This document shows, piece after piece, positions 1 through 64,000 of a DNA stretch of 64,000 nt (within the stretch, counting starts at the first letter, position 1; every line of letters starts with the position of its first letter). The stretch comes from an uncultured bacterium (lineage in GTDB: Bacteria; Krumholzibacteriota; Krumholzibacteriia; LZORAL124-64-63), in assembly GCA_963732385.1 (NCBI GenBank), contig CAVSZB010000007.1, forward strand, positions 641,685 through 705,684, in the 5' to 3' direction. Under the pieces are notes generated by a model. The model was not told the DNA's origin. It did no database searches and saw only the letters and a list, made by a program, of their open reading frames with translations. Both the position numbers and the translations under genes were made by a program.

Positions 1-196
1 TAGTCTGCGCGGCGAAGAGCGCCACCCCGGCCAGTCTGGCCTTCTCTGGGCAGCGGCAGCCAATGTATACGCCAGGTTCCGGGGTGTCAACCTCGCGGGT
101 CAGAATTTCCAATTTCTTTTGAAGCGACCTTCCGGCTGTTCCTTTCGCGATCTCCGATTGCCGCCGCCGCCCGGACCGCCTACTTTCATCGGCACT

Positions 197-2356
197 ATGC
201 CACGCCTGATCGAGAAAGAAATCCCGCGGGTCTGGGTGCGGATGAGCCTCCTGGCGCTCACCGGCACTTTCTGCCTGCTGATGGGCATCTCCATCGCCTG
301 GATCCGGCACCTTTCCCGGGATCTGCCTTCTCCGGCCGTCATCCAGGAGATCGCCCCGTCTCTGAAGACCCTGGTGCTCTCCGCTCGTGGAGACACCATC
401 CACGAGTTCTATCGCGAGAACCGCGCCGTCGTGGCCCTGCCACGCATTCCCCGGCGCCTGCAGCAAGCGGTGGTCGCCATCGAGGATCGCCGCTTCTACG
501 ACCACTACGGCGTGGACGCACGACGCATTGTGAAGATCATCTGGGTCAATCTCACCTCGCGCAGCCGGCCAGGCGCCAGCACCCTGACGCAGCAGCTCGC
601 CCGCAATCTTTTCCTCACGCCGGAGAAGACCGTCAGCCGCAAGCTCAAGGAGATCATCCTCGCGCTGCAGATCGAGCAGACGTATACGAAGGATGAAATC
701 CTGGCCATGTACCTCAACCAGATCTACCTCGGCCGAGGGGCGTACGGCGTGCAGGCGGCGGCCCGCACGTACTTTGGCAAGGATGTGCGGGATTTGGCGG
801 ACCCCGAGCTCACGCTCCTGGCCGGCCTGATCCAGAACCCCGGCCGCTTCAACCCCTTCACTCACGCCGACGCGGCCTACCGCCGCCGCGCTATCGTGCT
901 GCAGTCCATGGTCGAGACCGGCAGTCTTACGCGCGAGAGAGCAGAGGAGATCGGCCGCACGCCGGTCCGTCTCGCCGATCCCGATGACGTGCTGAATCAC
1001 GTCGACTTCGGCGGCTACTTCTTCGAGGAGGTGCGTCAGCATCTCGAGCGGCGCTACGGCGTTGCTGCGCTCTACGAAGGGGGATTGCGAGTCACCACGA
1101 CGCTCGATCCTGCGGCGCAGCGATTCATGGAGCAGGCGGTCGAGCGGCACCTGACCAGGTTCGAGAAGGACTTCGGTTATCGGCATTCCCGCGCACGCTA
1201 CCTGAGCCGGATCGAAGCGGAGGAGGCGGGTGCCCGGCCGGTCTACCTGCAATGCGCCGCCCTCCTGATGGACTCGCAGACCGGCGCCGTGCTCGGCATG
1301 GTGGGTGGTCGCTCCTTCCGGGAGAGCAAGTACAATCGCGCGGTGCAGTCGCGCCGCCAGCCCGGGTCGGTCTTCAAGCCATTCGTCTACCTCGCAGCCA
1401 TCGAGCGCGGCTACACGCCGGCCTCGATCCTGATGGACACGCCGGTCGTGATCGACACGGGGGCCGGGATCTGGCAGCCGCAAAACTACAGCGGAAAATT
1501 CGAAGGACCCGTCACGCTGCGCTACGCACTGTCGCACAGCATCAACTGCCCGACCGCCCGCTTCTATCTCGATTTCGGTCTGAGCCCGGTGCTCGATGCA
1601 GCCAGGGAACTCGGCATCGCCAGCGATCTGCCCCGAGTTCCGGCGGTGTTTCTCGGCGCGGGAGAGGTCAGCCTGATCGAGGTGGTGGCCGCCTACGCCG
1701 CGTTTGGCGACCAGGGTATTCACGCCGAGCCCTACCTCATCTCGCGCGTGGAGACAGCGCAGGGCGAGGTGCTGGAAGAGAACGGTCCGCATCTGCGGGA
1801 GGCGCTGGACCCGGCAACCGCCTACATCATGGCGGACCTCCTGCAGAGCACGCTACGCGAGGGCACCGGCGCACGTGCCGGCCAGTACGGCTTCCACGGC
1901 ACCGGCGCCGGCAAGACCGGCACGACGAACGACTGCACCGACGCCTGGTTCGTCGGCTTCACCCCCCGCCTCTGCGCCGGCGTCTGGGTCGGCTTCGATG
2001 ACAAGGTCACCATGGGGCGCAAGAAGACCGGAGCCGTCATGGCACTGCCTGTGTGGGCCGATTTCATGGGGAAGATCATCGACAGCAACGCGGACGAGAC
2101 GTTCCCGCGTCCGGCCGGAATCACGGAGAGGCCGGTTTGCTCCGAAACCGGACTCCTGGCCACGACCCGCTGCCCGCAGACCCGGCTGGAGATTTTTCTG
2201 GAGCGCAGTACACCCGGCTCGCCCTGTTCCCGCCATCCTGGGCCACTGCTCGATGCCTCGCGCATCCGCGTGACGACAACGCCCGCAGCAGACGAGGCGC
2301 CGGAGGATCCCGAAGCGCATGATCTGCCCGATCCACCGGGCCGCGACGAGCCTTAG
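197..2356 (+). CDS. mrcA: Bifunctional penicillin-binding protein 1A (glycosyltransferase + transpeptidase)
   Basis: GT51 motifs RFYDHYGVD and QQLARNLFL are present. The transpeptidase has SGSVFKP (SxxK), SHS (SxN) and KTGTT. An N-terminal TM helix reads LLALTGTFCLLMGISIAWI. The ORF track starts at a TTG at 119; the ATG at 197 or 241 is more plausible. Confidence 0.9.
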   Translation: MPRLIEKEIPRVWVRMSLLALTGTFCLLMGISIAWIRHLSRDLPSPAVIQEIAPSLKTLVLSARGDTIHEFYRENRAVVALPRIPRRLQQAVVAIEDRRFYDHYGVDARRIVKIIWVNLTSRSRPGASTLTQQLARNLFLTPEKTVSRKLKEIILALQIEQTYTKDEILAMYLNQIYLGRGAYGVQAAARTYFGKDVRDLADPELTLLAGLIQNPGRFNPFTHADAAYRRRAIVLQSMVETGSLTRERAEEIGRTPVRLADPDDVLNHVDFGGYFFEEVRQHLERRYGVAALYEGGLRVTTTLDPAAQRFMEQAVERHLTRFEKDFGYRHSRARYLSRIEAEEAGARPVYLQCAALLMDSQTGAVLGMVGGRSFRESKYNRAVQSRRQPGSVFKPFVYLAAIERGYTPASILMDTPVVIDTGAGIWQPQNYSGKFEGPVTLRYALSHSINCPTARFYLDFGLSPVLDAARELGIASDLPRVPAVFLGAGEVSLIEVVAAYAAFGDQGIHAEPYLISRVETAQGEVLEENGPHLREALDPATAYIMADLLQSTLREGTGARAGQYGFHGTGAGKTGTTNDCTDAWFVGFTPRLCAGVWVGFDDKVTMGRKKTGAVMALPVWADFMGKIIDSNADETFPRPAGITERPVCSETGLLATTRCPQTRLEIFLERSTPGSPCSRHPGPLLDASRIRVTTTPAADEAPEDPEAHDLPDPPGRDEP

Positions 2357-3681
2357 GGCACCGGAGACCCGAGCCGTTCGAGCACCAGGGCCGGCGGCGC
2401 GACCGGCCCGGCGGCGACGGTCACGGCGGCCCGCAGGCGCCGTGCGGCGGTTTCAGCCCGATCCCGGTCCCGGCAGAGCAGGGTGGCCAGCGGCTGGCCC
2501 CGGGTGACGGCGTCACCCACGCGGGCGTGGAAGAGGATCCCGGCCGACAGGTCGAGGCTGTCTTCAACGCGGCGTCGCCCCCCGCCAAGGTCGGCCAGCG
2601 CATACCCCACTTCGCGACACGCCACAGCCGTAACCCAGCCATCGGCGACCGCCTCGACCGCCAGGGCGGCCGGCGCCATGTCGAGGCCCCAGTCGTCGCG
2701 CTCCGGGTCGAGACGCCCCCCCTGGGCAGCGATCCAGGCGAGCAGTCGCTCCTGCGCCGTACCGCCATCCCACGCCGCCCGCACGCGCGCCAGCGCCGCC
2801 TCGCGAGTCGGGTCCAGCCGTGCCAGGAGCAGCATCTCCGCGACGAGGTCCTCGGTCAGAGCCACCAGGTCGGCCGGCGCGGAACGGCGTCCGCCGGGAC
2901 GCAGCGCCGCGAACGCCTCCACCGCCTCCACCGCGTGCCCCACGGCGACTCCAAGCGGCTGCGACATGTCGGAGAAGACCACCGCCACGCTCCGCCCCCA
3001 GTGCCCCGCCACCTCGATGAGGGCGCGCGCCAGCGCGCGGGCCGCGGCGAGGTCGGTCATGAAGGCGCCCGATCCGGTCTTCAGGTCGATGACGATCGAG
3101 GCGGGACCGGCCGCCAGCTTTTTGCTGAGAATAGAAGCGGTGATCAGGGGCACGCAATCCACGGTGGCGGTCACGTCGCGCAGGGCGTAGATCCGCCCGT
3201 CGGCCGGGGCGATCGCCGGCCCCTGGCCAATGATCGCACAGCCGGCCTCACCCACGATGCGCAGGAAGGTGGCGTTGTCGAGGTCGGTCCGGTAGCCGGG
3301 AACCGCGGCCAGCTTGTCGAGCGTGCCGCCAGTGTGACCCAGACCGCGCCCGGAGAGCATCGGCACGCAAAGACCGCAGGCGGCGGCAAGCGGCGCGAGC
3401 AGGAGACTCACCTTGTCCCCCACGCCGCCGGTACTGTGCTTGTCTGCGGTGGGAGCCGGCAGGCCGCCGAGATCGAGCCGCTGCCCCGAGCGGAGCATGG
3501 CGTCGGTGAGGGCGATCGTTTCGGCGGTATCGAGACCGCGGAACCAGATGGCCATCAGACAGGCGGCCATCTGGTACTCCGGCACGCGACCGGCCGTGAA
3601 GCCCTCGACCAGGAAGTCGATCTCCTCCACATGCAGCACGGCGCCGCGCTTCTTGCGCTCGATGATCTCGACGGCGTTCAC
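2353..3681 (-). CDS. deoA: Thymidine / pyrimidine-nucleoside phosphorylase
   Basis: The N-terminus NAVEIIERKKRG...MAIWFRGLD and the HSTGGVGDKVSLLLAPL glycosyltransferase family 3 signature are present. The start is probably a GTG near 3681 (track ORF opens at 3714). It is convergent with mrcA and overlaps it by 4 nt. Confidence 0.9.
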   Translation of the reverse strand: MNAVEIIERKKRGAVLHVEEIDFLVEGFTAGRVPEYQMAACLMAIWFRGLDTAETIALTDAMLRSGQRLDLGGLPAPTADKHSTGGVGDKVSLLLAPLAAACGLCVPMLSGRGLGHTGGTLDKLAAVPGYRTDLDNATFLRIVGEAGCAIIGQGPAIAPADGRIYALRDVTATVDCVPLITASILSKKLAAGPASIVIDLKTGSGAFMTDLAAARALARALIEVAGHWGRSVAVVFSDMSQPLGVAVGHAVEAVEAFAALRPGGRRSAPADLVALTEDLVAEMLLLARLDPTREAALARVRAAWDGGTAQERLLAWIAAQGGRLDPERDDWGLDMAPAALAVEAVADGWVTAVACREVGYALADLGGGRRRVEDSLDLSAGILFHARVGDAVTRGQPLATLLCRDRDRAETAARRLRAAVTVAAGPVAPPALVLERLGSPVP

Positions 3682-3717
3682 GGATTCCTCTCGCCGACAC
3701 GCGCCGGGCGGCACGGA

Positions 3718-4587
3718 TCAGCCGCTGATGATCTTCACGCCGGCGCTGGCGCCGAGACGATTGGCCCCAGCGGCGATCATGGCGTCGGCCGTAGCGCGAT
3801 CGCGGATGCCCCCCGCCGCCTTCACGCCGACGTCGAGCCCCACCACGCGGCGCATCAGGCGCACATCGTGCACCGTGGCGCCTCCCTTGGCGAAGCCGGT
3901 GGAGGTCTTGACGTAGTCCGCGCCGGCATCGCGCGAGAGCACGCAGGCTGCGACCTTCTCCGCATCGTCGAGCAGCGCGCACTCGATGATCACCTTCAGG
4001 CAGGCGGCGCCGAGAGTTTCCCGGCGCACGGCCGCGATGTCCTCGTAGACGGCGCGGAATTCGTCACCCTTGAGCGCGCCGATCGGGATCACCATGTCCA
4101 CCTCGGTGGCTCCCTGCTGCACGGCGCGACGCGCTTCGAGCGCCTTGATCTCGGTCTCGCAGGCGCCGAGCGGAAAACCGACCACGGTGCAGACCGCCAC
4201 CGTCGTGCCGCGCAGATGCTCCGCGCAGAGCCCTACCCAGACCGGGTTGACGCAGACCGCCGCGAACCGGTTCTCCGCCGCCTCGCGGCAGAGCGTTTCA
4301 ATCTCCGCGCGGGTGGCCTCCGGCTTGAGGATCGTATGGTCGATGAAGCCGGCAAGATCGGGCGGTGTACGGCACGCCTCAGGGCAGAACCCCATGCGCG
4401 AGGCGCCCAGGTCGATCCAGCCGCGCAGCAGGCGCCCGTCGTCGGCCAGCAGGCCGTGCGTGGACGGCGGCGCCTCGCCGGTCACGCTCCACCAGCCGGC
4501 GGCCGGAGCCGGTTCGGCGGGCAGTTCGCTCAGCACGCGCGCCACGACCCGGCGCGTCAGTTCCTCAACCCAGCGCGCGTCCGCCAC
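3718..4587 (-). CDS. deoC: Deoxyribose-phosphate aldolase with about 70-aa N-terminal extension
   Basis: Core motifs AAVCVNP, VVGFPLGA and KTSTGF (Schiff-base Lys region) are present. A GTG start at 4587 sits 6 nt after GGAGGAG, so the extension is probably real. Confidence 0.85.
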   Translation of the reverse strand: MADARWVEELTRRVVARVLSELPAEPAPAAGWWSVTGEAPPSTHGLLADDGRLLRGWIDLGASRMGFCPEACRTPPDLAGFIDHTILKPEATRAEIETLCREAAENRFAAVCVNPVWVGLCAEHLRGTTVAVCTVVGFPLGACETEIKALEARRAVQQGATEVDMVIPIGALKGDEFRAVYEDIAAVRRETLGAACLKVIIECALLDDAEKVAACVLSRDAGADYVKTSTGFAKGGATVHDVRLMRRVVGLDVGVKAAGGIRDRATADAMIAAGANRLGASAGVKIISG

Positions 4588-4590
4588 GGC

Positions 4591-5016
4591 TCACTCCTCC
4601 CCGCCGCCGGGCGGCGTGCCGGCGCCATCGAAGGTCGTGAACGCGCGCGGCAGCAGGTCGGCCAGCGCCCACTCCTCGTCGGGACCGCCGGCGCCGGCCA
4701 GCACTACCGTCAGACCCGGCGCGAACTCCTGCAGGGCCTGGCGGCAGGCGCCGCAGGGGGGAGTGGGATGCCCCTCCCCCGTGACGACCGCGATGGCCGT
4801 GAACTCCCGCTCCCCGTCGGCGATCGCGCGGCACAGAGCGGCCCGCTCCGCACAGATCGACAGCCCGAAGCTGGCGTTCTCCACGTTCGTGCCGGCGTGG
4901 ATCCGGCCGGACACGCCCAGGAGAGCCGCGCCCACCGCGAAGTGAGAATAGGGAGAATAGCTGCGCGTCCGCACCGCCCGCGCCGCGGCCACCAGTTCGG
5001 CGAAGGGTCCGCTCAT
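4591..5016 (-). CDS. cdd: Cytidine deaminase
   Basis: The CAERAA...PCGACRQ zinc-binding CDA signature is present. The gene is 141 aa. It overlaps deoB by 4 nt. Confidence 0.9.
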   Translation of the reverse strand: MSGPFAELVAAARAVRTRSYSPYSHFAVGAALLGVSGRIHAGTNVENASFGLSICAERAALCRAIADGEREFTAIAVVTGEGHPTPPCGACRQALQEFAPGLTVVLAGAGGPDEEWALADLLPRAFTTFDGAGTPPGGGEE

Positions 5017-6215
5017 GCCGCTCCTCCCGCCGGAGCCGCCCGCAACGTCTCCAGGAAACTCCGACCGACGGCCGGCACCGTCGCGCCGAAGAATTCGGCC
5101 ACGGTGGCCCCGACGTCCGCGAACGTGGCCCGGTCGCCCAACGGACCGCCTCCCTCGCGGCCGCCGAGCATCGCCAACAGCGGCACATATTCGCGCGCGT
5201 GGTCGGTGCTGGCGGTCGTCGGGTCATTCCCGTGGTCGGCGGTGATCAGCAGCAGGTCGCCGGAGCGTAGCCGCGGCAGCCAGCCGGCCAGCCAGGCGTC
5301 GAACCGGGCCAGCTCGGCGGCCATCCCCGCAGGATCGTTGCGATGCCCCCAGAGCATGTCGAAGTCCACCAAATTCAGCAGGAAAAGGACGTCACCGTCT
5401 ACGTCGCGCGCATAGGCCTCGGCCAGCGCCTGCTGTCCCTGCGCGTTTCCCTTGGCGACAATCTTCTCGGTGATCCCCTTTGCTGCATAGAGATCGGAGA
5501 TCTTGCCGACCGCGGTCACACCGACCTCCGCTTCCACGAGGCGGGGCAGCAGGAGCGTGTCGGGCGGCTCGACCGAGAAGTCGCGCCGGTTGGGGGTCCG
5601 GACATAGTGTCCGGAGGCGCCGGTGAACGGCCGTGCGATCACCCGGCTGACATGGTGGGGCGGCACAAGCAGTTGGCGGGCCGCCTCGCACCACGAGTAC
5701 AACCTGGCGAGCGGCACGACCTCCTCGTGCGCAGCGATCTGGAAGACCGAATCGGCCGACGTGTAGATGATCGGCCGCCCCGTGCGCACATGCTCGTCGC
5801 CCAGGCGCTCGATGATCTCCGTGCCGGACGCCACGCAGTTGCCCAGCGCCTCCAGCCCCACCGCTTCACGGAACCGTTCGAGAACGGCGGGAGGGAAGCC
5901 CCCGGGATAGGTCGGAAATGGGACCTCGGTGATAACCCCCATCAACTCCCAGTGCCCGGTCGTGCTGTCCTTGCCATGAGAGACCTCTCCCAGCCGGCCC
6001 CAGGCCGCCAGCGGGCGAACTGCCGGCGGCACGCCGGCGATGGGGTGCAGATTGCCCAGCCCCAGCCGCGCGAGCGTCGGCAGCGCGAGACCGCCGACCG
6101 CGCGCGCCGTATTGCCGAGCGTGTCGCTGCCGGCATCGCCATAGTCGGCCGCGTCGGGCAGTTCTCCCGCGCCGACCCCGTCCAGAATGATGATGACTGC
6201 GCTGGCCAAGCTGCC
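5013..6215 (-). CDS. deoB: Phosphopentomutase
   Basis: Motifs IIILDGVGAGE, MGHRNDP and ITADHGNDPT are present. The ORF track extends to 6428; I trimmed the start by eye to near 6215. Confidence 0.85.
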   Translation of the reverse strand, partial: GSLASAVIIILDGVGAGELPDAADYGDAGSDTLGNTARAVGGLALPTLARLGLGNLHPIAGVPPAVRPLAAWGRLGEVSHGKDSTTGHWELMGVITEVPFPTYPGGFPPAVLERFREAVGLEALGNCVASGTEIIERLGDEHVRTGRPIIYTSADSVFQIAAHEEVVPLARLYSWCEAARQLLVPPHHVSRVIARPFTGASGHYVRTPNRRDFSVEPPDTLLLPRLVEAEVGVTAVGKISDLYAAKGITEKIVAKGNAQGQQALAEAYARDVDGDVLFLLNLVDFDMLWGHRNDPAGMAAELARFDAWLAGWLPRLRSGDLLLITADHGNDPTTASTDHAREYVPLLAMLGGREGGGPLGDRATFADVGATVAEFFGATVPAVGRSFLETLRAAPAGGAA

Positions 6216-6355
6216 ACTCCCCGCTTCGCGGTGAAACAGTCCGAACAGGTTAGGCGGCACTCCGCGCGAAGTCAACGGCCGGCAGCGCCCGCCGGTCGGG
6301 AACGATCCGTGAATCCACAGCTTGTGCGAACGGGGTGACAGCGTAGAATGGTGGC

Positions 6356-7759
6356 ATGTGCGCCGACCTTTTCCGTCATGATCCCGGGCCGTCCGCGTCC
6401 CCCGCATCCGCTGGCGACCGTGCGGCACCGGTTTCCCCGCTCGCCGATCGGATGCGCCCGGCCACGCTCGATGATGTGGTCGGCCAGGACGATCTGCTCG
6501 GCGCCGGTCGGCCTCTGCGGCGCCTGATCGAGACCGACGCGGTGCCGTCGCTCATCCTTTGGGGCCCTCCCGGCTGCGGCAAAACGACCCTGGCACGCCT
6601 GATCGCCGGCCGGGCCCGCGCGCGCTGCCTGGAGTACAGCGCCGTGGCGGTCGGCACGAAGGAGCTGAAGGAGACCATGGTCGAGGCGCAGAAGCTGCGC
6701 CACGCCACCGGTCGGCGCACCCTGATCTTCCTGGACGAGATCCACCGCTTCACCAAGAGCCAGCAGGACTCGCTGCTACCCTGGGTCGAGCGGGGCGACA
6801 TCACGCTGATCGGCGCCACGACGGAAAACCCGTCCTTCGAGTTGAATGCGGCCCTGCTATCGCGGCTGCGCCTGTTCGTGCTGTCCCGCCTGACCCCGAC
6901 CGACCTCGTGGCTCTCCTGCGCCGCGCGCTGGCCGAACCGCGCGGGCTGGCGGGGATGGCCCCCCCGTTCACCGACGAGGCGCTCGACGCCCTGGCGACC
7001 CTGAGCGAGGGCGATGCGCGCAGCTGTCTCAACCTGCTCGAGACTGCGGCGCTGGCGGCAACCGAGACGACCGCGGGACGCTCTGCGCCCCCCGTCACCG
7101 TCGACACACTCGCCGAACTCGTACGCCGACGCCTCCTCCGCTACGACAAGGCGGGCGAGGAGCACTTCAATCTCATCTCGGCTCTGCACAAGTCGCTGCG
7201 CAACAGCGACGCCCAGGCGGCTCTCTACTGGCTCGGGCGCATGCTGGCCGGCGGCGAGGATCCGCTGTACATCGCCCGGCGCCTGGTGCGCTTCGCCAGC
7301 GAGGATGTCGGTCTGGCTGACCCGGCGGCCCTGCCCCAGGCGCTGGCCGCGCGCGACGCGCTGCAGTTCATCGGCCAGCCCGAGGGCGAACTGGCGCTGG
7401 CGCAGGCGGTCGTCTACCTCGCGCTCTCCCCCAAGAGCAACGCGCTCTACACCGGTTACGCGGCCGTGGTCGAGGAGACGCGCCACGGCCTCAATCCCCC
7501 GGTGCCGCTGCAGTTGCGCAACGCGCCCACCTCCATGATGAAGGGGCTCGGCTACGGCGCGGGCTATGTCTACGCCCACGACACCGCGGAGGGAGTCGCC
7601 GCCATGCCGTGCCTGCCGCCCGAACTGGCGGACCGTGAGTTCTACACCCCGACCCGGCGCGGCTATGAGGCCACGCTGGCCGATCGGCTCGCGCGGCTCG
7701 CGGCGTGGCGGCGCCGGCGGGCCGGCGGCGAAGCCGGACAACTAGGAGGCGACGGATGA
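6356..7759 (+). CDS. rarA: Replication-associated recombination protein A (AAA+ ATPase)
   Basis: Walker A ILWGPPGCGKTT and Walker B IFLDEIHRF are present, followed by a MgsA-type C-terminus. It is divergent from deoB. Confidence 0.9.
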   Translation: MCADLFRHDPGPSASPASAGDRAAPVSPLADRMRPATLDDVVGQDDLLGAGRPLRRLIETDAVPSLILWGPPGCGKTTLARLIAGRARARCLEYSAVAVGTKELKETMVEAQKLRHATGRRTLIFLDEIHRFTKSQQDSLLPWVERGDITLIGATTENPSFELNAALLSRLRLFVLSRLTPTDLVALLRRALAEPRGLAGMAPPFTDEALDALATLSEGDARSCLNLLETAALAATETTAGRSAPPVTVDTLAELVRRRLLRYDKAGEEHFNLISALHKSLRNSDAQAALYWLGRMLAGGEDPLYIARRLVRFASEDVGLADPAALPQALAARDALQFIGQPEGELALAQAVVYLALSPKSNALYTGYAAVVEETRHGLNPPVPLQLRNAPTSMMKGLGYGAGYVYAHDTAEGVAAMPCLPPELADREFYTPTRRGYEATLADRLARLAAWRRRRAGGEAGQLGGDG

Positions 7760-8715
7760 AGAGGATCGGCGTGCTCACCGGCGGCGGCGACTGCGCGGGC
7801 ATGAACGCTGCGGTGCGGGCGGTGGTGCGAACGGCCTGGTCGAAGGGCGCCGAGGTGATCGGCATCAACCGCGGCTGGCTCGGCCTGAGCGAGGGTGACG
7901 CCGAGGTGATGGGGCCGGGGTCGGTGAGCGGAATCATCGACAGAGGGGGCACGGTGCTGCGCACCTTCCGCTACCCGGAATTCCAGAATCCGGCCGGACA
8001 GGAGAAAGTGCGCCGCCAGGTCGAGCGACTGAAGCTGGACGGCATGGTGATCATCGGCGGCGACGGCAGCTTCCGGGGCGGCCATGTGCTGGACCACACC
8101 TTCGATCTGCCGGTGATCGGAGTGCCGGGCACCATCGACAACGACATTCCCGGCACCGACTGGTCGATCGGCTTCGACACGGCGCTCAACATCGCGATCG
8201 AGGCCGTGGGCAAGGTCCGCGACACCGCCACCAGCCACGGCCGCATTTTCGTCATCGAGGTGATGGGTCGCTCCTGCGGCCTGCTGGCGATCCAGTCCGG
8301 CATCGCCTGCGGCGCCGAGGAGGTGCTGGTGCCCGAAATCCCGTTCGACCTCGACGAGATCTGCCGCCGTATCGACAAGGGGTACGACCGGGGCAAACGG
8401 CACGCGATCATCATCGTGGCGGAGGGGGCGGCCAAGGCGTCGGTCATCACCTACGAGATGAAGAACCGCCTGCAGCGCAGCATCCGCATGGTGGTCCTGG
8501 GTCACGTGCAGCGCGGCGGCTCCCCGTCGGCCTTCGACCGCATCCTCGCCACGCGCCTGGGCAGCTACGCCACGGAGATCCTGTTCGAGGGCCAGCGCGG
8601 CGTGATGGTTGGCCTGGTGGCCAACCGGTTCAAGACCAGTCCGCTGCGCAAGTCCAGCTACCGCATGGACAAGGTCGTGGCTCACTACGCGGTGCTGCAG
8701 CGCCTGCTGGCCTGA
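7756..8715 (+). CDS. pfkA: ATP-dependent 6-phosphofructokinase
   Basis: The N-terminus MKRIGVLTGGGDCAGMNAAVRAVV and the GGDGSF motif are present. AGGAGG lies 6 nt before the ATG at 7756. The ATGA overlaps rarA. Confidence 0.9.
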   Translation: MKRIGVLTGGGDCAGMNAAVRAVVRTAWSKGAEVIGINRGWLGLSEGDAEVMGPGSVSGIIDRGGTVLRTFRYPEFQNPAGQEKVRRQVERLKLDGMVIIGGDGSFRGGHVLDHTFDLPVIGVPGTIDNDIPGTDWSIGFDTALNIAIEAVGKVRDTATSHGRIFVIEVMGRSCGLLAIQSGIACGAEEVLVPEIPFDLDEICRRIDKGYDRGKRHAIIIVAEGAAKASVITYEMKNRLQRSIRMVVLGHVQRGGSPSAFDRILATRLGSYATEILFEGQRGVMVGLVANRFKTSPLRKSSYRMDKVVAHYAVLQRLLA

Positions 8716-8812
8716 GACGACCTCACTGGCGGCGGAACCGGCAGGCAAACGCCGTGAGCGCAGGGCGCACACGGCGTTCACTCGACAGGACGCAGGGCAG
8801 CCTGTTTCCCGG

Positions 8813-9655
8813 CTAGTCGATCGACCCCTTGACGAAGGTGTTCGCGTAGCGGAACCAGTTCACCTTCATCTTGCCCACGATGTGACCGAGCACGCCGTTG
8901 TCCGCCTTGCGATCGGCGTAGTTCTCGACGACCTCGGTCAGCGTGAACGAACCCTGCAGCGGCAACTGCTTGGCGTTGAGCAGTTCCAGCATCCACTCCG
9001 CGCCGGGGCTCAGTTCCACGATCTCGAGCGTGGCGTTCGGGAAGACGGCGAACCAGCCCTGCTGCTGGGGAGCGGCCGGCTTGGGCGCACGCACGAAACG
9101 GGCAACGAGCGACTGCACCTGGATCGTGGCGCCGCCCGGGTCCTTCGGCAGGTAGTTCTTGGCGTCTTCGATCTTCTTCCAGTCGAGATCCGGCAGGGGG
9201 GCTCCCGGAGTCTGCGTCTGGTCCGACGTTAGTCTGATCACGCGCGGCAGAGCATACGTGAAGACCGAATCGACCATGGTCGCCTGTCCGCCGCGCTTGA
9301 CGCGCCGCACCTTGAGATGCGAGACAGGCGTGAACAGCTTCTGCACGCCCAGGAGCGCTCCCTGATAGGAGGAGACGTTCTGCTCCAGATCCTTGGCGAC
9401 CACGAACTCGAGCACATTGCCGTCGCGAACGATGCCCGCATTCCCTTTGACATATTCGAACTGCGGCGCGTCGATCTCGAACAGGAAGTTCTTGCTCAGA
9501 GTATCGCCGCGGGTAACGGCCCTGAGAGAGGCGTACACGAACGGGTCGACCGCCTTCTTCTTGCCGCAACCCACAAGGCTCAGGCAGGACAGCAGCGCGA
9601 CGACGCCGAGTAGCAACAAGAGGCCCCGGCTACGCATGGACCGCATCAAAGACAT
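8813..9655 (-). CDS. Lipoprotein of unknown function
   Basis: There is a signal peptide with an LVGC lipobox (MSLMRSMRSRGLLLLLGVVALLSCLSLVGCGKKK). AGGGAGG lies 8 nt upstream of the ATG at 9655. The product is rich in K/N/F/Y, like a secreted protein. Confidence 0.7.
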   Translation of the reverse strand: MSLMRSMRSRGLLLLLGVVALLSCLSLVGCGKKKAVDPFVYASLRAVTRGDTLSKNFLFEIDAPQFEYVKGNAGIVRDGNVLEFVVAKDLEQNVSSYQGALLGVQKLFTPVSHLKVRRVKRGGQATMVDSVFTYALPRVIRLTSDQTQTPGAPLPDLDWKKIEDAKNYLPKDPGGATIQVQSLVARFVRAPKPAAPQQQGWFAVFPNATLEIVELSPGAEWMLELLNAKQLPLQGSFTLTEVVENYADRKADNGVLGHIVGKMKVNWFRYANTFVKGSID

Positions 9656-9828
9656 TGGAATGACCTCCCTTGGGACTTCTTTTGCCTTGCGGGTGGGGTG
9701 GCAAGGCCGACACATCTCCAACCTGCACCGGAACTCTGCCTGCGGCAGCGCAGGGCACGAATAATTCCCGGATACGCCTCTCGAACTGCATGGAAAATGC
9801 GGCTTTGGCACCAGGAAAGCAAGCCCGA

Positions 9829-10503
9829 TCACCGACCGTGGCGCGGGACGCCGGGCAATGACGGCAGGCGGGCCAGCATTTCGAGCAAACGGGTCTGCTC
9901 CGGCGCCTCCCATTCCCAGAGCGCGTGAAAAACCTGCCAGTGCTGCGGCAGCAGCACTCCGCCGGCCGAAAAGACCCGGAAGAAGCGACGGCGACGCTCG
10001 GCCAGCGAATAGCCGGGCAGGATGGCCCGTTTGAGCCGACCGTCGAGCGTCACGGCCCAGGCCTCCTGGAACGCCTCGGCCTCTGTCGGCGGCACCTCGG
10101 CCGGCGAGACGGTGCCGTCCCGCAGATCGCGAATCATGAGGAACTGGTGGTAGAGGATGCGTTCCGCCTTCCGGGGCGAAAAGGCCGCCGGATCGCACGA
10201 TTCCGCCACCGGCCCGGCGCGCAGCTCCCAGGCAAGCAACCCCCTCCCCTCAGCGGCGCCCGGCGCGTGATCGCGCAGGAAATGGTCGGGGTGGAACCAG
10301 AGCGCCATCCCGGGCAGCCGCCCCGGCGCGGAGGCGGAGGCAACCGTCGTCACCCAGATCCGTTCGTCAGCGGTGAGGTCGTCGAGCCACAGAGTGAGCG
10401 ACGCCAGGTATCTACCAAGGTCGAGCCGCGCGGCGGCGGTTGCGGCCAGAGGCCGCAGGACGGGAACGAGGGGGTGGTCTCCCGGCAACCAGTCCACGTG
10501 CAT
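9829..10503 (-). CDS. Hypothetical protein (224 aa)
   Basis: The ATG at 10503 is preceded by GGGGGAGGAG. It lies 30 nt downstream of the lyase gene on the same strand. I recognise no motif in it. Confidence 0.5.
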   Translation of the reverse strand: MHVDWLPGDHPLVPVLRPLAATAAARLDLGRYLASLTLWLDDLTADERIWVTTVASASAPGRLPGMALWFHPDHFLRDHAPGAAEGRGLLAWELRAGPVAESCDPAAFSPRKAERILYHQFLMIRDLRDGTVSPAEVPPTEAEAFQEAWAVTLDGRLKRAILPGYSLAERRRRFFRVFSAGGVLLPQHWQVFHALWEWEAPEQTRLLEMLARLPSLPGVPRHGR

Positions 10504-10532
10504 GGCAGCCACTCCTCCCCCCACGACGATCG

Positions 10533-11930
10533 TCAGGCGCCAAACAATTCCCCGCCGCCCAGCGGCCGCAGCCGGGCCCGGAAGTGGCGCAACACCTTCG
10601 GCGCCGATTCGATTTCCAGCCCCCGCAACCGCGACTTGTCCCGTGCGATCCGTCCGCACGCCTCCGCCACATAGGCCAGCTGCGCCAGGCTGTAGACCCG
10701 CCGGGGAATCGCCAGCCGCACCAGTTCCATCGCTGACGGCACGAAGGCGCCGCTGGCCGGATCATCGTGGCCGAACATCAGGCTGCCAATCTCCACGGCC
10801 CGGATGCCGGCTTCGAGATAGAGCGCGGCGGTGAGCGCCTGCCCCGGGAACTGTTCCGGCGGAATGTGAGGCAACAGCGCCTTCGCGTCCACATAGACCG
10901 CGTGTCCACCGACCGGCGTGAGAATCGGGACCCCCGCTTCCTGCAGCAAACCGCCCAGGTAGGCGACCTGCCCCACGCGGTAGCTGAGGTATTCGAGGTC
11001 GAGCACCTCGCGCAGCCCCTGGGCGATGGCCGCCAGGTCGCGCCCCGCCAGGCCGCCGTAGGTCGGGAAACCCTCGGTCAGGATGAGCAGGTTGGTGACC
11101 TGTTCGGCCCAGTCGTCGCGGTTGAGGCAGAGAAATCCGCCGATGTTGACCAGCGCATCCTTCTTGGCGCTCATCGTGCAGCCGTCTCCAAGCGCGAAGA
11201 TCTCGCGGGCGATCTCCGCGACCCCGCGATCTGCCTGGCCGGGCTCCCGCTGGTGGATGAAGTAGCAGTTTTCAGCGAACCGGCAGGCGTCGAAGATCAG
11301 CGGCACGCCACGGGCGCGACAGAACGCGGAAACCTCGCGGATGTTCGCCAGTGAGGCCGGCTGTCCGCCGCCACTGTTGTTGGTGATCGTCATCATGACC
11401 AGCGGGATCCGCGCCTGTCCGTACCGGTCGAAAGCCGCTTCCAGCTTCTGCAGCGACATGTTCCCCTTGAAGGGATGGTCACCGTCGGGACGAAGCCCCT
11501 CATCGATGACACAGTCGAGGGCGATCGCGCCGGTCGACTCGACGTTGGCCCGCGTGGTGTCGAAGTGCGTGTTGTTGGGCACCACGTCGCCCGGTTTCAG
11601 CGCCGTGGCGAAAAACAGGTCCTCGGCGGCCCGTCCCTGGTGGGTGGGGATGACGTGCCGGTAGCCGAAAATGCCACGAATGGTCGATTCGAAATCGTTG
11701 AAACTGCGACTGCAGGCGTAGGCCTCGTCGCCGGTCATCATCGCGGCCCACTGAGCATCGCTCATGGCCGAGGTGCCGCTGTCGGTGAGCAGGTCGATGT
11801 AGGTGGCGTCGGAGGGGATCCAGAACAGGTTGTAGCCGGCCTGTCTAAGCAGCGCGAGCCGTTCCTCGCGACTGATGAGCCGGATGCGCTCCACGACCTT
11901 GGTTCGGTAAGGCTCGAAAGGCCACTCCAT
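10533..11930 (-). CDS. Beta-eliminating lyase (tryptophanase / tyrosine phenol-lyase family, PLP-dependent)
   Basis: Motifs YIDLLTDSGT, PTHQGRAAE and the PLP-lysine region GDGCTMSAKKDALVNIGGFLC are present. So are FPTYGGLAGRD and GGHAVYVDA. AGGAGTGG precedes the ATG at 11930. Confidence 0.85.
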   Translation of the reverse strand: MEWPFEPYRTKVVERIRLISREERLALLRQAGYNLFWIPSDATYIDLLTDSGTSAMSDAQWAAMMTGDEAYACSRSFNDFESTIRGIFGYRHVIPTHQGRAAEDLFFATALKPGDVVPNNTHFDTTRANVESTGAIALDCVIDEGLRPDGDHPFKGNMSLQKLEAAFDRYGQARIPLVMMTITNNSGGGQPASLANIREVSAFCRARGVPLIFDACRFAENCYFIHQREPGQADRGVAEIAREIFALGDGCTMSAKKDALVNIGGFLCLNRDDWAEQVTNLLILTEGFPTYGGLAGRDLAAIAQGLREVLDLEYLSYRVGQVAYLGGLLQEAGVPILTPVGGHAVYVDAKALLPHIPPEQFPGQALTAALYLEAGIRAVEIGSLMFGHDDPASGAFVPSAMELVRLAIPRRVYSLAQLAYVAEACGRIARDKSRLRGLEIESAPKVLRHFRARLRPLGGGELFGA

Positions 11931-12033
11931 CGTTCCACTCCTCATGCGGCGCGGACAGTGTTATGCTGGCGGCGGCAAGATCGCCCCGCGGCGAAGGTAG
12001 CCCGCCGAACGCGGTCGAACAAGGGTCAAGACC

Positions 12034-12516
12034 ATGCCACGTCCGCCCCGCTGGCCCGGCTGGCGCGCCGCCTGGCGCACGCTCGCCGGAGGGGATCATT
12101 CGAACCGCAACCTGGCCGCCGCGCTCGCGCTGGGCGTGCTGGTGGCGCCCACGCCGGTGCTCGGCCTGCACACCTGGATGGCGATCGGACTCGCCTTCAC
12201 GTTCCGCGTCAACCGCCTCGCGGCGTTCGTCGGATCGAACGTCGCCAACCCTCTGACCATGATGCCGCTGGTCTGGCTCGACATCGAACTCGGGGCCCGT
12301 CTGCTCGGCCGCCCCGCCCCCGCCTGGCCCGGGCGTGCCGAAGTCTGGGCGCAGTTGGGATGTCTCTATCTGGAGGCCTGGGCCGGGGCGCTGGTCTTGG
12401 GAGCGGCGGGCGCCCTGGCGACCTACGTTCTGGCGCGTCTGTTGTTGCCGGGGTGGCGTCGACGCGCTCAGTCCGCGGCCGCAGCCTCGTCACCAGTCAG
12501 CGGAGACGATTCCTGA
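12034..12516 (+). CDS. DUF2062-like small membrane protein
   Basis: Hydrophobic segments and a conserved-looking LGLHTWMAIGLAFTFRVNRLAAFVGSNVANPLTMMPL core are present. It is 160 aa. Its 3' end overlaps the giant ORF convergently by 49 nt. Confidence 0.55.
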   Translation: MPRPPRWPGWRAAWRTLAGGDHSNRNLAAALALGVLVAPTPVLGLHTWMAIGLAFTFRVNRLAAFVGSNVANPLTMMPLVWLDIELGARLLGRPAPAWPGRAEVWAQLGCLYLEAWAGALVLGAAGALATYVLARLLLPGWRRRAQSAAAASSPVSGDDS

Positions 12517-15500
12517 TACAGCACCATCACGCGCTCGGTGGCGCGGGCGAACACCCGGTAGTGCCGCTGGCGGGACTCACTTCCGAGACAGAGATAGACC
12601 AGGGTGTCGGCGCCGGTGGCACCGCTCGTTTCCGGGGTCGCCAGGGTCACGACCGGCGCGTGGGGCGTCGCCGCGGGAACGGCGAGCCAGTCGGCCAGTT
12701 CCAGCCGCCAGGCTGCCCACAGCGGCCGCTTCACGAAGTGGCCAGGATTCTCGCCGCCGGCTTCGCGCACCAGCCGTTCCACCCGCCGCTGCACCTCGGG
12801 CCGGGCCAGCCACGGAGAGGCCCAGCCACTGCGGGAGACCCGTGCGTGGATCTCCGCGAGCGAGGCCTCTGCCAGCGACTCGGCCGCGGCGAGCCAACGG
12901 GCATAGGCCGCTGCGCCGGACGGATCGAGCAGCACCGGCAGGAGCGGCGTCCGGGCGCCGTCCGCCTTGCCGGCCTGCGCGGCGATATCGCTGACGACGG
13001 CGACGAATTCCAGCGTGCCGGGCAGCAGCAGCGAATCCAGTTCCCAGCGCAGAACCGGCAGCCAGCCCCGGCCGGCGAGCGAGCGCCCGATATAGAGCAG
13101 ATCATCCCGGGCCGTCGCCACGACGGCACTGCGACGGCCGAGCCGGCCGGAAGACTCTTCCGCCCCCAGGTGCGCCACCACTTCGTCCAGGCTCGCCGCG
13201 CCATGCGCCACCGCCTCCCCGCGCTCACGCCGCAAGGCACGACCGCGCGCCGGCCGACCGTCAGGTTCGGCCGCAAAGTGACGCGTTTCCTCCCACACCC
13301 GGCGCGTCTGCGCCCGCTGATCGACACAGTCCACGACCCGCTCCTGGGCAGGAGTGGTCAGGAACAGATGCTCCCAGGGGGCCTCGGCGGCGGCCGGATC
13401 GACCGTCACCAGCAGACGACCGCCGCGATAACGTTGCTGGACGGCGAAGCGGGTCTCGCGCGGCAGCGCCTCCGCATCGATCAGCAGCGCCGTCTCCCGC
13501 GCCGGGTCGCCCGGCAGATATCGACCGGTGAGGGGCGTGGCGCCGGCGGGCGGCGTGCCCTCGGGCGCGATGAAGAGTGCCGGCGCGACCGCCGCGTCGA
13601 CGTCGCGCCGCCAGGCCAGATGGACCCGCGCCGCCACCGCGGACGATGGACACCAGACACTCACCTCGCCGGGCCGCAGCGCGCCGGACGCCGCGGCGTC
13701 AGCCAGCCCGGCGGCCACGGCGGCCAGACGCCCGGTGCCGGCCGGTCCGCGCAGGACGAGCCATCCCGGCTCGGGGCCGGCGAGCAGGTGAGCCACTTTT
13801 GCGGCCGCCTCCGGCGCCGGCGCTCCGACCACGGGTCGCTGCTGCGGCGCCCGGCTCCGCGCCTCTGCCGGCGCGGTCCCGGCGCCCACGCCTGACTCCG
13901 CGCCGAGACGCGCCGCCTGGCCCGTGCGCCAGGCATCCCCATCGGTCAGCAACGCGACCGTGCGGGCGCGGGCCGCCGCCGGTGCGTCCGCCAGCCAGGC
14001 GAGCGCCGACGTGTCGAGCGCCTCTGCCAGCGGCGCGCCCTCGATCCACCAGGCTCCCAGCAGGCAGCCGACCATCGCCACTTCGGACGGCCAGGCCTCA
14101 CCCGGCGCGAGTGCCACTCGTGCTCCCCCGGAGTCACACACGGCCGTCGCCAGCAGGGCGGTCGCCGCGCCGGCGAACCGTTCCGCCTCCTGCGACAGTC
14201 GCTCGGCCACGGCGCGCGGCCGACCCAGCGTGCCAAGCAGCCTGCGGGAGGAGAACAACACCCCTTCGGGCGCGCGCCAGAGCAGCTCCTCCGTCCCGGT
14301 AGTCCCGCGGAACAGATCACCACCGCCACGCACCGACGCCGCGCTCCGCAGGCGGAGCGACATGGCGAGCAGGAACCGGTCAAGCCAGGCCAGATCTTCT
14401 TCCGTATCACCGTCCCCGCCGACTGCCAGATCGCAGACGACCGGCAAGCCCTCCACCGCCCCTTCGAGCCAGGCCGGCAACCGCACCGCGGCCAGGTCCG
14501 CGGCGCGCCCGAGGCGGTACTCCAACTCTGCGAGCGGCAGCGCCAGACGCAATATCGCGGGCTCGTCGGCGCGCCCGGAGTGCGCCGGTTCACAACCGGT
14601 TTCCAGCACGCTCAGCCAGGCCAGCGTGGAGAGCGACGCAACAACGGTCTCGGTCGGCAAGCCGGTCAGCGCCTCCACCACCGCCGCCGGCAGCGTGCCG
14701 CGACAGGTGCGCGCCCACCCGGGCAACTCGGAGCCTGTGCCGACGGGCACGAGCGCGAGCGACCGCTTCACCCGCTCCAGCGCCGGCGGCAACGCCGGAA
14801 CATCCAGATCATCGAGGTGGCTGGCCACGATCAGCGGGCGGCCGGAGCTCGACATCCCCTCTCCGACCCCGGTGCTCAGACCGAATCGGACAACCGACCC
14901 GTACGGCAGGTCCACCCCTTCGTCGTCCAGTTGCAGCACCCGCCACAGGCTTCCGTCCGGTCCGTTTGCTTCCAGCCGCCCGTTCGCTTCTCCGACAACA
15001 AACCCCATACAGGCAAGTTCTTCTTTTATAATGGAATAATCTGCTTTTCTCACATGACACACGAACTCGTGGTCGGGTGGCGCGCGGTGCCGCATGCCGT
15101 CCAGACGCGCCCTCAGAACGGCTCTTCGCCGCCCCTCACGCTGTGCGCTGCTCTGCCAGGTGGAGAGGTCGAGCCCGCAGGCTGCACAGGCCGGCCTTGC
15201 CCCCACCAGCGGCATCGCCCCGGCGCAGTCGGGACAGAGGGCCGACGCGCTCTCGCCCGGCCAGAACTCCTCGGCAGCATCGATCAACAACTCCGGATCT
15301 GCCATCTTCCCAACGGGCTGCGAATTTTCGGCGAGAAAGTGGGCGAACAGGCGGCGCCAGGGGCCGGCCAGACCGCCGAGACAGAAATCGGTGCGAGGCA
15401 GATCGCGGGCCAGGAACCGCAACGCCACCGCAGCCCCGAGCCGTGGTCGCGGTCCGCTCGGCAACCAGGCCTCCAGCCCGAGCACGAACGCCGCCAGCGG

Positions 15501-18500
15501 CGGCCGCGAAGCGATGGCGGCGCGCAACCCCGGATCGGCCAGCGTTTCCGGCGCGGCCCAGAGAACCGGTCCGAGCGGCGGACGGGGCGCGGTCGCGCCA
15601 TCCACTCCGGCGACCGTCGGCGCCGCCGTGGGAAAGACCGCCGCCAGAGCTCCCGCCCCCATCGGCGGCGCCGGCCCGACCGCGAGCAGCCATGCCCCGG
15701 TCTCGCCGCGCTCCCGCGCCGTCGCGACACTCCGCAGCCACGCCGTCCAGACCGCCGCGCCGTCGCCATCGAGCAGCCGGGCGCCGCGCGGCGACGGCTC
15801 CGACTCAGCCTCGCCCGATCCGGCCCACGGCGCCTCCGGGTCGGAAACGGCTCCCTCCTCTCGGCGCCAGGCCGCGACCACCTCCATACCCACCAACGGC
15901 ACCGCTCCGCGCCGGCGCAGGGAGCCGCGTCGGGTCTTCAGCCCCGGCTTCGCCTGCGGCAGATCGTAGCCGACGGCGCCCCCGGCAACGACCCTCGCCA
16001 GCACATCTTCCCCGCGCGCGGGCAGACCCGCGGCCCCGAAGCCGCCCGGCAGCGGAAAACGGCGGCACCAGCGCGGATCGGCCACATCGACAGACGCCGC
16101 ACCGCAGGCCAGCAGGGCGTTCACTTCGAGGCTGCAGAGTCGCCGCTCGTCCGTGAGGGCGACCGCCCGTTCACGATCGGCCAGCGCCCACGCGTCGGGC
16201 CGATCGGCGGCGGGCCTCACATGGTCGGCAACGCCCAGGCTGTCGAGCACCGGAACCACCAGACGCGCACCTGCCAGCGAGGCGGACGTTACCGCTTCGC
16301 TCCACAGTTCCGCGGGATCGAGACAGTCGGGCGGACCGCTGCCGGCCTCGAGGCTGAGTCGTCCGGCGGCGAACGCGCGCCACATTGCCACCGCCGCAGC
16401 CCCGTGCGCCGGCAGCGCCACCACCGGCCGCTCCCCGTCCGCCATCAGGCGCGTCACGTGCCCCAGTCCGCCTGCCCCTGCCTCGTCGGCCAGCACGCAG
16501 GCATCCGGCGCCACGCCTCCGCACGCCAGCGCCAGCGGGGCGTGCCCCCCTTCCCCGGCGAGGCTCGCCTCGACCGCGCCGTACGGCGCCAGCCACGCCG
16601 TCAACAGCGCCGCGAGATCGTCCCCCAGAAAACAGCCGTCGCGGACCAGCGAAAGATGCCGGTGTCCGCGTCGCGCCAGCTTCGCATGCAGTTCCTCCGG
16701 TCGGGCGAGTCCGGCGCGCCGGAGCTGCCAGTGGATCCGCGCGCTGTCCAGGAAGATCCAGGCCGCTTCTCCCCCCTCCCGCACCCCCCAGATCGTGTCG
16801 CGGATCGGATCGCGATCCCGCAGGCGAGAGGGAGGTCCCACGACCACGCACGATTGCCGCGCCCGCGCGGCGTATTCCCCGGCCCACGGGTCGTCGGCGC
16901 CCGCTTCGCCCGGGATCACGCGGGGCAACGAGTCGGCCAGTGCGGCGTGCCGATCCACGACCGGCAACACCCCGGTCGCCCGCGGACGGAGCCGGAGGTG
17001 ATCGAGAAGATCGCCGTTGTGGGACTCGCTCAACCGCAACCAGTGGAAAAGAGGCAGCAGATCAGGTTCCGCTGCCCGCGACGCCGCAGAGTCGGCCGCC
17101 GGCAGCGCCTCCAGCCAGGCCAGTGCCGCCCGCAGCGCATGCACCTCTCCCCCGGGGGGGATGAGCGTGATGCCGCGCCTTCCGGAGACCGCCGACGCCA
17201 GGTCGGCCAGGCGCGCGGCCTGGTCCAGAACCACCCGCCAGACAGCCTCATCCGCTCCCCAGGCGCGCAGCACGGCGAACGGACGGGGCGAGGCCAGCAG
17301 CAGGGCGGCGGCGGACGACAGCGCCGGCCGCCTCTCCACCACGTCCGCGGAAACCGCGCCCAACTCAGGATCGGGACGCTCGGCGAGCGGCGGCAGACGC
17401 CATTCGGCGCCGACCGCGACGTCATCCAGGGAGCCGCCCTGCCCCGCAGCCTGGAAGCGGGCCACGAACACCGCCGCCCGGTCGCCGCGGGAGCCGAGCC
17501 GCCGCACCCCCGCCCGGGTCCGCGGATCGAGCCCGCGCAACCGGGCAAGGCACGCCAGCCAGAGGAATCCGGCGTCGAGCGCAGCCGCCAGCTCCGGAGC
17601 CGCGGCCGAACGTGACGCGTCAGACACTTCACCGGCGGCGTCCGGGGGCGCGTCCCCAGCCGGCGGGGCCAGCAGCGGATGGCCGGTCTGCCGCTCCCAC
17701 GTCGCGCGCCAGGCGACCTCCTGCAATCGCCTGAGCCGGGTCGCAGCCTCCGGGGTCAGCCCATTCGCCGGCAGTTGCGATTCCAGCAGCGCGACCGCAA
17801 ACGGTCCCACCGGCTCGCCGGCGCAGTCATCCCCGAGTTCGCCCCAGAGTCCCCGCCGCCCTTCATCCCACCGGACCAGCCGCCCGCGGCAGGGGCGCAG
17901 GAGTCGAAGCAGGACCTCCGGATCGTCGCCTGCCCGCCAGAGGGCCACGTCACGCGGTTCGTCGTCGCGCCACAGCACGCAGGTCAGCCCCTGCGACGAC
18001 ATCGCCAAAGACGCCCACGCCTCGGCCGGGGAGTCGGCCGGGTTGCGTCGCTCCAGCGCGCGGCGGGCTGCGCCGAAACGTAGCGCGACCGCGCCGTCGG
18101 CGGGAGGACCGACCTCCAGCAGCGCACGCGCCTCGTCGTGCCGCGGGACCGGCAGGTGCTGCGCGTCCAGGTTCGCCAACAGTTCGATCAGGCGCACGCG
18201 CGCCGCCTCGGCACGCGACCGGAAGGGCTCGGGCAGGGCCAGACAGGCCCGGTAGAGCGGGATCGCCGCCGCCGCGTCGCCTGCGTGGGCGTCGGTCAGA
18301 CGGGCGACGCGCCAGATCCGTTCCGCGTGGAATGGTCCGGACTGCGAGAAATATGCCGCTTCGAGCAGGCGCAGCACCGCCTGCGCCAGCGCAATCCGGC
18401 CGGCCGGCGCAACGTTGCCGGCCGCGGCCAGAGCGTCCAGCCACCCCTCAACCTGGGCTCCCAACGCCACACGATCGGCTTCTGCCAGCGGCAGATCGGC

Positions 18501-18974
18501 ACGGATCAGCGCCGGATCGAAGGGGCGACCGGCGCGGCAGGCAGCGGCGATCGTCGCCGGCAGAAGACGCGCCGCAACCGCGCCATCGCACGGATGGAGC
18601 CGGCTGGCAGTGGTGAGACGCAGCGCCGTGGTCAGGAGCTCGAAATCCTCTGCCGGCGCCCCCGCCGGTCCGCCGGCCGGAAAAACGCCCTGGCTCAGAG
18701 CCGCGGCCACCGCGGCACCGGCCCGGTCCAGGTAGTCCGCGCGAAACGTCTCCGCCGCGGCGGGCCAGCGGCCGGACGAGTGCGCATCGGCCTCGGCGCG
18801 ACGCGCCCGTCCCCAAAGCCGGCGTGCGGCATCGGTGACCGTCTCCGAGAGGAAGACCCGGCCGGGCGAGCGCTCCCGCAGCTCGAGCGCCGTGGCAAAG
18901 GCCGCCTCGGCCTCGGCGAGAGCCCCCGCAGCGAGACGCTCACGGGCGGTCGCCAGCGCATCCCAGTAGCTCAT
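12468..18974 (-). CDS. Giant multidomain protein (2168 aa): low-complexity N-terminal 1200 aa, Cys4 zinc ribbon, C-terminal SF1-helicase-like domain with degenerate ATPase motifs
   Basis: The reading frame is uninterrupted for 6.5 kb. The ATG at 18974 (MSYWDAL) has GGAGGG 8 nt upstream and lies 35 nt downstream of leuS on the same strand. Motifs are CPDCAGAMPLVGARPACAACG, GPAGTGRL (Walker A-like), LLIDAEA (Walker B-like) and YRVFARATERVMVL (motif VI-like). Confidence 0.75.
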   Translation of the reverse strand: MSYWDALATARERLAAGALAEAEAAFATALELRERSPGRVFLSETVTDAARRLWGRARRAEADAHSSGRWPAAAETFRADYLDRAGAAVAAALSQGVFPAGGPAGAPAEDFELLTTALRLTTASRLHPCDGAVAARLLPATIAAACRAGRPFDPALIRADLPLAEADRVALGAQVEGWLDALAAAGNVAPAGRIALAQAVLRLLEAAYFSQSGPFHAERIWRVARLTDAHAGDAAAAIPLYRACLALPEPFRSRAEAARVRLIELLANLDAQHLPVPRHDEARALLEVGPPADGAVALRFGAARRALERRNPADSPAEAWASLAMSSQGLTCVLWRDDEPRDVALWRAGDDPEVLLRLLRPCRGRLVRWDEGRRGLWGELGDDCAGEPVGPFAVALLESQLPANGLTPEAATRLRRLQEVAWRATWERQTGHPLLAPPAGDAPPDAAGEVSDASRSAAAPELAAALDAGFLWLACLARLRGLDPRTRAGVRRLGSRGDRAAVFVARFQAAGQGGSLDDVAVGAEWRLPPLAERPDPELGAVSADVVERRPALSSAAALLLASPRPFAVLRAWGADEAVWRVVLDQAARLADLASAVSGRRGITLIPPGGEVHALRAALAWLEALPAADSAASRAAEPDLLPLFHWLRLSESHNGDLLDHLRLRPRATGVLPVVDRHAALADSLPRVIPGEAGADDPWAGEYAARARQSCVVVGPPSRLRDRDPIRDTIWGVREGGEAAWIFLDSARIHWQLRRAGLARPEELHAKLARRGHRHLSLVRDGCFLGDDLAALLTAWLAPYGAVEASLAGEGGHAPLALACGGVAPDACVLADEAGAGGLGHVTRLMADGERPVVALPAHGAAAVAMWRAFAAGRLSLEAGSGPPDCLDPAELWSEAVTSASLAGARLVVPVLDSLGVADHVRPAADRPDAWALADRERAVALTDERRLCSLEVNALLACGAASVDVADPRWCRRFPLPGGFGAAGLPARGEDVLARVVAGGAVGYDLPQAKPGLKTRRGSLRRRGAVPLVGMEVVAAWRREEGAVSDPEAPWAGSGEAESEPSPRGARLLDGDGAAVWTAWLRSVATARERGETGAWLLAVGPAPPMGAGALAAVFPTAAPTVAGVDGATAPRPPLGPVLWAAPETLADPGLRAAIASRPPLAAFVLGLEAWLPSGPRPRLGAAVALRFLARDLPRTDFCLGGLAGPWRRLFAHFLAENSQPVGKMADPELLIDAAEEFWPGESASALCPDCAGAMPLVGARPACAACGLDLSTWQSSAQREGRRRAVLRARLDGMRHRAPPDHEFVCHVRKADYSIIKEELACMGFVVGEANGRLEANGPDGSLWRVLQLDDEGVDLPYGSVVRFGLSTGVGEGMSSSGRPLIVASHLDDLDVPALPPALERVKRSLALVPVGTGSELPGWARTCRGTLPAAVVEALTGLPTETVVASLSTLAWLSVLETGCEPAHSGRADEPAILRLALPLAELEYRLGRAADLAAVRLPAWLEGAVEGLPVVCDLAVGGDGDTEEDLAWLDRFLLAMSLRLRSAASVRGGGDLFRGTTGTEELLWRAPEGVLFSSRRLLGTLGRPRAVAERLSQEAERFAGAATALLATAVCDSGGARVALAPGEAWPSEVAMVGCLLGAWWIEGAPLAEALDTSALAWLADAPAAARARTVALLTDGDAWRTGQAARLGAESGVGAGTAPAEARSRAPQQRPVVGAPAPEAAAKVAHLLAGPEPGWLVLRGPAGTGRLAAVAAGLADAAASGALRPGEVSVWCPSSAVAARVHLAWRRDVDAAVAPALFIAPEGTPPAGATPLTGRYLPGDPARETALLIDAEALPRETRFAVQQRYRGGRLLVTVDPAAAEAPWEHLFLTTPAQERVVDCVDQRAQTRRVWEETRHFAAEPDGRPARGRALRRERGEAVAHGAASLDEVVAHLGAEESSGRLGRRSAVVATARDDLLYIGRSLAGRGWLPVLRWELDSLLLPGTLEFVAVVSDIAAQAGKADGARTPLLPVLLDPSGAAAYARWLAAAESLAEASLAEIHARVSRSGWASPWLARPEVQRRVERLVREAGGENPGHFVKRPLWAAWRLELADWLAVPAATPHAPVVTLATPETSGATGADTLVYLCLGSESRQRHYRVFARATERVMVLYQESSPLTGDEAAAAD

Positions 18975-19009
18975 GTTGCCCGCCCTCCGTGGCGGGGTCG
19001 TCGCGCCGG

Positions 19010-21553
19010 TCAGGCGTCGGCAACGACGATGTTCACCAGCTTGCCCGGCACCACGATCACCCTGCGGACCGGGCGACCGGCGATCAGTTCCGGTATCCGT
19101 CCGTGGCGCTGCGCGGCCGCCTCGATGCTGGCGCGATCGGCATCGACCGGGGACTCCATCTCGTCGCGAATCCGGCCGTTGATCTGCAGGACCAGCTTCA
19201 CCGTGGTGCGCAGCAGCGCCGTTTCGTCCCACTGCGGCCACGGCTGGTCGAACACGCTCGGCAGCCCGCCGAGCCGCGTCCACAACTCTTCGCCCAGGTG
19301 CGGCGCGAACGGCGCGAGCATCCGGACCAGCGCGGCGAGCGCTTCGCGGTACGCCTCATCATCCAGCCCCGCCGCGTTGCGCCCGGCGTAGGCGTAGATG
19401 GCGTTGGTCAGCTCCATCAGGCGGCTGAGCGCGGTGTTGAAATGGAACCGCTGCAGATCGACCGTGCAATGTTTGATCGACCCGTGCAGCCAGCGGCGCA
19501 ACTCGGCCCGCCGGTCGGAGAGTTCGCCCGCCGGGATCGGCGGCGGCTCGAACGGCGCATCGCCGGCCGGCGAACGCCCCTCGGCAGCCGCGTCCAGCAG
19601 CCGCCAGACCCGGTGCAGATAGCGATGGATCCCCTCGATGCCGTCGTCCTTCCAGTCGCCGCCGGCTTCGAACGCGAACCCGAACATCAGGTAGACGCGC
19701 AGCGTGTCCGTGCCGTACCGCCCGAGGTAGACCTCTGGGTTGACCACGTTGCCGCGCGACTTGGCCATCTTCTCGCCATCGCGGGTGATCAGCCCCTGGT
19801 GCACCAGTCGCTGGAACGGCTCGTCGAACGCCAGGTGACCCTGGTCATGGAGGAATTTCGTGATGAAGCGGGAGTAGATCAGATGGCCGCAGGTGTGCTC
19901 CGGGCCGCCGACGTACTGGTCCACCGGCAGCCAGGCGTTGACCAGCTCGCGGTCGAACGGCCGGTCGGCCAGATGCGGCGTAAGGTAGCGCAGGAAATAC
20001 CACGAACTGCAGACGAAGGTGTCCATCGTATCGGGGTCGCGCTGCGCCGCCCCGCCGCAGCGCGGACAGGCCACATCCATGTAGGTGGGAGAACTGGCCA
20101 GCGGCGATTTGCCGTGCGGACGGAAATCGACATCGTCCGGCAGCCGGACCGGCAGCTCCAACTCCGGCACCGGGACCATGCCGCAGGCCGGGCAGTGCAC
20201 GATCGGGATCGGCGCGCCCCAGTAGCGCTGGCGGCTGATCAGCCAGTCCCGCAGACGGTACTGCACCGTGGCGCGTCCCCGTCCCGTCGCGGCGAGATCG
20301 GCGGCGATCCTGGCCCCGCCCTCGGCGCTGGTGAGACCGTCGTAGGCGCCGGAGGCGGTCATGACGCCAGGCTCCGTGCGGGCCGCCGTCAGCGGCGCCG
20401 CGCCGTCCTCGTCCGGCCCCCGGATGACCCGTCGCACCGGCAGTCCGTGGACCGCCGCGAAAGCGAAGTCCCGCTCGTCGTGACCCGGCACCGCCATCAC
20501 AGCGCCGGTGCCATAGGAGCCGATCACGTAGTCGGCCACCCAGACCGGCACCGCTTCGCCGTTGATCGGGTTGACGGCCACCGCGCCGGTGGCCACCCCG
20601 GTCTTCTCCCGGGTCGTGCTCGTGCGATCGATCTCGCTCAGCAGCGCGGCGCGCCGGGCGTACTCCGCCACGGCCTCCCGGCGCGACGACTCCGTCAGCG
20701 CGGCGACCAGCGGGTGCTCCGGCGCGAGCACCACGTAGGTGACCCCGAACAGCGTGTCCGGGCGGGTGGTGAACACCTGCAGCGGCGCCGCCCCGTCGGG
20801 GAGGGGGTCGAAACCGCTCGGCAACGCCTCCTGCAGGCTCGCGGCCGGCACGCCAAAGACGATCTCCGCCCCTTCGCTCCGTCCGATCCAGTTGATCTGG
20901 CGCTTCTTCGTCTCGGCCGGCCAGTCTATCCGATCGAGCCCCTCGATCAGGCGATCCGCGTAGTCGGTGATGCGGAAGCACCACTGCGTGAGCTTGCGCC
21001 GTGCGACGAGGCTCTGGCAACGCCAGCAGGCCCCCTCCTCCACCTGTTCGTTGGCCAGCACCGTCTGGCAGGAGTCGCACCAGTTGACCGGCATCTCGGC
21101 GCGATAGGCCAGCCCGGCGGCGTACAGCTGCAGGAAGAGCCACTGGTTCCACTTGTAGTACTCGGGACGGTGCGTGGCGATCTCGTGGTCGAAATCGTAC
21201 ATCGCCCCCATCGCCCGCAACTGTTCGCGGATGAAGGTGATGTTCTCCTCGGTGTGCCGCCCGGGCTGCACGCCGGTCTTGATCGCGAAATTCTCGGCCG
21301 GCAGCCCGAAACTGTCGTAGCCGATCGGCTCGAAGACGCGCGCCCCCTGCATGCGCCGGAACCGCGCCCAGGTATCTGCCGGCACGAAGTTGAACCAATG
21401 CCCCAGATGCAGCTTGTCCCCGGAGGGGTAGAGGAACATCACCAGGCAGTAGCACTTGTGCGCGGCGCGCGTGAGGTCCGTCCGGTGGAGACCGTCCATC
21501 TCCCAGCGCTGGCGCCAGCGGCTTTCGACCTCGGCGAAATTGTACTCGGCCAT
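19010..21553 (-). CDS. leuS: Leucine--tRNA ligase
   Basis: The HLGH (HIGH-class) and KMAKSRGN (KMSKS) motifs, CP1 editing region and MAEYNFAEVESRW N-terminus are present. The start is an ATG at 21553. Confidence 0.95.
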   Translation of the reverse strand: MAEYNFAEVESRWRQRWEMDGLHRTDLTRAAHKCYCLVMFLYPSGDKLHLGHWFNFVPADTWARFRRMQGARVFEPIGYDSFGLPAENFAIKTGVQPGRHTEENITFIREQLRAMGAMYDFDHEIATHRPEYYKWNQWLFLQLYAAGLAYRAEMPVNWCDSCQTVLANEQVEEGACWRCQSLVARRKLTQWCFRITDYADRLIEGLDRIDWPAETKKRQINWIGRSEGAEIVFGVPAASLQEALPSGFDPLPDGAAPLQVFTTRPDTLFGVTYVVLAPEHPLVAALTESSRREAVAEYARRAALLSEIDRTSTTREKTGVATGAVAVNPINGEAVPVWVADYVIGSYGTGAVMAVPGHDERDFAFAAVHGLPVRRVIRGPDEDGAAPLTAARTEPGVMTASGAYDGLTSAEGGARIAADLAATGRGRATVQYRLRDWLISRQRYWGAPIPIVHCPACGMVPVPELELPVRLPDDVDFRPHGKSPLASSPTYMDVACPRCGGAAQRDPDTMDTFVCSSWYFLRYLTPHLADRPFDRELVNAWLPVDQYVGGPEHTCGHLIYSRFITKFLHDQGHLAFDEPFQRLVHQGLITRDGEKMAKSRGNVVNPEVYLGRYGTDTLRVYLMFGFAFEAGGDWKDDGIEGIHRYLHRVWRLLDAAAEGRSPAGDAPFEPPPIPAGELSDRRAELRRWLHGSIKHCTVDLQRFHFNTALSRLMELTNAIYAYAGRNAAGLDDEAYREALAALVRMLAPFAPHLGEELWTRLGGLPSVFDQPWPQWDETALLRTTVKLVLQINGRIRDEMESPVDADRASIEAAAQRHGRIPELIAGRPVRRVIVVPGKLVNIVVADA

Positions 21554-21645
21554 GCTGTCCTTCCGGTCGGGCGACACCTGATAGCCGTCGCGCCGATCCC
21601 CGCACGGTCAGAAAACTGTAAAGGGATGGGGCTGGGCGGTCGATT

Positions 21646-22662
21646 TTGGGAGTGCGCGATGGCGCAACGATAACCGCATTCCGGCCCCCGTTCCAGCGCG
21701 AATTCATCGCCGCGGGGCACCAAGGACGGCGCGTGTCCAGGATCAGGCTCGACGGTTACGCCGAAACGGTTCGTTCCGGCGCGCCGGTCGCCACGGCATC
21801 GCCCGTAGCGACCCTCGCGGGGGAGTACGGCGCGCGCGACATCGAACAGGCGATCCGCCGCCTGCCGCCGCTGCCGACCACCCTGGGCGACCTGGTCGAC
21901 AAGCTGAACAATCCCGACTCGAGCATTAGCGACATCACGTCGCGCATCCGCACCGATCCGTCGCTCACGACGCGCCTGCTGAGGATGGCCAACAGCGCCT
22001 TCTACGGCGCGCGCTCCTACATCACGGAAGTGGAGCGGGCCGTGATCGTGCTCGGGTTCCGCACCACGCGCAACCTGGTCGCGGCCGCCGCCGTGGCCAG
22101 CCATTTCTGCTCTTTCCAGAACATCCACAGCTTCTCCGCTCAGGGCATGTATCGGCACTCCCTGGCGACGGCTGTCTTCTGCCAGATGATCGCCTTGCGC
22201 GCCAACATCGGCGGGCTGACGCCGGAGGAGTACTTCGTTGCGGGGCTCCTGCACGATATCGGACGCATCCCCCTCGCTCAGCACTACAAACGCCACCGCC
22301 CACAGTTCGAGGAGACGCCCCACGACGTGGCGGCACAGCACGCGCTGGAGAGGGAACTGTTCGGGATCGACCATGCCGCCGTCGGCGGGATGGTGGCTGA
22401 GCACTGGAAACTGCCGGAAATGTACCGCGAAATCATCACCGGGCATCACGATGCGACAGCGCTCGCCGCCAGCCGTTTCACAGCGCTGGTGGCGCTGGGC
22501 GACCGCTGGGTGAACGCCCAGGGCATCGGCCGCAGCGAACCGTTCGACACCCTGGGCGAGGCGGCGGATCTGGCGGTCCGCGCCGGCGTGGAGACCGCTC
22601 TGATCGAGGAGATCGCGCCGGAACTTCGCAAGGAACTCGAACTCTATCTGACGGCCATGTAG
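21646..22662 (+). CDS. HDOD domain signalling protein
   Basis: Motifs LPPLPTTLGDLVDKLNNPDSSISDITSRIRTDPSLTTRLLRMANSAFYG and LLHDIGRIPLA (HD-related output domain) are present. The true start may be later, a GTG near 21730. Confidence 0.8.
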   Translation: MGVRDGATITAFRPPFQREFIAAGHQGRRVSRIRLDGYAETVRSGAPVATASPVATLAGEYGARDIEQAIRRLPPLPTTLGDLVDKLNNPDSSISDITSRIRTDPSLTTRLLRMANSAFYGARSYITEVERAVIVLGFRTTRNLVAAAAVASHFCSFQNIHSFSAQGMYRHSLATAVFCQMIALRANIGGLTPEEYFVAGLLHDIGRIPLAQHYKRHRPQFEETPHDVAAQHALERELFGIDHAAVGGMVAEHWKLPEMYREIITGHHDATALAASRFTALVALGDRWVNAQGIGRSEPFDTLGEAADLAVRAGVETALIEEIAPELRKELELYLTAM

Positions 22663-22677
22663 AGCCGTCCCGGGGCC

Positions 22678-24471
22678 ATGAACGAAACATCCGTCCGCGA
22701 AAAGATTCACACCGTCCCCCTCCCTGGCGCCGCGCTGCGCCGTCTCGGCGAGGCGCTCGGGCTGAAACCGCACTATGAAGCGCTCGACCGGCTGCTCGCC
22801 GAGCAGTTCGGCGTCGCGCGCTGGATCAACTGTCTGGTGGGCGATGACGGGGCGCCGCTGCCGGTGGCCTCCGCAACGCCCGGCGCCAAACCGGACGCGC
22901 GCGAGGTCGAACTGCTCGACCCTTCCGCGGTGCGGGGGCGCAGCCTCCTGCCGGGCGTGGCGCTCGACGCGCTGCCCAGCGGGCCCTTCACCCTTCCCCC
23001 GGCGGCCCGCCCTTACCAGGCCGGTCTCGCCTACCGCTTCCGCCACCGGACGCTCGGCGTGCTGCTCGTGGAGATGAACGCCGACGCGGCCCCGACCCCG
23101 GAATTGCTGACCACGCTGGCCGCGCTGGTGGAGGAGGCGTTCGCACCCCTCTGCTTCCGTGAGCACACGATCGAGCAGGTTTTCCAGGAGAAGGCTCTCT
23201 TCAGCGCAAAGCTGGAGTACCTCGGCGAGATGGGACGACTGGCGGGGGATCTCGACCTCAAGGTCCTGCTCAACAAGATCATGGAACTGACCATGGAGTT
23301 CGCGGGGGCCGAAGTCGGTTCGCTGGTGCTGATCGAGGACGAACAGCCGCAGACCAGACTGGACTGGGGCCTGCCGCACGAGGCGCTGCTCTCGCTCACC
23401 GACCGAGACGGCGAACCGCTCATTTTCCAGACCATCGGTCGGTCCGAGCCGCTCTGGCTAGAGGCGGGCGAATTCCTGGTCCCGCCGCAGATGCCCTACC
23501 GCTTCCAGCGCCTGGCGATCCTGCCGCTGCGCACGCGCGACAGCTGGCTGGGCGCGGTTTGTCTCGTCACCTCCAGCCCGAGCGCCGCCTTCCATCCCGG
23601 CAAGCTCGACGGCCTCAGCGCCGGAATCAGTCTCGCGGCGACGGCCCTCGACAACGGGCGTCTGTTCCAGGTCAAGCTAGAGCGCCAGCGCGAGATGCGG
23701 AACATGGAGATCGCGAGCGACATCCAGAAGGCGCTGCTCCCACGCGCGATTCCCGACCTGCAGGGGGTGGCGGTCGTCGGCACGAACGTCGCGGCGCGGA
23801 TGATCGGCGGCGACTACTACGACTTCTTCCCCTTCCCGGACGGCAGCCTCGGCCTGATCGTGGCCGACGTCGCCGGCAAGGGAGTGGCGGCCTCGCTCAT
23901 CATGACCTCCACGCGCATGCTGATCCGCAGCATCGCCGGGCCCGACGTCACCGTAGAGGAAGTGATCCGTCGCACCAACCTGATGCTGCAGGCCGAGGCG
24001 TGCGGCGGCCAGTTCGTCACCGCAAACTACGTGCGCATCGATCCCCACCGGCTGGTCATGGAGATCTGCACCGCCGGTCACGAGCCGGTCATCGTCTACC
24101 GACCCGGCGAGTCGCGGTTCCTGTTCGCCGAAAGCCGCGCGCTGCCGCTCGGCATCACCCCCGACGCGGTCTACACCCGCGAGGTCATCCCGCTGGCGCC
24201 GGGCGATCTCGTGTTTCTCTATACCGACGGCATCAACGAAGCGATGAACAAGGAGCGGGAGCAGTTCGGAATCGGTCGTCTGCAGGAGACGATCCGGGGT
24301 GCCTATCCCGACACGATCGAAGCGGTCATGAACACGATCCTTACCGCCGTGGACTGGCACAGCGCCGGCATGCCGCGCCATGACGACACAACCATCGTCG
24401 TGGCGCAGGTGCGTCCCGACGCGCCCCTGGACCCGAGAGGAGGCGTTGTCTCAGACAACGAAAAACCATGA
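22678..24471 (+). CDS. GAF-domain PP2C-family (SpoIIE/RsbU-like) serine phosphatase
   Basis: The C-terminal PP2C block DIQKALLP...GGDYYDFF...GLIVADVAGKGVAASLIM...LYTDGINEA is present. The N-terminal 350 aa look like GAF domains. Confidence 0.85.
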   Translation: MNETSVREKIHTVPLPGAALRRLGEALGLKPHYEALDRLLAEQFGVARWINCLVGDDGAPLPVASATPGAKPDAREVELLDPSAVRGRSLLPGVALDALPSGPFTLPPAARPYQAGLAYRFRHRTLGVLLVEMNADAAPTPELLTTLAALVEEAFAPLCFREHTIEQVFQEKALFSAKLEYLGEMGRLAGDLDLKVLLNKIMELTMEFAGAEVGSLVLIEDEQPQTRLDWGLPHEALLSLTDRDGEPLIFQTIGRSEPLWLEAGEFLVPPQMPYRFQRLAILPLRTRDSWLGAVCLVTSSPSAAFHPGKLDGLSAGISLAATALDNGRLFQVKLERQREMRNMEIASDIQKALLPRAIPDLQGVAVVGTNVAARMIGGDYYDFFPFPDGSLGLIVADVAGKGVAASLIMTSTRMLIRSIAGPDVTVEEVIRRTNLMLQAEACGGQFVTANYVRIDPHRLVMEICTAGHEPVIVYRPGESRFLFAESRALPLGITPDAVYTREVIPLAPGDLVFLYTDGINEAMNKEREQFGIGRLQETIRGAYPDTIEAVMNTILTAVDWHSAGMPRHDDTTIVVAQVRPDAPLDPRGGVVSDNEKP

Positions 24472-24815
24472 CGACTTCCGCCACCGCAGAAGCCATCCAC
24501 GTGCTCGATCCCACCGATCACATCGACATCGGCAATGCGTTCGAATTCCGGGCCTCCCTGCAGGAAATGCTGGCCCGCGGCAAAACCAGGGTCGTGATCA
24601 ACCTGGCAGCCGTGCAGTACATCGACAGCGCCGGCCTGAGCGCCCTGATGGCCGTCGTGCACAGCTTCACGGCCGGCGGCGGCGCCGTCCGGCTCTGCGG
24701 CGCGCAGCCGGCGGTGCTGAAGATCCTGCAGTTGACGCGACTCGACGAGTACCTGCCGCTCGACACCACGATCGAGGAGTCGCGGGCGCGTCTCGCGCCG
24801 GACCCGAACGCATAG
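24468..24815 (+). CDS. STAS-domain anti-sigma-factor antagonist (SpoIIAA/RsbV-like)
   Basis: A 115-aa protein with the phosphorylatable Ser region VQYIDSAGLSALMAV. The ATGA overlaps the phosphatase gene. Confidence 0.85.
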   Translation: MTTSATAEAIHVLDPTDHIDIGNAFEFRASLQEMLARGKTRVVINLAAVQYIDSAGLSALMAVVHSFTAGGGAVRLCGAQPAVLKILQLTRLDEYLPLDTTIEESRARLAPDPNA

Positions 24816-24835
24816 GCGATCGCCGGCCCGGTCCC

Positions 24836-27800
24836 TCAGCGCGCCACCACGACGCGCCCCCTGAGCACCCCGCCCGGGTGCGTCAGGACCACCAGGTAGG
24901 CGCCGGCCGCCACGGGGCGGCCGTCGTCGCCGCGAGCATCCCAGGCGAGAACCCCCGTTTCCGCCAGATTCCCCGTGGCCAGCCGCCGGACGCGCCGGCC
25001 GCGCAGATCGTACACTTCCAGACACCGCGGACCGTTGGCCGGGATGCCGCGCCAGGCCACGCGCAGACGACCGGCCGCGGGGTTGGGCGAGACCGTGAGC
25101 ACACCGCGCGACAATACGACCGGCCCTGCGGTCCCGGTCGGAGCGGACTCGGAGAGTGGGCAGGCGCCGCTGTTGCGTCCGTCACCGCGGACGCCGACCC
25201 AGTTCGCGCCCTCGCCGCGGGGAAGCGCCCCCACCTGCGCGGTCAACGCGGCACCGACCGCGGTTACGCGGACCCAGCCGGTCCCGTCCCGGGTCGACAT
25301 CAGAGCTGCGCCAAGACCGGGCGGCACCACTGCGAGCGGCCCGCCCACGGCCTGGGGGGACCGCTCCGCGCCCACGATTCCTGTCCCCTCCGTCAGCCAG
25401 CCGAGACAGGCTCCCCTCAGATTCGGGGTGCCGGCGATTAGTTCCTCCCAGCCGATCCCCGCCAAAAACTGCGGTTCCGGCGCCGACGACCCGTTGCTGT
25501 TCCAGGCGAGCGGCGCCGGCAGCAGGGTCCAGCGAGGCTGCAGATTGCCATCGGACGTGAACCCCTTCACCAGCACGCCCGCCAGCGGCGTGGCGCTGAC
25601 CAGCCCGTCGGCCGACAGACAGATCGAGGCCAGCCGCCAGCGCAGGGAATCGTGCGCGACCCCGGTGACATAGAGCCCCTGCACGACCACCCGGGGCCCC
25701 CCCCGACCGTCTCACGATAGACGGCCGGATCGGACAGTGACAGCCAGCGTCCACCGTCGGGCGCCTGGGCCTCGGCACCGTCGCCCGCCGCGGCGACCCC
25801 GTTCCCCCGCAGAATCCGGAACACGACTTCGCGCTGCTCCAGCCCGGCCGGATGCACGAGCACGATCTCGTGCCGGCCATCACCGTCGCGGTCCGCCAGC
25901 ACCGGGGCACGCAGTCCGGACACCGCCAGTGTGACCGGCCAGCCCGGCAGCAGTCCGGCATCGCCCGCAACCGTGATCCGCCCGCTGGGAAATGCGACCA
26001 CATACTCTTCGCCCGGCTCTCCGTCGAGCTGTCCTACTGCGGGGGGGAGCGGCTCCGTGCCATCAAGCGCGAGCGTCGCCACGATTGCGCCGGCCGGCGT
26101 CACCCGCTTCAGGATTCCGGTCGGGCTGACGACCGCGACCTCACGCCCGCCGTCGAACCGCTCCCGACCGACCGGCGCCGTGAGCGGGACATTCGCGGAA
26201 GCCGCGTCGACAACCATGTAACTGCCGGAGGCGCCCAGCAGGTAAAGCTTGCCGAACGCCGAGGCGACCGCGATTTCGTCACCCGGCAGAGCGTCGAGAT
26301 TCCAGACCAGCGGCGCCGTGAGAGGACCCTGCAGATTCGTGGGGAGGAAGATGGAGACCGGCCAGCCGACGCGCTCGTGCCCCGTTCCGTCGAGCGCGTG
26401 CACCAATCGGGCCTGTGGATCGATCGTGGCCGCCCCGGTGCAGATGAGCGTGGGCGTGCCGGTCGCCCCGAGAACGCCGGCGACCGGCCAGCCAGCCAGA
26501 CCGCCACCGAGGGTGGCGGACCAGGCCGGGTCGGTCGATTCCGCCGGGTCGGTCAGGGTGATGGTGACGCGTCCGGTGCCTGACAGCCTTTTCACCACCA
26601 CGAAACAGAAGCCCTGTTCCGGAGTCCGGAAGCTGCCCAGCTCCCGCCCACCCATGCCAGCCGCGTCGACCCGGATCGACGGCAGCCCCTCACCCGGGTC
26701 GAGCAGACGGCGGATATCGTGGATCTCGAGCCCCACGTCGAGACCAACCGAAGGCACCGCCTCCACCACGCACTGCCGGTCCGGCTGCAGGGACAGCCGC
26801 CGCGCCACGCTCCGCCGCCCCGCGGTGCCACCGAGCGAATCGACGGCCGAGCCCCCGCCCGGCAACGGCGCCAGAAGCGCCTCGATGGCGGCCGGCACCT
26901 GGAGCAGCCCCCAGCCCCGCACGCTGTCGGGCACGGCCAGCCAGGGCGCTAGCGCCAGCCGCGCCGCGCCGTCTGGCGTCTCGGACACCAGCACCGGCGC
27001 GGCGGTTCCGCGCAGCAGGGCCGAAACCAGATCGCCGACAACCGCACCTTCGTCGGGCCACCCCTCCTTGCGCAGTGCCTCCAACACGAGGAACTCCCCC
27101 GCCGCCACGTGGGCCGCCGCGAGCGAGGTGCCTCGCCGTTCCGACGTGCTGTCATCGGGCTCATTGTCGGTCGTGCAAATGCCGCCGGCCGCCTGCAGCA
27201 CGCCGCCGCCGGGAGCCACGAGATCAGGCTTCCTGTCTGGCGGCAGACCGTGTCCGCTCGTGCCGGCGAGTTCGCCGGCATCATTGACCGCCCCCACACC
27301 GACCACCGATGGCAGCCGGGCCGGGTAGCCGGGCGGCAATATGGCGCCTCCGTTACCCATAGCCGCCACGACCAGGATGCCGGCGGCGCGCAACTCGTCC
27401 ATCGCCGCGCCAAGGCCGAGATCGAGGTCCCAGTTGACCGCGCAGAGCGCGACCCGCACCCGGCACTGCGCGCGGTGATCCAGCAGCCAGGCGCAGGCGG
27501 CCAGGAAATCCCCCTGCCACTGACGCCACACGCCGTCGAAGTCATAGAACTTGACGATCGTCAGCCGGCCCGAGGGGGCCAGACCGCGATACCGTACGTC
27601 GAGTTCGCCTGCTCCGGCGACGACTCCCGCCAGGGCCGTGCCGTGCCAGTGGTAATCCCACGGTCCGGCGGCGAGCGGGAAATCATCCGTAACGTCGTGC
27701 CAGCCGACCACTTTGTATTCGAGGAACAGGGGCCACCCGAACTCTGCGGAGCTCCAGTCGAGGGCATCCCCGACGAGGGGCGGCGGACCATCGCGGTTGT

Positions 27801-28467
27801 CGTGCGAGAAATCGCCGAGATCGTCGTGCGCCGTATCGCAGCCGGAGTCGAGGATCGCAACCGAAGCTGTCCAGTCCCCTTCCAAACGCCACTGCCCCGC
27901 GCGGGCCAACGACACTCCGCAAAGCACGCTGCTCCGATCCAGCGCCGGCGTGCCGTCCCGGTCCAGCACCAGCCGGCCCGAGAGGGGCGCCGCAAGCAGC
28001 GCCCGCAGACCGACCGGATCGACCGCCAGCGCCTCCACGCCGCCGAACCGCGACAACCGGTGCAGCACCCGCACCACGCCGCCCGCCGCGCGGGCGTCCG
28101 CCGCTGCCGTCGCCACGCCCTCCGCGTTTCCGCCGAGCCGCAGCAGACGCAACTCGCCCCGTGCCAGCGGCCCGGGTGCGGGGAGGGGGACATGGGCCGG
28201 CCAATGACCCAGCTTCGCGGCAGGATCCTCCTGGTCGGCACTGGCGCGCGCGACCAGTTCAGCCCAGCCGGCGCGACCCGCACCCCAGTCGTCGAGCAGA
28301 TCCTCGACTCCGTTATCGTCAAGATCGAGCGGACCGGCAGACGCCGCCCAAGCGGGACGACCCTCTCCATCCATCAGACAGCAGGCGACGAGCAGGCAGA
28401 GGGAAAGCGCGACTCCCGGGCTCGGCGGCACCCGAAGTCGCCGGACTGCCCGCCTTTGGTATGACAT
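24836..28467 (-). pseudogene. Subtilisin-like S8 peptidase with T9SS (Por) C-terminal sorting domain, interrupted by a frameshift in a G8 homopolymer
   Basis: The 985-aa ORF (25567..28524) has a signal peptide plus the S8 motifs HGTALAGVVAG and GTSLAAAHVAG. A 284-aa ORF in a different frame (24836..25690) continues it and ends in a T9SS CTD (LEVYDLRGRRVRRL...WDARGDDGRPVAAGAYLVVL). Both frames are open only across 25570..25711, which contains the C8 run 25697..25704. This could equally be a sequencing error or a phase-variable tract. Confidence 0.7.
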
Positions 28468-28619
28468 CGGCACCCTCCGGGGTCGGCTGCGGGGGGGACG
28501 GTCTGCGCCGGCGAATGCGGCCAAACCTTTTTGAACCTACGGTCACCCCCGGTCGTCTGTCAACGCGGGGCCACCGCCGTCCTGCGGCGCGGAGCCGCCG
28601 TGTGACGGCCCGACGCGCT

Positions 28620-28988
28620 TCACCGGACCCCAGCGAAATGTTCGAGGCGGCAACCGCGCCCCTCCCCCTCGAAGGTGATCGCCACGACATCGAAGCGGAA
28701 ACTGCGACTTCCATCGCCGCCCCGCTCCGCCAGGAATGCCGCGGCCAGGCGGCGCAGGCGCGCCATTTTCGCGGGCGTGACCGCCTCCTCGGGCCGACCG
28801 CAGGCATTTCCGCGGCGCGTCTTGACCTCCACGAATACGAGCAGATCGTCCCGACGCAGTACGAGATCGATCTCCCCATGGCGGGTGCGATGACGGTGCG
28901 CCACGAGGCGATAGCCGCACGCTTCGAGATGGAGGCGGGCCCATTCCTCGCCCAGTCGCCCGAGCGCGGCGGGTGCGACGCCAGGCAC
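28620..28988 (-). CDS. yraN: YraN-family (UPF0102) endonuclease
   Basis: Motifs GEEWARLHLEACGYRLVAHRHR and GEIDLVLRRDDLLVFVEVKTRR (PD-(D/E)xK) are present. The GTG start at 28988 lies 5 nt after AAGGAG. Confidence 0.8.
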   Translation of the reverse strand: MPGVAPAALGRLGEEWARLHLEACGYRLVAHRHRTRHGEIDLVLRRDDLLVFVEVKTRRGNACGRPEEAVTPAKMARLRRLAAAFLAERGGDGSRSFRFDVVAITFEGEGRGCRLEHFAGVR

Positions 28989-29013
28989 GGCGTCTCCTTG
29001 CCGGGAGGTCGGT

Positions 29014-29679
29014 TCAGTCGGCGGCGGCGCTGTCCCAGAGCAGACCCTGGGCCAGTTCGCTGACCGGGCGGTAGGAACGGCGATGCAGCAGGCAGGGGCC
29101 GAGACGGCGCAGCGCGGCGCGATGCTCGGCGGATCCATAGCCTTTGTGGGAGGCGAAGCCGTAGCCGGGCAGACGCGCGTCCCATGCGCGCATGAGACGG
29201 TCGCGGGTGACCTTGGCCACCACCGAGGCGGCCGCCACGGCGGCGCTGCGTCCGTCGCCGCGCACCAGCGTTTCGCCCCGGCACGGCAGATCCGGCAACT
29301 GGAGCCCGTCCACGAGGACCAGGTCTGGAGACGGCGCGACGCGCGCCACGGCGCGCGCCATGGCCTGCAGCGTGGCACCCAGGATGTTGAGGCGATCGAT
29401 CTCGGCGGGGGACACCGCACAGGCGCGCCAGGCGAGGGCGCCGGCGCAAATCGCCCGGAAGATTGCTTCCCGACGTTCGGCGCCCAGGCGCTTGGAGTCG
29501 TCGAGACCGTCTGGCGCCCAGCCGGGAGGCAGGACCACCGCCGCCGCCACGACGGGGCCGGCCCAGCAGCCGCGCCCCGCCTCGTCGACGCCGGCGAGTC
29601 TCAGCCTGCCGTCCAACGACCGCTCGCGGTCGAACGCGATCAGGCTGCCCACCACCCCGCGGGACGAGCCGCCGCTCAC
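29014..29679 (-). CDS. rnhB: Ribonuclease HII
   Basis: Motifs AGVDEAGRG and DDSKRL are present. Confidence 0.9.
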   Translation of the reverse strand: MSGGSSRGVVGSLIAFDRERSLDGRLRLAGVDEAGRGCWAGPVVAAAVVLPPGWAPDGLDDSKRLGAERREAIFRAICAGALAWRACAVSPAEIDRLNILGATLQAMARAVARVAPSPDLVLVDGLQLPDLPCRGETLVRGDGRSAAVAAASVVAKVTRDRLMRAWDARLPGYGFASHKGYGSAEHRAALRRLGPCLLHRRSYRPVSELAQGLLWDSAAAD

Positions 29680-30029
29680 TGGCTGGAGCGGGTCTTTTCC
29701 CGAATGCGAGCCTGCTTGCCGGTCTTCCCGCGCAGGTAGAACAGCTTCGCGCGACGCACCCGCCCCTGCTTCTTGAGCACCAGCGAATCGAGTGCCGGCG
29801 CCTGCAGCGGAAAGACACGCTCCACGGCCACGCCGTTGGAGATCTTCCGCACGGTCACGGAGGCCTCGCGCCCCGTGCCCTGCCGAGCGATGACCACGCC
29901 TTCGAACGCCTGCACGCGCGTCTTGTTGCCCTCCTGGATCCGCACGTTCAGGACGACCGTGTCGCCGATCCCGAATTCGGGCAGGTCCGTACGCAGATCG
30001 TCGCTGCGGAGGGAGTCAATGATGTTCAT
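29676..30029 (-). CDS. rplS: 50S ribosomal protein L19
   Basis: The sequence is typical of L19: MNIIDSLRSDDLRTDLPEFGIGDTVVLNVRIQEGNKTRVQAFEGVVIA. Confidence 0.95.
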   Translation of the reverse strand: MNIIDSLRSDDLRTDLPEFGIGDTVVLNVRIQEGNKTRVQAFEGVVIARQGTGREASVTVRKISNGVAVERVFPLQAPALDSLVLKKQGRVRRAKLFYLRGKTGKQARIREKTRSSQ

Positions 30030-30080
30030 CTCGGTACCGCCTCCTGTCAGATTCGCCCCGCGCGATCCGCCGCGCGCGGC

Positions 30081-30857
30081 CTATTCCACCGCGTCCGCGG
30101 CGTCCGGGGTAGCCTTCTTCTGCGTGGCGCGGCCCCGTTCCGGGCCGCCCGCTTCGGTCGCCTCCGGCAGATCGGGGCGCCGCGTCCGAGTCCTGATCCG
30201 CGCCTGCTCGCGCCGCCATGCCTCAATCCGGGCATGATGTCCCGAAAGCAGGATCTCCGGCACCGCCAGTTCGCGGTAGACCGGCGGCCGCGTGTACCAC
30301 GGACCGTCGAGTCCCCCCGCCTGCTGTTCGGTGAAGCTGTCTCCCGCCGCGGAGTCCTCGTTGTGGAGGACGCCCGGCAGGCGCCGCACGATGGCGTCGA
30401 TGACCACCAGTGCCGGAAGTTCGCCGCCCGACAACACGTAATCGCCGATCGACACCTCGCGGGTCGCCACCAGCTCCCGCACCCGCTCGTCCACACCCTT
30501 GTAGTGCCCGCAGACCAGCAGCAGTTCGCCCGCCGTCTGCGCCGCCTCCACCAGTTCCATCACCAGCCGCTCACTCAACGGCTCGCCCTGCGGCGAGGTG
30601 AGAACCACCGGCGTGGCCGCCGACTGCCGGTTTCCCTCCACCGCTTCCACGATCGGCGGCGCCATCATGATCATCCCGGGTCCGCCGCCGTAGGGCGTGT
30701 CGTCGACCGTCCCATGCCGGTCCACCGCGAAGTCCCGGATGTCCACTACCGAATAGGCCACCTGCCCCTGCTGCTCGGCCCGCCCCGGAATGCTGGTGCC
30801 GAGAACCGTCCGGACCATGTCCGGGAACAGCGTCAGCACCGTGATCTTAAGGGCCAT
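30081..30857 (-). CDS. trmD: tRNA (guanine37-N1)-methyltransferase
   Basis: The N-terminus [15 protein letters not shown] and a SPOUT-fold C-terminus are present. Position after rimM fits. Confidence 0.9.
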
Positions 30858-31404
30858 CGAACAACGCCGTCCCCTCGATCAGGCCGGGCGGGGGATCGAT
30901 CACGAGCGGTCCGGTCAGGCCGTCCCCCGGCTGCAGGATCGGCGCCACCGCCGGAACCAGCACCTCGCTGCCGTCCGGCCGCGCGATCACGAGCAGAACC
31001 TGGGAAGTGTAGCGTCTCACCTCGCTCACGCGACCCACCGTACCGCCGGTCACCAGATCCACCGTCCGGCCCAGGAACCGGAACGGCAGCCCGCCCCGCG
31101 GGCGGGGGAAGTCCGGCTCGAGATAGTGCTCGCGGTCGAAACCGATGACCCGCCCTACGAGCGCCTCCGCCCCCTCGCGCGTCACGCACTCCTCGGTGCG
31201 CACCACGACGCAACTGCGGTCGGGCCGGTACTGCAGCGGACGGAACGGCGCCCCGTCCCGCCAGCGCAAAAACCGCGTTTCCAGCAGCTCGTCGTGCCAG
31301 TCGACCAGCGGGTAGAGCTTGTACTCCCCCCGCAGACCGACCGCCTTCACCACCTCCGCCACCGGAATGAACGCGTCCGGCTCGTGGATCGCCTCGCCGG
31401 CCAT
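30847..31404 (-). CDS. rimM: 16S rRNA processing protein RimM
   Basis: The motif [18 protein letters not shown] and a PRC-barrel C-terminus are present. The start is an ATG at 31404. Confidence 0.85.
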
Positions 31405-31411
31405 CACCGGG

Positions 31412-31651
31412 CTACTCCGCGATCTCGAGGCCGACCCGCCGGTCCGCACGCGCCCCGGCGGCGAGCAGGATCGCACGGAGGGCGCGGGCCGTCTGGCCGC
31501 CCCTCCCGATGACCCTGCCACGATCGTCGGGATGCAGGCTGAGCCGGTACACCTCGACCCCCGGCTGGTCCAGCCGCTGGAGTTTTACCTCCTGCGGATG
31601 GTCCGCCAAATTCACCGCAAGCAGGGCGAGCAGCCCCTGGACGTCGGTCAT
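31412..31651 (-). CDS. KH-domain RNA-binding protein (UPF0109/YlqC-like)
   Basis: A 79-aa protein with the GxxG KH signature VIGRGGQTARALRAIL. It sits between rpsP and rimM as in many bacteria. Confidence 0.8.
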   Translation of the reverse strand: MTDVQGLLALLAVNLADHPQEVKLQRLDQPGVEVYRLSLHPDDRGRVIGRGGQTARALRAILLAAGARADRRVGLEIAE

Positions 31652-32181
31652 GCCGTACCGTCGCCTTCCGTCGGCGTCGCCTCGGCCGCAGCCTGCCCGG
31701 CCGCCTCGGCCTCCGCCGCGGTCTTCTCGGCCGCCTCAGCCTCGGCCGCCGCTGCCTCCGCCGCCTTGGCCGCCGCCGCCTCCGCCTTCACCCGGATTCC
31801 CTCCGCGACCAGCTCGGACTTCCGGCGGGCGGTGGAATCCGCGCGGCCCTGCGCCCGGACATCGGCGTTGGCGCGGAACTCAGCCACTTTGGCGCTGACG
31901 TCCTCGGCCGACATCCCCTGTTTCTCGAGCGCGAACCGGAGCATCAGCCCGTGCGCCTTGAGCAGCGAACGGACGGTCTCGGAAACGACCGCGCCGCGCC
32001 TCAGCCAGACCATGATCTCCTCGTCGTGCAACTGCAGTTCGTACGGCTCGACGAAGGGATTGTAGAAGCCGAGGTTGGCGAGATAGGCGCCGTCGCGGCG
32101 CTTGCGACTGTCGACGGCAACGAGACGATAGAACGGACGCTTCTTCTTGCCCATACGGGCGAAACGGATCGCGGTCGCCAA
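31648..32181 (-). CDS. rpsP: 30S ribosomal protein S16 with Ala/Glu-rich C-terminal extension
   Basis: The N-terminus MATAIRFARMGKKKRPFYRLVAVDSRKRRDG is present. Confidence 0.9.
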   Translation of the reverse strand: MATAIRFARMGKKKRPFYRLVAVDSRKRRDGAYLANLGFYNPFVEPYELQLHDEEIMVWLRRGAVVSETVRSLLKAHGLMLRFALEKQGMSAEDVSAKVAEFRANADVRAQGRADSTARRKSELVAEGIRVKAEAAAAKAAEAAAAEAEAAEKTAAEAEAAGQAAAEATPTEGDGTA

Positions 32182-32276
32182 GGGTCACCTCCGGTACGGG
32201 TATCGCCGACCGCCACCATGGCGTCGGCGTGCGCCGGCCCGCGGGGGCCGGCCGGGAGTTCACGCGGGACGGTCGC

Positions 32277-33612
32277 CTACCGCCGATCGAGCACCCGGCG
32301 GCTGAACTCCTGCAGGCCGCCGGCCGCGTTGATCTCCTTCATCATGCGTCGCATGTCCCGGTACTGCTTCAGCAGCCGGTTGACCTGCGATACGTTCGTG
32401 CCGCTGCCCCGCGCGATCCGCTTGCGACGCGATCCGTTGATCACGTCGGGATGACGCCGCTCCTGCCGCGTCATCGAATTCATGATCGCCTCCACGCGCG
32501 ACAACTGCGATTCGTCGACGTTCGCCTTATCGAGGGCCGCGCCCCCGAGACCCGGCAGCATCTTCAGCACGCCCTGCAGCGGGCCCATGCGACGCATCTG
32601 CCGGATCTGCCGCTGGAAGTCCTCCAGGGTGAACTGGCCGTCGGTGAAGCGCTGCGCCAGATCTTCGGCCTCGTCCAGGTCCATGCTGCGCTCGGCCTTC
32701 TCGATCAGGGAGAGCACGTCCCCCATGCCGAGAATGCGTCCGGCCATGCGGTCCGGGTGGAAGACCTCCAGGTCCTCCAGTTTCTCGCCCACGCCGACCA
32801 GCTTGACCGGCTTGCCGGTCACCTGCAGCACGGAGAGCGCCGCGCCGCCGCGCGCATCGCCGTCGAGCTTGGTCAGGACCACGCCGTCGAAACCGACGCG
32901 GCTGGCGAACTCCTGCGCGATCCGCACCGCCTCCTGACCGGTCATCGCGTCGAGCACGAGCAGCTTCTCGTGCATCGGCACGATGCGGTCGATCCCCACC
33001 AGCTCCTGCATCAGCGTGTCATCGATGTGCAGCCGGCCGGCGGTGTCGACGATCAGGACATCGCACCCCTTGTCGCGCGCGCGCCGCAGGCCGAGCTTCA
33101 CGATCTGGGCCGCGTTGCGGCTCTCGCGATCGCTGTGCACCGGCACGCCGAGCGCCTCGCCCAGCGTGTGCAGCTGGTCGATCGCGGCGGGCCGGTAGAT
33201 ATCGGCGGCGACCAGCAGCGGCCGGCGCCCCTCCGCCGCGAGCAGCTTCGCCAGCTTCCCGCAGAATGTCGTCTTGCCGCTGCCCTGGAGTCCCATGACC
33301 ATCAGCGTGGACACCGGACGCTCGCCGAGATTCAGTTCACGCGCCTGCCCGCCGAGCAGCGTCACCAGTTCGTCGTGCACGATCTTCACGACGTGCTGCG
33401 CCGGCGTCAGGCCGGCCGCGACCGGCTGACCCAGCGTCTGCTCGCGCACACGCCCCACGAAGTCGCGGGCGACCGCGAAGTCGACATCCGCTTCCAGGAG
33501 CGCCACCCGGACCTCGCGGAGCGCCTCCTTGACGGACTCCTCCGTCAGGCGGTCCTGCCCCGCCAGCTTGCGGAAGGCCTGGTCGAGCCGTTTTTGGAGC
33601 TCCTGGAACACG
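32277..33612 (-). CDS. ffh: Signal recognition particle protein
   Basis: The N-domain opens VFQELQKRLDQAF. The G-domain has GLQGSGKTT and DTAGR. A Met-rich M-domain follows. The GTG start at 33612 lies 5 nt after GGAGG. Confidence 0.95.
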
Positions 33613-33777
33613 CCAACCTCCGCCCGCGCACCCACATCCGGTCCTGCGCGGACACAAAAGTACACGGCGGGCAGACCCGGTCCACCCCGCCCGGCAAAGC
33701 GACCTGAGAAGATAGCCGATCGGGCCGGGGAAGGCAAGCCGCCGACCAGGCCCGGGGATCCCGTCGTCCGGGAGGGA

Positions 33778-34452
33778 TCAGCGGCCGCGCAGCGCCCGTA
33801 CAGCCGCGGCGCGGTCAGCCGACCCGAGGAGCCAGGAGCCGGAGACCAGGATATCGACGCCGGCGGCCCGGCAGGCGGCCGCATTGGCCCCCTCCACCCC
33901 ACCGTCGATGGAGATGGCGAACCGCAACCCCTCCCGACTCCGCGTCTCCGCAAGGGCGGCGACCTTTTCCAGGGCGGCCGGCTGGAACCGCTGCCCCCCG
34001 AAACCGGGCTGCACCGACATGACCAGCACGAGGTCCACCTCGCCCAGCAACGGCGCCAGCGTGTCGGACGCGGTGGCGGGATTGAGCGACAGCCCCCGCC
34101 GCAGACCACGCGCGCCGATCGCCCGCAGCGCCTCACGCGGCGCCGCCGTTTCGATGTGCACCGTGAGCGCATCGGCGCCGGCGTCCGCGAACGGGGCGAC
34201 GAACAGCAAAGGATCGGTCACCATGAGGTGGACATCGAGCGGCAACGCCGTCCGCCGCCGCAGCGCCGCCACCAGCGCGGGACCGCAGGTCAGATTCGGC
34301 ACGAAGTGTCCGTCCATCACGTCCAGGTGGAACAGATCGGCCCCCGCCGCCTCGAGGGAGAACATCTCCCCCGCCAGATCGGCGAAATCGGCCGCCAGCA
34401 GCGATGGGGAGACGGCCGCCCCGTCAGCGCGCGGACGCCACCAGTTCAACAT
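33778..34452 (-). CDS. rpe: Ribulose-phosphate 3-epimerase
   Basis: Motifs SPSLLAADFA and HLDVMDGHFVPNLT are present. Confidence 0.9.
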   Translation of the reverse strand: MLNWWRPRADGAAVSPSLLAADFADLAGEMFSLEAAGADLFHLDVMDGHFVPNLTCGPALVAALRRRTALPLDVHLMVTDPLLFVAPFADAGADALTVHIETAAPREALRAIGARGLRRGLSLNPATASDTLAPLLGEVDLVLVMSVQPGFGGQRFQPAALEKVAALAETRSREGLRFAISIDGGVEGANAAACRAAGVDILVSGSWLLGSADRAAAVRALRGR

Positions 34453-35149
34453 TCGCCCCCTTGAGGATCCGGCTGCCCGGGACCGGCGTCTGCGCCAGCA
34501 CGGTGCCGGGCTTGATGCCGGGTCGACGCTGGAACGTCACCGTACCCGGCACACAGCCGGCCGCCTCGACCGCCGCCCGCGCCCGCGCCAGAGATGCTCC
34601 GCGCAGATCGGGCAGGCGCCAGGCGGGCGGCAGACCCGGCTCGGCCACCACCAGATCGACCGTCGCCTCCCGCCGCTGACTGCTGCCAGGCGGCGGGAAC
34701 TGGAACACCACCGTCGGCGTGGCGACGTCGTCCCGGCGCAGCCGCACGAGGCGACCGGGACGGAACGACTCGCGCGCCAGAGTCATGTCGGCCTGTCGTC
34801 GCGACAGTCCGACCAGATCGGGAATATTCCCGACCGCCGGACCCGCGCTCACCACCACCAGGACCCGACGGCCGCGACGGATGGTCGCGTTCGCCCGCGG
34901 CGTCTGCTCGACGATGCGACCGGCCGCGATCGTGGCGTGGGCCACCTGCCGGTCCTCCACGAGTTGCAGGCCGGCGCGCCCCGCTTCGCCGCGCGCGGTT
35001 GCCACGGTCTTGCCGTGCAGATCAGGGGTGGCCACCACCGCGTTGTGGTGGATCACCTTGGGCATGATGAGGAAATTGAAGATCGCCAGCCCGAGGGCGA
35101 AAAGCAGCACGAAAAAGCCGATCAGGACGAGAAAGCGGCCCAGCTTCAC
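34424..35149 (-). CDS. Membrane-anchored triple-PASTA-domain protein without a kinase or PBP domain
   Basis: One TM helix (FLVLIGFFVLLFALGLAIF) is followed by three PASTA repeats of about 65 aa. The GTG start at 35149 lies 7 nt after GGGAGG and overlaps the rsmB stop as GTGA. Confidence 0.75.
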   Translation of the reverse strand: MKLGRFLVLIGFFVLLFALGLAIFNFLIMPKVIHHNAVVATPDLHGKTVATARGEAGRAGLQLVEDRQVAHATIAAGRIVEQTPRANATIRRGRRVLVVVSAGPAVGNIPDLVGLSRRQADMTLARESFRPGRLVRLRRDDVATPTVVFQFPPPGSSQRREATVDLVVAEPGLPPAWRLPDLRGASLARARAAVEAAGCVPGTVTFQRRPGIKPGTVLAQTPVPGSRILKGANVELVASAR

Positions 35150-36507
35150 GACGTTGCCTCCCGTCGGCGCAGGCGCGCCGCGAAGAAACCGTCGGTTCCG
35201 GTCTCCTGCGGCAACCACCGTCGCTGCCAGTTCCCCGCCGCGTCAGGGTCCGGCAAGAGGCCGGCGCCCGCTCCGGGCGTCACCAGCGCATCAACCACCT
35301 CTTCGTTCTCCTCCGGCTCGAGCGAGCAGGTCGCGTACAGCAACCGCCCCCCCGGCGCGAGCAGCGCGGCGGCCGCGCGAGCCAGCGACGCCAGACGCGC
35401 GCCGTTTTCCGCGAGCTGACGCGCCTTTACCCGCCACCGCCCTTCGGGATGGTGGCGCAGGACACCGGTGCCGCTGCAGGGGCCGTCCAGCAGCACCGTA
35501 TCGAACACGCCGGCACGGAACGGCGGCGACTCCCCATCAGCCAATATCATGGCCGGCGGCGGACCCTCAAGCCTTTTCGCCGTCTCGACCAGCAGCGCCA
35601 GACGCGCGGCGCCTCGATCCATGGCCACGATCGCCGCGGGATCGGGCCAGATGGCGCGCAGATGGAACGTCTTGCCGCCGGGCGCCGCACAAAGATCGAG
35701 CAGCCGCCCGCCCGCCCCCGCCGCAAGCCAGGCCGTGGCCGCCTGCGCCCCCTCGTCCTGCACGATGAGTCCCGGCTCCGCCGCCAGCAGCCGCCGCAGT
35801 CCGGCGCGGTCCGGCCCGGCATCCAGTTGCAGTGCGCGCGGGACGAGCCGGCCCGCAGCTGCGGGATATCCGGCGGCCGCCAGCCGCGTCAGCACCGCCT
35901 CCGGCGTGTGCGGAGGCAGCACGTGAAGAGTCAGTGGAGCCGGCCGGTTGTTGTGGGCGCACAGCGTCTCGGTCGCGGCAAAGCCGAAGCGCGCCAGCCA
36001 ACGCGCGACCAGCCAGCGCGGGTGGGACTGCCAGGCAACGAGGTAGGCCGCCGGATCGCGCCCGGGATCGGGAAACAGGGGACGCAGCGCCGCGAGCGCG
36101 GTCTGACCGGTCGCGCCGCCGGTCGCCCGCAACACCGACTGCAAAAGCGCGTTGACGTACGGCGCCTGGCGGAGCGAGACCCGCGCGCGACAGAGCGCTA
36201 CCGCCTCGTGCACCGCGGCGTAGGCCGGCACCCCTTCGCAGGCAAGCAACTGATGGAGGGAAAGGCGCAGCAACTGCTGCAGCGCCGCCGGCCGACGCGC
36301 GCCGCGGCGCTGCGAGAAGCGGTCGATCACCCAGTCGTAGCGACCGCGCCACCGCACCGCGCCCTTGACCAGCTCAGCCAGCAGGCCACGGCCACGCGGA
36401 TCAGCGAGGCGAGCGAACGCGGCGTCGAGCGCCGGATCGAGCGGCTCCCCCTCCCCCGCGCGCAACAGCGCCTCGAGGGCGAGTCGGCGCACGGAATCGG
36501 CACTCAT
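35146..36507 (-). CDS. rsmB: 16S rRNA (cytosine967-C5)-methyltransferase
   Basis: A NusB-like N-terminus is followed by the MTase motifs LDLCAAPGGKT and PCSGTGV. The ATG at 36507 overlaps the fmt stop as ATGA. Confidence 0.9.
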   Translation of the reverse strand: MSADSVRRLALEALLRAGEGEPLDPALDAAFARLADPRGRGLLAELVKGAVRWRGRYDWVIDRFSQRRGARRPAALQQLLRLSLHQLLACEGVPAYAAVHEAVALCRARVSLRQAPYVNALLQSVLRATGGATGQTALAALRPLFPDPGRDPAAYLVAWQSHPRWLVARWLARFGFAATETLCAHNNRPAPLTLHVLPPHTPEAVLTRLAAAGYPAAAGRLVPRALQLDAGPDRAGLRRLLAAEPGLIVQDEGAQAATAWLAAGAGGRLLDLCAAPGGKTFHLRAIWPDPAAIVAMDRGAARLALLVETAKRLEGPPPAMILADGESPPFRAGVFDTVLLDGPCSGTGVLRHHPEGRWRVKARQLAENGARLASLARAAAALLAPGGRLLYATCSLEPEENEEVVDALVTPGAGAGLLPDPDAAGNWQRRWLPQETGTDGFFAARLRRREATS

Positions 36508-37439
36508 GAGTTGAGGATTTCGCCCGGACGGACGGTATGTCCGCGCAGGAACTCGGCCACCTCGAGTGGGCGGCGGCCCGGCGCCTGCACCATCGTAACC
36601 AGCAGTTCGCCCTCCCCGCAGGCGACCCGGATCCCCTCCGGATCGACGGCGAGCACTGTGCCGGGAGGCTGGCCGACGGTGCGCAACGAATGCAGCCTGG
36701 CGGCCGTGATCTTGAGCAGCTGATCCCCCAGGAAGGTCGTGGCCCCGGGCCACGGCTGCAGGCCGCGCACCTGGTTCGCCACCACCGTGACCGGACGGTC
36801 CCAGCGCAGCGGCGACAACGAGCGCGTCAGCTTCGGCGCGTAGACCGCCCCCTCGTCCCCCTGTGGCTCCCCCGGGACCGGCCCCGCGGCACAGGCGCGC
36901 AGGGTGCGCACGATCAGGTCGGCGCCCAGACCCGCGAGCCGCTCCGTCAGCTCGCCGGCGGTCTCCTCGGGCGAAATGGCCACCGCTTCCTGACTCAGGA
37001 TCGGACCGGTGTCGACCCCGTGGTCGAGACGCATGATGGTGACGCCGGTCAAGGCGTCGCCATGCAGGATCGCGTGGTGGACGGGGGACACGCCGCGCCA
37101 GCGCGGCAACAGGGAGGCATGCACGTTCAGACAGCCCAGCGGCGGCCCCGACAACAGCGGTTCGCGCAGGATGTGGCCGAACGCCACCACCACCACGGCG
37201 TCGGGCAGTTCGCCGAGCACGGCCCGCGCCACCCGCTCGCGATCGCCGGCGCCGAACTCGATCAGCGGCAGCTGCTGCGCCAGGGCGATCCGCTTGACGT
37301 CGGTCGCCTCGAGCCGCTGCCCCCGACCACTGCGCCGGTCCGGCTGCGTCACGACCAGGCGCACATCGAAACGCGCCTCGATCAACGCCTCGAGCGACGG
37401 CACCGCGAACGCGGGCGAGCCCATGAAGACGATCCGCAA
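36504..37439 (-). CDS. fmt: Methionyl-tRNA formyltransferase
   Basis: Motifs RIVFMGSPAF, VVTQPDR and SLLPRWRG are present. The TTG start at 37439 lies 5 nt after AAGGAG. Confidence 0.9.
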   Translation of the reverse strand: MRIVFMGSPAFAVPSLEALIEARFDVRLVVTQPDRRSGRGQRLEATDVKRIALAQQLPLIEFGAGDRERVARAVLGELPDAVVVVAFGHILREPLLSGPPLGCLNVHASLLPRWRGVSPVHHAILHGDALTGVTIMRLDHGVDTGPILSQEAVAISPEETAGELTERLAGLGADLIVRTLRACAAGPVPGEPQGDEGAVYAPKLTRSLSPLRWDRPVTVVANQVRGLQPWPGATTFLGDQLLKITAARLHSLRTVGQPPGTVLAVDPEGIRVACGEGELLVTMVQAPGRRPLEVAEFLRGHTVRPGEILNS

Positions 37440-37462
37440 ACGCGCTCCTTGCGCCGCCGGCG

Positions 37463-38002
37463 TCAGCGGGCGGCCAGACGCCGCAACCGCCACCAGAGCA
37501 GGCGGCGACGCCAGGCCGAAAGATGGTCGATGAAAACGACTCCGTCCAGGTGGTCGACCTCATGCTGCACGATGCAGGCGAGAAGCCCCTCGGCCGCGAG
37601 CCGCTGCGGCCGACCCTCCACATCCTCGTAACCGACCACGATCGCGCGCGGGCGCGCAAGGCGCAGGTAAAGACCGGGGAACGACAGGCAGCCCTCCTCC
37701 CGGGACTGCCACCCGGGATCGCGCCGCTCGATGAACGGATTGACGATCACCAGCCGCTCCGGACGGCCGCCGCGGCGCGGGTCGCGGATGATGATGACGC
37801 GCCGTCCGTCCCCCACCTGCGGCGCGGCGAGGCCCACGCCGTTGCGATCCAGCATGAGCCGCCACATGCCGGCCACCAGCGCCGGGAGCCCCGGATCGCC
37901 CGGCGCCACCGGCCGGCAGGGCCGCCGCAGCGCCTGATCCCCCCAGCGGACCAGGCGCGGGGCGGCAGGCGCCCCCGGCGTCGCCGACGCCGCGTTCGTC
38001 AC
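37463..38002 (-). CDS. def: Peptide deformylase
   Basis: The three deformylase signatures GVGLAAPQVG, EGCLSFPG and HEVDHLDG are present. Confidence 0.9.
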   Translation of the reverse strand: MTNAASATPGAPAAPRLVRWGDQALRRPCRPVAPGDPGLPALVAGMWRLMLDRNGVGLAAPQVGDGRRVIIIRDPRRGGRPERLVIVNPFIERRDPGWQSREEGCLSFPGLYLRLARPRAIVVGYEDVEGRPQRLAAEGLLACIVQHEVDHLDGVVFIDHLSAWRRRLLWWRLRRLAAR

Positions 38003-38009
38003 GACGCGC

Positions 38010-38342
38010 TCAGCCCTTCTCCACGACGCTGGCCACGTACCCCTTGGCGATCTCGACCTTCACGTCCTCGCCGATCGTACCGACGATCCGATCGTCCTTC
38101 ACGTTCAACACCGTGACGAAGAACCCTCCCGTGGTCAGGATGCGGTCCCCCTTCTTCAGTTGCTCGATCATCAGCTGGTGCTTCTTCTGTCGCTGCTGCT
38201 GCGGACGGATCAGCAGGAAGTAGAAGATGATCATGATGAGCGCGAACGGGACGAGCTGCAGCAGGATGGCGGCGCCGCCCTTCGGCCCGCTCCCCTGCGG
38301 GGCGGGACTCATGGCCAGGAAGGAGGTCCAGATCATCGACAA
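38010..38342 (-). CDS. yajC: Preprotein translocase subunit YajC
   Basis: The motif LVPFALIMIIFYFLLIRPQQQRQKKHQ is present. Confidence 0.85.
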   Translation of the reverse strand: MSMIWTSFLAMSPAPQGSGPKGGAAILLQLVPFALIMIIFYFLLIRPQQQRQKKHQLMIEQLKKGDRILTTGGFFVTVLNVKDDRIVGTIGEDVKVEIAKGYVASVVEKG

Positions 38343-38451
38343 TCTCCTCGGTTTGGGAACAGGACTCCAAATACCCGTTCAGGATGCCATTCCAAACGCT
38401 TCGCGGCAACCCCGACCATGCGGACCGGAGCGGCGCGGCGCGCACCGCGCC

Positions 38452-40913
<2,462 letters not shown>

Positions 40914-40914
40914 C

Positions 40915-41958
40915 CTAGAGCAGTTCCCCCTGCCCCTGGCCCGGCCCGCCCGGCTTTGCCGACAGGCCGAGGTGCTCGCGCGCGCGGGCTGTCGCCTCGC
41001 GTCCGCGCGGCGTGCGCATGAGCAGTCCGCACTGGATGAGGAACGGCTCGACAACATCCTCGAGCGTGTCGACCTCCTCGCCGAGCGACACCGCCAGATT
41101 CTGCAGGCCCACCGGTCCGCCGCCGAAGTGCTCGATGACGAGCTCCAGGTAGCGACGATCGAGCGGCTCGAGTCCCAGCCCGTCCACCCCCAGCCGCGTC
41201 AGGCCGTGATCCGCGGCCCGTCGGTCGATCACGCCCCACCCCTCCACCTGCGCATAGTCGCGCACCCGGCGCAGCAGGCGATTGGCGGCGCGCGGCGTCC
41301 CGCGAGCACGGCGGGCGATTTCGTCGGCGCCATCCTCTGCGAGGGAGATGCCGAGCAGGGCGGCCGAGCGCCCCACGATGAGGGCCAGCTCCTCCGGCGG
41401 GTAGAAATCGAGATGACAGACGATACCGAAGCGGCTGCGCAGCGCCGGCGTGATCATGCCGGCGCGCGTGGTGGCGCCGAGCAGCGTGAACGGCTGGATC
41501 TGCAGTTGGAAATGGCGCGCGTTGGGCCCCTTGTCCACCACCAGTTCGACCCGCCAGTCCTCCATCGCCGGGTAGAGATGCTCCTCCACGACGCGTCCGA
41601 GCCGGTGGATCTCGTCAATGAAGACCGCGCGCGGACCCTCCTGCTGGGTGAGCAGGGCGATCAGTTCCGCGCCGTTCTGGAACGCCGGTCCGCTCGTGTG
41701 GTGGACGTCCAGCTCCATCTCGTTGGCGATGATGCCGGCGAGTGTGGTCTTGCCCAGGCCGGGCGGACCGTAGAGCAGGACATGGTCGAGAACCTCGCCC
41801 CGCCCGCGCGCGGCGGCTATGAACACCCGGAGGTTAGCCTTGACCTCATCCTGACCGACAAAATCCGCCAGCCGGCGCGGCCGCAGGCTCGCGTCGGCCT
41901 CGGCATCGCCCGGCAGGGACGAGGGATCGGTCCAGCGTGGAGTGGAGGGTTCGCTCAC
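40915..41958 (-). CDS. ruvB: Holliday junction branch-migration helicase RuvB
   Basis: Walker A LYGPPGLGKTTLA and FIDEIHRL are present. Confidence 0.95.
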   Translation of the reverse strand: MSEPSTPRWTDPSSLPGDAEADASLRPRRLADFVGQDEVKANLRVFIAAARGRGEVLDHVLLYGPPGLGKTTLAGIIANEMELDVHHTSGPAFQNGAELIALLTQQEGPRAVFIDEIHRLGRVVEEHLYPAMEDWRVELVVDKGPNARHFQLQIQPFTLLGATTRAGMITPALRSRFGIVCHLDFYPPEELALIVGRSAALLGISLAEDGADEIARRARGTPRAANRLLRRVRDYAQVEGWGVIDRRAADHGLTRLGVDGLGLEPLDRRYLELVIEHFGGGPVGLQNLAVSLGEEVDTLEDVVEPFLIQCGLLMRTPRGREATARAREHLGLSAKPGGPGQGQGELL

Positions 41959-41975
41959 ACGGCTCCTTCGCGCGG

Positions 41976-42587
41976 TCAGAGGGCGCGCAGCGCCCGACGC
42001 ACCCAGTTCTCCACGTCGACGACGGCCCCCGCGTCCCGTTCACGCGCAGCGCGCAGCGCCTGTTCGGCGCGCGCCGGCGGCAGGCCCATCGCCTCGAGCA
42101 CCGCCATCGCCTCGCGCAGCGGATCGGCGCCGCCCGACGACCCGTCGCGGCCGCTCCCCGACAGCGCCATCGCGCCCAGTTCCTGCGCGGCGCGCTCCCC
42201 CAGCTCCACCACGAGTCGCGCGGCGGTCTTGCGCCCGATGCCCGGCAGCCGGGTCAGGCCCTGCTCGTCGCCACTGCGCAGGTAGAGCACGATTTCCGCG
42301 GCCGACGCGCCCGAAAGCGCGCTCAGCGCCAGTTTCGGACCGACCCCGTTGACGCCGATCAGGAGGCGAAACAGCGCCAGTTCCTCGCGCCCGGGGAAAC
42401 CGTAGAGGGTCCAGCCATCCTCCCGCGTAACCAGATGGGTCCAGAAGCGGACCCGCGCCCCGGCCGCCGGCAGCTCCGCGGACGCGCGCGTGGTCAGCTG
42501 CAGGGCGAGCCCCACGCCACCGTCGCCCACGGCCACCACCGCGGGCGGACCGGCCTCGACGAGCGTCCCCTCCACGAAAGCGATCAT
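41976..42587 (-). CDS. ruvA: Holliday junction DNA helicase RuvA
   Basis: The N-terminus MIAFVEGTLVE is present. The gene is about 204 aa. The ATGA overlaps ruvC. Confidence 0.9.
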   Translation of the reverse strand: MIAFVEGTLVEAGPPAVVAVGDGGVGLALQLTTRASAELPAAGARVRFWTHLVTREDGWTLYGFPGREELALFRLLIGVNGVGPKLALSALSGASAAEIVLYLRSGDEQGLTRLPGIGRKTAARLVVELGERAAQELGAMALSGSGRDGSSGGADPLREAMAVLEAMGLPPARAEQALRAARERDAGAVVDVENWVRRALRAL

Positions 42588-43090
42588 GTCGCGCACGCCC
42601 TCCCTGCCGCCGCGGCCGGTGAACCGCGTCGCAGCGCGTGGCAGAGCGCGACCGCGAGCGCATCGCTTTCGTCGAGCGATTCCGGTTCGCGCCCGAGACC
42701 CAGCCAGCGACACACCATGAAACGCACCTGCTCCTTCGTGGCGGAGCCGGTCCCGGTGAGGGCGAGTTTCACCTCGCGCGGCGCATACCCGATGATCGGC
42801 AGCCCCTGCTGGGCGCCCGCCAGCAGAATCACGCCGCGAGCATGTCCCAGCACCAGCGAACTGTGCGCGTTTCTGGCGTTGAAAAGACTCTCCACCGCCA
42901 TCTCGGCCGGGGCGTGCGCCGCGATCAGGGCCGCGACCGCCGCGTGGATGACGCGCAGGCGCTCCGGCAACGGCGAGCGCGGATCGGGACGCACCCGCTC
43001 CGCGGCGATCCGGCGCAGACGCCCGCCGCGGAATTCGATCACGCCGCAACCGGTCACTCGCGAACCGGGGTCGATGCCGAGGATCACCAT
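42584..43090 (-). CDS. ruvC: Crossover junction endodeoxyribonuclease RuvC
   Basis: The N-terminus reads MVILGIDPGSRVTGCGV. Confidence 0.9.
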   Translation of the reverse strand: MVILGIDPGSRVTGCGVIEFRGGRLRRIAAERVRPDPRSPLPERLRVIHAAVAALIAAHAPAEMAVESLFNARNAHSSLVLGHARGVILLAGAQQGLPIIGYAPREVKLALTGTGSATKEQVRFMVCRWLGLGREPESLDESDALAVALCHALRRGSPAAAAGRACAT

Positions 43091-43157
43091 GCCACGTGAC
43101 CTCGCCGGCGGCAGGCCGGAGACGGGATGGACGATGCCGGGCCGGACCGCACCGCGA

Positions 43158-43910
43158 CTAGAGATCCGCGTTGAACGCCTTCAGATCGGCATCGTCGATG
43201 TCGAAGTTGGCCGAGACGTTCGCCACGTCGTCGAGATCGTCGAGCGCATTGATCAGCTTCAACAGCGATTCCGCCTCCTCACCGGCCACCTTCACGGAGG
43301 TCTGCGCCACGCGGGTCAGCTCCGACGAGGCTACCGGCAGGCCCTTCTGCTGCAGCGCCTGGGTCACCGGCGGCAACGCTTCCGTGGTTGTCGTGACGAC
43401 GATCTCACCTTCGCCCTCGATCACGTCCTCGGCGCCCGCCTCGATCGCCGCCTCCATGGCGGTCTCGGCATCGCAGCGCCCGGCGTCGATCACTACCTGT
43501 CCCACGCGCTGGAACAGGTAGGAAACACTGCCGAGTCCACCGAGTTTGCCACCGTACTTGGCGAAGCAGTGCCGCACCTCGGCAGCCGTGCGGTTCTTAT
43601 TGTCGGTCTGAGTCTCGACGAGAATCGCCACGCCACCCGGACCGTAGCCTTCGTACTCGATCTCCTCGTAGACCACTCCATCGAGTTCGCCGGTCCCTCG
43701 CTTGATGGCCCGCTCGATCGTGTCCTTGGGCATGTTGGTGGCCTGGGCCGCCAGGACGGCCGCCCGCAGGCGTGAATTGCCCGCCGGATCGCCGCCGCCC
43801 CGCGCGGCGATGGTGACTTCACGGATCTGGCGTGACCAGATCTTGCTGCGCTGCGCGTCCTTCGCGCCCTTCTTGCGTTTGATCGTGCTCCACTTGGAGT
43901 GTCCCGACAT
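43158..43910 (-). CDS. yebC: YebC/PmpR-family transcriptional regulator
   Basis: The N-terminus reads MSGHSKWSTIKRKKGAKDAQRSKIW. Confidence 0.9.
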   Translation of the reverse strand: MSGHSKWSTIKRKKGAKDAQRSKIWSRQIREVTIAARGGGDPAGNSRLRAAVLAAQATNMPKDTIERAIKRGTGELDGVVYEEIEYEGYGPGGVAILVETQTDNKNRTAAEVRHCFAKYGGKLGGLGSVSYLFQRVGQVVIDAGRCDAETAMEAAIEAGAEDVIEGEGEIVVTTTTEALPPVTQALQQKGLPVASSELTRVAQTSVKVAGEEAESLLKLINALDDLDDVANVSANFDIDDADLKAFNADL

Positions 43911-43939
43911 GGTCCGTATCGCTCCTTGTCAGAGCCCGG

Positions 43940-46054
43940 TCAATCCTCTTCCTCGGTGCGGCTCTTGTCGTAGACGTCCATCAGCTTCCGGGCGACGTCG
44001 CCCGGCACTTCATCGTAGTGCGAGAAATCCATGCGGTACACGCCGGTGCCCTGCGTCATCGAGCGCAGCGCAGTCGCGTACTGGTACAGCTCGTCCTGCG
44101 GGATCATGGCCTTCACGACCTGATAGGGGCCGTCGTTCTCCATCCCCTGGATACGGCCGCGACGCGAGGAGATATCGCCCATCACGTCGCCCATGTAGGC
44201 CTCGGGCACCGTGACAGTAACGCTCATGACCGGCTCCAGCAGCATCGGGCCCGCCTCGCGGACCCCTTTCTGGATCGCCTTGCGCGCCGCGATCTTGAAC
44301 GCCGCCTCGCTGGAGTCGACGTTGTGGTAGGAGCCATCGTAGATGGTGGTCCTGATATCGACAACCTCGTAACCGGCCACCACCCCCTGGGTCATGGTTT
44401 CGCGGACCCCCTTCTCAACTGCCGGCACGAACTTGCCCGGCACGACGCCACCGACGATGCCGTTGACGAACTCGAAGCCGGCGCCCCGCGGCTGCGGTTC
44501 GATGCGCAGCCAAACATCGCCGAACTGCCCCCGCCCGCCGGTCTGCTTCTTGTGACGTCCCTGCACCTCGGCCTTGCCGCGCACGGTCTCCCGGAAAGCG
44601 ACCCGGGGGCGCTTGCGCGCCACCTCGACGCCGAACAGTTTCTTCAATCGTTCGAGCAGAAACGCAATCTGGCTCTCGCCCTGCGCGATCAGCAGGGTCT
44701 GGCTCAGGTGCGGTTCGTGGCGGATCGTGAAAGTCGGATCCTCCTCGTGCAGCCTGGTCAGTCCGGAAGACATCTTGTCCTCGTCGCCCGCGGTGAGCGT
44801 GTAGATCGCCTCGGTGGCGGTCGGCATGGGGAATGGGATGGCCGGCAGGGCGATGGCCACGCCGCCGTCGTACAGCGTGCTGCCGAGGGGGCTGCCCTTC
44901 AGCTTCGAGGCGATGACGATGTCGCCGGAGGAGGCCGCCTCGATTTTTTCCCGCTGCTTGCCGAGGGCCACGCTGAGCTGACCGATCCGCTCCTCCGTGC
45001 CGGTGACACTGTTCGTAAGGGAATCGCCGGAAGCGATCGTGCCGCTCCAGACGCGCAGCCAGGTGATGTCGCCCCCCTGCGCCTCGCTCTGCCGCTTGAA
45101 AGCGAAGGCGACCTTCGCGCCGGTCGGCGAGATGTCCATCGTGACGGCATCTTCGTAGCCGGGGCGGTTCCCCTGCAGGGAGGTCCGTATGGCGGGCGCC
45201 GGCAGCAGGCGGACTACCGTCTCGAGCAGCGGCAGCACGCCGACCTCGCTGTCGGCGGCCGTGCAGAGGATCGGGAAAACCTTGCCCGCGACGATCCCGG
45301 CGACCAGTCCCTTCACGACCTCGGCCTCGCTGAGGCTCCCCTGTTCCAGAAACTTCTCCACCAGCACGTCGTCGCTCTCGGCCGCGGCGTTCAGCAGCGC
45401 CTCGCGCGCCTCCGCCACCGCGTCGGCCATGTCCGCCGGCGGCTCGCCCACGATCGCCTTGCCACCGGACCAGGAATGGGCCTTCTGCGTGATCAGGTCG
45501 ACGACTCCCTTGAATGCCTCCCCTTCGCCGATCGGCAACTGCACCGGCACGGCGCCCGCGCCCGCCCGGGCCTGGATCCCGTGCACCGCATCCGCGAAAT
45601 GCGAATGCTCCTTGTTCATGCGATTGAGCACGATGAGGGTCGGTATGCCATGCGCGCGCAGCACCCGCCAGAGCGCCTCGCTGGGAACCTCGAGGCCGCC
45701 GTCACCTTTGACAAGGAACAGCGCCGACTCGCACACCTCCAGCGCGGCGAAAACGTCGCCCCGAAAGTCGTCCTGCCCCGGCGTGTCGATGAGGTTGATC
45801 TTGACCCCCCCGACCTCGGTCCACCCCAGGCTGGCGCTGATGGTCTGCTTCCGCTCGATCTCTTCATCGTGGTAGTCGAATACCGACGAGCCGTCGTCGA
45901 TGTTGCCACGCCGCCCCACCTTGCCGGTCACGTGCAGGATCGCGTCGGCCAGGCTGGTCTTGCCGACTCCCCGCGGCCCGGTGAGGACGATGTTGCGGAT
46001 CTTGTCCAGCGCGAAGGTTTTCAAGCTCTTTCCTCCCGACGGCAGGATGCGCAT
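43940..46054 (-). CDS. Elongation factor G paralogue (EF-G2-like translational GTPase)
   Basis: The domain order matches EF-G and it is 704 aa. The G1 motif is divergent (GPRGVGKTSL instead of AHIDAGKT). DTPGQDDF (G3) is present. Confidence 0.85.
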   Translation of the reverse strand: MRILPSGGKSLKTFALDKIRNIVLTGPRGVGKTSLADAILHVTGKVGRRGNIDDGSSVFDYHDEEIERKQTISASLGWTEVGGVKINLIDTPGQDDFRGDVFAALEVCESALFLVKGDGGLEVPSEALWRVLRAHGIPTLIVLNRMNKEHSHFADAVHGIQARAGAGAVPVQLPIGEGEAFKGVVDLITQKAHSWSGGKAIVGEPPADMADAVAEAREALLNAAAESDDVLVEKFLEQGSLSEAEVVKGLVAGIVAGKVFPILCTAADSEVGVLPLLETVVRLLPAPAIRTSLQGNRPGYEDAVTMDISPTGAKVAFAFKRQSEAQGGDITWLRVWSGTIASGDSLTNSVTGTEERIGQLSVALGKQREKIEAASSGDIVIASKLKGSPLGSTLYDGGVAIALPAIPFPMPTATEAIYTLTAGDEDKMSSGLTRLHEEDPTFTIRHEPHLSQTLLIAQGESQIAFLLERLKKLFGVEVARKRPRVAFRETVRGKAEVQGRHKKQTGGRGQFGDVWLRIEPQPRGAGFEFVNGIVGGVVPGKFVPAVEKGVRETMTQGVVAGYEVVDIRTTIYDGSYHNVDSSEAAFKIAARKAIQKGVREAGPMLLEPVMSVTVTVPEAYMGDVMGDISSRRGRIQGMENDGPYQVVKAMIPQDELYQYATALRSMTQGTGVYRMDFSHYDEVPGDVARKLMDVYDKSRTEEED

Positions 46055-46427
46055 GACCGGCGCCCCCTTGGCGGCGCCGCGGAGCCCGCGCGTGGCGGAC
46101 CCGGAGATAAACGTGAAATGTTAGCCCGACGCTCCGGCCGTGTCAATTGGCCTCCGCCGAACCGCCCCAACCTCCGCCCCGCCCCCGTCCGTCGCCTGCC
46201 GGACCGGCGAGCGGAACCTTGTGACACCCGCGGGGAATCCGTATGTTCAGGCGATGGCGCCGGGGCACAAAGTCCTGGACACCAATGAAGGCGGAAGTTA
46301 ACGTTCATCACTGCGGGTTGGACCTGTGCACCAGCCCGGTTCAACCGCCCCACCTGAACCCTCCGACCCGTCTCACGCGGCGGTCAGGGTGACGATGCGG
46401 TCGATGACAATCCACTCGAGGTGTGGT

Positions 46428-47225
46428 ATGCAGCGGAAGCTTCTCCCGGTTATCCTGTGGGCCGCCTCCCTCCTTCTTCTCGCATCGCCGGATGTGCGCG
46501 CCCAGACCGAAGCTCCGGATGCCAGCGGTGCCGAGGTGCCGGAGGTGAACTACCGGCTCAAGAAGATTGCCCTGACGCTCTATGGCGGCACCTTCTCCGG
46601 CGGGACCTTCTTGGAACTTCCGAGCACGGGTCCACGCACCCGGTTCGAAGATGGATCAGACCCCATCTACCGCTACGACGGTCTCCCGTTCACCGCGCTC
46701 GACGGTGATTTCTACTCGGCGCCCCGCAAGGAGATCGAATCCAGCACCCAGATCGGCGCCGCGATCGGCTTCTATCTTTCCGACCAGTTCCATCTCGACC
46801 TGCAACTGGCGACGGCCGCTTCCCGGGCTACGACAACATTCCTTTTCGCCGATCCGCTCACGCTTGAAGCGGACACCGTCCGGATCCAGGTCGACGAGGA
46901 CCCCGGCTTCAGGACGATGATGGGCGGCGCCAGCCTCGCCTTCGACGCGACATCTCTCTCGGTCGCCGGCATCACCCCGGTCGCCAGTTGCGCGATCGGC
47001 GGCATCATCAACCGCTTCACCCAACTCGAGGACAAGACCGCCCTCTACTTCCAGGTTGGGATCGGTTTCTACCATGACTTCGGTCCGAAGATGCGCCTGT
47101 CCACTCAGTTCGCGGCGACGACCTTCAGTTTCGACCGCGAGGAGCTGGTTTACGGCGAGCGGGTCACCTACACCAACATCTCGCTCGGGCTGGCCTACCT
47201 CGTCGATATGATTCCGGGCGACTGA
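46428..47225 (+). CDS. Exported hypothetical protein (possible small beta-barrel)
   Basis: A signal peptide MQRKLLPVILWAASLLLLASPDVRAQ is followed by alternating amphipathic strands. It is 266 aa. It is the only plus-strand gene in this neighbourhood. Confidence 0.55.
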   Translation: MQRKLLPVILWAASLLLLASPDVRAQTEAPDASGAEVPEVNYRLKKIALTLYGGTFSGGTFLELPSTGPRTRFEDGSDPIYRYDGLPFTALDGDFYSAPRKEIESSTQIGAAIGFYLSDQFHLDLQLATAASRATTTFLFADPLTLEADTVRIQVDEDPGFRTMMGGASLAFDATSLSVAGITPVASCAIGGIINRFTQLEDKTALYFQVGIGFYHDFGPKMRLSTQFAATTFSFDREELVYGERVTYTNISLGLAYLVDMIPGD

Positions 47226-47257
47226 GTCCGGTCAGCTACTCGCGCCGGCGCTGAACA

Positions 47258-47293
47258 GGAAACCGCCGCGGCCCCGGGGCCACGGCGGTTTTT
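47258..47293. terminator. Probable bidirectional intrinsic terminator between convergent genes
   Basis: A GC-rich hairpin ACCGCCGCGGCC..GGCCACGGCGGT is flanked by AAA on one side and TTTTT on the other. Confidence 0.6.
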
Positions 47294-47316
47294 AACCAAC
47301 AGGACCAGAATCAGCC

Positions 47317-47505
47317 CTACTTCTTCTTAGCGACCTTCTTCTTGGCCTTCTTGGCGACCTTCTTCTTGGCCTTCTTGGCGACCTTCTTCGCGACCTTCTT
47401 CTTCGCGACCTTCTTGGCCACCTTCTTCTTCGCGACCTTCTTGGCCACCTTCTTCTTCGCCTTCTTCTTCGGGGCTGCAGCCTTCATGTTCATTCTCTCC
47501 TCCAT
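47317..47505 (-). CDS. Lys/Ala-repeat histone-H1-like small basic protein
   Basis: The sequence is KKKAKKKVAKKVAKKKVAKKVAKK..., encoded by 12-15-nt tandem DNA repeats. ATG candidates lie at 47505, 47493 and 47487 with a GGAGGAG nearby. Confidence 0.7.
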   Translation of the reverse strand: MEERMNMKAAAPKKKAKKKVAKKVAKKKVAKKVAKKKVAKKVAKKAKKKVAKKAKKKVAKKK

Positions 47506-48265
47506 CTCGGACCTCACTTTGTGACAGGGACTCCGTTTGCCTGCCCCGCCGCACCCTGCGGGTCAGGCCCGTCACCGCTCGCCAGGGCACGCCACATCCG
47601 CTGCTCGACTCCAGAGCAATCGCTGCGTCCGCGGCGCCGCCCACATCATCGCCCCGGTGAATCCGGGTCGGCTCGCGATGGCGGCTCTCCTGGCAGGGGC
47701 TCGAACACTCCGACACGACAGCCCCTGCACAATCGGACTCAGTATTCGGATGACGCGAAATCGTGTCAACAAAAAATGAAGACAAGCTCACCTTTTTTGT
47801 TGCGCGCCATCGGACGTCCATCGTGCCGCGCGTGTGCATGACGCTCGACGCACGCGCGCCTCATCCAGCAACGCTCGACCCGCGTGCGCATCACGCGCGC
47901 CATACTCCCATCACCTCCTCTCCATCCCTCGACCCCGCGCGCAGCGTCATTTCACGCGCACCGGTGCTGCGCGCCAATCACCGAGCAACGATACGCCGGC
48001 ACTGCGCCAACGCGCATCAGCCGCCGGCGAATCGCATGACGACAGAGGATCCGCCGGAAACGATCCCTGTCTCGAACAGCACGATGACCCGGCGTGGCGG
48101 ACCGCGTTGCGCGTTGCGCGTTGCCGATTTTGAAGTGGGAGAAATGCCGCCGGCCCGACGGCGAGGAGTAGCCTGGTATTCCTGAAGTCCAGGATCGAGA
48201 CGGGGCAACGCTGGCGCAATCGTCGGTTTCGCGGGCACGGCCAGAGACATCACCGGACTCACCCG

Positions 48266-48300
48266 AAAAAGCGCGGGGCCGCCTCACGACGGCCCCGCGC
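48266..48300 (-). terminator. Rho-independent terminator downstream of tRNA-Leu
   Basis: A perfect 11-bp stem GCGCGGGGCCG/CGGCCCCGCGC with an 8-nt loop is followed by UUUUU on the minus strand. Confidence 0.7.
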
Positions 48301-48307
48301 TCTGATC

Positions 48308-48392
48308 TGGTGCCCGGGGCGGGATTTGAACCCGCACGACTTTCGCCACTGCCCCCTCAAGACAGCGTGTCTACCAATTCCACCACCCGGGC
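48308..48392 (-). tRNA. tRNA-Leu (anticodon GAG), CCA encoded
   Basis: I folded it by hand as GCCCGGG / D-arm GTGG-AATTGGTAGA-CAC / anticodon stem CTGTC-TTGAGGG-GGCAG / long variable arm / T-arm GCGGG-TTCAAAT-CCCGC / CCCGGGC-ACCA. Confidence 0.9.
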
Positions 48393-48412
48393 CACGCTGG
48401 ACCGGACCGCCT

Positions 48413-48775
48413 TCAGCGACCCGGCGGGGTTTCGGCCGGCTGCCCGGCGGGCTGTCCCGTCGGAGCCACGGGCGCCGGCGACTGCGAGGCCGCTCCGCGA
48501 GCAGCCTCCCTCACCACGGAATGGCCGCTGGTCGCGCCGCGCTGGGCCGACAGCCCGAACAACAGCGCGGAGGTGATGAAGAAGCCCGCGGCCAGATAGA
48601 TCGTCAGCTTGTGCAGAATGGTCGTCATGCCGCGGCTGCCGAAAATCTGCTGCGGCAGTCCGCCACCGCCGCCGAAAGCTCCCGCCAGGCCGCTGCCCTT
48701 GCTGGATTGCAGCAGCACCACCACACACAGCACGACGCTGACCAGGATGTGGAGAATCAGAATGATTGTGTACAT
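48413..48775 (-). CDS. secG: Preprotein translocase subunit SecG
   Basis: The sequence MYTIILILHILVSVVLCVVVLLQSSKGSGLAGAFGGGG...QIFGSRG, with two TM segments, is present. Confidence 0.85.
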   Translation of the reverse strand: MYTIILILHILVSVVLCVVVLLQSSKGSGLAGAFGGGGGLPQQIFGSRGMTTILHKLTIYLAAGFFITSALLFGLSAQRGATSGHSVVREAARGAASQSPAPVAPTGQPAGQPAETPPGR

Positions 48776-48894
48776 CCGCTCGCGCTCCCGACGATTGGCG
48801 GCCGCGGCCGCAATACAAAAGCCCCCGGTGCGCACCGGCGGCGGCTGGTTAAAATAGCACCCACCCATACATCTGTCAATGCGCCACGCAACTC

Positions 48895-50097
48895 TCAGGC
48901 TGGCGAGAGCGCCGTCACCCCCGGGAGTTCCATGCCGGCCATGAACTCGAGGGAGGCGCCGCCGCCCGTCGAAACATGCGTGATCCGGTCCGCCAGACCG
49001 AGCTGATTGAGGGCCGACACGGAATCGCCCCCGCCGACCACCGAAAGGGCGCCGGCGTCGGTGGCGCCGGCGATCGCCTCGCCCATGGCGCGGGTGCCTT
49101 GCGCGAAGGCCGGAATTTCGAACACGCCGACCGGTCCATTCCAGAAGATCGCGCGGGCCCCGCCCAGGATCCGGCAGTAGCGGGCTATGGTCTGGGATCC
49201 GATGTCGAGCCCCTGCCAGCCTTCGGGAATGTCGGTGACAAGGACCTCGCGCCGTCGCGCCGATTCGCTGAAGTCATCGGCGATCAGGCAGTCCTCGGGC
49301 AGGACCAGCTGACCGCGCGAAGTCTTCGCCTGCTCGACGATCTGGCGCGCCACTTCGAGGCTGCCGGCATCGACAAGACTCTTGCCCACGCTTAGTCCGC
49401 GCACCGTGAGGAAGGTGAAGATCATGCCGCCGCCCAGCAGCAGCGTGTCCACGCGAGACAAAAGGCTCTGGATCACCTCGACCTTGCCCTTCACCTTGGC
49501 GCCGCCGAGCAGCGCCACGAAGGGGCGGGGCGGATCGGCCAGCAGGGAGCCGAGATGCTCCAGTTCCTTCTCCATCAGGAAACCGGCGTAGCGGCGGTCG
49601 AAGTGCGCCGCCACCCCGACCGTCGAGGCGTGCGCACGATGCGCGGCGCCGAAGGCGTCGTTGACATACGCGTCCCCCAGCCGCGCCAGGGCCGCCGCGC
49701 AGGCGGGATCGTTCTTCGTCTCACCACTCTCGAAGCGCAGGTTCTCCAGCAGCAGCACTTCGCCCGGCGCCAGCCGCGCCGCCTGGGCCGCGGCATCGGG
49801 ACCGGCCGCGTCGGCGGCGAAGCGGACCGGCGCCCCCACCAGTTCCGCGAGGCGATCAGCCACGGGGCGTAAGGAATAGGCCGGGTCAGGCGCCCCTTTC
49901 GGCCGTCCCAGATGGCTCATCAGCACGACGCTGCCGCCTCCGGCCAGGACATGCCGGATCGACGGCAGACTCGCCACGATCCGCGTTTCATCCGTGATGC
50001 GGCGATCCGGGTCGAGCGGCACGTTGAAATCCACGCGCATCAGGACCCGCTGGCCGCGGGGGTCGAGCTGGCGCAGGCTCAGCTTGGGGCTGATCAA
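48895..50097 (-). CDS. pgk: Phosphoglycerate kinase
   Basis: The N-terminus RVLMRVDFNVPLD and a full-length 400-aa PGK are present. Confidence 0.95.
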   Translation of the reverse strand: MISPKLSLRQLDPRGQRVLMRVDFNVPLDPDRRITDETRIVASLPSIRHVLAGGGSVVLMSHLGRPKGAPDPAYSLRPVADRLAELVGAPVRFAADAAGPDAAAQAARLAPGEVLLLENLRFESGETKNDPACAAALARLGDAYVNDAFGAAHRAHASTVGVAAHFDRRYAGFLMEKELEHLGSLLADPPRPFVALLGGAKVKGKVEVIQSLLSRVDTLLLGGGMIFTFLTVRGLSVGKSLVDAGSLEVARQIVEQAKTSRGQLVLPEDCLIADDFSESARRREVLVTDIPEGWQGLDIGSQTIARYCRILGGARAIFWNGPVGVFEIPAFAQGTRAMGEAIAGATDAGALSVVGGGDSVSALNQLGLADRITHVSTGGGASLEFMAGMELPGVTALSPA

Positions 50098-50201
50098 GTT
50101 CGCGTCCTCCTGTTGACGGATCGGGGCGATGCTTCCCGCCTGGTCCCGAACATCCTCACAATTCGTAACTCATTGTCATGAAGAACTCTACGCGCGAAAT
50201 C

Positions 50202-51002
50202 CTAGGCTGGCTCCGCGCGACTGTCAAGCCACGTTTCCTGGGCCACCTCACCGCAGGCGGCGCCGATCCCGGCCACGATCGCCCCGGCAACATCCCAACC
50301 GGCGTCCCGCAACGCCCCCGCGACAGCGGTCAGCGTCTGGCCGCTCGTAGCCAGGTCGTCCACCAGCAACAGCGCGGGCGAGCCGGTCGGCGCAGGAGCG
50401 GCCGCGAAAGCCCCCGTCACGTTGGCGCGCCGCGCCGCTAGCGACGAGGCGATCTTCGCCTGCTGAGGCGTCGGGCGGGCCCGGCGCACGATCCGCTCGG
50501 CAGTCGGGCAGCCGAGACGCGCCGCCAGCAGGCGCGCCAGCAGATCGGCCTGGTTGAAGCCACGTTCCTGGCGGCGCGCGGGGTGCAGCGGCACCGGCAC
50601 GAGCGCGGCGCCGCCCCCGGGAGCGGGCAACAGCGCCGTGGCCGGCGCGGCCACCGCGGCCAGCCCCCACGCCGCACCGCGCACGCCGTGATACTTGAGG
50701 GCGCCGGCGAGCGCCACCAGTTCCGGACTTTCCGCGCGCCCCGCCGCGACCGGGAGCGATCCGCCGGCCTCCAGCGGCACCTCGTGCCGTCGCGGTTCAC
50801 CGACGAGACGCGCCTGGCATCGCCCGCAGAGATGGGGCAGATCCCAGGCGCGCAAACCCGGCACCCGCGCGCCGCACGGGGCCCACGGAGCGCTGCCAGC
50901 CGCGATACCGCAGAGGACGCAGCACTCCGGCCAGAGAAGATCGACCAGCGCCCGCGCCGGCCAGGCAACGGCAGCCGACCAGTTCGCGCAACCGCTGCGC
51001 AC
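50202..51002 (-). CDS. ComF-family phosphoribosyltransferase-domain protein
   Basis: An N-terminal double zinc ribbon (CxxC...C..C) is followed by the PRTase motif LLLVDDLATSGQTL. Confidence 0.8.
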   Translation of the reverse strand: MRSGCANWSAAVAWPARALVDLLWPECCVLCGIAAGSAPWAPCGARVPGLRAWDLPHLCGRCQARLVGEPRRHEVPLEAGGSLPVAAGRAESPELVALAGALKYHGVRGAAWGLAAVAAPATALLPAPGGGAALVPVPLHPARRQERGFNQADLLARLLAARLGCPTAERIVRRARPTPQQAKIASSLAARRANVTGAFAAAPAPTGSPALLLVDDLATSGQTLTAVAGALRDAGWDVAGAIVAGIGAACGEVAQETWLDSRAEPA

Positions 51003-51005
51003 GCG

Positions 51006-51845
51006 TTACGCCCTGTCCGACCGCGCGAGCGCGACGCGCATGGCATCCCACGGCACCGGTTCGCCGAACCACCAGGCGAACGCCAGTCCACCCTGCGCGA
51101 GCAGGACGGAGCGGCCGTCCAGGAACGGCACCGGAGACCGCGGCTCAATCGGCAGGGCCGCGCCGTACCGCAGATCCAGCACCAGGGAGGGCACGGCACG
51201 CGCCCGCTCGGGCAACCGCGCCGCTACCGGGACGCCGGCGGGCAGCGAGACCAGCCAGACCGCTGTTTCGCCGGGACACGGTCCACCCCCGCCGTCGAGC
51301 AGATCGACCCCCACCGCGGCAACGCCCGGCGTACCGCAGCCGTCGAGCCAGCCGCGGAAGCGATGCATCCCCTCCACCGTCCGGGCCCGGGCCACGATCC
51401 GACGCGTCCCCCAGGCGAGCAGCGTCAGCACGGCCGCGCGGGCCGCGCCGCCCGTGCCGAGCACCGTGCCATAGTCGGGCGGCGCCGGCGCGGTCCAGCC
51501 CTGCGCCAATGCCGCGCGCATCCCTCCGAGATCGGTGTTGTGTCCCTGCCACCGCGATCCCGACACCCGCACCGTGTTGACGGCGCCCGCGTGCGCCGCC
51601 TCGGGCGTGAGTTCGTCGCTCAGGCCGGCGGCCTCCTCTTTGAGCGGAGCGGTGACGTTGAACCCGGCGAGACCCGGCGCGTGGTCGGGCTGTTTCAGCG
51701 CGGCGAGACCGCCCGCGGCCACTTCGATCGCACGGTAGTCGTGCGGAAGACCCCGCGCCCGCAGCGCCGCCCCCTGCATCACCGGCGACAGGGAATGGGC
51801 GACCGGATCCCCCACCACGGCGAAAAAAGGCGCGTCCGGCAACCA
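51006..51845 (-). CDS. aroE: Shikimate dehydrogenase
   Basis: Motifs FAVVGDPVAHSLSPVMQ, FNVTAPLKE and GTGGAARA (NADP-binding) are present. The start is approximate. Confidence 0.85.
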   Translation of the reverse strand, partial: WLPDAPFFAVVGDPVAHSLSPVMQGAALRARGLPHDYRAIEVAAGGLAALKQPDHAPGLAGFNVTAPLKEEAAGLSDELTPEAAHAGAVNTVRVSGSRWQGHNTDLGGMRAALAQGWTAPAPPDYGTVLGTGGAARAAVLTLLAWGTRRIVARARTVEGMHRFRGWLDGCGTPGVAAVGVDLLDGGGGPCPGETAVWLVSLPAGVPVAARLPERARAVPSLVLDLRYGAALPIEPRSPVPFLDGRSVLLAQGGLAFAWWFGEPVPWDAMRVALARSDRA

Positions 51846-51903
51846 CGGCGCGCCGTCCCACCACCAGCCGCCGCCCGGCGCCAGCGTGAGCGGGCCCGAC
51901 CGC

Positions 51904-52671
51904 TCAGGCGGCACCCGTGCGCCTCCCCGGGCGAGCCAGCCAGACCAGCAGCGCACCACCAAAGACCGCCAACGTCAGACTGACTCCCTGGTTCACGGTC
52001 AGTCCGCCGGCCAGACGCGCTTCCTGCTCGTACCAGCGGGCATAGTCCTCGACGTAACGCACCAGCCCATAGAACAGCAGGAACCTGGCGAACGTCGAGC
52101 CGACGGGCGCGCGTCGGCGTTCCCATAGCAGCAGGAGACCGCACACGCCGAACCCACCGAGCGATCCGTACAACTGGCTCGGATGCAGCGCCACATGGCC
52201 GAGGACCCGCGCCGGCACCGATCCCTCGGGGAAGGTCACGCCCCAGGGCAGGCGGGTCGGCAGGCCGAAGCAGCAGCCGTTCAGGAAACAGCCGATGCGC
52301 GTGATGCCGATGCCCAGCGCCACGGCCGGCGCCATCACGTCGGCCATTTCGAGGAAGACGACGCCACGCCGGCGGGCGAGCCACCAGACCGTGGCCGTGG
52401 CCAACACGATGCCACCGTACAGCGTCAGTCCCCCCTCCCAGATGTAGAACGCCCGGTACCAGGGGTGGAAATCGCCGGTGTGGGTCAGGACGAACAGCAA
52501 CCGCACGCCGACCAGCGACGACACGAGCACCGCGAAGCAGAAATCCATCACCGTGTCGTCGGCAAGGCCCCGCGCGCGACCGCGACGCAGACAGAGCAGG
52601 ATTCCCAGCAGGAAACTGAGCGACAGGGTGAGCCCGTAGCTCTTCAGAAAACCGAAAATGACGGGATGCAC
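51904..52671 (-). CDS. lgt: Prolipoprotein diacylglyceryl transferase
   Basis: Motifs IGITRIGCFLNGCCFG and PWGVTFP are present. Confidence 0.9.
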   Translation of the reverse strand: MHPVIFGFLKSYGLTLSLSFLLGILLCLRRGRARGLADDTVMDFCFAVLVSSLVGVRLLFVLTHTGDFHPWYRAFYIWEGGLTLYGGIVLATATVWWLARRRGVVFLEMADVMAPAVALGIGITRIGCFLNGCCFGLPTRLPWGVTFPEGSVPARVLGHVALHPSQLYGSLGGFGVCGLLLLWERRRAPVGSTFARFLLFYGLVRYVEDYARWYEQEARLAGGLTVNQGVSLTLAVFGGALLVWLARPGRRTGAA

Positions 52672-52680
52672 GGCTCCTCC

Positions 52681-53955
52681 TCAGGCATCGTAGTCCCGGG
52701 CGCCGACATTCAGCAGCAGGCCGGTCAAAAACGCACTGGTCAAAAGGTTCGAGCCACCATAGCTGAGCAGCGGGAGGGGCACTCCCGTCACCGGCATCAG
52801 GCCGCTCGTGATGGACACGTTCACCACCACATGGAAAAAGAAATAGGCGGTGGCGCCGATCGCAACGAACGAGGCGAAAGGACGGCGCGCCTCGGCCGCC
52901 ACGGCGAGACCGCGCAGGATCAGGATCAGGAACAGCAGCAGCAACACGCTCGCGCCGAGCAGGCCGAGTTCCTCCCCTACGACCGAGAAGATGAAGTCCG
53001 TCTGCCGTTCCGGGAGAAAGGCGAGCCCCTTCTGCGTCCCGCGAAGATAGTGGGTGCCGAACAACCCGCCGGCGCCGATCGCCACCTTCGACTGGAACAC
53101 CTGGTACCCCGCTCCCATGGTGTCGCGGCTGGGATCGAAGAAGGTCAGCACGCGGTTCTGCTGGTACGGTTCGAGCAGGCCCCAGATCAAGGGGATGCCC
53201 AGACCGGTTACAATATTGCCCACGAGCAGCACCGCACTCTCGCCGAGTCTGAACCGCCCCAGGAACAGCACCCCCAGCAGCAGCAGCAGGTAGATGCCCC
53301 ACGGCCAGGCCTGATGCACCACCGACTCGGAATAGAAGCTGATCACCGCGCTCAACACCGGCGAGCCGACCGCCAGCAGGAAGACCCACGAAACGCCGTA
53401 CCACGTGAGCATCGCCAGCCAGAGCGCGGGAAAGACCAGCGCGGTTCCCAGATCGGGCTCCTTGAGAACGAGCAGGAAAGGCAGCCCCACCAGCACACCG
53501 GTCTGCGCGACCATCATCGGGGAGTGCCGCTCCGGCGACTGCCGGGTCATGACGCGGGCCAGCAGCAGGATGAGGCAGACCTTCGCGAACTCAGCCGGTT
53601 GCAGGCTGAACGGGCCCAGGGGGAACCAGCGCCGGGCCCCCATGACGACCGGGGCCACGGCCAGCACCGTGATCAGCATCACGATCGACGCGCCATAGAA
53701 CAGCGGCGACAACTCCTCGAGATGACGCAGCGGCAGACGCGCCGCAAACAGCAGCATGAACCAGGCGATCCCCATCCAGATCATCTGACGCCAGAAGATC
53801 GACTTCGGCACGCCCGGGTCGAAACTCTCGTAGGGACCGCGGATGGATTCGGTCACGCTCCACAGCATGGCCAGGCCGTAGAGACAGAGACCGGCGTAGG
53901 CCAGGAGCAGACGGCGGTCGCCCTTTGGCAGGAGCATCGCCAGCCGTGTCTTCAT
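52681..53955 (-). CDS. rodA: Peptidoglycan glycosyltransferase RodA (SEDS family)
   Basis: There are 10 TM segments and a C-terminus GLMPVTGVPLPLLSYGGS. The ATG at 53955 overlaps the mrdA stop as ATGA. Confidence 0.9.
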   Translation of the reverse strand: MKTRLAMLLPKGDRRLLLAYAGLCLYGLAMLWSVTESIRGPYESFDPGVPKSIFWRQMIWMGIAWFMLLFAARLPLRHLEELSPLFYGASIVMLITVLAVAPVVMGARRWFPLGPFSLQPAEFAKVCLILLLARVMTRQSPERHSPMMVAQTGVLVGLPFLLVLKEPDLGTALVFPALWLAMLTWYGVSWVFLLAVGSPVLSAVISFYSESVVHQAWPWGIYLLLLLGVLFLGRFRLGESAVLLVGNIVTGLGIPLIWGLLEPYQQNRVLTFFDPSRDTMGAGYQVFQSKVAIGAGGLFGTHYLRGTQKGLAFLPERQTDFIFSVVGEELGLLGASVLLLLFLILILRGLAVAAEARRPFASFVAIGATAYFFFHVVVNVSITSGLMPVTGVPLPLLSYGGSNLLTSAFLTGLLLNVGARDYDA

Positions 53956-55769
53956 GGCCCGCCTCCCGCCGACCGAGCCGGCGCCGCGGGCTTGCCCGCC
54001 GCAACCGGATTCGCAGCCGAGTCGGCAGCCGCCCGGCCCGCGAAATAGGCCTTCAGCCAGCGCGCCGTCACCGGGGCCGCCACCGATCCGCCGTGACCGC
54101 CGTGCTCGATGATCACCGCCAGCGCCACTTCGGGCGCCTCCACCGGCGCGTAGCAGACGAACCAGGCATGATCGCCGCCCTGCGAATTCTGGGCGGTTCC
54201 GGTCTTGCCGCCCACCCGGTACCCCTCCACGCGCCCCGCAGTGCCGGTGCCCTCCTCCACCACACGGGCCATCGCGCCCCGCACCCAGGCCAGATGTTCC
54301 TCGGCGAACGGCAACGGCTCGATCCTCCCGCGCGGCTCGCCGACCAGGAAATGCGGCCGGTCCACCCGGCCAGAACTGGCCACGGTGGCGGTCAACATGG
54401 CCATCTGCAGCGGCGTGACCGCGACCTCGCCCTGACCAATGGCGTTGTTGAGCATCACGGCGCGCGTCCAGCCCCGCTTCCCGAAGCGTTTGTCGTACCA
54501 CGCCGACGACGGGATAAGCCCGCCGGATTCGTTGCGGAAAGGAACCCCCGTGGGCCGGCCGAGGTGCAGAGCCAGCGCGGCCCGCTGCATCTGGTCGATG
54601 TTGAGGTGCAGACCGAGTTGATAGTAGAACGTGTCGCACGACTTGACGAGCGCCAGCTCGTGGTCGAGCGACCCGTGCCCCTCCTTCTTCCAGCAGCGGA
54701 AGAAGCGGCTGCCGAACTGATAGCCGCCACCACACGCCTGGAACGTGCCGTGGGGATCCACCACGCCGTTGAACAGGCCGCAGAGCGAGGTCACGATCTT
54801 GTAGGGGGAGCCGGGCGGATAGGTCGCCTGCATGATCCGGTTGAAGAGAGGTCGATCGGGATCGTCGCGCAGCCGCCGCCAATCGTCCACTCCGATGCCG
54901 CCCACGAAGAGGTTCGGATCGTAGGAGGGGGAGCTGTACGCCGCCAGCACCTCGCCCGACGGCACCGCCATCGCCACCGCGCTGCCCGGCCTTCCCGCCA
55001 TGGCGGCCGCCAGAGTCTCCTGAAGGGCCAGGGAGAGGGAAAGGCGCAGGTCCTCGCCCGCGGTCACCTGCTCCAGCCAGACGGCGGCGCGGCCGACCAC
55101 CCGTCCGGCCGCGTTGACCTCCTCGATGCGCGTGCCGGCCCGGCCCCGCAGACGCGTCTCCAGCCCCGCTTCGAGGCCCGACTTGCCCACCAGATCGCCC
55201 GGCGCATAGACCCCCACCGGCCACGCCGAGTCCATCTCGGCCTGGGTCACCTCCGACACGTAGCCGGTCACGTGGGCCAGCATCGGTCCGTACAGGTAAC
55301 GTCGCCGGGAGCGCGCCTCCACCCTGGCTCCGGGCAGCTGCGTCCGCCGCTCCTCGACCGCGGCGATCTGACGCATGGTGGCGCCCGACACGACGGTCAG
55401 ACGCTCCTGGCCCCGCTGGAAATCGCGCTGCATCCGCGCCAGCGTCTCCGCGCGTGGCAGCTCCAGCCAGGTGATCAGGCGATCGAGGGTGCTGTCCGGA
55501 GCGACCTTCCCCTTCCGCCGCAGCGACCCCGGCCCCACCGTGATGTCCGCCACGTAGACATTATCGGCCAGCACGCGGCCGTCACGATCGAGCAGACGAC
55601 CCCGTGGCGGGCGCACCCGCGTGCGCACCTCGCGATTCTCCACGGAACGGGCCTTCAGTTCGTTGTGGCGCACGACCTGCAGGATGAAGAGGTTCGTAAA
55701 GAGGACCCCGAACAACGCCACGACCGCGATCCGAAACACGTTCGCGCGCTGGGGGCGGTCGGCGAACAC
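53952..55769 (-). CDS. mrdA: Penicillin-binding protein 2 (elongasome transpeptidase)
   Basis: The SxxK, SxN and KTG-type motifs (GSVFKP, SSG, KTGTAQ) are present. A probable GTG start overlaps the mreD stop (AGTGAGTGC). Confidence 0.9.
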   Translation of the reverse strand: MFADRPQRANVFRIAVVALFGVLFTNLFILQVVRHNELKARSVENREVRTRVRPPRGRLLDRDGRVLADNVYVADITVGPGSLRRKGKVAPDSTLDRLITWLELPRAETLARMQRDFQRGQERLTVVSGATMRQIAAVEERRTQLPGARVEARSRRRYLYGPMLAHVTGYVSEVTQAEMDSAWPVGVYAPGDLVGKSGLEAGLETRLRGRAGTRIEEVNAAGRVVGRAAVWLEQVTAGEDLRLSLSLALQETLAAAMAGRPGSAVAMAVPSGEVLAAYSSPSYDPNLFVGGIGVDDWRRLRDDPDRPLFNRIMQATYPPGSPYKIVTSLCGLFNGVVDPHGTFQACGGGYQFGSRFFRCWKKEGHGSLDHELALVKSCDTFYYQLGLHLNIDQMQRAALALHLGRPTGVPFRNESGGLIPSSAWYDKRFGKRGWTRAVMLNNAIGQGEVAVTPLQMAMLTATVASSGRVDRPHFLVGEPRGRIEPLPFAEEHLAWVRGAMARVVEEGTGTAGRVEGYRVGGKTGTAQNSQGGDHAWFVCYAPVEAPEVALAVIIEHGGHGGSVAAPVTARWLKAYFAGRAAADSAANPVAAGKPAAPARSAGGGP

Positions 55770-55776
55770 GGCGCAC

Positions 55777-56268
55777 TCACTCTTCCGGGTCGAGGATCCG
55801 CAGGCAGGCGGCCAGGCGCAGCAGCGGCACGCCGAGCAGCCCCGTGAACAGCGCCCCGGGCAGCGCCTGCAGCAGGAACGGGCGCAGGAACGACCCCAGG
55901 CCGAAACCACTCTCCCCGGCCAGATAGATCGTCTGATGCACCAGCGAAGCGAGCGCCACGAGGGCCCCCTCCGCCATCGGGTGGCCGTAGAGCAGCATGC
56001 CACGCAACCGCCCACAACCGTAGCCGACGATCGTCTGCGCCAGCGCGTGCAACCCGAGCAGTTGCGGGCAGGCCAGGTCCTGGACCAGGCCCAGGACAAG
56101 CCCCCCGACCGTCGCCATGAAGGCGCCCCGCGCCAGGGCCAGGACAACGATGGCGATCACGGCGAAATCGGGCGTGACGCCTCCGATGCTCAACAACGGC
56201 GCGAGCCCGACTTCGCCGACGAAGGCCACCGCCAGAACGAACAGCAGGGTGCGGCTGGATGAACTCAT
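55777..56268 (-). CDS. mreD: Rod shape-determining protein MreD
   Basis: A small polytopic membrane protein in the mreC-mrdA position. The ATGA overlaps mreC. Confidence 0.85.
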   Translation of the reverse strand: MSSSSRTLLFVLAVAFVGEVGLAPLLSIGGVTPDFAVIAIVVLALARGAFMATVGGLVLGLVQDLACPQLLGLHALAQTIVGYGCGRLRGMLLYGHPMAEGALVALASLVHQTIYLAGESGFGLGSFLRPFLLQALPGALFTGLLGVPLLRLAACLRILDPEE

Positions 56269-57263
56269 CGCCCGCCCCCTCCGGGTGGGGGAAGCGACGC
56301 TTCGGCCGGGATCTGGAAAATGGCGCCCCGCCGCTCGACGCGCGCGCTGTCGGGCCGTGCCGGGCCGGCGCTGTCCGCCGGCGCCACGCCGCCCGCCACC
56401 GTATCCGCGTCGGCAACCGGAAGGGCCGGCAGGTACCATTCTCCCGGCACCGTGACCACGAAAACCACGTCATTGCGCCGCAGCGAGGCGAGGGGCGAAA
56501 CCCGGATCGTCTTGAACAACTGGTCGGCAGGCGCGGAGACCTCGCGCACCTTTCCCACCGGCAGTCCGCGCGGAAAACTCGCCTCGGGGCGCGTGCCGCC
56601 GCCCGACTCATGCAGTTCGGCGATGCCGGAGGTCAGGATGCGATCGCCCGGCACCACATCCTCGTCACGGCCCACCATGTCCAGCACGAAGTCCCCGTCG
56701 CGGGGGCGCAGGATACCGAGCACCCCGTTGCGCTCGATCTCGCAGCCGAGCGCCAGGTCAGGGGAGGTCAGGAGTTCCACCCATGCCTCGTACGATCCGG
56801 ACGGCTGCTTCACGCGGCCGAGCAGTCCGGCCGGGGTGATCACCGGCTGGGACAGTCGCCAAAGCACCGGTTGTGCGCTGCGGATCCTGATCAGACTGGG
56901 CAGGCGCCCGGAACGACGCGCCACCACTTCGCACGGCTGCAGAGAGCCGACGCAGGCCGCGCGCAGGCCGGCGGCTTCGCCGAGTCGCCCGACGTCGCGC
57001 CGCAGGCGCGCCAGCCCGCTGCGCTCCAGTTCAAGCGCGGCGACCTCCGCGCGCAGCGCCGCATTCTGCCGCTTCACCCGCCCCACATCCTCGATGAAAT
57101 CCCGCAGCCGGAAGAATGGGTCGGTGGTCACCGCGCCGAGCGAGTCCGCCACGCGCAGTTGAGCGGAATCGGGCAGCAGCAGCAGGCCCGCGCAGATGGC
57201 GATACAGATCCCGAAGGCGGCCTTCTCCGCCCGACGCGAGAGATGGAAGCCGCGTGAAGGCAT
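56265..57263 (-). CDS. mreC: Rod shape-determining protein MreC
   Basis: An N-terminal TM is followed by a coiled coil (ALRAEVAALELE) and then beta-rich domains. Confidence 0.9.
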   Translation of the reverse strand: MPSRGFHLSRRAEKAAFGICIAICAGLLLLPDSAQLRVADSLGAVTTDPFFRLRDFIEDVGRVKRQNAALRAEVAALELERSGLARLRRDVGRLGEAAGLRAACVGSLQPCEVVARRSGRLPSLIRIRSAQPVLWRLSQPVITPAGLLGRVKQPSGSYEAWVELLTSPDLALGCEIERNGVLGILRPRDGDFVLDMVGRDEDVVPGDRILTSGIAELHESGGGTRPEASFPRGLPVGKVREVSAPADQLFKTIRVSPLASLRRNDVVFVVTVPGEWYLPALPVADADTVAGGVAPADSAGPARPDSARVERRGAIFQIPAEASLPPPGGGGR

Positions 57264-57270
57264 GATGTGA

Positions 57271-58305
57271 TCAGTCCCGGGCGCCGCGCATGATCACCGG
57301 GCGGTAGCGCTCGAAGTCGTCGAGGATCTTCCCGGTACCGAGCACCACGCAGAATAGCGGATCGTCCATCACGTTGATGGGCAGATCGGTCTGCTCCCGC
57401 AACAGTTCAGGCAGGCCGCGCAGCAGCGCACCGCCGCCGGTCATGACAATACCGCGGTCCTTGATGTCGGCCGCCAGTTCAGGGGGCGTCTGTTCGAGCG
57501 CATGCTTGAGCGCATCGCAGATGGCCTGGATCGGTTCCTGCAGCGCCTCGCGTATCTCGACGGTGGAGATCTTCATCATCTTGGGCATGCCCGACACCTG
57601 GTCGAGTCCCTTGATCTCCATGTCCTCTTCCTTGTCGAGCTTGTAGGCGGTGCCGATCTTCTTCTTGATGCCCTCCGCCGTCTGGTCGCCGATCAGCATG
57701 TTGTGGTTCTTCTTGATGTAGGTGACGATCGCCTCGTCCATCTCGTCGCCGCCGACCCGGATCGAGGTATCGCAAACGATCCCGTTGAGCGCGATGACCG
57801 CGATTTCGGTCGTGCCGCCGCCGATGTCGATGATCATGTTGCCGCTCGGCTGATCGACCGGCAGCCCTACGCCGATCGCCGCCGCGATCGGCTCCGCCAC
57901 GAGGAACACTTCACGCGCGCCGGCGTGCTTGGCCGAATCGCGCACCGCGCGCTTCTCCACTTCGGTGATACCCGACGGCACACAGATCACGATGCGCGGC
58001 GCCACGAAATGCCGCTTCTTCTGCGCGAGCCGGATGAACTCGCGCAGCATGTACTCGGTGACCTCGAAATCGGCGATCACGCCGTCCTTCAGGGGCCGGA
58101 TGGCCGAGATGCTCTCGGGCGTCTTGCCGATCATGGCTTTCGCCTCGGTGCCCACGGCGTAGACCTTGCCGGTTCCCTTGTGGATGGCCACGACCGAAGG
58201 CTGGTTCAGCACGATGCCCTTGCCCTTGATATAGACCAGGGTATTGGCGGTGCCGAGATCGATCGCCACGTCGTTGGCCAGCAGTCCCGAGAATGCCTTG
58301 AACAT
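57271..58305 (-). CDS. mreB: Rod shape-determining actin homologue MreB
   Basis: Motifs DLGTANTLVYIKGKGIV and IDIGGGTTEIAVI are present. Confidence 0.95.
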   Translation of the reverse strand: MFKAFSGLLANDVAIDLGTANTLVYIKGKGIVLNQPSVVAIHKGTGKVYAVGTEAKAMIGKTPESISAIRPLKDGVIADFEVTEYMLREFIRLAQKKRHFVAPRIVICVPSGITEVEKRAVRDSAKHAGAREVFLVAEPIAAAIGVGLPVDQPSGNMIIDIGGGTTEIAVIALNGIVCDTSIRVGGDEMDEAIVTYIKKNHNMLIGDQTAEGIKKKIGTAYKLDKEEDMEIKGLDQVSGMPKMMKISTVEIREALQEPIQAICDALKHALEQTPPELAADIKDRGIVMTGGGALLRGLPELLREQTDLPINVMDDPLFCVVLGTGKILDDFERYRPVIMRGARD

Positions 58306-58309
58306 AATG

Positions 58310-59050
58310 TCACCCTTCAGAGTCCGGACAGGGATCCCCGCCCGCTTGCCAATCAGGTCCGGGCCAGCCGTGCTCCCTGAGACTCGTGAACTCTCCCCGA
58401 CCGACCACGATATGGTCGAGCAACTCGATGCCCAGCAACCGTCCGCAGCGCGCGAGGCGGCCGGTCAGTCCGATATCGTCCCCGCTCGGTCGCGCGCACC
58501 CGGACGGGTGATTGTGCGCCGCGATCACCGCCGCCGCGCCCAGGGCCACCGCGCCGCGGAACAGTTCCCGCGGATGCACCAGCGACGCGTCGAGGCAACC
58601 GACCGAAACCGTTTCCACGGCCAGGACCCGATGGCGCGCGTCCAGCAACACCGCCAGGAAGTGCTCCCGGTCACAGCCGCGGAATTCCTCCTCCAGCACC
58701 GGCAGCAGGTCCTGGGGACGCGTCACCACGAGTCCGCGTACGCGACCCGGCGCGGACGCCCGCGCGCCCAGTTCAAAGGCGGCCGCGAGTCGTCCCGCCC
58801 GCCCGGGGCCACACCCCGGTTCGCGCAACAGAACCGCCGTCCGCAGGCCGCACAGCGCCGAGAGAGAGTCGTGGCGACCGAGCAGACTGGCCGCCAGCAC
58901 CGGAGCCGGTACCGGCCCGCCCGGACCGAGCACCAGCGCCAGCAACTCCGCCGGCGAGAGCGACTTGGCGCCGCCGCGCAACAAACGCTCGACGGCCGAA
59001 CCGGCCGCCGGCACCCGAGACGCGCCGCCGGCAGGGGCCGCCCCCCCCTG
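58310..59050 (-). CDS. radC: RadC-family JAB/MPN domain protein
   Basis: The motif HNHPSGCARPSGDD (JAMM) is present. The start is uncertain; the track ORF extends to 59275. Confidence 0.8.
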   Translation of the reverse strand, partial: QGGAAPAGGASRVPAAGSAVERLLRGGAKSLSPAELLALVLGPGGPVPAPVLAASLLGRHDSLSALCGLRTAVLLREPGCGPGRAGRLAAAFELGARASAPGRVRGLVVTRPQDLLPVLEEEFRGCDREHFLAVLLDARHRVLAVETVSVGCLDASLVHPRELFRGAVALGAAAVIAAHNHPSGCARPSGDDIGLTGRLARCGRLLGIELLDHIVVGRGEFTSLREHGWPGPDWQAGGDPCPDSEG

Positions 59051-59168
59051 CAATATGCGTATCTCTTTGTTTTCCAGCGTACTACAGTTGTATGGAAGCG
59101 CGAGCAAGTTAGCAGCCCCCCCTTGACCGGGCAACCTTTTTCTCCGCCACGGCCGCTCCGCTTTCCGC

Positions 59169-60497
59169 TTGCCGGGCCGCGGGAGCGTTCCTATTCTTCG
59201 CCCCGGCTGCACCCTGGAGGACCGCCCCGTGAATGCACCGTTTCCCCCGCCCGATCGCGGCGTCATCGTACGCAAATACGGCGGCTCCTCGCTCGCCTCG
59301 ATCGATCGCCTGCGGGCGGTGGCGCGGGATCTGGTGGCCCAGCGGGCCGAAGGCTACGGACTGGTCGTGGTCGTCAGCGCGATGGGACGCTCCACCGACG
59401 AGCTGCTCCACCTCGCGTACCAGGCCAATCCGGAGCCGCCGCGTCGGGAGCTCGATATGCTGCTCTCGGTGGGCGAGCGGATCACGATGTCGCTCCTGTC
59501 CATGGCGCTCGACGCGGAACACTGCCCCGCGATCTCCTTCACCGGCAGCCAGGTCGGCATCATCACCGACACCAGCCACACCGACGCGCGCATCGTCGAG
59601 GTGCGCGCCGACCGGGTGCGGCGCTCGCTCGCCGAGGGGCGCGTGGTCGTCGTGGCCGGGTTCCAGGGGGTGAGCGTGGACCGCGAGATCACCACGCTCG
59701 GCCGCGGCGGCAGCGACACGACCGCCGTGGCGCTGGCCGCGGCGCTCGGCGCGCTGCGCTGCGAGATCCTCAAGGACGTCGACGGCGTATTCACCGCCGA
59801 CCCCCGCAAGGTTCCCGACGCCCGACGTCACGCCACGCTCACCTACGAGGAGATGGAACAGGTGGCCGCGACAGGATGCGGCGTCATCCACGCCCGCGCG
59901 GTCGAGTACGCACGGCGCCACGGCGTGCCGCTGCTGGTCGGCTCGAGCTTCGTTTCCGGACCCGGCACGCGGGTCGGACCGCCCGCCTCTCCACCTTCTC
60001 CGAACGTCGCCGCAGCGCCGGCCCGCGGGGATGACGCCGCCTGGCGCCCACTCACCATCAACGTGCGCGAGGATGCGGCGCTGCTCGCGCTGGCCGGCGA
60101 TCCGGCCGACGGCGGCGCCTCCTGGGCCAGTCTGGTGGCGGAGGCGACCGGCCGTGAAGTGATCCTGGCGGAGTGGCTGGAGCAGAGCGCGGAGCAGTGG
60201 CGCTGGGAAGCGATCGGCGAACCTACCGGCCTCGCGAAAATCCATGCCGTGCTGGCCGCGGCGGCGCGCGAGGGAGGACGGCTTCGCTTCCGGCGCGGTC
60301 TGGCCTGTCTGAGCCTGGCGGGGCCGCCGGGAGACGGCTGGACCGCCGCCCGCGCCGCGCTCGCGCCGCTGCTGGCCGCCTGCGAAATTGTCGACTGGGA
60401 AATCCGCACCGACGGCGGCGTGCTCAGACTGCTGGTGCCGGCGGCGGCGTTGCCGCGTTTGCTCGCCCCGCTGCACGCCGCACTCCTGACTGCCTGA
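59169..60497 (+). CDS. lysC: Aspartate kinase
   Basis: Motifs [10 protein letters not shown] and [15 protein letters not shown] are present. The start is 59169 or a GTG at 59229. Confidence 0.9.
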
Positions 60498-61689
60498 CCT
60501 CGCTTTCCAGAAATTCCCGCCACGTCCCGGCCGGGAACTCTCTCCGGGCGATCTCCTGCCAGTCGGCCGCCTCCGCCGGATCTCCGAGTCGTCCGCGCAG
60601 CAGAACGATCGCACGGGCCAGGGAAAACTCCGCGCGACGGTCGCGACGGTGATAGCGGTAAAGGTCAAGAAAGGCCTCCACGGCGCCGCGATAGTCCCCC
60701 TGCTTCTCGAGCAGAAACGCCGCGCGGGTCAGATCGTCGGCCGGGAGCACGAGCGCCGCATCGCCGCGCCGGGCCTCGCGATAGATTTCGAGGGCGAGGT
60801 CGTTCCGCCCCTCCCGCACCGCCACGGCGTACGCCTGGCGATATGCCTCGCGTGCATCCCCCGTTCGTCCGGTCATGCGGCGCGCCCGCGCCAGCGGCAA
60901 CAGCGCCTCGAGATCGTCCGGAGTCGTGCGCAGCCGGTCGAGCAGTTCCCCTTCGGCGGCCCACGCCTGACCCTGATTGAGGAACCTCCGGGCCCTCGCC
61001 AGCTTCCGCGCCCCCTGCGCCTCGTGGTGCCAGCCGAGCGCCAGAGCAAGGAACAGACCGAGGGCGAAGCCGCCGAAGTGCGCTCCGAAGGCGATGCGCG
61101 ATCCCGACTCGCGGGCGACCATTCCCTGCACGATCTGCAGGGACAGCCACACGGCGGCCGCCAGGGTGACCGGCACGTACGTTCGTCCCACCCGGTTGAC
61201 ACCCTGCAGGGGAGCGAAGATCCACCAGGCGACAGCAACGCGGGCGTAGTAGAAACGCACCAGGGCGATCGCCATCAGGCCGGCCAGGGCGCCCGAGGCA
61301 CCCAGGACCCCGGCGGGGCCCGGCGTCCAGCCGGCCGCCACGGTCACCCCGTGCGCCACGTTGCCCCACGCGCCGAGCATCAGGAAGTAGAGCAGAAATC
61401 GCCTATGGCCCAGACGGTCCTCGATCGGCGGCCCGAACGCCGCGAGATAAACCAGATTGCCCAGCAGGTGCAGCCACCCTCCGTGCAGGAAAATGGCCGT
61501 CACGGCGGCCCACGGCGCGGTCGAACCGGCGAGATAGATCAGGCGGGTCGGCGCCACCGGCAGCAGCCCGGGGAACCACTTCTGCCAGGCGAACACGACG
61601 GCCATCGTAGCGATCAAGCCGATCGTCACGCCTGGGTGACGCTCCCGCGGCTGGTCAAAGCCGACGGGGTAGTAATAGAGGAAATACAC
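60424..61689 (-). CDS. Rhomboid-family intramembrane serine protease fused to C-terminal TPR repeats
   Basis: The rhomboid motifs WRLLT-like [20 protein letters not shown] (catalytic Ser) and AHFGGF (His) are present. TPR-like repeats make up the last 200 aa. A GTG start lies near 61689. The 3' end overlaps lysC convergently by 74 nt. Confidence 0.8.
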
Positions 61690-61805
61690 GCGCACCCCTG
61701 GCCCCGCGCGATGCGGGTCCGGTCGGCGGACACAATACCATGACCTGTAGCGATTTTCGGCAGGACCGGGCCGATCTTGAGGACTGCAGGGGCGGTGATC
61801 CGCCC

Positions 61806-62975
61806 CTAGAACCGGTAGGCCAGCGAGACGCTCGAGAAGGTGGAAGCCTCCCCCGCGCCGGCGTTCGTCACCAGCGACCCCAGATTGAACGGTGCGTCGT
61901 CGTTGAACAGGAAGTCGGCGTCCAGATCGCCCAGGTGCAGGGCGCAGCCCAGCGTGAGGTCGAAGTCGTCGGTCAGCCCGAAGTTCGTGGCCGGTTGCCC
62001 GCGGCGGAGCTCGGGGGTCGAGAAAGCTCCGGCGCGCAGCGAAAACCACGGCCGCAGCCTGGCTTCGAGGCCGAGTCGCAGTACGATCATGTCGAAGGTG
62101 GCGCGGTCGATCAGCATATCCCCGTCGTCATTGAGCACATAGTGGCTCTCCTCGCCCAGCCGCCGTTCACACGACACCAGCCCCATGACCTCCCCGGTCG
62201 GGAAGAGGTTGACGCCGATGCCGTAGCGGGAGTCCCAGGAATCCCGGCGGACCGGGCGCCCCGGCGGTTCCCCCAGCAGCCAGCGGTCATCCCGACGGTA
62301 GGCGCAGACCGGCACCAGGGCCCACCCCTCCCGCGGACCGTGAAACGCACGCGCGCGCAGGCTGAAGCTGTCCCAGGAGCGACTGTTGAGAACAGGAAAA
62401 TCGCCCGGTTCCTGATAGTCGGTTGACGTTCCGCGCCAATCCCCCGCCAGATCCAGGTAGGTCGTCTCGCCGAGGTCCAGTCGCGCACCCAGACCGACGA
62501 GGGTTTCCCGCAGGTCTTCGTCGATTTCGCCATGATAGAACGCTCGGCGGTAGCCCACGACCATGCCCGCCTGGGCATGGGTCCAGGCCTTCCCATACAT
62601 CAGGACCCGCGCGCCGACCCCGTCGACCGACTCCTCGTCGCGGAAGAGATACAGCCCAAGCGTGCCATACCGTCGAACGGAATCCAGATCGAACAGCGCG
62701 CCGGCCCCCTGTCGCACCGCCTGCCGGTCCAGGGCGGAATTGCCGGCGCTCGCGTCATACTGCCCCAGTTCCAGCACCGCAGTGTTGGCATACGAGGAGA
62801 GACTTCCGTACCAGCGCGGGACGTTCGCAACGTCCTCGAAATAGTCCCCGTCGCCGCCGAGACTGCCAACGCGCGTCTCGGTTGCGGATGCCACGGAGGC
62901 CATAACAGCGATCAGGCCGAGGAGCGGCGCGAAGCGCAGAGAACGCAGGGCTACGGAGCAAAGCAGCAGCCGCAT
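61806..62975 (-). CDS. Predicted outer-membrane beta-barrel protein
   Basis: It has a signal peptide, alternating strands and a C-terminal ...SLAYRF with terminal Phe. AGGAGG lies upstream of the ATG at 62975. Confidence 0.6.
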   Translation of the reverse strand: MRLLLCSVALRSLRFAPLLGLIAVMASVASATETRVGSLGGDGDYFEDVANVPRWYGSLSSYANTAVLELGQYDASAGNSALDRQAVRQGAGALFDLDSVRRYGTLGLYLFRDEESVDGVGARVLMYGKAWTHAQAGMVVGYRRAFYHGEIDEDLRETLVGLGARLDLGETTYLDLAGDWRGTSTDYQEPGDFPVLNSRSWDSFSLRARAFHGPREGWALVPVCAYRRDDRWLLGEPPGRPVRRDSWDSRYGIGVNLFPTGEVMGLVSCERRLGEESHYVLNDDGDMLIDRATFDMIVLRLGLEARLRPWFSLRAGAFSTPELRRGQPATNFGLTDDFDLTLGCALHLGDLDADFLFNDDAPFNLGSLVTNAGAGEASTFSSVSLAYRF

Positions 62976-63002
62976 CGGGACATCAACCTCCTGGCGCCGG
63001 CG

Positions 63003-63992
63003 CTACAGCGTGCCGCTGGCGACGAGGCGGAAATCGCCCAGGCCGTGGGCATCGTAGAAGGTGAAGACGAGACGCCGGGCGTGATAGTACCAGATCTCCC
63101 AGCGCCCCTCGTACCCCAGATCGGCTCCCCGCTCCTCGATCGAGTCCGGCTCGCCGCAGCGGACCCAGATCCGACCGCGATCGGTGAGGGCGCCGCGTCC
63201 CAGCCCGCCGAACCGCGCGTCGGCGGCCACGATCCGCAGCAGGTGCTCGCGCTCCAGCTCGGCGGCAGGGACACCGGCGGCGGTGGCCAGCGGCGGCCAG
63301 AGCGCCCGCCACGCTTCTCGCCGCTGTCCGGGCGGCAGCCGCAGCAGTTCGGCGCGTATCCCGGATGGCACGAGCCCCTCCAGCCAGGCCACATGCTGCC
63401 GCCACTGCCCGTCCTCGCGCCAACGCATCGCCAGATTCACAAACGGACGGGGAGGATCAAGGTCGAGTCGCTCCGGCGCGGTCGCATCGCCACTCTCTAC
63501 CCTGAGCGACAGAACCAGCCGCCCCAGCGGCAGATCGTCCGCGGCCCAGGCAATCCGGATGACCGCGGGCGCATCCCCCACCGCTGAGGGCGAGATCATC
63601 AGCAGCCGCGGAGCCGGCTTGTCCCCCCGCCCCGGCGGCGCCACGAGCGCGGCAAGGGTGACCCCGTCCGGCGGCCAGTCCGGTACGTTGGGACGCCGGG
63701 CCAGGGTCACGCTGACCCGCAGTGAATCCTCCTGGGGACCGAGCGCAGCGCCGGTGTTCGGCCCCACCGCCGCGTTCCAGGTGAAATCGGAAAAATAGAG
63801 CGGAACCCGCAGACCCCGTCCGGCGACGTACTCCAGGCGCTCCCGCCACCGGCGGGAGGTGCCTGTCACCAGGATCTCGACTTCCAGCGTGGTGCGGCCG
63901 CCGGCGCGCAGTTGCAGAGGCACGGCGCAGGAAAGTTGCTGATCGCCGCGCGTGGCGGCATAGTCGGCGACCGTGACCGCCGCCTCCCCCAC
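63003..63992 (-). CDS. GWxTD-domain protein (N-terminus probably beyond window edge)
   Basis: The C-terminus RGRIWVRCGEPDSIEERGAD...GRWEIWYYHARRLVFTFYD matches the GWxTD signature. It lies 27 nt upstream of the OMP gene on the same strand. Confidence 0.65.
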   Translation of the reverse strand: MGEAAVTVADYAATRGDQQLSCAVPLQLRAGGRTTLEVEILVTGTSRRWRERLEYVAGRGLRVPLYFSDFTWNAAVGPNTGAALGPQEDSLRVSVTLARRPNVPDWPPDGVTLAALVAPPGRGDKPAPRLLMISPSAVGDAPAVIRIAWAADDLPLGRLVLSLRVESGDATAPERLDLDPPRPFVNLAMRWREDGQWRQHVAWLEGLVPSGIRAELLRLPPGQRREAWRALWPPLATAAGVPAAELEREHLLRIVAADARFGGLGRGALTDRGRIWVRCGEPDSIEERGADLGYEGRWEIWYYHARRLVFTFYDAHGLGDFRLVASGTL

Positions 63993-64000
63993 CCCGCCCC

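Follow-up and report, generated by a model that had tools for sequence, protein, structure and literature searches.

The locus described here raises two linked questions: which substrate its beta-eliminating lyase acts on, and whether the lyase gene and the two genes that follow it on the same strand form one functional unit. The locus lies in a 64-kb stretch of DNA from an uncultured member of the Krumholzibacteria, and we refer to this whole stretch as the window. An earlier note on this DNA had left the substrate ambiguous between an indole-producing and a phenol-producing reaction, had placed the three genes in one apparent operon, and had suggested that they might constitute a module for indole/phenol signaling or detoxification. 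We address these proposals by considering the gene models and their conservation, the active site of the lyase, the intergenic regions, and the two accessory proteins in turn.

Gene models and regional synteny

The three genes were confirmed on the minus strand of the window at 10533–11930 (the lyase), 9829–10503 (a protein of 224 amino acids), and 8813–9655 (a lipoprotein). Because the window is approximately 70% GC and long chance open reading frames are abundant in all frames, open reading frames alone are little proof of genes. The models are backed by conserved homologues, which for the 224-aa protein comprise 28 clusters among 5.8 billion proteins and 64 representatives among 1.84 billion, and for the lipoprotein no fewer than 100 clusters, and the N-termini of these homologues agree with the starts originally chosen.

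In almost all related loci the same order recurs, with a gene for a giant protein followed by the lyase, a protein of ~220 aa and the lipoprotein, and then, on the other strand, by PFK and RarA. The arrangement is thus conserved in related genomes, as the operon proposal demanded, but the trio is not special in this respect: synteny is equally strong for the flanking housekeeping genes PFK, RarA, deoB, and cdd. In these comparisons the shared gene order is one of broad regional synteny, including PFK, RarA, and nucleoside-catabolism genes, and not that of a dedicated module; the three genes are adjacent because the entire region is syntenic throughout the lineage. The trio is also separable, as seen in two loci that are represented by one contig each. 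At one of these (L012), synteny extends no further than the 224-aa gene, and the site has no lipoprotein gene; at the other (L029), homologues of the 224-aa protein and the lipoprotein are present and the lyase is absent. Amino-acid identity between loci is 67–84% for the lyase, 66–84% for PFK, and 38–62% for the 224-aa protein, and such conservation of the lyase, on a par with PFK, points to strong purifying selection on it.

Several further features of the region were considered. The lyase and lipoprotein genes are split in L002/L009, and we rejected the idea that these are pseudogenes since frameshifts fragment nearly all genes of that contig; assembly errors are the likelier cause. The giant protein matches no family in Pfam, NCBIfam, or PADLOC, and neither it nor the lipoprotein is matched by profiles of the 224-aa family. 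That the giant protein and the 224-aa protein belong to a defense island is unlikely, given zero PADLOC hits and stable synteny beside housekeeping genes lineage-wide. A search of positions 8500–12700 against Rfam in permissive mode gave no RNA element. A terminator-like hairpin (8748–8778, with no strand assigned), an inverted repeat with 14-nt arms that are 93% complementary and a 3-nt loop, lies where the lipoprotein and pfk genes converge.

The lyase and its likely substrate

The lyase is an open reading frame of 465 aa that begins MEWPFEPY and ends with a TGA stop at 10535–10533. Its placement in the tryptophanase/tyrosine phenol-lyase (TnaA/TPL) family is borne out by a match to Pfam PF01212 (Beta_elim_lyase, 261.5 bits, residues 46–423), and it shares with E. 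coli TnaA the fold-type-I PLP beta-eliminating lyase domain. It contains the motifs GDGCTMSAKKDALVNIGGFLC. The PLP lysine is K257, which lies in an SAKKD motif identical to that of E. coli TnaA and aligns with E. coli K270, and the segments flanking it (DGCTMS and LVNIGGFLC) are the same as in C. freundii TPL; the mixed character reported for this part of the protein is evident against both reference enzymes. The catalytic set is kept (T49, Y71, R100, F123, N185, D214, R217, K256/K257, R405, and F450), in agreement with E. coli TnaA.

The ambiguity over the substrate largely disappears when the residues that determine specificity are aligned. Five positions that discriminate tryptophan indole-lyases (TILs) from TPLs have been defined from 50 TIL and 50 TPL sequences, and Arg381 of TPL has been described as an essential base and substrate-binding residue (PMC5805759). 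In an engineered variant, reverting single residues to the TIL or TPL consensus led to loss of the new activity (PMC5805759), which suggests that the discriminating positions work in combination. At these positions the lyase has D124, F288, V379, I381, and H449, corresponding to D137, F304, V394, I396, and H463 lining the indole pocket of E. coli TnaA; all five are of the tryptophanase type. None of the TPL-type residues (Thr124, Met288, Met379, Arg381, and Phe448 in C. freundii numbering) is found, so that the pocket differs from that of C. freundii TPL at every one of the five positions (T124 to D, M288 to F, M379 to V, R381 to I, and F448 to H). Lyases from 23 related locus records show the tryptophanase-type pattern as well, two of them having Cys at the Val394 position.

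Profile searches place the protein less sharply. It passes the NCBIfam subfamily model NF009709, “tryptophanase” (655 bits against a cutoff of 285), and misses the cutoffs of the TnaA equivalogs TIGR02617 (487 against 825.8) and NF053783 (545 against 750) and of the TPL equivalog TIGR02618 (544.7 against 720.7), the equivalog models having been trained on other phyla. Near-identical proteins are already called tryptophanase in databases, in that members of its 90% cluster bear this name in IMG and NCBI. The lyase lacks a 10-residue insertion of E. coli TnaA (around residues 118–127) and is only 42% identical to that enzyme, compared with 47% for C. freundii TPL, and this closer overall identity to TPL, together with the missed equivalog cutoffs, means that the TnaA call rests on active-site residues and not on clade. 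With good confidence for a sequence-based annotation, we predict that the protein is a tryptophan indole-lyase (TnaA, EC 4.1.99.1), which would convert L-tryptophan to indole, pyruvate, and ammonia by PLP-dependent beta-elimination.

Two other readings of the enzyme bear on this prediction. A role as tyrosine phenol-lyase, or as an enzyme of dual specificity that frees phenol from tyrosine, would fit its higher identity to TPL and its TPL-like flanks around the PLP lysine, as well as the ranking of its best PDB sequence matches, in which TPLs (475–460 bits) precede the TnaA proteins of P. vulgaris (452) and E. coli (382); C. freundii TPL is the closest solved structure by sequence (466–475 bits), co-linear with the lyase save for a single one-residue indel, and the score against TIGR02618 equals the best TnaA equivalog score. 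Yet the residues that make a TPL are missing, most tellingly with Arg381 replaced by Ile, Thr124 by Asp, and Phe448 by His, the orthologues in the 23 related loci likewise carry non-TPL residues, and the protein falls under the TPL equivalog cutoff, and we regard phenol release as extremely unlikely. A physiological role other than tryptophan catabolism is also conceivable, in the form of tryptophan synthesis from scavenged indole or beta-elimination of Cys or Ser, because the TnaA reaction is reversible and has side activities on both of these amino acids; the direction of the reaction is not readable from sequence, and a tryptophan permease was not found near the lyase. Strict lineage-wide conservation of the indole-pocket residues argues instead for the indole moiety as the selected substrate or product, and we regard such a role as very unlikely.

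Compared with the E. coli tnaCAB operon, the locus is without a tnaC leader peptide, a long leader region, or a tnaB permease, and the gene that follows tnaA encodes the 224-aa protein. The absence of tnaC and tnaB had been noticed beforehand and holds up: tblastn detected no TnaB-like permease in the 64-kb window (best E 2.8), and the ~63-nt 5′ region of the lyase contains no separate leader open reading frame of the tnaC type. Indeed there is no room for such a leader, since the distance from the promoter-like motif described below to the ATG is ~63 nt and the sole upstream ATG is in frame with the lyase.

Gene spacing and promoter-like elements

A promoter-like motif, TTGTTCGACCGCGTTCGGCGGGCTACCTTC (TTG-N19-TAnnTTC), lies at 11993–12022 on the minus strand, 63 nt upstream of the lyase ATG and within the 103-nt divergent gap between the lyase and a DUF2062 gene. 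In the form used for comparison across loci (TTG-N18-22-[TC]AnnTT[CT]), the motif precedes the lyase start by 44–106 nt in all but one of 17 non-redundant loci, and it is rare, with only 2–5 plus-strand matches per ~16 kb. The strict form occurs three times in the window against an expectation of 0.22, and all three occurrences are intergenic and upstream of a gene on the same strand. A second motif at the locus, TTGCTTTCCTGGTGCCAAAGCCGCATTTTC (9793–9822, minus strand), lies just past the stop of the 224-aa gene and 138 nt upstream of the lipoprotein ATG; such a motif precedes the lipoprotein ATG by 108–166 nt in all 16 loci, and many relatives have an extra sigma-70-like element (TTGACG-N17/18-TAnnAT) ~70 nt before this ATG. 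The TTG-N19-TAnnTTC motif is unlike TTGACA/TATAAT and resembles the −33/−7 type of promoter of the Bacteroidetes. These informative motifs were obtained by comparing loci; a scan with sigma-70 and terminator consensus sequences returned a single promoter-like hit, located within a gene, and weak terminator-like hits near chance.

The spacing of the genes differs on the two sides of the 224-aa gene. As had been noted, this gene follows the lyase closely on the same strand, with 29 intergenic bases between the lyase stop and its ATG (10503) and with a Shine-Dalgarno sequence, GGGGAGGAG (10512–10520, minus strand, read from the sequence), located 8 nt before the ATG. We surveyed this spacing in all non-redundant loci of 15 GTDB species genomes, 14 metagenome contigs, and 6 further contigs; in every locus that contains the lyase, the 224-aa gene has its own Shine-Dalgarno sequence and starts −4 to 35 nt past the lyase stop, save for L012, where the gap is 84 nt. 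The gap between the 224-aa gene and the lipoprotein gene is 173 nt here and 164–346 nt elsewhere. It contains a potential 5′-UTR hairpin (GCCTTGC-N10-GCAAGGC, 9684–9707, minus strand, with 7-nt arms that are 100% complementary) that precedes the lipoprotein Shine-Dalgarno sequence AGGGAGG (9664–9670), and similar hairpins occur in L010, L003, L013, L022, and L023. No convincing intrinsic terminator was found after the 224-aa gene, and read-through into the lipoprotein gene is thus possible.

If a single operon is taken to have short gaps and no internal promoter, this description suits the first two genes and does not suit the second and third. The lyase and the 224-aa gene are likely a co-transcribed bicistron, and the lipoprotein gene appears to have its own predicted promoter; both the function of the promoters and the boundaries of co-transcription are inferred by comparison of loci. 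In the arrangement that we envisage, tnaA would be transcribed from its own promoter-like element ~60 nt upstream, the 224-aa gene would be translationally coupled to it, or nearly so, and most likely co-transcribed with it, and the lipoprotein gene would be transcribed separately, from conserved promoter-like elements of its own. Of the proposed operon, then, the first two genes may stand together, whereas inclusion of the third is unlikely because an independent promoter-like motif precedes it, which is the very observation that the earlier note had said would speak against the proposal.

A degenerate zincin-like protein

The 224-aa protein, predicted to be cytoplasmic, has no match in Pfam, NCBIfam, or PADLOC. 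Its relatives include a set of HExxHxxD proteins of ~205–325 aa (P0161–P0191), some with a C-terminal CxxC...CxxC zinc ribbon, to which it is linked by profile E-values of 1e-17 to 1e-4 and by a common motif, W-x-V-x-[IV]-D-G-R-L-x-R; comparison of the 224-aa family with this HExxH branch by hhalign gave a probability of 99.6% and an E-value of 2.7e-24. Neither a Pfam model nor a solved structure exists for the HExxHxxD family itself, and searching the PDB sequences with a profile built from the HExxH branch gave no match. In the alignment of that branch, H117, E118, and D124 never vary and H121 rarely does. The window protein differs from these relatives, and from zincin metallopeptidases in general, in that the defining HExxH is replaced: it reads HQFLM..D (H119-Q-F-L-M123 and D126), with the Glu and the second His gone. 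Across the 224-aa family H119 and D126 are retained; every Krumholzibacterial member lacks the second His, and only two (P0137 and P0166) keep the Glu, which is Q, H, N, R, or S in the others. The protein thus lacks the motif of a zincin metallopeptidase and is homologous to proteins that carry it.

The AF2 model of the 224-aa protein (pLDDT 83, pTM 0.80) has the order of elements seen in zincins (Wss1/SprT-like, YbeY, eCIS_core/DUF4157, and Peptidase_M76/M91), with a beta-alpha-beta-beta-beta N-terminal part followed by helices. Foldseek comparison with the PDB gave sub-threshold matches only (E of at least 0.3, TM of at most 0.28), among them Wss1, YbeY, and snake-venom metalloproteinases, and the Pfam matches of the HExxH relatives are likewise sub-threshold (E of at least 0.004) and centered on the motif helix. 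We suggest that the 224-aa protein would descend from an uncharacterized HExxH zincin-like family and, having lost the catalytic Glu and the second zinc-binding His, probably acts by binding and not by cleavage. Its link to TnaA is not obligatory.

The lipoprotein

The third gene encodes a 280-aa protein that begins MSLMRSMRSRGLLLLLGVVALLSCLSLVGC. Its N-terminus, MSLMRSMRSRGLLLLLGVVALLSCLSLVG-C30, comprises a signal peptide and a lipobox (LVGC) that fits the pattern [LVI][ASTVI][GAS]C, and Gly29-Cys30 is invariant in 45 homologues; the original designation as a lipoprotein is upheld, with lipidation predicted. The protein belongs to no family in Pfam, NCBIfam, or PADLOC, and the few of its clusters with an organism name are labeled Krumholzibacteria or unclassified bacterium. 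The AF2 model (pLDDT 88, pTM 0.78) has a mainly beta predicted fold that weakly resembles tandem OB-type barrels; Foldseek found no significant PDB match for it, only weak ones to HIN-200 and aaRS-OB (TM ~0.2). These features would suit a phylum-specific cell-envelope protein.

Discussion

Taken as a whole, the locus is probably a bicistron of tnaA and a pseudo-zincin gene beside an independent lipoprotein gene, as judged from comparative sequence evidence. The idea that all three genes form one dedicated operon for indole/phenol signaling or detoxification, with accessory proteins acting on the product of the lyase, draws on the location of the trio on one strand, on an order that is kept in the examined Krumholzibacterial loci bar two exceptions, and on the failure to find a strong terminator between the second and third genes. 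It has to contend with conserved promoter-like elements in a constant gap ahead of the lipoprotein gene, with neighboring genes that are just as syntenic, with L012, where the lipoprotein gene is missing, and with L029, where the second and third genes are kept without the lyase. Moreover, neither accessory protein is like any transporter, oxygenase, or sensor, and nothing points specifically to signaling or detoxification; we give this idea very little weight. The pair formed by the first two genes invites a narrower proposal, namely that the pseudo-zincin serves TnaA as a dedicated partner without catalytic activity (a regulator, scaffold, or stabilizer) in a new kind of two-gene tna operon. 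The tight coupling to tnaA in all loci but one is what would also be expected of a dedicated partner, the pair is intact at the synteny break in L012, and proteins that have turned into binders have typically shed catalytic residues but kept the fold. But L029 keeps the homologue without a lyase, with its own upstream terminator and gap, the HExxH relatives elsewhere do not adjoin lyases (in the one context examined, no lyase was nearby), and the protein evolves fast in comparison with the highly conserved TnaA, all of which leads us to consider a dedicated partnership unlikely.

It is nonetheless worth stating what the bolder form of that proposal would entail. In enterobacteria, tna is controlled by tnaC/Rho attenuation. 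There is a small chance that TnaA in the sampled Krumholzibacteria is obligately paired with a pseudoenzyme of zincin descent, which binds TnaA or indole and controls activity, stability, or localization; if so, the pair would be a protein-based alternative to the enterobacterial mechanism and would give an HExxH family that lacks annotation its first function. The reading that we prefer, a bicistron beside an independent lipoprotein gene, has more modest consequences, and analysis of the locus neither opens nor closes a long-standing question. Its by-products may be more useful than its main finding: a zincin-like family that lacks annotation and whose Krumholzibacterial branch is without the catalytic residues, and a candidate promoter consensus for a phylum that, to our knowledge, has no cultured member and no mapped promoters. 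As for the lyase, the tryptophanase call adds uncultured Krumholzibacteria to the predicted indole producers of sediments, soils, and bioreactors.

Gene models of the locus

The G+C content of the window is about 70%, and chance ORFs of great length occur in all of its frames; gene models at this locus must therefore be checked against homologues. The three same-strand genes placed by the earlier note survive this check, as alignments of their homologues begin at the residues with which the proposed proteins start. All three lie on the minus strand. The lyase gene (11930 to 10533, stop codon at 10535-10533) encodes 465 amino acids beginning MEWPFEPY; an alternative in-frame ATG five codons upstream is an unlikely start because it overlaps the ribosome-binding site, GAGGAG. 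The gene for the 224-amino-acid protein (ATG at 10503, end at 9829) starts 29 nt after the lyase stop, across a gap containing GGGGAGGAG. The lipoprotein gene (ATG at 9655, end at 8813; 280 amino acids) lies 173 nt further on and has AGGGAGG before its ATG.

Beyond the lipoprotein gene the context is one of housekeeping genes: 6-phosphofructokinase (PFK; 7705-8715, plus strand), RarA/MgsA (6356-7759, plus strand), phosphopentomutase (5013-6428, minus strand) and cytidine deaminase (4591-5016, minus strand). As listed, the RarA and PFK ORFs share about 55 nt, and for this reason the true PFK start probably lies further downstream, near MKRIGVLT.

Immediately upstream of the lyase gene, in essentially all related loci (31-93% identity), is a giant ORF (12468-19283, minus strand; 2271 amino acids in the window) in which no Pfam or PADLOC domain was found. 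It carries near residue 1350 a zinc ribbon, CPDC...CAAC, and near residue 1846 a P-loop-like motif, GPAGTGR. Between it and the lyase gene sits a DUF2062 gene (12034-12516, plus strand), overlapping the 3′ end of the giant gene by 49 nt and occurring only in the nearer relatives of the window (L002/L009, L003, L012 and L033); in the distant loci that lack it, the gap from giant gene to lyase is just 87-150 nt.

Substrate class of the lyase

Overall similarity says little about whether the lyase is a tryptophanase (TnaA, or tryptophan indole-lyase, TIL) or a tyrosine phenol-lyase (TPL). The protein matches Pfam Beta_elim_lyase (261.5 bits) and the NCBIfam subfamily NF009709 'tryptophanase' (655 bits; cutoff 285), but scores under the equivalog cutoffs that NCBIfam sets for its two TnaA models and its TPL model. 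Among solved structures it scores 475-460 bits with TPLs, 452 with Proteus vulgaris TnaA and 382 with Escherichia coli TnaA; it is 47% identical to Citrobacter freundii TPL and 42% identical to E. coli TnaA, enzymes that share 43% identity between them. Scores this close are uninformative on substrate, and it is from them that the impression of an ambiguous substrate arises.

The active site is more telling. A comparison of 50 indole-lyases with 50 phenol-lyases found exactly five differently conserved positions, Asp137, Phe304, Val394, Ile396 and His463 in TIL versus Thr124, Met288, Met379, Arg381 and Phe448 in TPL, and describes Arg381 as the TPL enzyme's essential base and substrate-binding residue (PMC5805759). 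When the lyase is aligned with E. coli TnaA (K-12 record) and C. freundii TPL (from the PDB alignment), all five positions are of the TnaA type (D124, F288, V379, I381 and H449), including the equivalents of Thr124, Arg381 and Phe448 that the earlier note proposed to compare. The catalytic residues common to both enzymes are complete (T49, Y71, R100, F123, N185, D214, R217, K256/K257, R405 and F450), and the motifs SAKKD, DGCTMS and LVNIGGFLC are all present as described. The TnaA-type pattern is kept in the lyases of 23 related locus records, several of them redundant, the sole variation being Val394 to Cys in two. Judged by its active site, then, the lyase is an ordinary tryptophanase from a poorly known phylum, and it is already so annotated publicly: an identical protein, encoded on a 1.6-Mb contig, is present in sequence collections, and members of its 90% cluster are named 'tryptophanase' by IMG and NCBI (MHB8080237.1, Candidatus Krumholzibacteriia). 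Unlike the tna operon, and as the earlier note had it, the locus has neither a TnaB-like permease gene, none being found in the 64-kb window, nor a tnaC-type leader, for which there is no room 5′ of the lyase; no Rfam element was found at the locus.

Synteny and separability

It is informative to consider the three genes in light of their distribution. At 90% identity, a set of 5.8 billion proteins contains only 28 clusters of the 224-amino-acid protein; a profile search with it yields 64 representatives among 1.84 billion. The genomes that match it are MAGs, variously labelled uncultured bacterium, Candidatus Krumholzibacteriia or, as a placeholder, 'Fibrobacteraceae'. We compared 15 GTDB species genomes, 14 metagenome contigs and six further contigs reached via homologues of the lipoprotein or distant homologues of the 224-amino-acid protein. 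Conservation of the three-gene arrangement is seen in all loci but two, in the order 2000-2270-amino-acid protein, lyase, protein of about 210-240 amino acids, lipoprotein of about 290 amino acids, then PFK and RarA, encoded on the other strand; phosphopentomutase, cytidine deaminase and more nucleoside-catabolism genes usually lie beyond them. Because unrelated housekeeping genes share this arrangement, its conservation alone is no argument for a functional module. Identities to the window proteins across these loci are 67-84% for the lyase, 66-84% for PFK, 38-62% for the 224-amino-acid protein, 45-68% for the lipoprotein and 31-44% for the giant protein; on these values the lyase is under the same constraint as a glycolytic enzyme, and the accessory proteins are fast-evolving.

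The genes can also be separated, in each case on a single contig. In L012, HDOD, zinc-ribbon, HATPase_c_2 and BacA genes come after the giant, DUF2062, lyase and 224-amino-acid-protein genes, and the lipoprotein, PFK and RarA genes are missing from that position. The lineage of L029 (logan:SRR30568137, 23.5 kb) is more remote, with a PFK of 59% identity, and its locus, which lacks a lyase, shows that the lyase can be missing while its neighbours remain: after the giant gene come a secreted 186-amino-acid protein with a strong terminator, the 224-amino-acid homologue, a 285-amino-acid protein for which a signal peptide is predicted, and a homologue of the lipoprotein (32% identity), with PFK and RarA encoded on the other strand. 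In L028, likewise, a distant homologue bearing an HExxH motif (P0164) has no lyase nearby. It follows that the 224-amino-acid protein does not strictly depend on TnaA. In L002/L009 (contig_27656, a 289-kb MAG), frame changes split the genes for the lyase, the giant protein, RarA, phosphopentomutase, cytidine deaminase (cdd) and the lipoprotein alike, a pattern that resembles assembly indel errors instead of pseudogenisation.

Transcription units

The earlier note proposed a single operon of three genes. Its first part probably holds: the gap between the lyase and 224-amino-acid-protein genes is -4 to 35 nt (84 in L012). The lipoprotein gene, however, lies across a gap of 164-346 nt and is preceded by a promoter-like block of its own. 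Intergenic comparison across loci reveals CTTGT-N18/19-TA(A/C)nTTCG 5′ of the lyase, where the gap to the giant gene is 87-150 nt or, with the DUF2062 gene inserted on the opposite strand, about 530 nt, and TTGC(T/A)TTTT-N-CCAATTTC 5′ of the lipoprotein gene. A loose pattern, TTG-N18-22-[TC]AnnTT[CT], has only 2-5 plus-strand matches per locus of about 16 kb. In 16 of 17 loci one of these matches precedes the lyase ATG by 44-106 nt, and in all 16 loci another precedes the lipoprotein ATG by 108-166 nt. We infer two transcription units, tnaA with the 224-amino-acid-protein gene and the lipoprotein gene alone; as there is no convincing terminator 3′ of the 224-amino-acid-protein gene, some read-through into the lipoprotein gene is possible.

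The stricter form, CTTG-N17-22-TAnnTTC, has three matches in the window where 0.22 would be expected, each in an intergenic region and some 60-100 nt ahead of a gene on its own strand: the lyase gene (11993-12023, minus), ffh (33708-33738, minus) and the ORF at 46326 (46218-46248, plus). It presumably resembles the promoters of Bacteroidetes (-33 TTTG / -7 TAnnTTTG), and is a candidate consensus for housekeeping promoters in this uncultured phylum. Many relatives (L013-L027) have a second, well-conserved element of canonical sigma-70-like form, TTGACG-N17/18-TA(A/C/G)nAT, about 70 nt before the lipoprotein ATG, which is unrecognisable there in the window and in L010 and L003, the relatives closest to it. 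Across most of the lineage the lipoprotein gene may be served by two promoters of unlike type.

The lipoprotein

Homologues of the lipoprotein (N-terminus MSLMRSMRSRGLLLLLGVVALLSCLSLVG-C, a classical lipobox) fall into at least 100 clusters, of which a few are named by organism, as Krumholzibacteria or unclassified bacterium. The lipobox Gly-Cys is invariant among homologues, which share a conserved core, DPYVY...FEIDAP. AF2 predicts with confidence (pLDDT 88) a mainly beta fold, for which Foldseek gives only weak matches (TM about 0.2), to tandem OB-fold proteins. A cell-envelope location is predicted, with no function assignable beyond it.

A 7-bp hairpin (9684-9707, minus) precedes the lipoprotein ribosome-binding site and could be a translational control element. 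The hairpin is conserved: its arms, (G)CCTTGC and GCAAGG(C), are 9 or 10 nt apart and enclose a CCCACC-type loop, and about 15-25 nt separate it from the ribosome-binding site CCAAGGGAGGT, itself strongly conserved. Equivalents occur in L010, L003, L013, L022 and L023, distant loci among them, and other hairpins substitute elsewhere. A 14-bp hairpin lies between the lipoprotein gene and the convergent pfk gene.

A putative zincin-like protein with a degenerate motif

The 224-amino-acid protein has no signal peptide and no match in Pfam, NCBIfam or PADLOC. Its AF2 model is confident (pLDDT 83, pTM 0.80) and places a beta-alpha-beta-beta-beta unit at the N-terminus, the C-terminal part being helical; Foldseek against the PDB gave nothing significant, the weak matches including Wss1, YbeY and snake-venom metalloproteinases. 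More distant relatives from the profile search (205-325 amino acids) all carry LHE[LF]xHxxD, an HExxH motif, and several have a C-terminal CxxC...CxxC ribbon; in P0174, P0179, P0184, P0187 and P0191 (about 300-325 amino acids) we observe a zinc-ribbon-like tail, CPLCxFPT...W...C(A/E)RCAE. Neither a Pfam model nor a solved structure exists for this HExxH family; the sub-threshold Pfam matches of the HExxH relatives, on the motif helix, are to eCIS_core, Peptidase_M76 and Peptidase_M91.

In place of this motif, the window protein has YHQFLMIRD (by alignment and hhalign, probability 99.6%, E 2.7e-24), keeping H119 and D126. Nearly all Krumholzibacterial members replace the catalytic Glu by Q, H, N, R or S, two (P0137 and P0166) keeping it, and in all of them the second His has given way to L, M, A, S or T; these replacements are independent of an adjacent lyase. 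Such a pattern points to a zincin-derived protein in which hydrolytic catalysis has most likely been lost and which probably acts by binding something. That it is a genuine partner of TnaA we consider unlikely.

Implications

The indole/phenol module of three genes proposed earlier is not supported: the housekeeping genes are equally syntenic, the genes are separable, and the lipoprotein gene appears to be independent. Sequence comparison best supports a bicistron of tnaA and a pseudo-zincin gene beside a lipoprotein gene that would be independently transcribed, within a lineage-wide syntenic region. What novelty remains lies in an unannotated HExxH family with a degenerate Krumholzibacterial branch and in the small chance that this branch has, in the 224-amino-acid protein, come to work with TnaA.

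Follow-up and report, generated by a model that had tools for sequence, protein, structure and literature searches.

A conserved giant protein of Krumholzibacteriota-type bacteria with two predicted helicase-fold modules and missing or altered ATPase motifs

Results

Gene organization and coding status

The window, the whole 64,000-nucleotide stretch of DNA analysed in this study, carries a giant open reading frame (ORF) on its minus strand, directly downstream of leuS (Table 1). The frame contains no stop codon from position 19283 to 12468, and its ATG occupies positions 18974-18972. The upstream ORF is of the leuS type, with the Pfam tRNA-synt_1, editing and anticodon domains, and its stop ends at 19010. 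The gap between leuS and the giant gene is 35 nt, and neither a terminator-like nor a promoter-like site was found in it. An earlier reading of this DNA, made without database searches (hereafter the sequence-only reading), had given the place of the ORF, its Shine-Dalgarno start and its distance from leuS exactly.

Table 1. Features of the giant ORF and its immediate surroundings (positions in the window; aa, residues of the giant protein)
Feature	Position	Strand	Remarks
DUF2062 gene	12034..12516	plus	convergent; shares 49 nt with the 3' end of the giant ORF; context
Giant ORF	12468..18974	minus	2168 aa and stop; orthologues and codon-position test
SF1 (RecD/UvrD-like) two-RecA helicase fold, aa 1720-2160	12495..13817	minus	ATPase motifs altered
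Motif-II-like stretch, aa 1829-1836	13467..13490	minus	after strand 1828-1831
Walker-A-like G-P-A-G-T-G-R-L, aa 1743-1750	13725..13748	minus
Middle region, aa 1401-1719	13818..14774	minus	mixed helices and strands
Alpha/beta domain 3' of the ribbon, aa 1270-1400	14775..15167	minus	AF2 model
Putative Cys4 zinc ribbon CPDC...CAAC, aa 1247-1266	15177..15236	minus	Cys at 1247/1250/1263/1266
XPD/DinG-like SF2 helicase-fold module (predicted), aa 557-1200	15375..17306	minus	no canonical Walker A
Motif H-W-x-R-h-h-E-[ST]-H-N-G-D-L-[LA]-D, aa 644-659	16998..17045	minus	most conserved of the family
Beta-meander (aa 319-346) and helical linker, aa 311-556	17307..18044	minus	AF2 secondary structure
TPR-like all-helical solenoid (predicted), aa 1-310	18045..18974	minus	N-terminus M-x-Y-W invariant
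Shine-Dalgarno GGAGGG	18983..18988	minus	8 nt 5' of the ATG; read directly off the sequence
leuS	19010..21577	minus	directly upstream; context, outside the family signature

Chance or antisense open frames are common in DNA of 74% GC, and the giant ORF might be such a frame and no gene. Its GC content by codon position (0.80/0.59/0.82) is ambiguous taken alone, the first and third positions being nearly equal, and just 3 stops interrupt its mirror antisense frame, leaving plus-strand ORFs of 806 aa and 1011 aa. Given the base composition of the region itself, however, the probability of a stop is 0.015 per codon and that of 2168 open codons is 6e-15, and the longest ORF in 200 shuffles reached 778 aa. 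Orthologues keep the full-length frame at 27-46% identity, lower-GC genomes included, and share invariant Trp, Gly and charged residues; the AF2 models are confident as well. In comparison with a 79%-identical orthologue (L005), 121, 123 and 330 differences were counted at codon positions 1, 2 and 3, respectively, so that most substitutions fall on the third position. The full-length orthologues, down to 27% identity, and this third-position bias therefore settle the coding status, and the non-gene explanation, already refuted, keeps a virtually negligible probability. The sequence-only reading had allowed for a frame unconserved in relatives or for an antisense-like codon signal. The frame is kept in at least 38 full-length orthologues, and although GC by position is ambiguous, conservation and the third-position bias decide for a gene. 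The giant ORF is a genuine, conserved, single-copy chromosomal gene. Its product has no transmembrane segment and no signal-like N-terminus, and is a soluble, cytoplasmic protein of 2168 residues. The antisense strand of this region invites false gene calls.

Gene neighbourhood and leuS

Across the family, the gene order running from yraN through the giant gene to a beta-eliminating lyase is kept, and the genes closest to the giant gene are rnhB, yraN and mgsA, all DNA-related. The upstream neighbours include the rpsP-rimM-trmD-rplS cluster, to which leuS is added in one clade. No motor or nuclease partner gene is conserved beside the giant gene, and Pfam and PDB searches with the two conserved hypothetical proteins encoded downstream found nothing.

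The sequence-only reading had proposed to check whether the linkage to leuS is conserved. The linkage holds in one clade only, in which leuS lies directly upstream in the window and in 13 related loci. Co-transcription of leuS and the giant gene is plausible in the window genome, given a gap of 35 nt with no terminator-like site in it. A scan for terminators and promoters found two terminator-like sites within the ORF, fewer than in shuffles, and was uninformative. The short gap, the Shine-Dalgarno sequence of the giant gene's own, the lack of a promoter-like or terminator-like site in between and the recurrence of the arrangement in 13 other loci could also be explained by a functional coupling, in which the giant protein would be a synthetase-associated, co-transcribed scaffold. 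In other clades, however, the giant gene is retained with yraN or an S8 peptidase gene upstream and leuS elsewhere, and no tRNA- or synthetase-related domain was found in the giant protein. The coupling is thus largely refuted and very unlikely. The closeness of the two genes is no argument for a functional tie to an aminoacyl-tRNA synthetase; the position beside leuS would be an accident of local gene order.

Family and distribution

Homology searches identified at least 38 full-length genomic orthologues of the giant protein (27-46% identity) and 16 database proteins. Orthologues are 2000-2300 aa long, and the counts over 39 given below refer to the window protein and 38 full-length orthologues. 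The 16 came from a database of 5.8e9 proteins, and two further queries of it with alignments, made to gain depth, yielded no others. An exhaustive search of 1.84e9 (1.84 billion) representative proteins with a profile of the N-terminal half gave 85 matches, all of which were orthologues or fragments. The giant gene was found at 53 loci in 53 different species assemblies, one copy each, and most of the carriers whose taxonomic label is informative are Candidatus Krumholzibacteriota. The phyletic distribution, which the sequence-only reading had suggested examining, is thus that of a single-copy gene in a Krumholzibacteriota-type lineage.

The window protein, the 16 database homologues and 4 lower-GC orthologues were screened against Pfam and NCBIfam. 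No helicase model (AAA_11, AAA_12, DUF4011 or other) was found even at E<=1, and the only yield was sub-threshold zinc-ribbon matches. Sequence searches of the PDB with the single protein and with profiles of 16 and 39 sequences found no helicase, the profile matches being zinc ribbons only. PADLOC models gave no match among three diverse orthologues, tblastn of plasmids and phages found no homologue, and the literature on Krumholzibacteriota and pseudohelicases yielded no description of the protein. The earlier statement that the protein has no recognisable family is therefore borne out by Pfam, NCBIfam, PADLOC and PDB sequences, and the annotated DUF4011/AAA_11/AAA_12-type helicase family that would have made it ordinary did not appear. 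The giant protein belongs to a family that has not been described before and is limited to uncultured bacteria of the Krumholzibacteriota type.

Structure of the N-terminal half

The structural analysis is based on two AF2 half-models, built from a 12-sequence alignment and containing long low-confidence loops (pLDDT 71.9 and 77.8; pTM 0.70 and 0.64). In the model of the N-terminal half, all-helical structure is limited to aa 1-310 and 408-511, and aa 557-1200 form an alpha/beta module. Self-BLAST of the giant protein detected no internal repeat. The two halves are not an internal duplication, since hhalign of the N-half against the C-half gave no match.

Foldseek matched aa 557-1200 with the XPD/DinG type of SF2 helicases; the fold match is moderate, and no match of the N-half reached E 1e-3. 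In this module (hereafter the N-module), strand 557-561 leads into a 4-residue loop, T-G-x-P, where a P-loop would be expected, and a helix comes next. GK[ST] is therefore absent. The candidate motif II is WVFLD743-S-AAVH748, which is not DEAH, and the candidate motif III is H773-LSLLTGA. The most conserved motif of the family (aa 644-659), in which W645, R647, E650, H652, N653, G654, D655, L656 and D658 are identical in 39/39 members, sits in an insertion between strand 1 and the candidate motif II. We considered V-E-[ST]-H-N of this motif as a degenerate XPD "DEAHN" box. This assignment was rejected, because the model shows a helix end and loop in the insertion with no preceding beta-strand.

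The N-module differs from XPD, Rad3 and DinG in several respects. Walker A and the DEAH box are missing. The lists of invariant and near-invariant residues hold no conserved Cys across aa 1-1200, and the 4-Cys Fe-S cluster domain is absent. No Pfam DEAD_2, Helicase_C_2 or ResIII match was obtained for the giant protein, the PDB profile search finds no helicase, and the hhalign probability of the N-half against E. coli DinG is 0.09. Some DinG subgroups also have no Fe-S cluster (pFeS) or have pseudo-domains, according to part of a DinG review (PMC11981726), and among the subgroups named in that part there is no 2000-aa protein with a fused SF1 module. Taken together, the models suggest with moderate confidence that aa ~557-1200 adopt an XPD/DinG-like SF2 fold in which the Walker A loop and the DEAH box have been lost.

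Putative zinc ribbon and middle region

All four Cys of the putative zinc ribbon are present in 19/39 family members, and the first CxxC alone in 8. The ribbon matched the Pfam models DZR_2 (E 0.0094) and, in 4 members, Zn_ribbon_3 (E 1e-3), both below the gathering score; in the PDB profile search, weak matches with RpoM and eL37 were obtained at E 0.02-0.1. Alignment gaps and fragment lengths indicate that the alpha/beta domain behind it is missing from the ribbon-less orthologues. The middle region contains the invariant residues G1438, W1453, G1509, D1532, G1571, R1578 and W1642.

Structure of the C-terminal module

The model of aa 1720-2160 (hereafter the C-module) has tandem RecA-like domains with SF1 topology. 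The Walker-A-like loop follows the family pattern G-x-x-G-[ST]-G-R-[HL], with Arg1749 in 37/39 members and Lys in 1/39; Lys in place of Arg is kept in a few orthologues (L003, P0004). The next position carries His in 21 members of 39, Leu in 7, and Thr, Met or Val in others. At motif II, the family follows h-h-h-[CL]-E-[AV]-Q-R-F, with LLIDAEAL in the window protein. The Walker B Asp is not conserved at its canonical position in the 39-member family; here 18 members have Cys and 16 have Leu, followed by Glu in 36/39 (Glu1833) and Gln in 34/39 (Gln1835). Of the SF1 motifs, Ia, III, V and VI can still be recognised, the last ones lying at the extreme C-terminus, and those on the nucleic-acid side have persisted. 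Motif Ia, CPDxATAAR, aligns with APTGKAAARL of RecD, although the hhalign match with motifs I and Ia of E. coli RecD is weak (E 3.2e-3, probability 10%). Judged from these patterns, the C-module has kept the scaffold motifs, and the residues for Mg-ATP are changed family-wide. ATP hydrolysis by P-loop helicases is abolished or strongly reduced when the Walker A Lys is changed to Arg and when the Walker B Asp is lost. The strong conservation of the G-x-x-G-[ST]-G-R loop and the Lys of some orthologues are, on the other hand, compatible with a working nucleotide site.

The sequence-only reading had described Ala/Leu/Arg-rich helical repeats over the first 1200 residues, followed by a Cys4 ribbon and a helicase-like C-terminus. 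The four Cys of the ribbon are present (CPDC at 1247, CAAC at 1263), and the fold agrees with the description of the C-terminus. As to the first 1200 residues, the composition is correct, but they are not helical repeats; self-BLAST found none, and about half of the supposed helical scaffold, the alpha/beta part, appears to be a second helicase-fold module of the XPD/DinG type.

Discussion

Comparison with known systems

RecC of RecBCD and AddB of AddAB are large SF1 helicase-fold subunits with missing or incomplete motor motifs, which guide or scan ssDNA and do not drive translocation. The giant protein likewise has a helicase fold with altered ATPase motifs; the resemblance is one of kind, not of homology. 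It has no sequence similarity to RecC or AddB, and RecC is missing from its best 60 fold matches. Neither a PD-(D/E)xK nuclease nor an AddB-type Fe-S domain was detected in it, and no recB, addA or recD adjoins its gene in any locus. Furthermore, it is one chain, which combines SF2-type and SF1-type modules with a TPR-like domain.

The C-module resembles SF1 helicases (RecD2/Dda/RecD and UvrD/Rep/FBH1/HelD) in its recognisable motif order I, Ia, II, III ... V, VI, and RecD-type enzymes in particular in the C-terminal location of the last motifs and in the alignment of motifs I and Ia with E. coli RecD. It departs from their Walker A consensus GxxxxGK[ST] and their motif II consensus D-E-x-Q/D, the Walker A Lys having changed to Arg and the Ser/Thr to His/Leu, and the Walker B Asp, now Cys or Leu in most members, having been lost. 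In addition, the giant protein lies below the detection of every Pfam/NCBIfam helicase model and carries ~1700 residues of unrelated N-terminal sequence. A precedent for diverged motifs on a helicase scaffold is the PriA 'pseudohelicase' of Deinococcus radiodurans, which is reported (PMC4504706) to be a lineage-specific protein of DNA metabolism that has kept the scaffold while its motifs diverged. PriA belongs to another superfamily branch, consists of one module and is clearly orthologous to a known protein, whereas the giant protein has no known orthologue outside its own family.

Possible functions of the giant protein

We consider that the giant protein may be a large nucleic-acid-handling scaffold or sensor of a new family with two altered helicase modules, working much as RecC and AddB do, both of them inactivated helicase subunits; as a whole, this account has about an even chance of being correct. 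Both modules would bind and thread single-stranded nucleic acid without processive ATP-driven motor action, the TPR-like domain would recruit partner proteins, and the P-loop of the C-module might still bind nucleotide or phosphate as a switch. The substrate is most likely DNA, a preference that comes solely from which helicase families rank first in the fold comparisons.

It is worth considering that the protein could instead be an active ATP-driven helicase or translocase. The C-module would then hydrolyse ATP through the Arg P-loop (G-x-x-G-[ST]-G-R-H-E in most members), and the DinG-like module would be an accessory DNA-binding or strand-separating element. The P-loop glycines, the Arg, Glu1833 and Gln1835 are almost invariant, Lys is present in some orthologues, and motifs Ia, III, V and VI are recognisable; strongly conserved sites are usually sites in use. 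Walker A, however, has lost its Mg-coordinating Ser/Thr and Walker B its Asp throughout the family, the residue after the Arg differs between clades (His, Leu, Thr, Met, Val), and the domain escapes every Pfam helicase model even at E<=1. An active motor would therefore seem rather unlikely. We regard as still less probable, and on the whole unlikely, that the substrate is RNA or RNP, as in ribosome biogenesis, RNA decay or HelD-like recycling of RNA polymerase. Such a role would fit the upstream rpsP-rimM-trmD-rplS cluster and, in one clade, leuS. The entire neighbourhood, however, is syntenic across the lineage, and adjacency therefore tells little about function; the nearest genes, rnhB, yraN and mgsA, relate to DNA, and the best-matching fold families on both halves are the DNA helicases XPD/DinG, FBH1, RecD2 and Dda.

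Defence systems, type IV CRISPR and Hachiman among them, also contain DinG-type and SF1 helicases, and CasDinG and HamB are among the Foldseek matches of the N-half. The giant protein might thus belong to anti-phage defence or to a mobile element. Against this, the gene is single-copy and its housekeeping position is shared by the 53 species genomes, neither a PADLOC match nor a plasmid or phage homologue was found, and no CRISPR array or effector gene lies nearby. This explanation is disfavoured and highly improbable.

A further reading can also be envisaged, although we think it a long way from probable, about as unlikely as an RNA substrate. The giant protein would be a single-chain counterpart of the two-motor machines that act at DNA ends or forks (RecBCD, AddAB, AdnAB), with one SF2 module (DinG/XPD-type, a 5'-3' family) and one SF1 module, both former ATP sites having been repurposed. 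The site of the N-module would have been rebuilt on the invariant cluster E650, H652, N653, D655, D658, D743 and H748 as a metal- or ligand-binding or catalytic centre, and that of the C-module would act as a non-hydrolysing Arg P-loop switch.

Significance

The motif E-[ST]-H-N-G-D-L-[LA]-D can serve annotators as a signature of the family, and the family itself as a taxonomic marker. We found no earlier description of a DinG/XPD-fold module without ATPase motifs joined to an SF1-fold module with an Arg P-loop, the consulted part of the DinG review (PMC11981726) included. If both modules are pseudo-helicases, the family would be the most extreme bacterial reuse of helicase scaffolds for non-motor roles so far. 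An active Arg P-loop would instead represent an unusual nucleotide site. The giant protein is conserved family-wide in single copy and serves as a marker of an entire uncultured lineage, which makes it a strong candidate for core biology specific to that lineage. Should it indeed be a counterpart of the two-motor machines, it would be a factor in genome maintenance that defines its lineage and works by a mechanism unknown from model bacteria.

The open frame and its coding status

The minus-strand frame contains no stop from 19283 to 12468 in the ORF scan of the window. The giant ORF starts at an ATG at 18974, with GGAGGG at 18988-18983, and comprises 2168 codons and a TGA. It begins 35 nt after the stop of leuS, an 855-aa ORF assigned to leucyl-tRNA synthetase by Pfam. 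The ORF described in the sequence-only reading was thus confirmed in each of these features. With the region's own composition (74% GC), the stop probability per random codon is 0.015, and 2168 open codons would be expected by chance at 6e-15; the longest ORF in 200 shuffles was 778 aa.

GC at codon positions 1/2/3 was 0.80/0.59/0.82. Since these values do not separate the ORF from its mirror antisense frame, which has only 3 stops over 6.5 kb, base composition by itself is not decisive, and it leaves room for the view that the ORF is not a gene. Three other lines, however, decide for coding. The homologues align end to end, 61 columns are invariant among the 39 family members (many of them Trp, Gly, Asp, Glu, Arg or His), and differences from the 79% identical orthologue of locus L005 number 121/123/330 at codon positions 1/2/3. 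The chance that the ORF is not a gene is negligible, and the proposed gene withstands the objection that its frame might be unconserved or antisense noise. The mirror frame holds long shadow ORFs, and automatic annotation could place genes on the wrong strand here.

Size and distribution of the family

A search of 5.8e9 proteins gave 16 proteins of 2028-2299 aa, aligning end to end at 31-90% identity, and three word-indexed searches returned the identical 16 clusters each time. When 1.84e9 cluster representatives were searched exhaustively by HMMER with the N-half (aa 1-1200) profile, only 85 proteins reached E<=1e-3, about 45 of them full-length (~1900-2300 aa) and the remainder fragments, one being a YraN-fused gene call. 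In the database protein P0049 (1621 aa), a UPF0102/YraN domain (aa 48-88) is joined to a portion of the giant protein; rather than a separate architecture, this is most likely an artefact in which gene calling or assembly fused the upstream yraN to it. A further 38 full-length orthologues were taken from genome loci, and the motif [ER][ST]HNGDL[LA]D, with one genome per species, located 53 loci, each in its own assembly. The family is very small.

The 53 records are titled Candidatus Krumholzibacteriota/Krumholzibacteriia (16), "uncultured Fibrobacteraceae" (17, all third-party assemblies), Gemmatimonadales (1) and unnamed bacterium (19). Since the "Fibrobacteraceae" label occurs in every family clade, beside Krumholzibacteriota labels and with identical synteny, we infer that all of these genomes belong to one lineage; in the clade of the window itself, however, no record names a phylum explicitly. 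All three names occur on genomes with the same gene and synteny (L004-L056), and the public taxonomy labels look inconsistent. In the closest genomic orthologue (L004 10001-16498, 87% identity, from a 'Microflora Danica' MAG) the giant ORF is not intact, the longest ORF of that locus being 1309 aa and upstream of the match; frameshift errors or a true pseudogene may account for this.

Fold and motifs of the two halves

On the window protein, the Pfam matches were limited to DZR_2 (E 0.0094) and one to PCP_red (E 0.042), each sub-threshold, and NCBIfam gave no match. PADLOC gave none either. The outcome of Pfam and NCBIfam was the same for the 16 homologues and four lower-GC orthologues, with Zn_ribbon_3 as the top match (E 1e-3, four members). 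Sequence searches of the PDB, also with profiles of 16 and 39 sequences, returned nothing but weak matches to zinc ribbons and a single chance Rossmann segment. The claim of no recognisable family therefore holds for these collections; a clear match to DUF4011, AAA_11 or AAA_12, which would have made the protein ordinary, was not obtained.

AlphaFold2 models built on 12-sequence alignments were usable for both the N-half (pLDDT 77.8, pTM 0.64) and the C-half (aa 1201-2168; pLDDT 71.9, pTM 0.70). The first 1200 residues had been read as helical repeats; in the model, two stretches are helical, but no single long repeat is formed. The helicase-like C-terminus was borne out by the C-half model. 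The top Foldseek matches of the N-half were CasDinG and DinG, at E 4e-3 to 7e-3 only. An hhalign comparison showed no sequence relationship between the halves (probability 0.12). The protein is thus not an internal duplication of one module but joins a probably SF2-type module to an SF1-type one. It has no TM segment.

Features of the giant protein and of its surroundings
Feature	Position	Strand	Basis or remark
Paired helices	aa 1-310		AlphaFold2 model
Beta-meander	aa 319-346		AlphaFold2 model
Helices	aa 408-511		AlphaFold2 model
Alpha/beta domains	aa 557-1200		AlphaFold2 model
SF1 two-RecA core	aa ~1720-2160		C-half model
Shadow ORF, 806 aa	11475-13895	+	Mirror antisense frame of giant gene
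Shadow ORF, 1011 aa	14580-17615	+	Mirror antisense frame of giant gene
DUF2062 gene	12034-12516	+	Pfam E 1.8e-25; convergent, 49-nt overlap with giant ORF 3' end
Hypothetical protein, about 220 aa	9856-10485	-	After beta-eliminating lyase
Hypothetical protein, about 290 aa	8825-9577	-	After beta-eliminating lyase

The N-module (~aa 557-1200) has no P-loop, because only T-G-x-P lies between strand 557-561 and the helix, and it cannot bind ATP canonically. By position, the candidates for motif II and motif III are FLD743-S-AAVH748, which comes after strand 737-741, and H773-LSLLTGA on strand 772-777. The top-conserved motif of the family, H-W-x-R-h-h-E-[ST]-H-N-G-D-L-[LA]-D (aa 644-659), sits in the insertion that houses the Fe-S domain in XPD; the N-half has no conserved cysteine in the 39-member alignment. 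E-[ST]-H-N was not accepted as a decayed DEAHN box, since the model places it at a helix end and loop rather than behind a strand. The Cys4 ribbon noticed earlier is present at 1247-1266; with the following alpha/beta domain it occurs in 19 of the 39 members, the window's included, and eight keep the first CxxC alone.

In P-loop helicases, the beta/gamma-phosphates and Mg are held by three residues: the Walker A Lys, the Ser/Thr beside it and the Walker B Asp. In the C-module, the loop after strand 1737-1742 reads G-x-x-G-[ST]-G-R-[HL], with Arg at the Walker A position in 37/39 members and Lys in one (P0004 also has Lys). At the Ser/Thr position, 21 members have His, seven have Leu and the rest vary; the Walker B Asp position, after strand 1828-1831, is Cys in 18 and Leu in 16, followed by Glu (36/39), x and Gln (34/39). 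Motif Ia, CPDxATAAR, aligns to RecD APTGKAAARL, and the P-loop of the C-module aligns to that of RecD (hhalign E 3.2e-3, probability 10%). Strong conservation is seen in a motif-III-like TVDP..EPWEHLFLTTPR and in the C-terminal YLCLG[ST]E...HY.V..R..D..LVLYQE.SPLP.

Gene neighbourhood

In tblastn of neighbour proteins at all loci, the order rplS, rnhB, yraN, a variable stretch, the giant gene, a beta-eliminating lyase and two unknown proteins is near-invariant, with PFK and MgsA following on the opposite strand; the window has this order. The variable stretch is empty (yraN 120-165 nt upstream), holds an S8 peptidase of about 1270 aa, or is a block with leuS as its last gene. Co-transcription with leuS is plausible in the window genome, because a site scan of the 35-nt gap found nothing terminator-like or promoter-like. 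The linkage did not prove to be a family trait: leuS is directly upstream only in the window and 13 related loci, all of one clade. The adjacency belongs to the gene order of one clade and is no functional signature, and functional coupling to leuS is very unlikely.

The two hypothetical proteins behind the lyase recur at nearly all related loci; neither gave a Pfam or PDB sequence match, and they may be further lineage-specific genes of the same conserved block. An opposite-strand DUF2062 gene also lies just downstream in L003, L004, L006, L007, L039 and L041, and is missing from most other loci. Upstream of leuS, an HDOD/HD-domain protein and a GAF-SpoIIE (PP2C) phosphatase are divergently encoded (21646-24471, +). 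In L003 a STAS-domain protein follows these genes, which points to a partner-switching signalling module that, in the window's clade, was inserted between yraN and leuS. Between yraN and the giant gene, L003 and L010 (6063-9863) have a large S8 subtilase whose C-terminal domain is FlgD_ig-like; in the window, the scan covered only the FlgD_ig-bearing C-terminal ORF (24836-25711, -). The sole RNA gene in the window is tRNA-Leu(GAG) at 48308-48392 (-) (ARAGORN; Rfam at gathering thresholds).

Possible function and classification

Because all three ATP residues are changed lineage-wide and the nucleic-acid-side motifs are kept, the C-module would most simply be a nucleic-acid-binding pseudo-helicase; it may also serve as a nucleotide- or phosphate-binding switch. 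Lys-to-Arg Walker A mutants usually bind nucleotide and hydrolyse it poorly. An active motor with an unusual Arg P-loop is rather unlikely.

A DNA role is favoured because the best-matching families of both halves are DNA helicases and because of the nearest conserved neighbours, rnhB, yraN and mgsA, genes that relate to DNA; this synteny is weak support. An RNA or RNP role is less probable still than an active motor. The plasmid and phage collections held no homologues, and a defence or mobile-element protein is highly improbable. We would give about an even chance to a DNA-handling scaffold or sensor whose TPR-like domain docks partner proteins, a proposal drawn solely from folds and motifs; our confidence in the anatomy is much higher. 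The nearest functional analogy, by analogy only, is RecC and AddB, helicase-fold subunits through which ssDNA is channelled and read; unlike them, the giant protein shows no homology signal, nuclease domain or partner gene. The original observation is confirmed, and its interpretation is supported in part only.

The fold is shared with SF1 helicases and probably with XPD/DinG helicases. Since the defining motif and sequence tests failed for both, the protein was filed in neither family. Among the bacterial DinG-like subgroups named in the portion consulted of a 2025 review (PMC11981726), nothing is comparable.

The protein family is new, and so is its domain architecture, which combines known folds. 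Lineage-specific giant proteins are not rare in uncultured phyla; this one defines its lineage and carries two helicase cores, both altered.

Follow-up and report, generated by a model that had tools for sequence, protein, structure and literature searches.

A predicted SF1A helicase-fold domain, probably without ATPase activity, at the C-terminus of a giant protein family of Krumholzibacteriota

One very long gene in the window (the whole 64,000-nucleotide stretch of DNA analysed) ends in a region where three short strings recall helicase motifs I, II and VI, with key residues replaced. A sequence-only reading had described this region as a pseudo-helicase. Is it a helicase-fold domain at all and, if so, is it a dead enzyme, a ligand sensor or a working motor? 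Judging from the sequence, we consider it probable (about 0.7) that the region is an ATPase-dead SF1A module, kept as a binding device or scaffold in a way comparable with AddB and RecC. The gene, its downstream neighbour and one element within it are:

12468..18974, minus strand: whole gene, an ORF for a 2,168-aa protein plus stop
10533..11945, minus strand: tryptophanase-subfamily gene, same-strand neighbour downstream of the giant gene (Pfam Beta_elim_lyase, 1e-77)
15162..15254, minus strand: CxxC...CxxC zinc ribbon, residues 1241-1271, mid-protein (Pfam DZR_2, E 0.0094)

The MSYWDAL start of the protein is supported by an identical database protein (P0004), and a Shine-Dalgarno-like GGAGGG lies upstream of it. 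The gap between the leuS stop and the gene is 35 nt. The protein is cytoplasmic and consists of 20% alanine, 10% arginine and 9% glycine. We identified 16 full-length orthologues (2,028-2,299 aa), and an exhaustive HMM search yielded 81 clusters, nearly all of which are either full-length, at about 1,670-2,290 aa, or pieces of full-length proteins. The family is restricted to the candidate phylum Krumholzibacteriota, where the gene is present, in single copy, in 57 GTDB species genomes.

The neighbouring genes (leuS, tnaA, pfk and mgsA) are housekeeping genes and are syntenic. The downstream tryptophanase-subfamily gene matches NCBIfam NF009709 (656 bits), and the order of this gene and the giant gene is repeated at nine other loci (27-87% identity). 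No gene for a motor partner or a nuclease was detected adjoining the giant gene. A role in defence or in a mobile element was considered and rejected because the neighbourhood displays housekeeping synteny; PADLOC, run on four family members, gave no meaningful match. The protein thus has neither the PADLOC match nor the defence-island setting of GajB-type anti-phage defence helicases.

Comparison of the whole protein with Pfam and NCBIfam identified no family apart from the weak zinc ribbon. When 22 family members were searched singly against Pfam (E<=1), only zinc ribbons were found (Zn_ribbon_3 in 7 of the 22), with no nuclease or second helicase domain. The ribbon also has weak matches to PDB zinc ribbons in a sequence-profile search, and is the sole recognisable element of the protein besides the C-terminal domain. 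Comparison of the N-terminal region with UvrD, RecB, RecD and Rep by hhalign was negative, as was a test for internal duplication in which the N-terminal 1,699 aa were compared with the C-terminal profile.

For the C-terminal region itself, sequence searches were uninformative. The sequence-only reading had suggested alignment with Pfam AAA_11, AAA_12 and AAA_30 as a check, and this gave no match whatsoever: at E<=10 neither the window protein nor its last 440 aa matched these families, UvrD-helicase, UvrD_C or AAA_19, and no match to any of them was found at E<=1 in the 22 family members. The region has no match in NCBIfam. Sequence-profile searches of the PDB with 4- and 22-sequence alignments returned noise, with a designed 'phosphate-loop protein' as the best match (E 0.075, over the P-loop). 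Structure prediction was the source of the following assignments:

12495..13817, minus strand: SF1A (UvrD-like) helicase-fold domain, residues ~1720-2160, from AF2 and Foldseek
12684..13049, minus strand: ~120-aa all-helical insert in 2A, at the place of UvrD 2B (model helices 277-398)

An AF2 model built on an alignment of 64 orthologues has a pLDDT of 91.4 and a pTM of 0.91; it replaced a version from a 4-sequence alignment (pLDDT 40), which was set aside. Foldseek matched the model to PDB structures of UvrD (4c30/2is6), PcrA (1pjr/3pjr) and Rep (1uaa) with E 3e-12 to 1e-8 and a probability of 1.0, also with a probability of 1.0 to AdnB, AddA/AddB and RecB, and further to GajB and SLFN helicase domains. 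The 50 matches listed from BFVD (viral structures) are mostly SF1-type helicases or replicase helicase domains, and about a third are nameless. Because the model matches UvrD, PcrA and Rep, we assign the domain to the SF1 fold, SF1A type. As modelled, it comprises two RecA-like lobes (1A and 2A) with SF1 topology of the UvrD/PcrA/Rep kind. The SF1 fold proposed from the sequence therefore holds, with the refinement that the best solved structures are UvrD-like; the 50 PDB matches listed include no chain of Upf1 type, and the resemblance to RecD described below was seen in the hhalign comparison only.

The UvrD-type accessory domains 1B (inserted in 1A) and 2B (inserted in 2A) are not recognisable in this architecture. 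Domain 1B is absent, and its site is a low-confidence loop of ~21 residues (model residues 104-124). The family-specific helical insert at the 2B position bears several of the invariant family residues (P1985, G1986, E1989, W2027, R2064 and W2089). Two fragments from a sister family (P0088 and P0095) retain a 1B-like insert; a search for full-length sister-family proteins recovered contig-end fragments only.

Within the domain, the motifs are placed as follows:

13725..13748, minus strand: motif I (Walker A) position, GPAGTGRL, residues 1743-1750, from the translation
13626..13652, minus strand: motif Ia-like CPSSAVAAR, after model strand 72-76, aligned with RecD APTGKAAAR
13467..13487, minus strand: motif II (Walker B) position, LLIDAEA, residues 1830-1836, at the end of model strand 129-132
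13362..13403, minus strand: motif III position, VDPAAAEAPWEHLF, aligned by hhalign with UvrD GDDDQSIYGWRGA
12516..12563, minus strand: motif VI position, HYRVFARATERVMVLY, residues 2138-2153, in helix 436-443 and strand 446-454 of the model

The three strings originally singled out (GPAGTGRL, LLIDAEA and HYRVFARATERVMVLY) are all read from one minus-strand ORF, and 13748, the end coordinate first given, is the first G of GPAGTGRL. Comparison of the domain by hhalign with E. coli RecD (P 1.3e-3) and E. coli UvrD (P 8e-4 to 3e-3) gave an alignment colinear over motifs I, Ia, II, III, IV and VI. As a negative control, the N-terminal 1,699 aa gave P 0.4-0.9, and the domain against Rep alone or RecB alone was not significant. 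GPAGTGRL is paired with GPGTGKT of RecD and AGSGKT of UvrD, IDAE with DEFQ, VDPAAAEAPW with GDDDQSIYGW, and YRVFARA with YVGVTRA; as this register rests on weak P values (about 1e-3), assignments of single residues are somewhat uncertain. The motifs keep the places first proposed for them, and no intact GKT or DE was found elsewhere in the domain.

Could the strings have arisen by chance, without helicase ancestry, in an Ala/Gly/Arg-rich protein of high GC content? The pattern G..G.G[KR] is expected 0.17-0.19 times per protein of such composition, two orthologues have additional chance copies elsewhere, and the absence of Pfam, NCBIfam or PDB sequence matches would fit such an origin. At about 0.18 expected occurrences per protein, the P-loop motif by itself is not significant. 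It is significant because its columns are conserved in 58 diverged orthologues and because, in the high-confidence model, GPAGTGRL forms the loop between the beta-1 strand (38-43) and a helix (50-63) of a RecA-like domain. The AF2 model and its Foldseek matches refute a chance origin, and the BFVD matches and the colinear motif alignment, set against a clean negative control, also contradict it. We assign it almost no probability.

The P-loop columns of the 58 orthologues are G (58/58), G (57/58), [ST] (49/58) and G (52/58). In the window protein the Walker A lysine is replaced by arginine (R1749) and the following Ser/Thr by leucine (L1750). Both substitutions had been noted from the sequence alone, and the orthologues extend them to the family: the lysine position holds R in 52, K in 4 and A in 2, and the Mg-binding Thr position after it holds H in 19, L in 18 and T in 4 (these four read GRT). 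GK[ST] is absent from all 58 members. The motif Ia-like string has the family consensus CPDxATAAR (P 59/60, A 55/60, A 50/60).

At motif II, the register was taken from hhalign against UvrD with 1B removed. Alignment of LLIDAEA with UvrD LVDEFQD places I1832 at the Asp220 position, D1833 at Glu221 and E1835 at Gln223. The earlier claim that this site lacks DExx is borne out, although D1833 occupies the position of the catalytic Glu rather than that of the Walker B Asp. The Asp220 position (column 133) is L, C, V, A or I in 62/62 and never acidic. The Glu221 position (column 134) is acidic in 54 of 62 members (48 E, 6 D, 8 G), and the Gln223 position (column 136) is Q in 46 and E in 14. These columns occur as the pairs E134/Q136, D134/E136 and G134/E136, so that a carboxylate lies near the P-loop in every complete member; the one exceptional complete member, P0007, has its acid at 134 (D), with Pro at 136.

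The motif III string of the window protein keeps the Asp and Trp, whereas the gamma-phosphate-sensing Gln is lost and the DNA-contacting Arg is replaced by Glu. Across the family these columns are D in 53 and E in 10; A in 24, E in 18 and L in 12 (the Gln251 position); W in 59/64; and E in 62/64. The Arg284 position of motif IV is Arg in 25/64 and Ala in the window protein, the Tyr283 position is Arg or another residue, and the Gln14 position of the Q-motif is hydrophobic (V/L/I). Motif VI, recognised early as a resemblance, aligns with UvrD AYVGVTRAMQKLTLTY and places R2144 at the Arg-finger position (the Arg of UvrD TRA); this residue is R in 53/64, and H2138 is conserved in 62/64. Taken over the whole family, the ligands of Mg2+ (Thr of Walker A, Asp of Walker B), the elements that recognise adenine (Q-motif, Tyr of motif IV) and the sensors of gamma-phosphate (Gln of motif III, Arg of motif IV) have given way to other residues.

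An active helicase or NTPase could in principle operate with Arg standing in for Lys, a base supplied by the acid at 1833 or 1835, and a finger supplied by the Arg of motif VI. The basic, acidic and Arg-finger positions are indeed retained, the domain is under purifying selection (below) and four members have Lys. However, several catalytic residues are missing or unconserved (Thr and Asp as Mg ligands, Gln of motif III, Arg of motif IV), Gly takes the Glu221 position in eight members, and helicase HMMs recognise 0 of 22 members even at E<=1. In RecA-like ATPases, a Walker A Lys-to-Arg change (RecA K72R, Rad51 K133R) keeps binding and cripples hydrolysis. We consider an active enzyme very unlikely.

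The substitutions have not been accompanied by decay. We calculated a dN/dS of 0.17 for residues 1720-2168, compared with 0.33 for the remaining protein, using L064 (the long-read MAG L007, with two frameshifts within the gene, was set aside). The C-terminal domain ranks among the best-conserved parts of the protein. Given this ratio, and with the glycines and Arg of the P-loop, the nearby carboxylate and the Arg of motif VI all conserved, we infer that the domain is maintained. The claim of an inactivated P-loop thus stands for the replaced Lys and Thr, but the loop is strongly conserved and not merely decayed. The sister-family fragment P0095 likewise carries GSGRTT, which points to a long-standing and stable Arg in the P-loop. 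Conservation of the loop's glycines and Arg, of the acid at the Glu221 position and of the motif VI Arg exceeds the needs of a purely structural relic. This leaves some room for ligand binding or unusual chemistry, which may occur at the old active site.

One form that this could take is a non-hydrolytic nucleotide or phosphate sensor, in which the Arg P-loop would bind a phosphorylated ligand (ATP, ADP or another) in the absence of Mg2+, and this binding would allosterically determine how the two lobes and the giant protein are arranged. The very strong conservation of GxxG[ST]GR, the retained motif VI Arg, the carboxylate beside the loop and the stability of the Arg in the sister group are consistent with such a sensor, as is the precedent of AddB, in which the retained Walker A stabilises the Chi complex (PMC3321194). 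Against it, the Q-motif, both Mg ligands and the Tyr of motif IV have been lost, and affinity or specificity for ATP would therefore need new contacts. We regard the sensor as a tentative and rather unlikely alternative.

Under the preferred reading, of a module retained for binding or scaffolding, the domain would carry out no canonical Mg-dependent ATP hydrolysis and would not be a translocating motor, given its residue identities. It would instead be a rigid module that binds or scaffolds a strand of nucleic acid, a ligand with a phosphate group or another part of the giant protein acting as its partner. The conserved Arg is predicted most likely to pair with the acid at 1833 or 1835, filling the nucleotide pocket, or to hold an anion without Mg2+. 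Binding of nucleic acid in the manner of UvrD is doubtful because the domain carries a net charge of -5 on average (range -21 to +10) and because of the motif III Glu.

The active enzymes UvrD, PcrA and Rep share with the domain the order of motifs I, Ia, II, III, IV, V and VI, the Trp of motif III and a G-x-E that follows motif V, at 9-14% sequence identity. They differ in having 1B and 2B, where the domain lacks the first and has the second replaced, and in the Walker A Lys/Thr, Walker B Asp, motif III Gln and Q-motif, which are substituted in the domain.

Closer parallels are found among inactivated helicases. AddB has a UvrD-like fold that has lost its motifs except motif I and serves in Chi recognition; RecC has an SF1 fold, has lost the catalytic motifs and acts as a scaffold and ssDNA scanner (PMC3321194). 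The N-terminal domain of AddB (3u44/3u4q/4cei) and the domain described here are both UvrD-like SF1A with a P-loop remnant, and AddB chains occur among the Foldseek matches. However, AddB has the canonical Walker A Lys and binds NTP, whereas the giant protein has Arg; AddB has all of 1A, 1B, 2A and 2B, whereas the giant protein lacks 1B; and AddB bears an Fe-S cluster nuclease at its C-terminus and works with an active partner motor, AddA, whereas neither a nuclease nor a partner motor is detectable here. The inactivated helicase domain is N-terminal in AddB and follows 1,700 residues in the giant protein. RecC lacks any P-loop remnant, unlike this family with its conserved Arg P-loop. It is also one of three subunits of a complex whose other genes, recB and recD, are encoded together with its own; the giant gene has no such neighbours. 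Loss of motor motifs on an SF1 fold is thus shared with the AddB/RecC-type class, but association with a motor and nuclease is not. Two further reports describe Utp25 and Deinococcus radiodurans PriA as pseudohelicases with a helicase fold and naturally inactivated motifs (PMC9539457, PMC4504706); these are SF2 proteins of ribosome assembly and replication restart, whereas the present domain is SF1A.

The principle itself is not new, as RecC, AddB and other pseudohelicases already provide examples of inactivated helicase domains that serve as binding devices. New is the protein family itself, whose gene occurs once per genome, in syntenic surroundings and under purifying selection, throughout an uncultured candidate phylum. 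The UvrD-derived C-terminus provides the first structural foothold in it, with domain boundaries and point mutants as a handle. Also new is the natural Lys-to-Arg P-loop, in 52 of 58 lineages and the sister group, which may offer a case for a P-loop role after loss of hydrolysis. It is conceivable, though we think it improbable, that the GxxG[ST]GR loop, the carboxylate and the motif VI Arg form a working Mg-independent ligand site that switches the conformation of a phylum-specific ~2,100-2,300-aa machine. If so, the ligand could be a nucleotide, polyphosphate, a nucleic acid or some phosphorylated molecule, and the family and the GSGRTT sister group would be a distinct, old 'Arg-P-loop' SF1A lineage and not a single dead domain. 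A core function specific to Krumholzibacteriota would in that case fall to the giant protein, whose gene always directly precedes a tryptophanase-like gene.

The giant minus-strand gene encodes a protein whose start, MSYWDAL at nt 18974, was set by an identical 2,168-aa database protein (P0004); the leuS stop lies 35 nt upstream, and GGAGGG precedes the start. A sequence-only reading of the C-terminal domain as a superfamily 1 (SF1) pseudo-helicase drew on three short strings, all of which were found by translation:

12468-18974 (-), giant gene, one long ORF
13725-13748 (-), GPAGTGRL, Walker A position
13467-13487 (-), LLIDAEA, Walker B position
12516-12563 (-), HYRVFARATERVMVLY, resembling motif VI

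Given the GC content of the window (65-75%) and the composition of the protein (Ala 20%, Arg 10%, Gly 9%), G..G.G[KR] is expected by chance about 0.18 times per protein of this composition, so the motif alone is no proof. Pfam and NCBIfam, relaxed to E<=10, returned no helicase or P-loop match, either with the full-length protein or with its C-terminal 440 aa, and thus the proposed alignment to AAA_11, AAA_12 or AAA_30 could not be made at all. PADLOC and PDB sequence profiles also gave no match to the family. When 22 diverse members were scanned individually against Pfam at E<=1, the sole match was a zinc ribbon (7/22). This CxxC...CxxC element (15162-15254, minus strand; residues 1241-1271) lies in the least conserved mid-protein part; apart from it and the SF1 domain, no element of the protein is recognizable. 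No transmembrane-like segment was found in the giant protein.

An AF2 model of residues 1700-2168 reached pLDDT 91.4 and pTM 0.91 with 64 aligned orthologues, against pLDDT 40 with a 4-sequence alignment. Foldseek against the PDB matched UvrD (4c30, 2is6, 4c2t), PcrA (1qhg, 1pjr, 3pjr) and Rep (1uaa) with probability 1.0 and E from 3e-12 upward; also matched were AdnB, AddA/AddB, RecB, GajB and the SLFN11/14 helicase domains. Most of the 50 BFVD matches listed bear the name of an SF1-type helicase or of a replicase helicase domain, and about one third are nameless. TM-scores of about 0.5 fit with accessory domains missing from the model. These results bear out the proposed SF1 fold, and the modeled strands and helices follow one another as in an SF1A core (model numbering + 1699 = protein residue):

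Strand 38-43, loop GPAGTGR, helix 50-63: P-loop region
Strand 72-76, then CPSSAVAAR: motif Ia region
Strand 100-103, then a loop of 21 residues, modeled with low confidence, at the expected place of the 1B insert: 1B site
Strand 129-132, then DAEA: motif II region
Strand 154-159, then DPAAAEAPWEHLF: motif III region
Helices 277-398, interrupting domain 2A: 2B site
Helix 436-443 (YRVFARA) and strand 446-454, after strands 409-413 and 423-430: motif VI region

The family profile was aligned by hhalign to E. coli recD, recB, uvrD and rep sequences. RecD VISGGPGTGKTT...APTGKAAAR aligned to family VLRGPAGTGRLA...CPSSAVAAR (P 1.3e-3), and UvrD was colinear over 425 columns (P 2.9e-3; 8e-4 with 1B removed); a control profile of the N-terminal 1,699 aa gave P 0.4-0.9 against the same helicases. 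Chance resemblance to a helicase is excluded. The colinear register with UvrD and RecD places Walker A, Walker B and motif VI where they had been sited, with one refinement: the Asp in LLIDAEA falls where UvrD has its catalytic Glu, and a hydrophobic residue takes the place of the Mg-binding Asp. Checked in orthologues, the P-loop Lys is replaced by Arg in 52/58, and the residue that follows is most often His or Leu.

UvrD motif residues, window equivalents and family composition
K35, Walker A Lys: R1749; R52 K4 A2 of 58
T36, Mg-binding Thr: L1750; H19 L18 T4
D220, Walker B Asp: I1832; L/C/V/A/I, never acidic
E221, catalytic Glu: D1833; E48 D6 G8
Q223, motif II Gln: E1835; Q46 E14
Q251, motif III Gln: A1862; A24 E18 L12
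W256, motif III Trp: W1867; W 59/64
R257, DNA-contacting Arg: E1868; E 62/64
Y283/R284, motif IV: R1887/A1888; R284 position Arg in 25/64
R605, motif VI Arg: R2144; R 53/64
Q14, Q-motif: V1727; V/L/I

GK[ST] occurs in 0/58 members. Family-wide, other residues stand in place of both Mg ligands, of the adenine-recognition residues and of the gamma-phosphate sensors. Read through established SF1 enzymology, these replacements argue strongly that canonical Mg-ATP hydrolysis has been lost; a helicase active by a non-canonical route is quite unlikely. The domain, predicted to belong to SF1A at fold level, fails catalytic SF1 membership at Walker A, Walker B, motifs III and IV and the Q-motif, and fails every Pfam helicase model. 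UvrD-style ssDNA binding is also doubtful, given the motif III Arg-to-Glu change and a domain net charge averaging -5.

The GxxG[ST]GR loop ranks among the best-conserved stretches, and all complete members have a carboxylate beside the Arg P-loop (positions 134/136, residues 1833/1835; window 13470-13478). The motif II pairs covary in a compensatory pattern (E134/Q136, n=46; D134/E136, n=5; G134/E136, n=8), so the carboxylate is retained even where its position moves by two residues. The motif VI Arg persists. Compared with the relative at locus L064 (87% identity), dN/dS is 0.17 over residues 1720-2168, as against 0.33 elsewhere in the protein. The most invariant residues are family-specific, including WEHLF, D1958, W1971, P1985-G1986, E1989, W2027, W2089, G2131-x-E2133, H2138 and S-P-L 2157-2159, and many cluster around the 2A/insert junction. 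Across the aligned members, these features show a domain that is maintained, not decaying. The Arg loop might still bind a phosphate-bearing ligand as a sensor, which we regard as possible but improbable; alternatively, the former nucleotide site may be plugged by a candidate salt bridge. An ATPase-dead SF1A module, which would act as a binding or scaffolding unit and be kept for that role, is the most likely reading (probability about 0.7).

More distant hits, which form a sister group, were seen only as contig-end fragments (P0088, P0093 at L065:2-1402, P0094, P0095). They retain the UvrD-like 1B insert and share the C-terminal signature HYRVLG..ESLTVLYSEIDP; motif II reads VLVDD. Their Walker A, GVAGSGRTT, also carries Arg, and thus the Lys-to-Arg change seems older than the split of the two groups.

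A word-indexed search identified 16 full-length orthologues (2,028-2,299 aa, 31-89% identity). When 1.84 billion representatives were searched exhaustively with an HMM of the C-terminal domain, 81 clusters were recovered and no ordinary helicase was matched; nearly all clusters are proteins of ~1,670-2,290 aa or their fragments, with the domain invariably C-terminal. Near-invariant N-terminal blocks, ESHNGDLLD (17001-17027, minus strand; H652, N653, G654, D655, L656 and D658 invariant in a 22-member alignment), WGV...WVFLDSA and DPRWWRR, are candidate markers of a catalytic or metal site. ESHNGDLLD is selective enough to retrieve the 57 loci in GTDB species genomes that carry the giant gene. 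All informative names among these are Candidatus Krumholzibacteriota or Krumholzibacteriia, the remainder being generic MAG labels. Among loci L008-L063, many carriers of this otherwise Krumholzibacteriota-only gene are labeled 'uncultured Fibrobacteraceae bacterium', with Gemmatimonas or Gemmatimonadales given for two; these names are probably placeholders or wrong taxonomy. One orthologue (L007:2887-9513, MAG MFD01299.bin.2.49) is broken across three reading frames (0, 1, 0); since close relatives are intact, these are probably long-read indel errors, not a pseudogene.

The neighborhood is housekeeping and syntenic:

12034-12516 (+), DUF2062 gene, convergent, overlapping the giant-gene 3' end by 49 nt (12468-12516)
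10533-11945 (-), tryptophanase-subfamily gene (NF009709, 656 bits), directly downstream
9829-10659 (-), hypothetical gene
8813-10198 (-), hypothetical gene

The tryptophanase-subfamily gene lies directly downstream on the same strand in 10/10 loci examined, to 27% identity (the window, L002, L004, L064, L008, L010, L029, L040, L052, L059). Beyond it come the two hypothetical genes, with pfk and mgsA next in order. On the upstream side the neighbor differs (leuS, subtilase or rnhB-yraN). The pairing could reflect an operon or functional link, or merely gene order kept within the phylum. The hypothetical genes, syntenic also in L002, L004 and L064, have no Pfam or NCBIfam match; one starts with a lipoprotein-like signal (LLLLLGVVALLSCLSLVGCGKKK). 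L064, a close relative, shares the DUF2062 insertion; the more distant L002 and L004 lack it.

Inactivated helicase folds have precedents: AddB, with a UvrD-like fold, has lost every motif but motif I and serves Chi recognition, and RecC is a second case (PMC3321194). The domain is alike in principle, although it lacks their nuclease, partner motor and 1B domain. With its predicted SF1A fold and failed catalytic motifs, it would thus be an inactivated helicase domain of a known kind; what is new is its setting, within a wholly uncharacterized, phylum-specific giant protein.

Follow-up and report, generated by a model that had tools for sequence, protein, structure and literature searches.

The DNA analysed here, a 64,000-nt stretch with a G+C content of 70% (the window), carries on its minus strand a large gene for an S8 peptidase. 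The reading frame of this gene changes at a run of eight G (25697-25704), which on the plus strand is the C8 run CCCCCCCC. The features of the locus are:

24836..28467, minus strand: whole gene, encoding a 1,210-aa S8 peptidase once the run has one extra G
28378..28467, minus strand: putative N-terminal signal sequence, lipobox-like LLVAC/C, read by eye; conserved in L001 and L003 (see below)
27001..27864, minus strand: predicted Peptidase_S8 catalytic domain, residues 202-489 (PF00082, E = 1.4e-26)
25567..28467, minus strand: upstream CDS as assembled, 966 aa, identical to the public protein P0002
25697..25704, minus strand: G8 homopolymer (C8 on the plus strand), the site of the frame change; in orthologues G9, encoding Gly-Gly-Gly
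24836..25711, minus strand: downstream frame, open from a stop at 25711 to a stop at 24836, giving the last 286 protein residues
24836-25570, minus strand: public call P0126, 244 aa, with a GTG start at 25570, on the same contig as P0002
24881..25021, minus strand: FlgD_ig-like C-terminal beta-sandwich, residues 1150-1196 (PF13860, 30.8 bits against a cut-off of 27)

With one G added to the run, the gene is predicted to encode a secreted or surface S8 (subtilisin-like) peptidase that is conserved in Krumholzibacteriia-type bacteria. The PF00082 match on the restored protein scored 93.9 bits (cut-off 21.8), and alignment to solved subtilisins placed the catalytic motifs at ILDSG (Asp), HWHGT (His), MGNGG (Asn) and GTSLAAAH (Ser). 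With a family model above threshold and the catalytic D/H/S in place, the predicted product belongs to the Peptidase S8 (subtilase) family. Its N-terminus, MSYQRRAVRRLRV...LCLLVACC, resembles by eye a signal sequence with a lipobox, and the predicted layout continues with the S8 domain, followed by an extended middle part that carries an FG-GAP-like motif; the C-terminal domain is of a FlgD_ig/T9SS-like type. Subtilases (MEROPS S8) that end in a T9SS/FlgD_ig-type beta-sandwich sorting domain are common in the FCB group, and the window protein is like them in its S8 D/H/N/S motifs and in a C-terminal domain of ~80 residues that matches PF13860. Unlike T9SS-type subtilases, it scored below the cut-off of the T9SS type A sorting model TIGR04183 (residues 1126-1208, 19.7 bits, cut-off 23), and its lipoprotein-like N-terminus is atypical for T9SS cargo. 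The first-pass annotation had named a T9SS sorting domain; a C-terminal domain of the FlgD_ig type is indeed predicted, but the T9SS label is weakened by the TIGR04183 score and by PF18962 (Por_Secre_tail), which was recorded in only 7 of the best 120 of 149 homologues.

As assembled, the upstream frame runs from an ATG at 28467 to a TGA at 25567-25569. It is true to the protein as far as ...AVYRETVGGG and then adds 42 out-of-frame residues (PGWSCRGSMS...ACW). The downstream frame lies at -1 relative to it and reads ...GGPRVVVQGLYVTG..., and both frames are open across 25567-25711, an overlap of 145 nt that bears out the earlier estimate of about 140. With G9 the tract and its flanks read GAGACGGTCGGGGGGGGGCCCCGGGTGG, and with G8 GAGACGGTCGGGGGGGGCCCCGGGTGG. 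Insertion of one G gave ...RETVGGGPRVVVQGLYVTG... and a 1,210-aa product counted from the ATG, in which ...RETVGGG is fused to PRVVVQGLYVTG... and the peptide across the junction reads ...RETVGGGPRVVVQ... in the restored frame. Removal of one G from the run did not restore the frame, so that the contiguous protein of about 1,210 aa expected from a 1-nt indel is obtained by addition and not by deletion. Independently of any orthologue alignment, a codon-usage Viterbi segmentation set the frame switch at 25693/25694, and the codon-usage model exits the upstream frame 127 nt ahead of that frame's stop. The window contains two C8/G8 runs against 9.5 ± 4.5 expected from dinucleotide-preserving shuffles: the G8 run by itself is no commoner than chance, long homopolymers are depleted in the window, and the significance of this run comes only from its coincidence with the frame break.

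A protein search with the restored sequence returned 149 matches. More than 100 of the best 120 were 1,160-1,260 aa long with 92-100% query coverage (mostly 96-99%), the best match (P0001) being a 1,198-aa protein at 88% identity and 99% coverage. P0002 was itself among the matches (966 aa, 100% identity, 76% coverage) and comes from a contig of 1,596,956 bp held at both NCBI and ENA. Homologues that carry names are S8 family serine peptidases from Candidatus Krumholzibacteriia/Krumholzibacteriota MAGs. An alignment with 111 homologues of at least 1,100 aa was unbroken through the junction, and none of these full-length proteins ended there. Right after the junction, the pattern LRVxxxGL...W.L was conserved family-wide. 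The Gly-Gly-Gly itself falls in a variable loop and, like the run, is not seen in orthologues whose identity is 57% or lower.

According to the public annotation, the locus would hold two separate real genes, a 966-aa S8 protease and an independent 244-aa protein with a FlgD_ig domain. The gene callers did produce exactly these two products, P0002 and P0126, and the start of P0126 overlaps the upstream TGA as GTGA, although such a start/stop overlap is typical of gene-caller rescue. Not only do all 111 full-length homologues cross the junction, but orthologues offer no match to the 42 residues that close the 966-aa product, whereas they do match the other frame. The codon-usage model abandons the upstream frame well before its stop, and coding conservation extends over the 47 codons that separate the run from the GTG called as the start. 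We rejected two real genes on the orthologue comparison, in which the frame is single throughout, and assign that arrangement a negligible probability; orthologues run past the site, and the two-gene alternative kept by the first-pass annotation is thereby refuted. Judged by its homologues, the locus is almost certainly one gene of ~1,210 aa rather than the public 966-aa and 244-aa CDS. The practical value of the finding is this correction of two public CDS to one 1,210-aa S8 peptidase, since the truncated form would falsely imply a protease without a sorting domain.

We compared the tract in syntenic loci whose neighbours are those of the window (rplS, RNase HII and UPF0102 upstream; STAS, SpoIIE and HDOD downstream):

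L001, JGI 3300037492, 176-kb contig: G9; gene intact, 1,198 aa
L002, JGI 3300036977: G9; gene intact, 1,198 aa
L003, JGI 3300037481: G9; gene intact, 1,198 aa
L005, Logan ERR12084952: G9; gene intact, 1,210 aa
L004, ENA ERZ25039477, contig_27656, 289 kb: G7C5; gene broken
Window, 1.6-Mb contig, NCBI and ENA: G8C4; gene broken

These loci were 90-94% identical to the window over ~5-13 kb aligned and ~89-92% identical inside the gene. Across 3,596 aligned gene positions (3.6 kb, 89.5% identity), the sole internal gap between the window and L001 was 1 nt at the run, in agreement with the original description of a subtilase gene split by a 1-nt length change in G8/C8. At this site L003 reads GAGACGGTC GGGGGGGGG CCCCGGG and the window GAGACGGTC GGGGGGGG CCCCGGG. 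Close relatives from independent, mostly short-read, assemblies thus have G9 and an intact ORF; we saw no tract-length polymorphism among the four intact loci, all of them G9 and all from JGI or Logan, and the short tracts occurred only in the two NCBI/ENA contigs, those of the window and L004.

The L004 contig, which has a Flye-style name, is demonstrably error-ridden. At least eight private 1-nt insertions were present in 9.6 kb, splitting the protease gene into pieces of 371, 439 and 246 aa and also breaking the SpoIIE and HDOD genes. At the tract, L004 is also one base short: it reads G7C5, where L003, 96.5% identical to it, reads G9C4. The tract is thus miscalled in a contig with evident errors, and marks a place where consensus of the long-read type fails.

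An independent assembly of the window's own lineage (>97% identity) spanning the run was not found in protein, contig and neighbour-gene searches. A search with the neighbouring STAS protein recovered an identical protein on a single Logan contig (ERR15459710), whose 1.5 kb do not extend as far as the run, and a search with rplS gave nine contigs at 91-96% identity, none of the window's lineage and none reaching the run. When genome contigs were scanned with the junction peptide, only one distant relative, at 46% identity, appeared among the matches listed. In metagenome contigs, a two-anchor pattern across the run, which does match L001-L005, had 0 matches, and a single 21-mer had one chance match; this collection is without these relatives. 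The C-terminal 418 aa retrieved only the window's 244-aa CDS, the L004 fragment and distant proteins.

The part of the gene downstream of the break showed no stop codons or further indels in its 286 codons. Its dN/dS values of 0.42 (against L003) and 0.28 (against L001) compare with 0.30 and 0.28 for the upstream part, and the downstream part is intact and still under purifying selection. With no decay downstream and similar dN/dS on both sides, the lesion must be very recent if it is real at all.

Full-length protein could still arise from a G8 template if ribosomes shifted by -1 on G_GGG_GGC or if transcription slipped and added a G, in which case truncated and full-length products would both be made on purpose. 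The downstream frame is the -1 frame of the upstream one, G GGG GGC is formally an X XXY YYZ heptamer, and polymerase slippage on long homopolymers rescues frameshifted genes in some bacteria. Yet the orthologues are all single-frame with G9, leaving the two-frame arrangement unconserved, and the 123 nt from just upstream of the run onward fold like shuffles (z = 0.17; 105 of 200 shuffles at least as stable). To our knowledge, heptamers made only of G do not rank with the efficient slippery sites of bacteria, and transcriptional slippage occurs less on G/C runs than on A/T runs. We rejected a programmed frameshift, given a two-frame layout that is not conserved and an unremarkable RNA structure, and hold recoding of either kind to be very improbable.

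Most of our confidence lies with an error: the G8 is probably a 1-nt under-call, in the assembly, of a G9 homopolymer and not biology. On this account the locus holds one working gene, the tract in the organism is most likely G9 (GGG GGG GGG, Gly-Gly-Gly), and we infer that the reads of the sample would have it too. The long-read consensus would have dropped one base from the G/C homopolymer to give the assembled G8, and gene callers would then have divided the gene into the 966-aa and 244-aa CDS. The window's contig probably derives from long reads, because a contig of 1,596,956 bp is very unlikely to come from short reads of an uncultured bacterium with 70% GC. The lesion is a 1-nt length change confined to a homopolymer, as expected of a long-read artefact. 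In ONT R10.4 data, read-level homopolymer accuracy varies at lengths of 8-9, especially for cytosines, although the R10.4 consensus resolves most runs shorter than 11 (PMC9262707). PacBio and ONT assemblies of a high-G+C bacterium differed only within G/C homopolymers of 4-10 bp, which were 1 bp shorter in one platform's assembly (PMC11649196). The window's tract is like such ONT or PacBio miscalls: a G/C run of 8-9 nt comes out one base short, the genome has 70% GC, and one ORF is split into two adjacent CDS where the JGI/Logan assemblies of relatives are intact.

The remainder of the window departs from the general long-read error pattern. We found no further frame breaks in the 64 kb using a GC3/ORF map, codon-model Viterbi segmentation and Pfam searches on 10 overlapping ORFs. 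These ten other overlapping ORFs were full-length family members (TGT, QueA, RuvB, MreB, RadC and others), all same-strand overlaps were ordinary gene boundaries, and by the codon-model Viterbi segmentation every other gene in the window stays in frame to within 100 nt of its stop. The G/C runs that cause no such break include ten 7-mers and many 6-mers. The window being otherwise clean, the assembly is therefore not generally error-prone, which counts against an artefact, and an error here would be rare and residual. In clean high-GC long contigs, residual frame breaks at the longest G/C runs would be the ones to distrust.

The same general accuracy of the window's consensus speaks for a real G8, a reading that we consider unlikely, although it retains appreciable weight. 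A recent slipped-strand deletion in G9 would have created a null or OFF allele, now the majority allele of the population: either a young pseudogene or polymorphism, or a reversible phase-variable switch in its OFF state. Translation would then leave the true sequence after residue 924, add 42 junk residues and stop, and the product would lack both the last part of the middle region and the sorting or anchoring domain at the C-terminus; the FlgD_ig domain is missing from the truncated product. A G9 tract is intrinsically mutable in vivo, and a real -1 slip would look identical to the artefact. Tracts of this type, G9/G8 within the coding sequence of a secreted or surface protease, are prone to slip in vivo, and the intact downstream part is as compatible with a very recent or reversible change as with an artefact. 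The G9 has also been kept in two other lineages that are 7-10% divergent, giving at least three related lineages with all-GGG codons, although GGG accounts for just 24% of Gly codons and the 26 other Gly-Gly-Gly tripeptides sampled in the window include no all-GGG one. Retention of three GGG codons at a dS of ~0.2-0.3 is nevertheless statistically unremarkable. Further against a real G8, length variants are confined to the window's 1.6-Mb contig and the error-ridden L004, with G9 at the four intact loci, and in a family with dN/dS of ~0.3 and full-length proteins in >100 relatives, a majority-OFF state would need selection for loss.

The first-pass annotation had named both a sequencing error and slipped-strand phase variation. 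Error is favoured by the G9 in four loci, by L004 and by the intact downstream part, and the phase-variation device went unsupported. Poly-G/C contingency loci are established in Campylobacter, Neisseria and Bordetella, and the form of such a locus is present here, in that the ORF for an S8 peptidase with a putative signal sequence contains a G8/G9 tract. As in those genera, the G tract of 8-9 nt is intragenic, the gene is for an exported protein, and a change of +/-1 toggles between full-length and truncated products. Unlike those loci, the window's tract does not extend beyond a shallow clade, and the window has fewer long homopolymers than expected instead of more. Between lineages, the tract length was G9 four times, G8 once and G7C5 once. 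Neither maintenance of the tract over evolution, in the homologue alignment, nor enrichment of such tracts in the genome, in the window shuffles, was observed: the Gly3 and the run are missing in distant orthologues, in a variable loop, arguing against long-term maintenance of a switch, and homopolymers of at least 8 are depleted, unlike in genomes that use simple-sequence contingency loci. That the G8 is real and the G9/G8 tract an evolved phase-variable ON/OFF switch for the exported subtilase is at best improbable, and evolved phase variation found no more positive support than programmed frameshifting, which had none. We know of no phase variation described in uncultured environmental Krumholzibacteriia-type bacteria; were the switch true, a free-living environmental lineage would be using a homopolymer to phase-vary a secreted protease.

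Under either an under-called G9 or a real G8 the finding is ordinary, and it is mainly a matter of quality control. With a real G8, a conserved exported protease would have been lost recently or switched OFF, which would be of modest interest, rising beyond that only with tract-length heterogeneity inside the population.

Within the 13 kb compared, the window carried one other private 1-nt indel, an extra C at 30033-30034, which adds to the case for an assembly error at the run. This base sits in the spacer between the Shine-Dalgarno sequence and the ATG of rplS, in a stretch that is otherwise nearly invariant, and 13 of 13 relatives are without it. L001, L002, L003 and L005 had no private 1-nt indels in the compared stretch. 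Separately, a partial Logan contig (L006) showed one private 4-nt deletion.

The S8 peptidase gene is also broken in a public contig of a close relative.

Positions 1-13320 of contig_27656 (ENA ERZ25039477): syntenic stretch of the close relative, L004

Judging from its sequence, this contig is an unpolished long-read-type assembly, because private 1-nt insertions, at least 8 of them within 9.6 kb, fragment several of its genes: the S8 peptidase is split into pieces of 371, 439 and 246 aa, SpoIIE into 169 and 194 aa, and the HDOD gene is likewise fragmented. Protein calls from this contig are now present in public protein clusters.

Besides the run in the S8 peptidase gene, the window holds only one 8-mer homopolymer.

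59041-59048: C8 homopolymer at the radC 5' end (minus strand: G8)

We saw no frame break in radC at this run, which lies within codons 3-5 if the start is the in-frame TTG at 59053, and in the 5' UTR if translation begins at a GTG near 59014.

The trmD-rplS spacer was compared with that of relatives.

30033-30087, minus strand: spacer between trmD and rplS

An extra C (CC at 30033-30034), downstream of the GGAGG Shine-Dalgarno and ahead of the ATG of rplS, is private to the window and absent from all 13 relatives. The 53 nt upstream of it (30035-30087) are near-invariant in 14 loci that are 91-96% identical elsewhere, a conservation far above that of the flanking genes; the sole change among these loci is a C-to-A, again private to the window. 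This segment contains a GC-rich hairpin. The spacer has no Rfam match, and its fold was no better than that of shuffled sequences (z = -0.56).

Across the whole window, tRNA-Leu(GAG) was the only Rfam family found at gathering score, and it is the sole recognised feature within a stretch where the codon model detected no coding signal.

47509-48511: stretch of about 1 kb without coding signal
48308-48392, minus strand: tRNA-Leu(GAG)

Directly downstream of leuS lies a very long open frame.

12468-19355, minus strand: open frame of 2,296 codons, stop to stop

Its counterpart in L001, a syntenic locus of a relative, has no recorded Pfam family and is called at 2,171 aa.

The S8 peptidase itself may begin with a lipoprotein signal.

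28378-28467, minus strand: S8 peptidase N-terminus, putative lipoprotein signal

Here a lipobox-like LLVAC|C, preceded by a basic n-region, is kept in L001 and in L003, a second syntenic locus. If true, a lipoprotein signal and a T9SS-like C-terminal domain in one S8 peptidase would be an unusual pairing.
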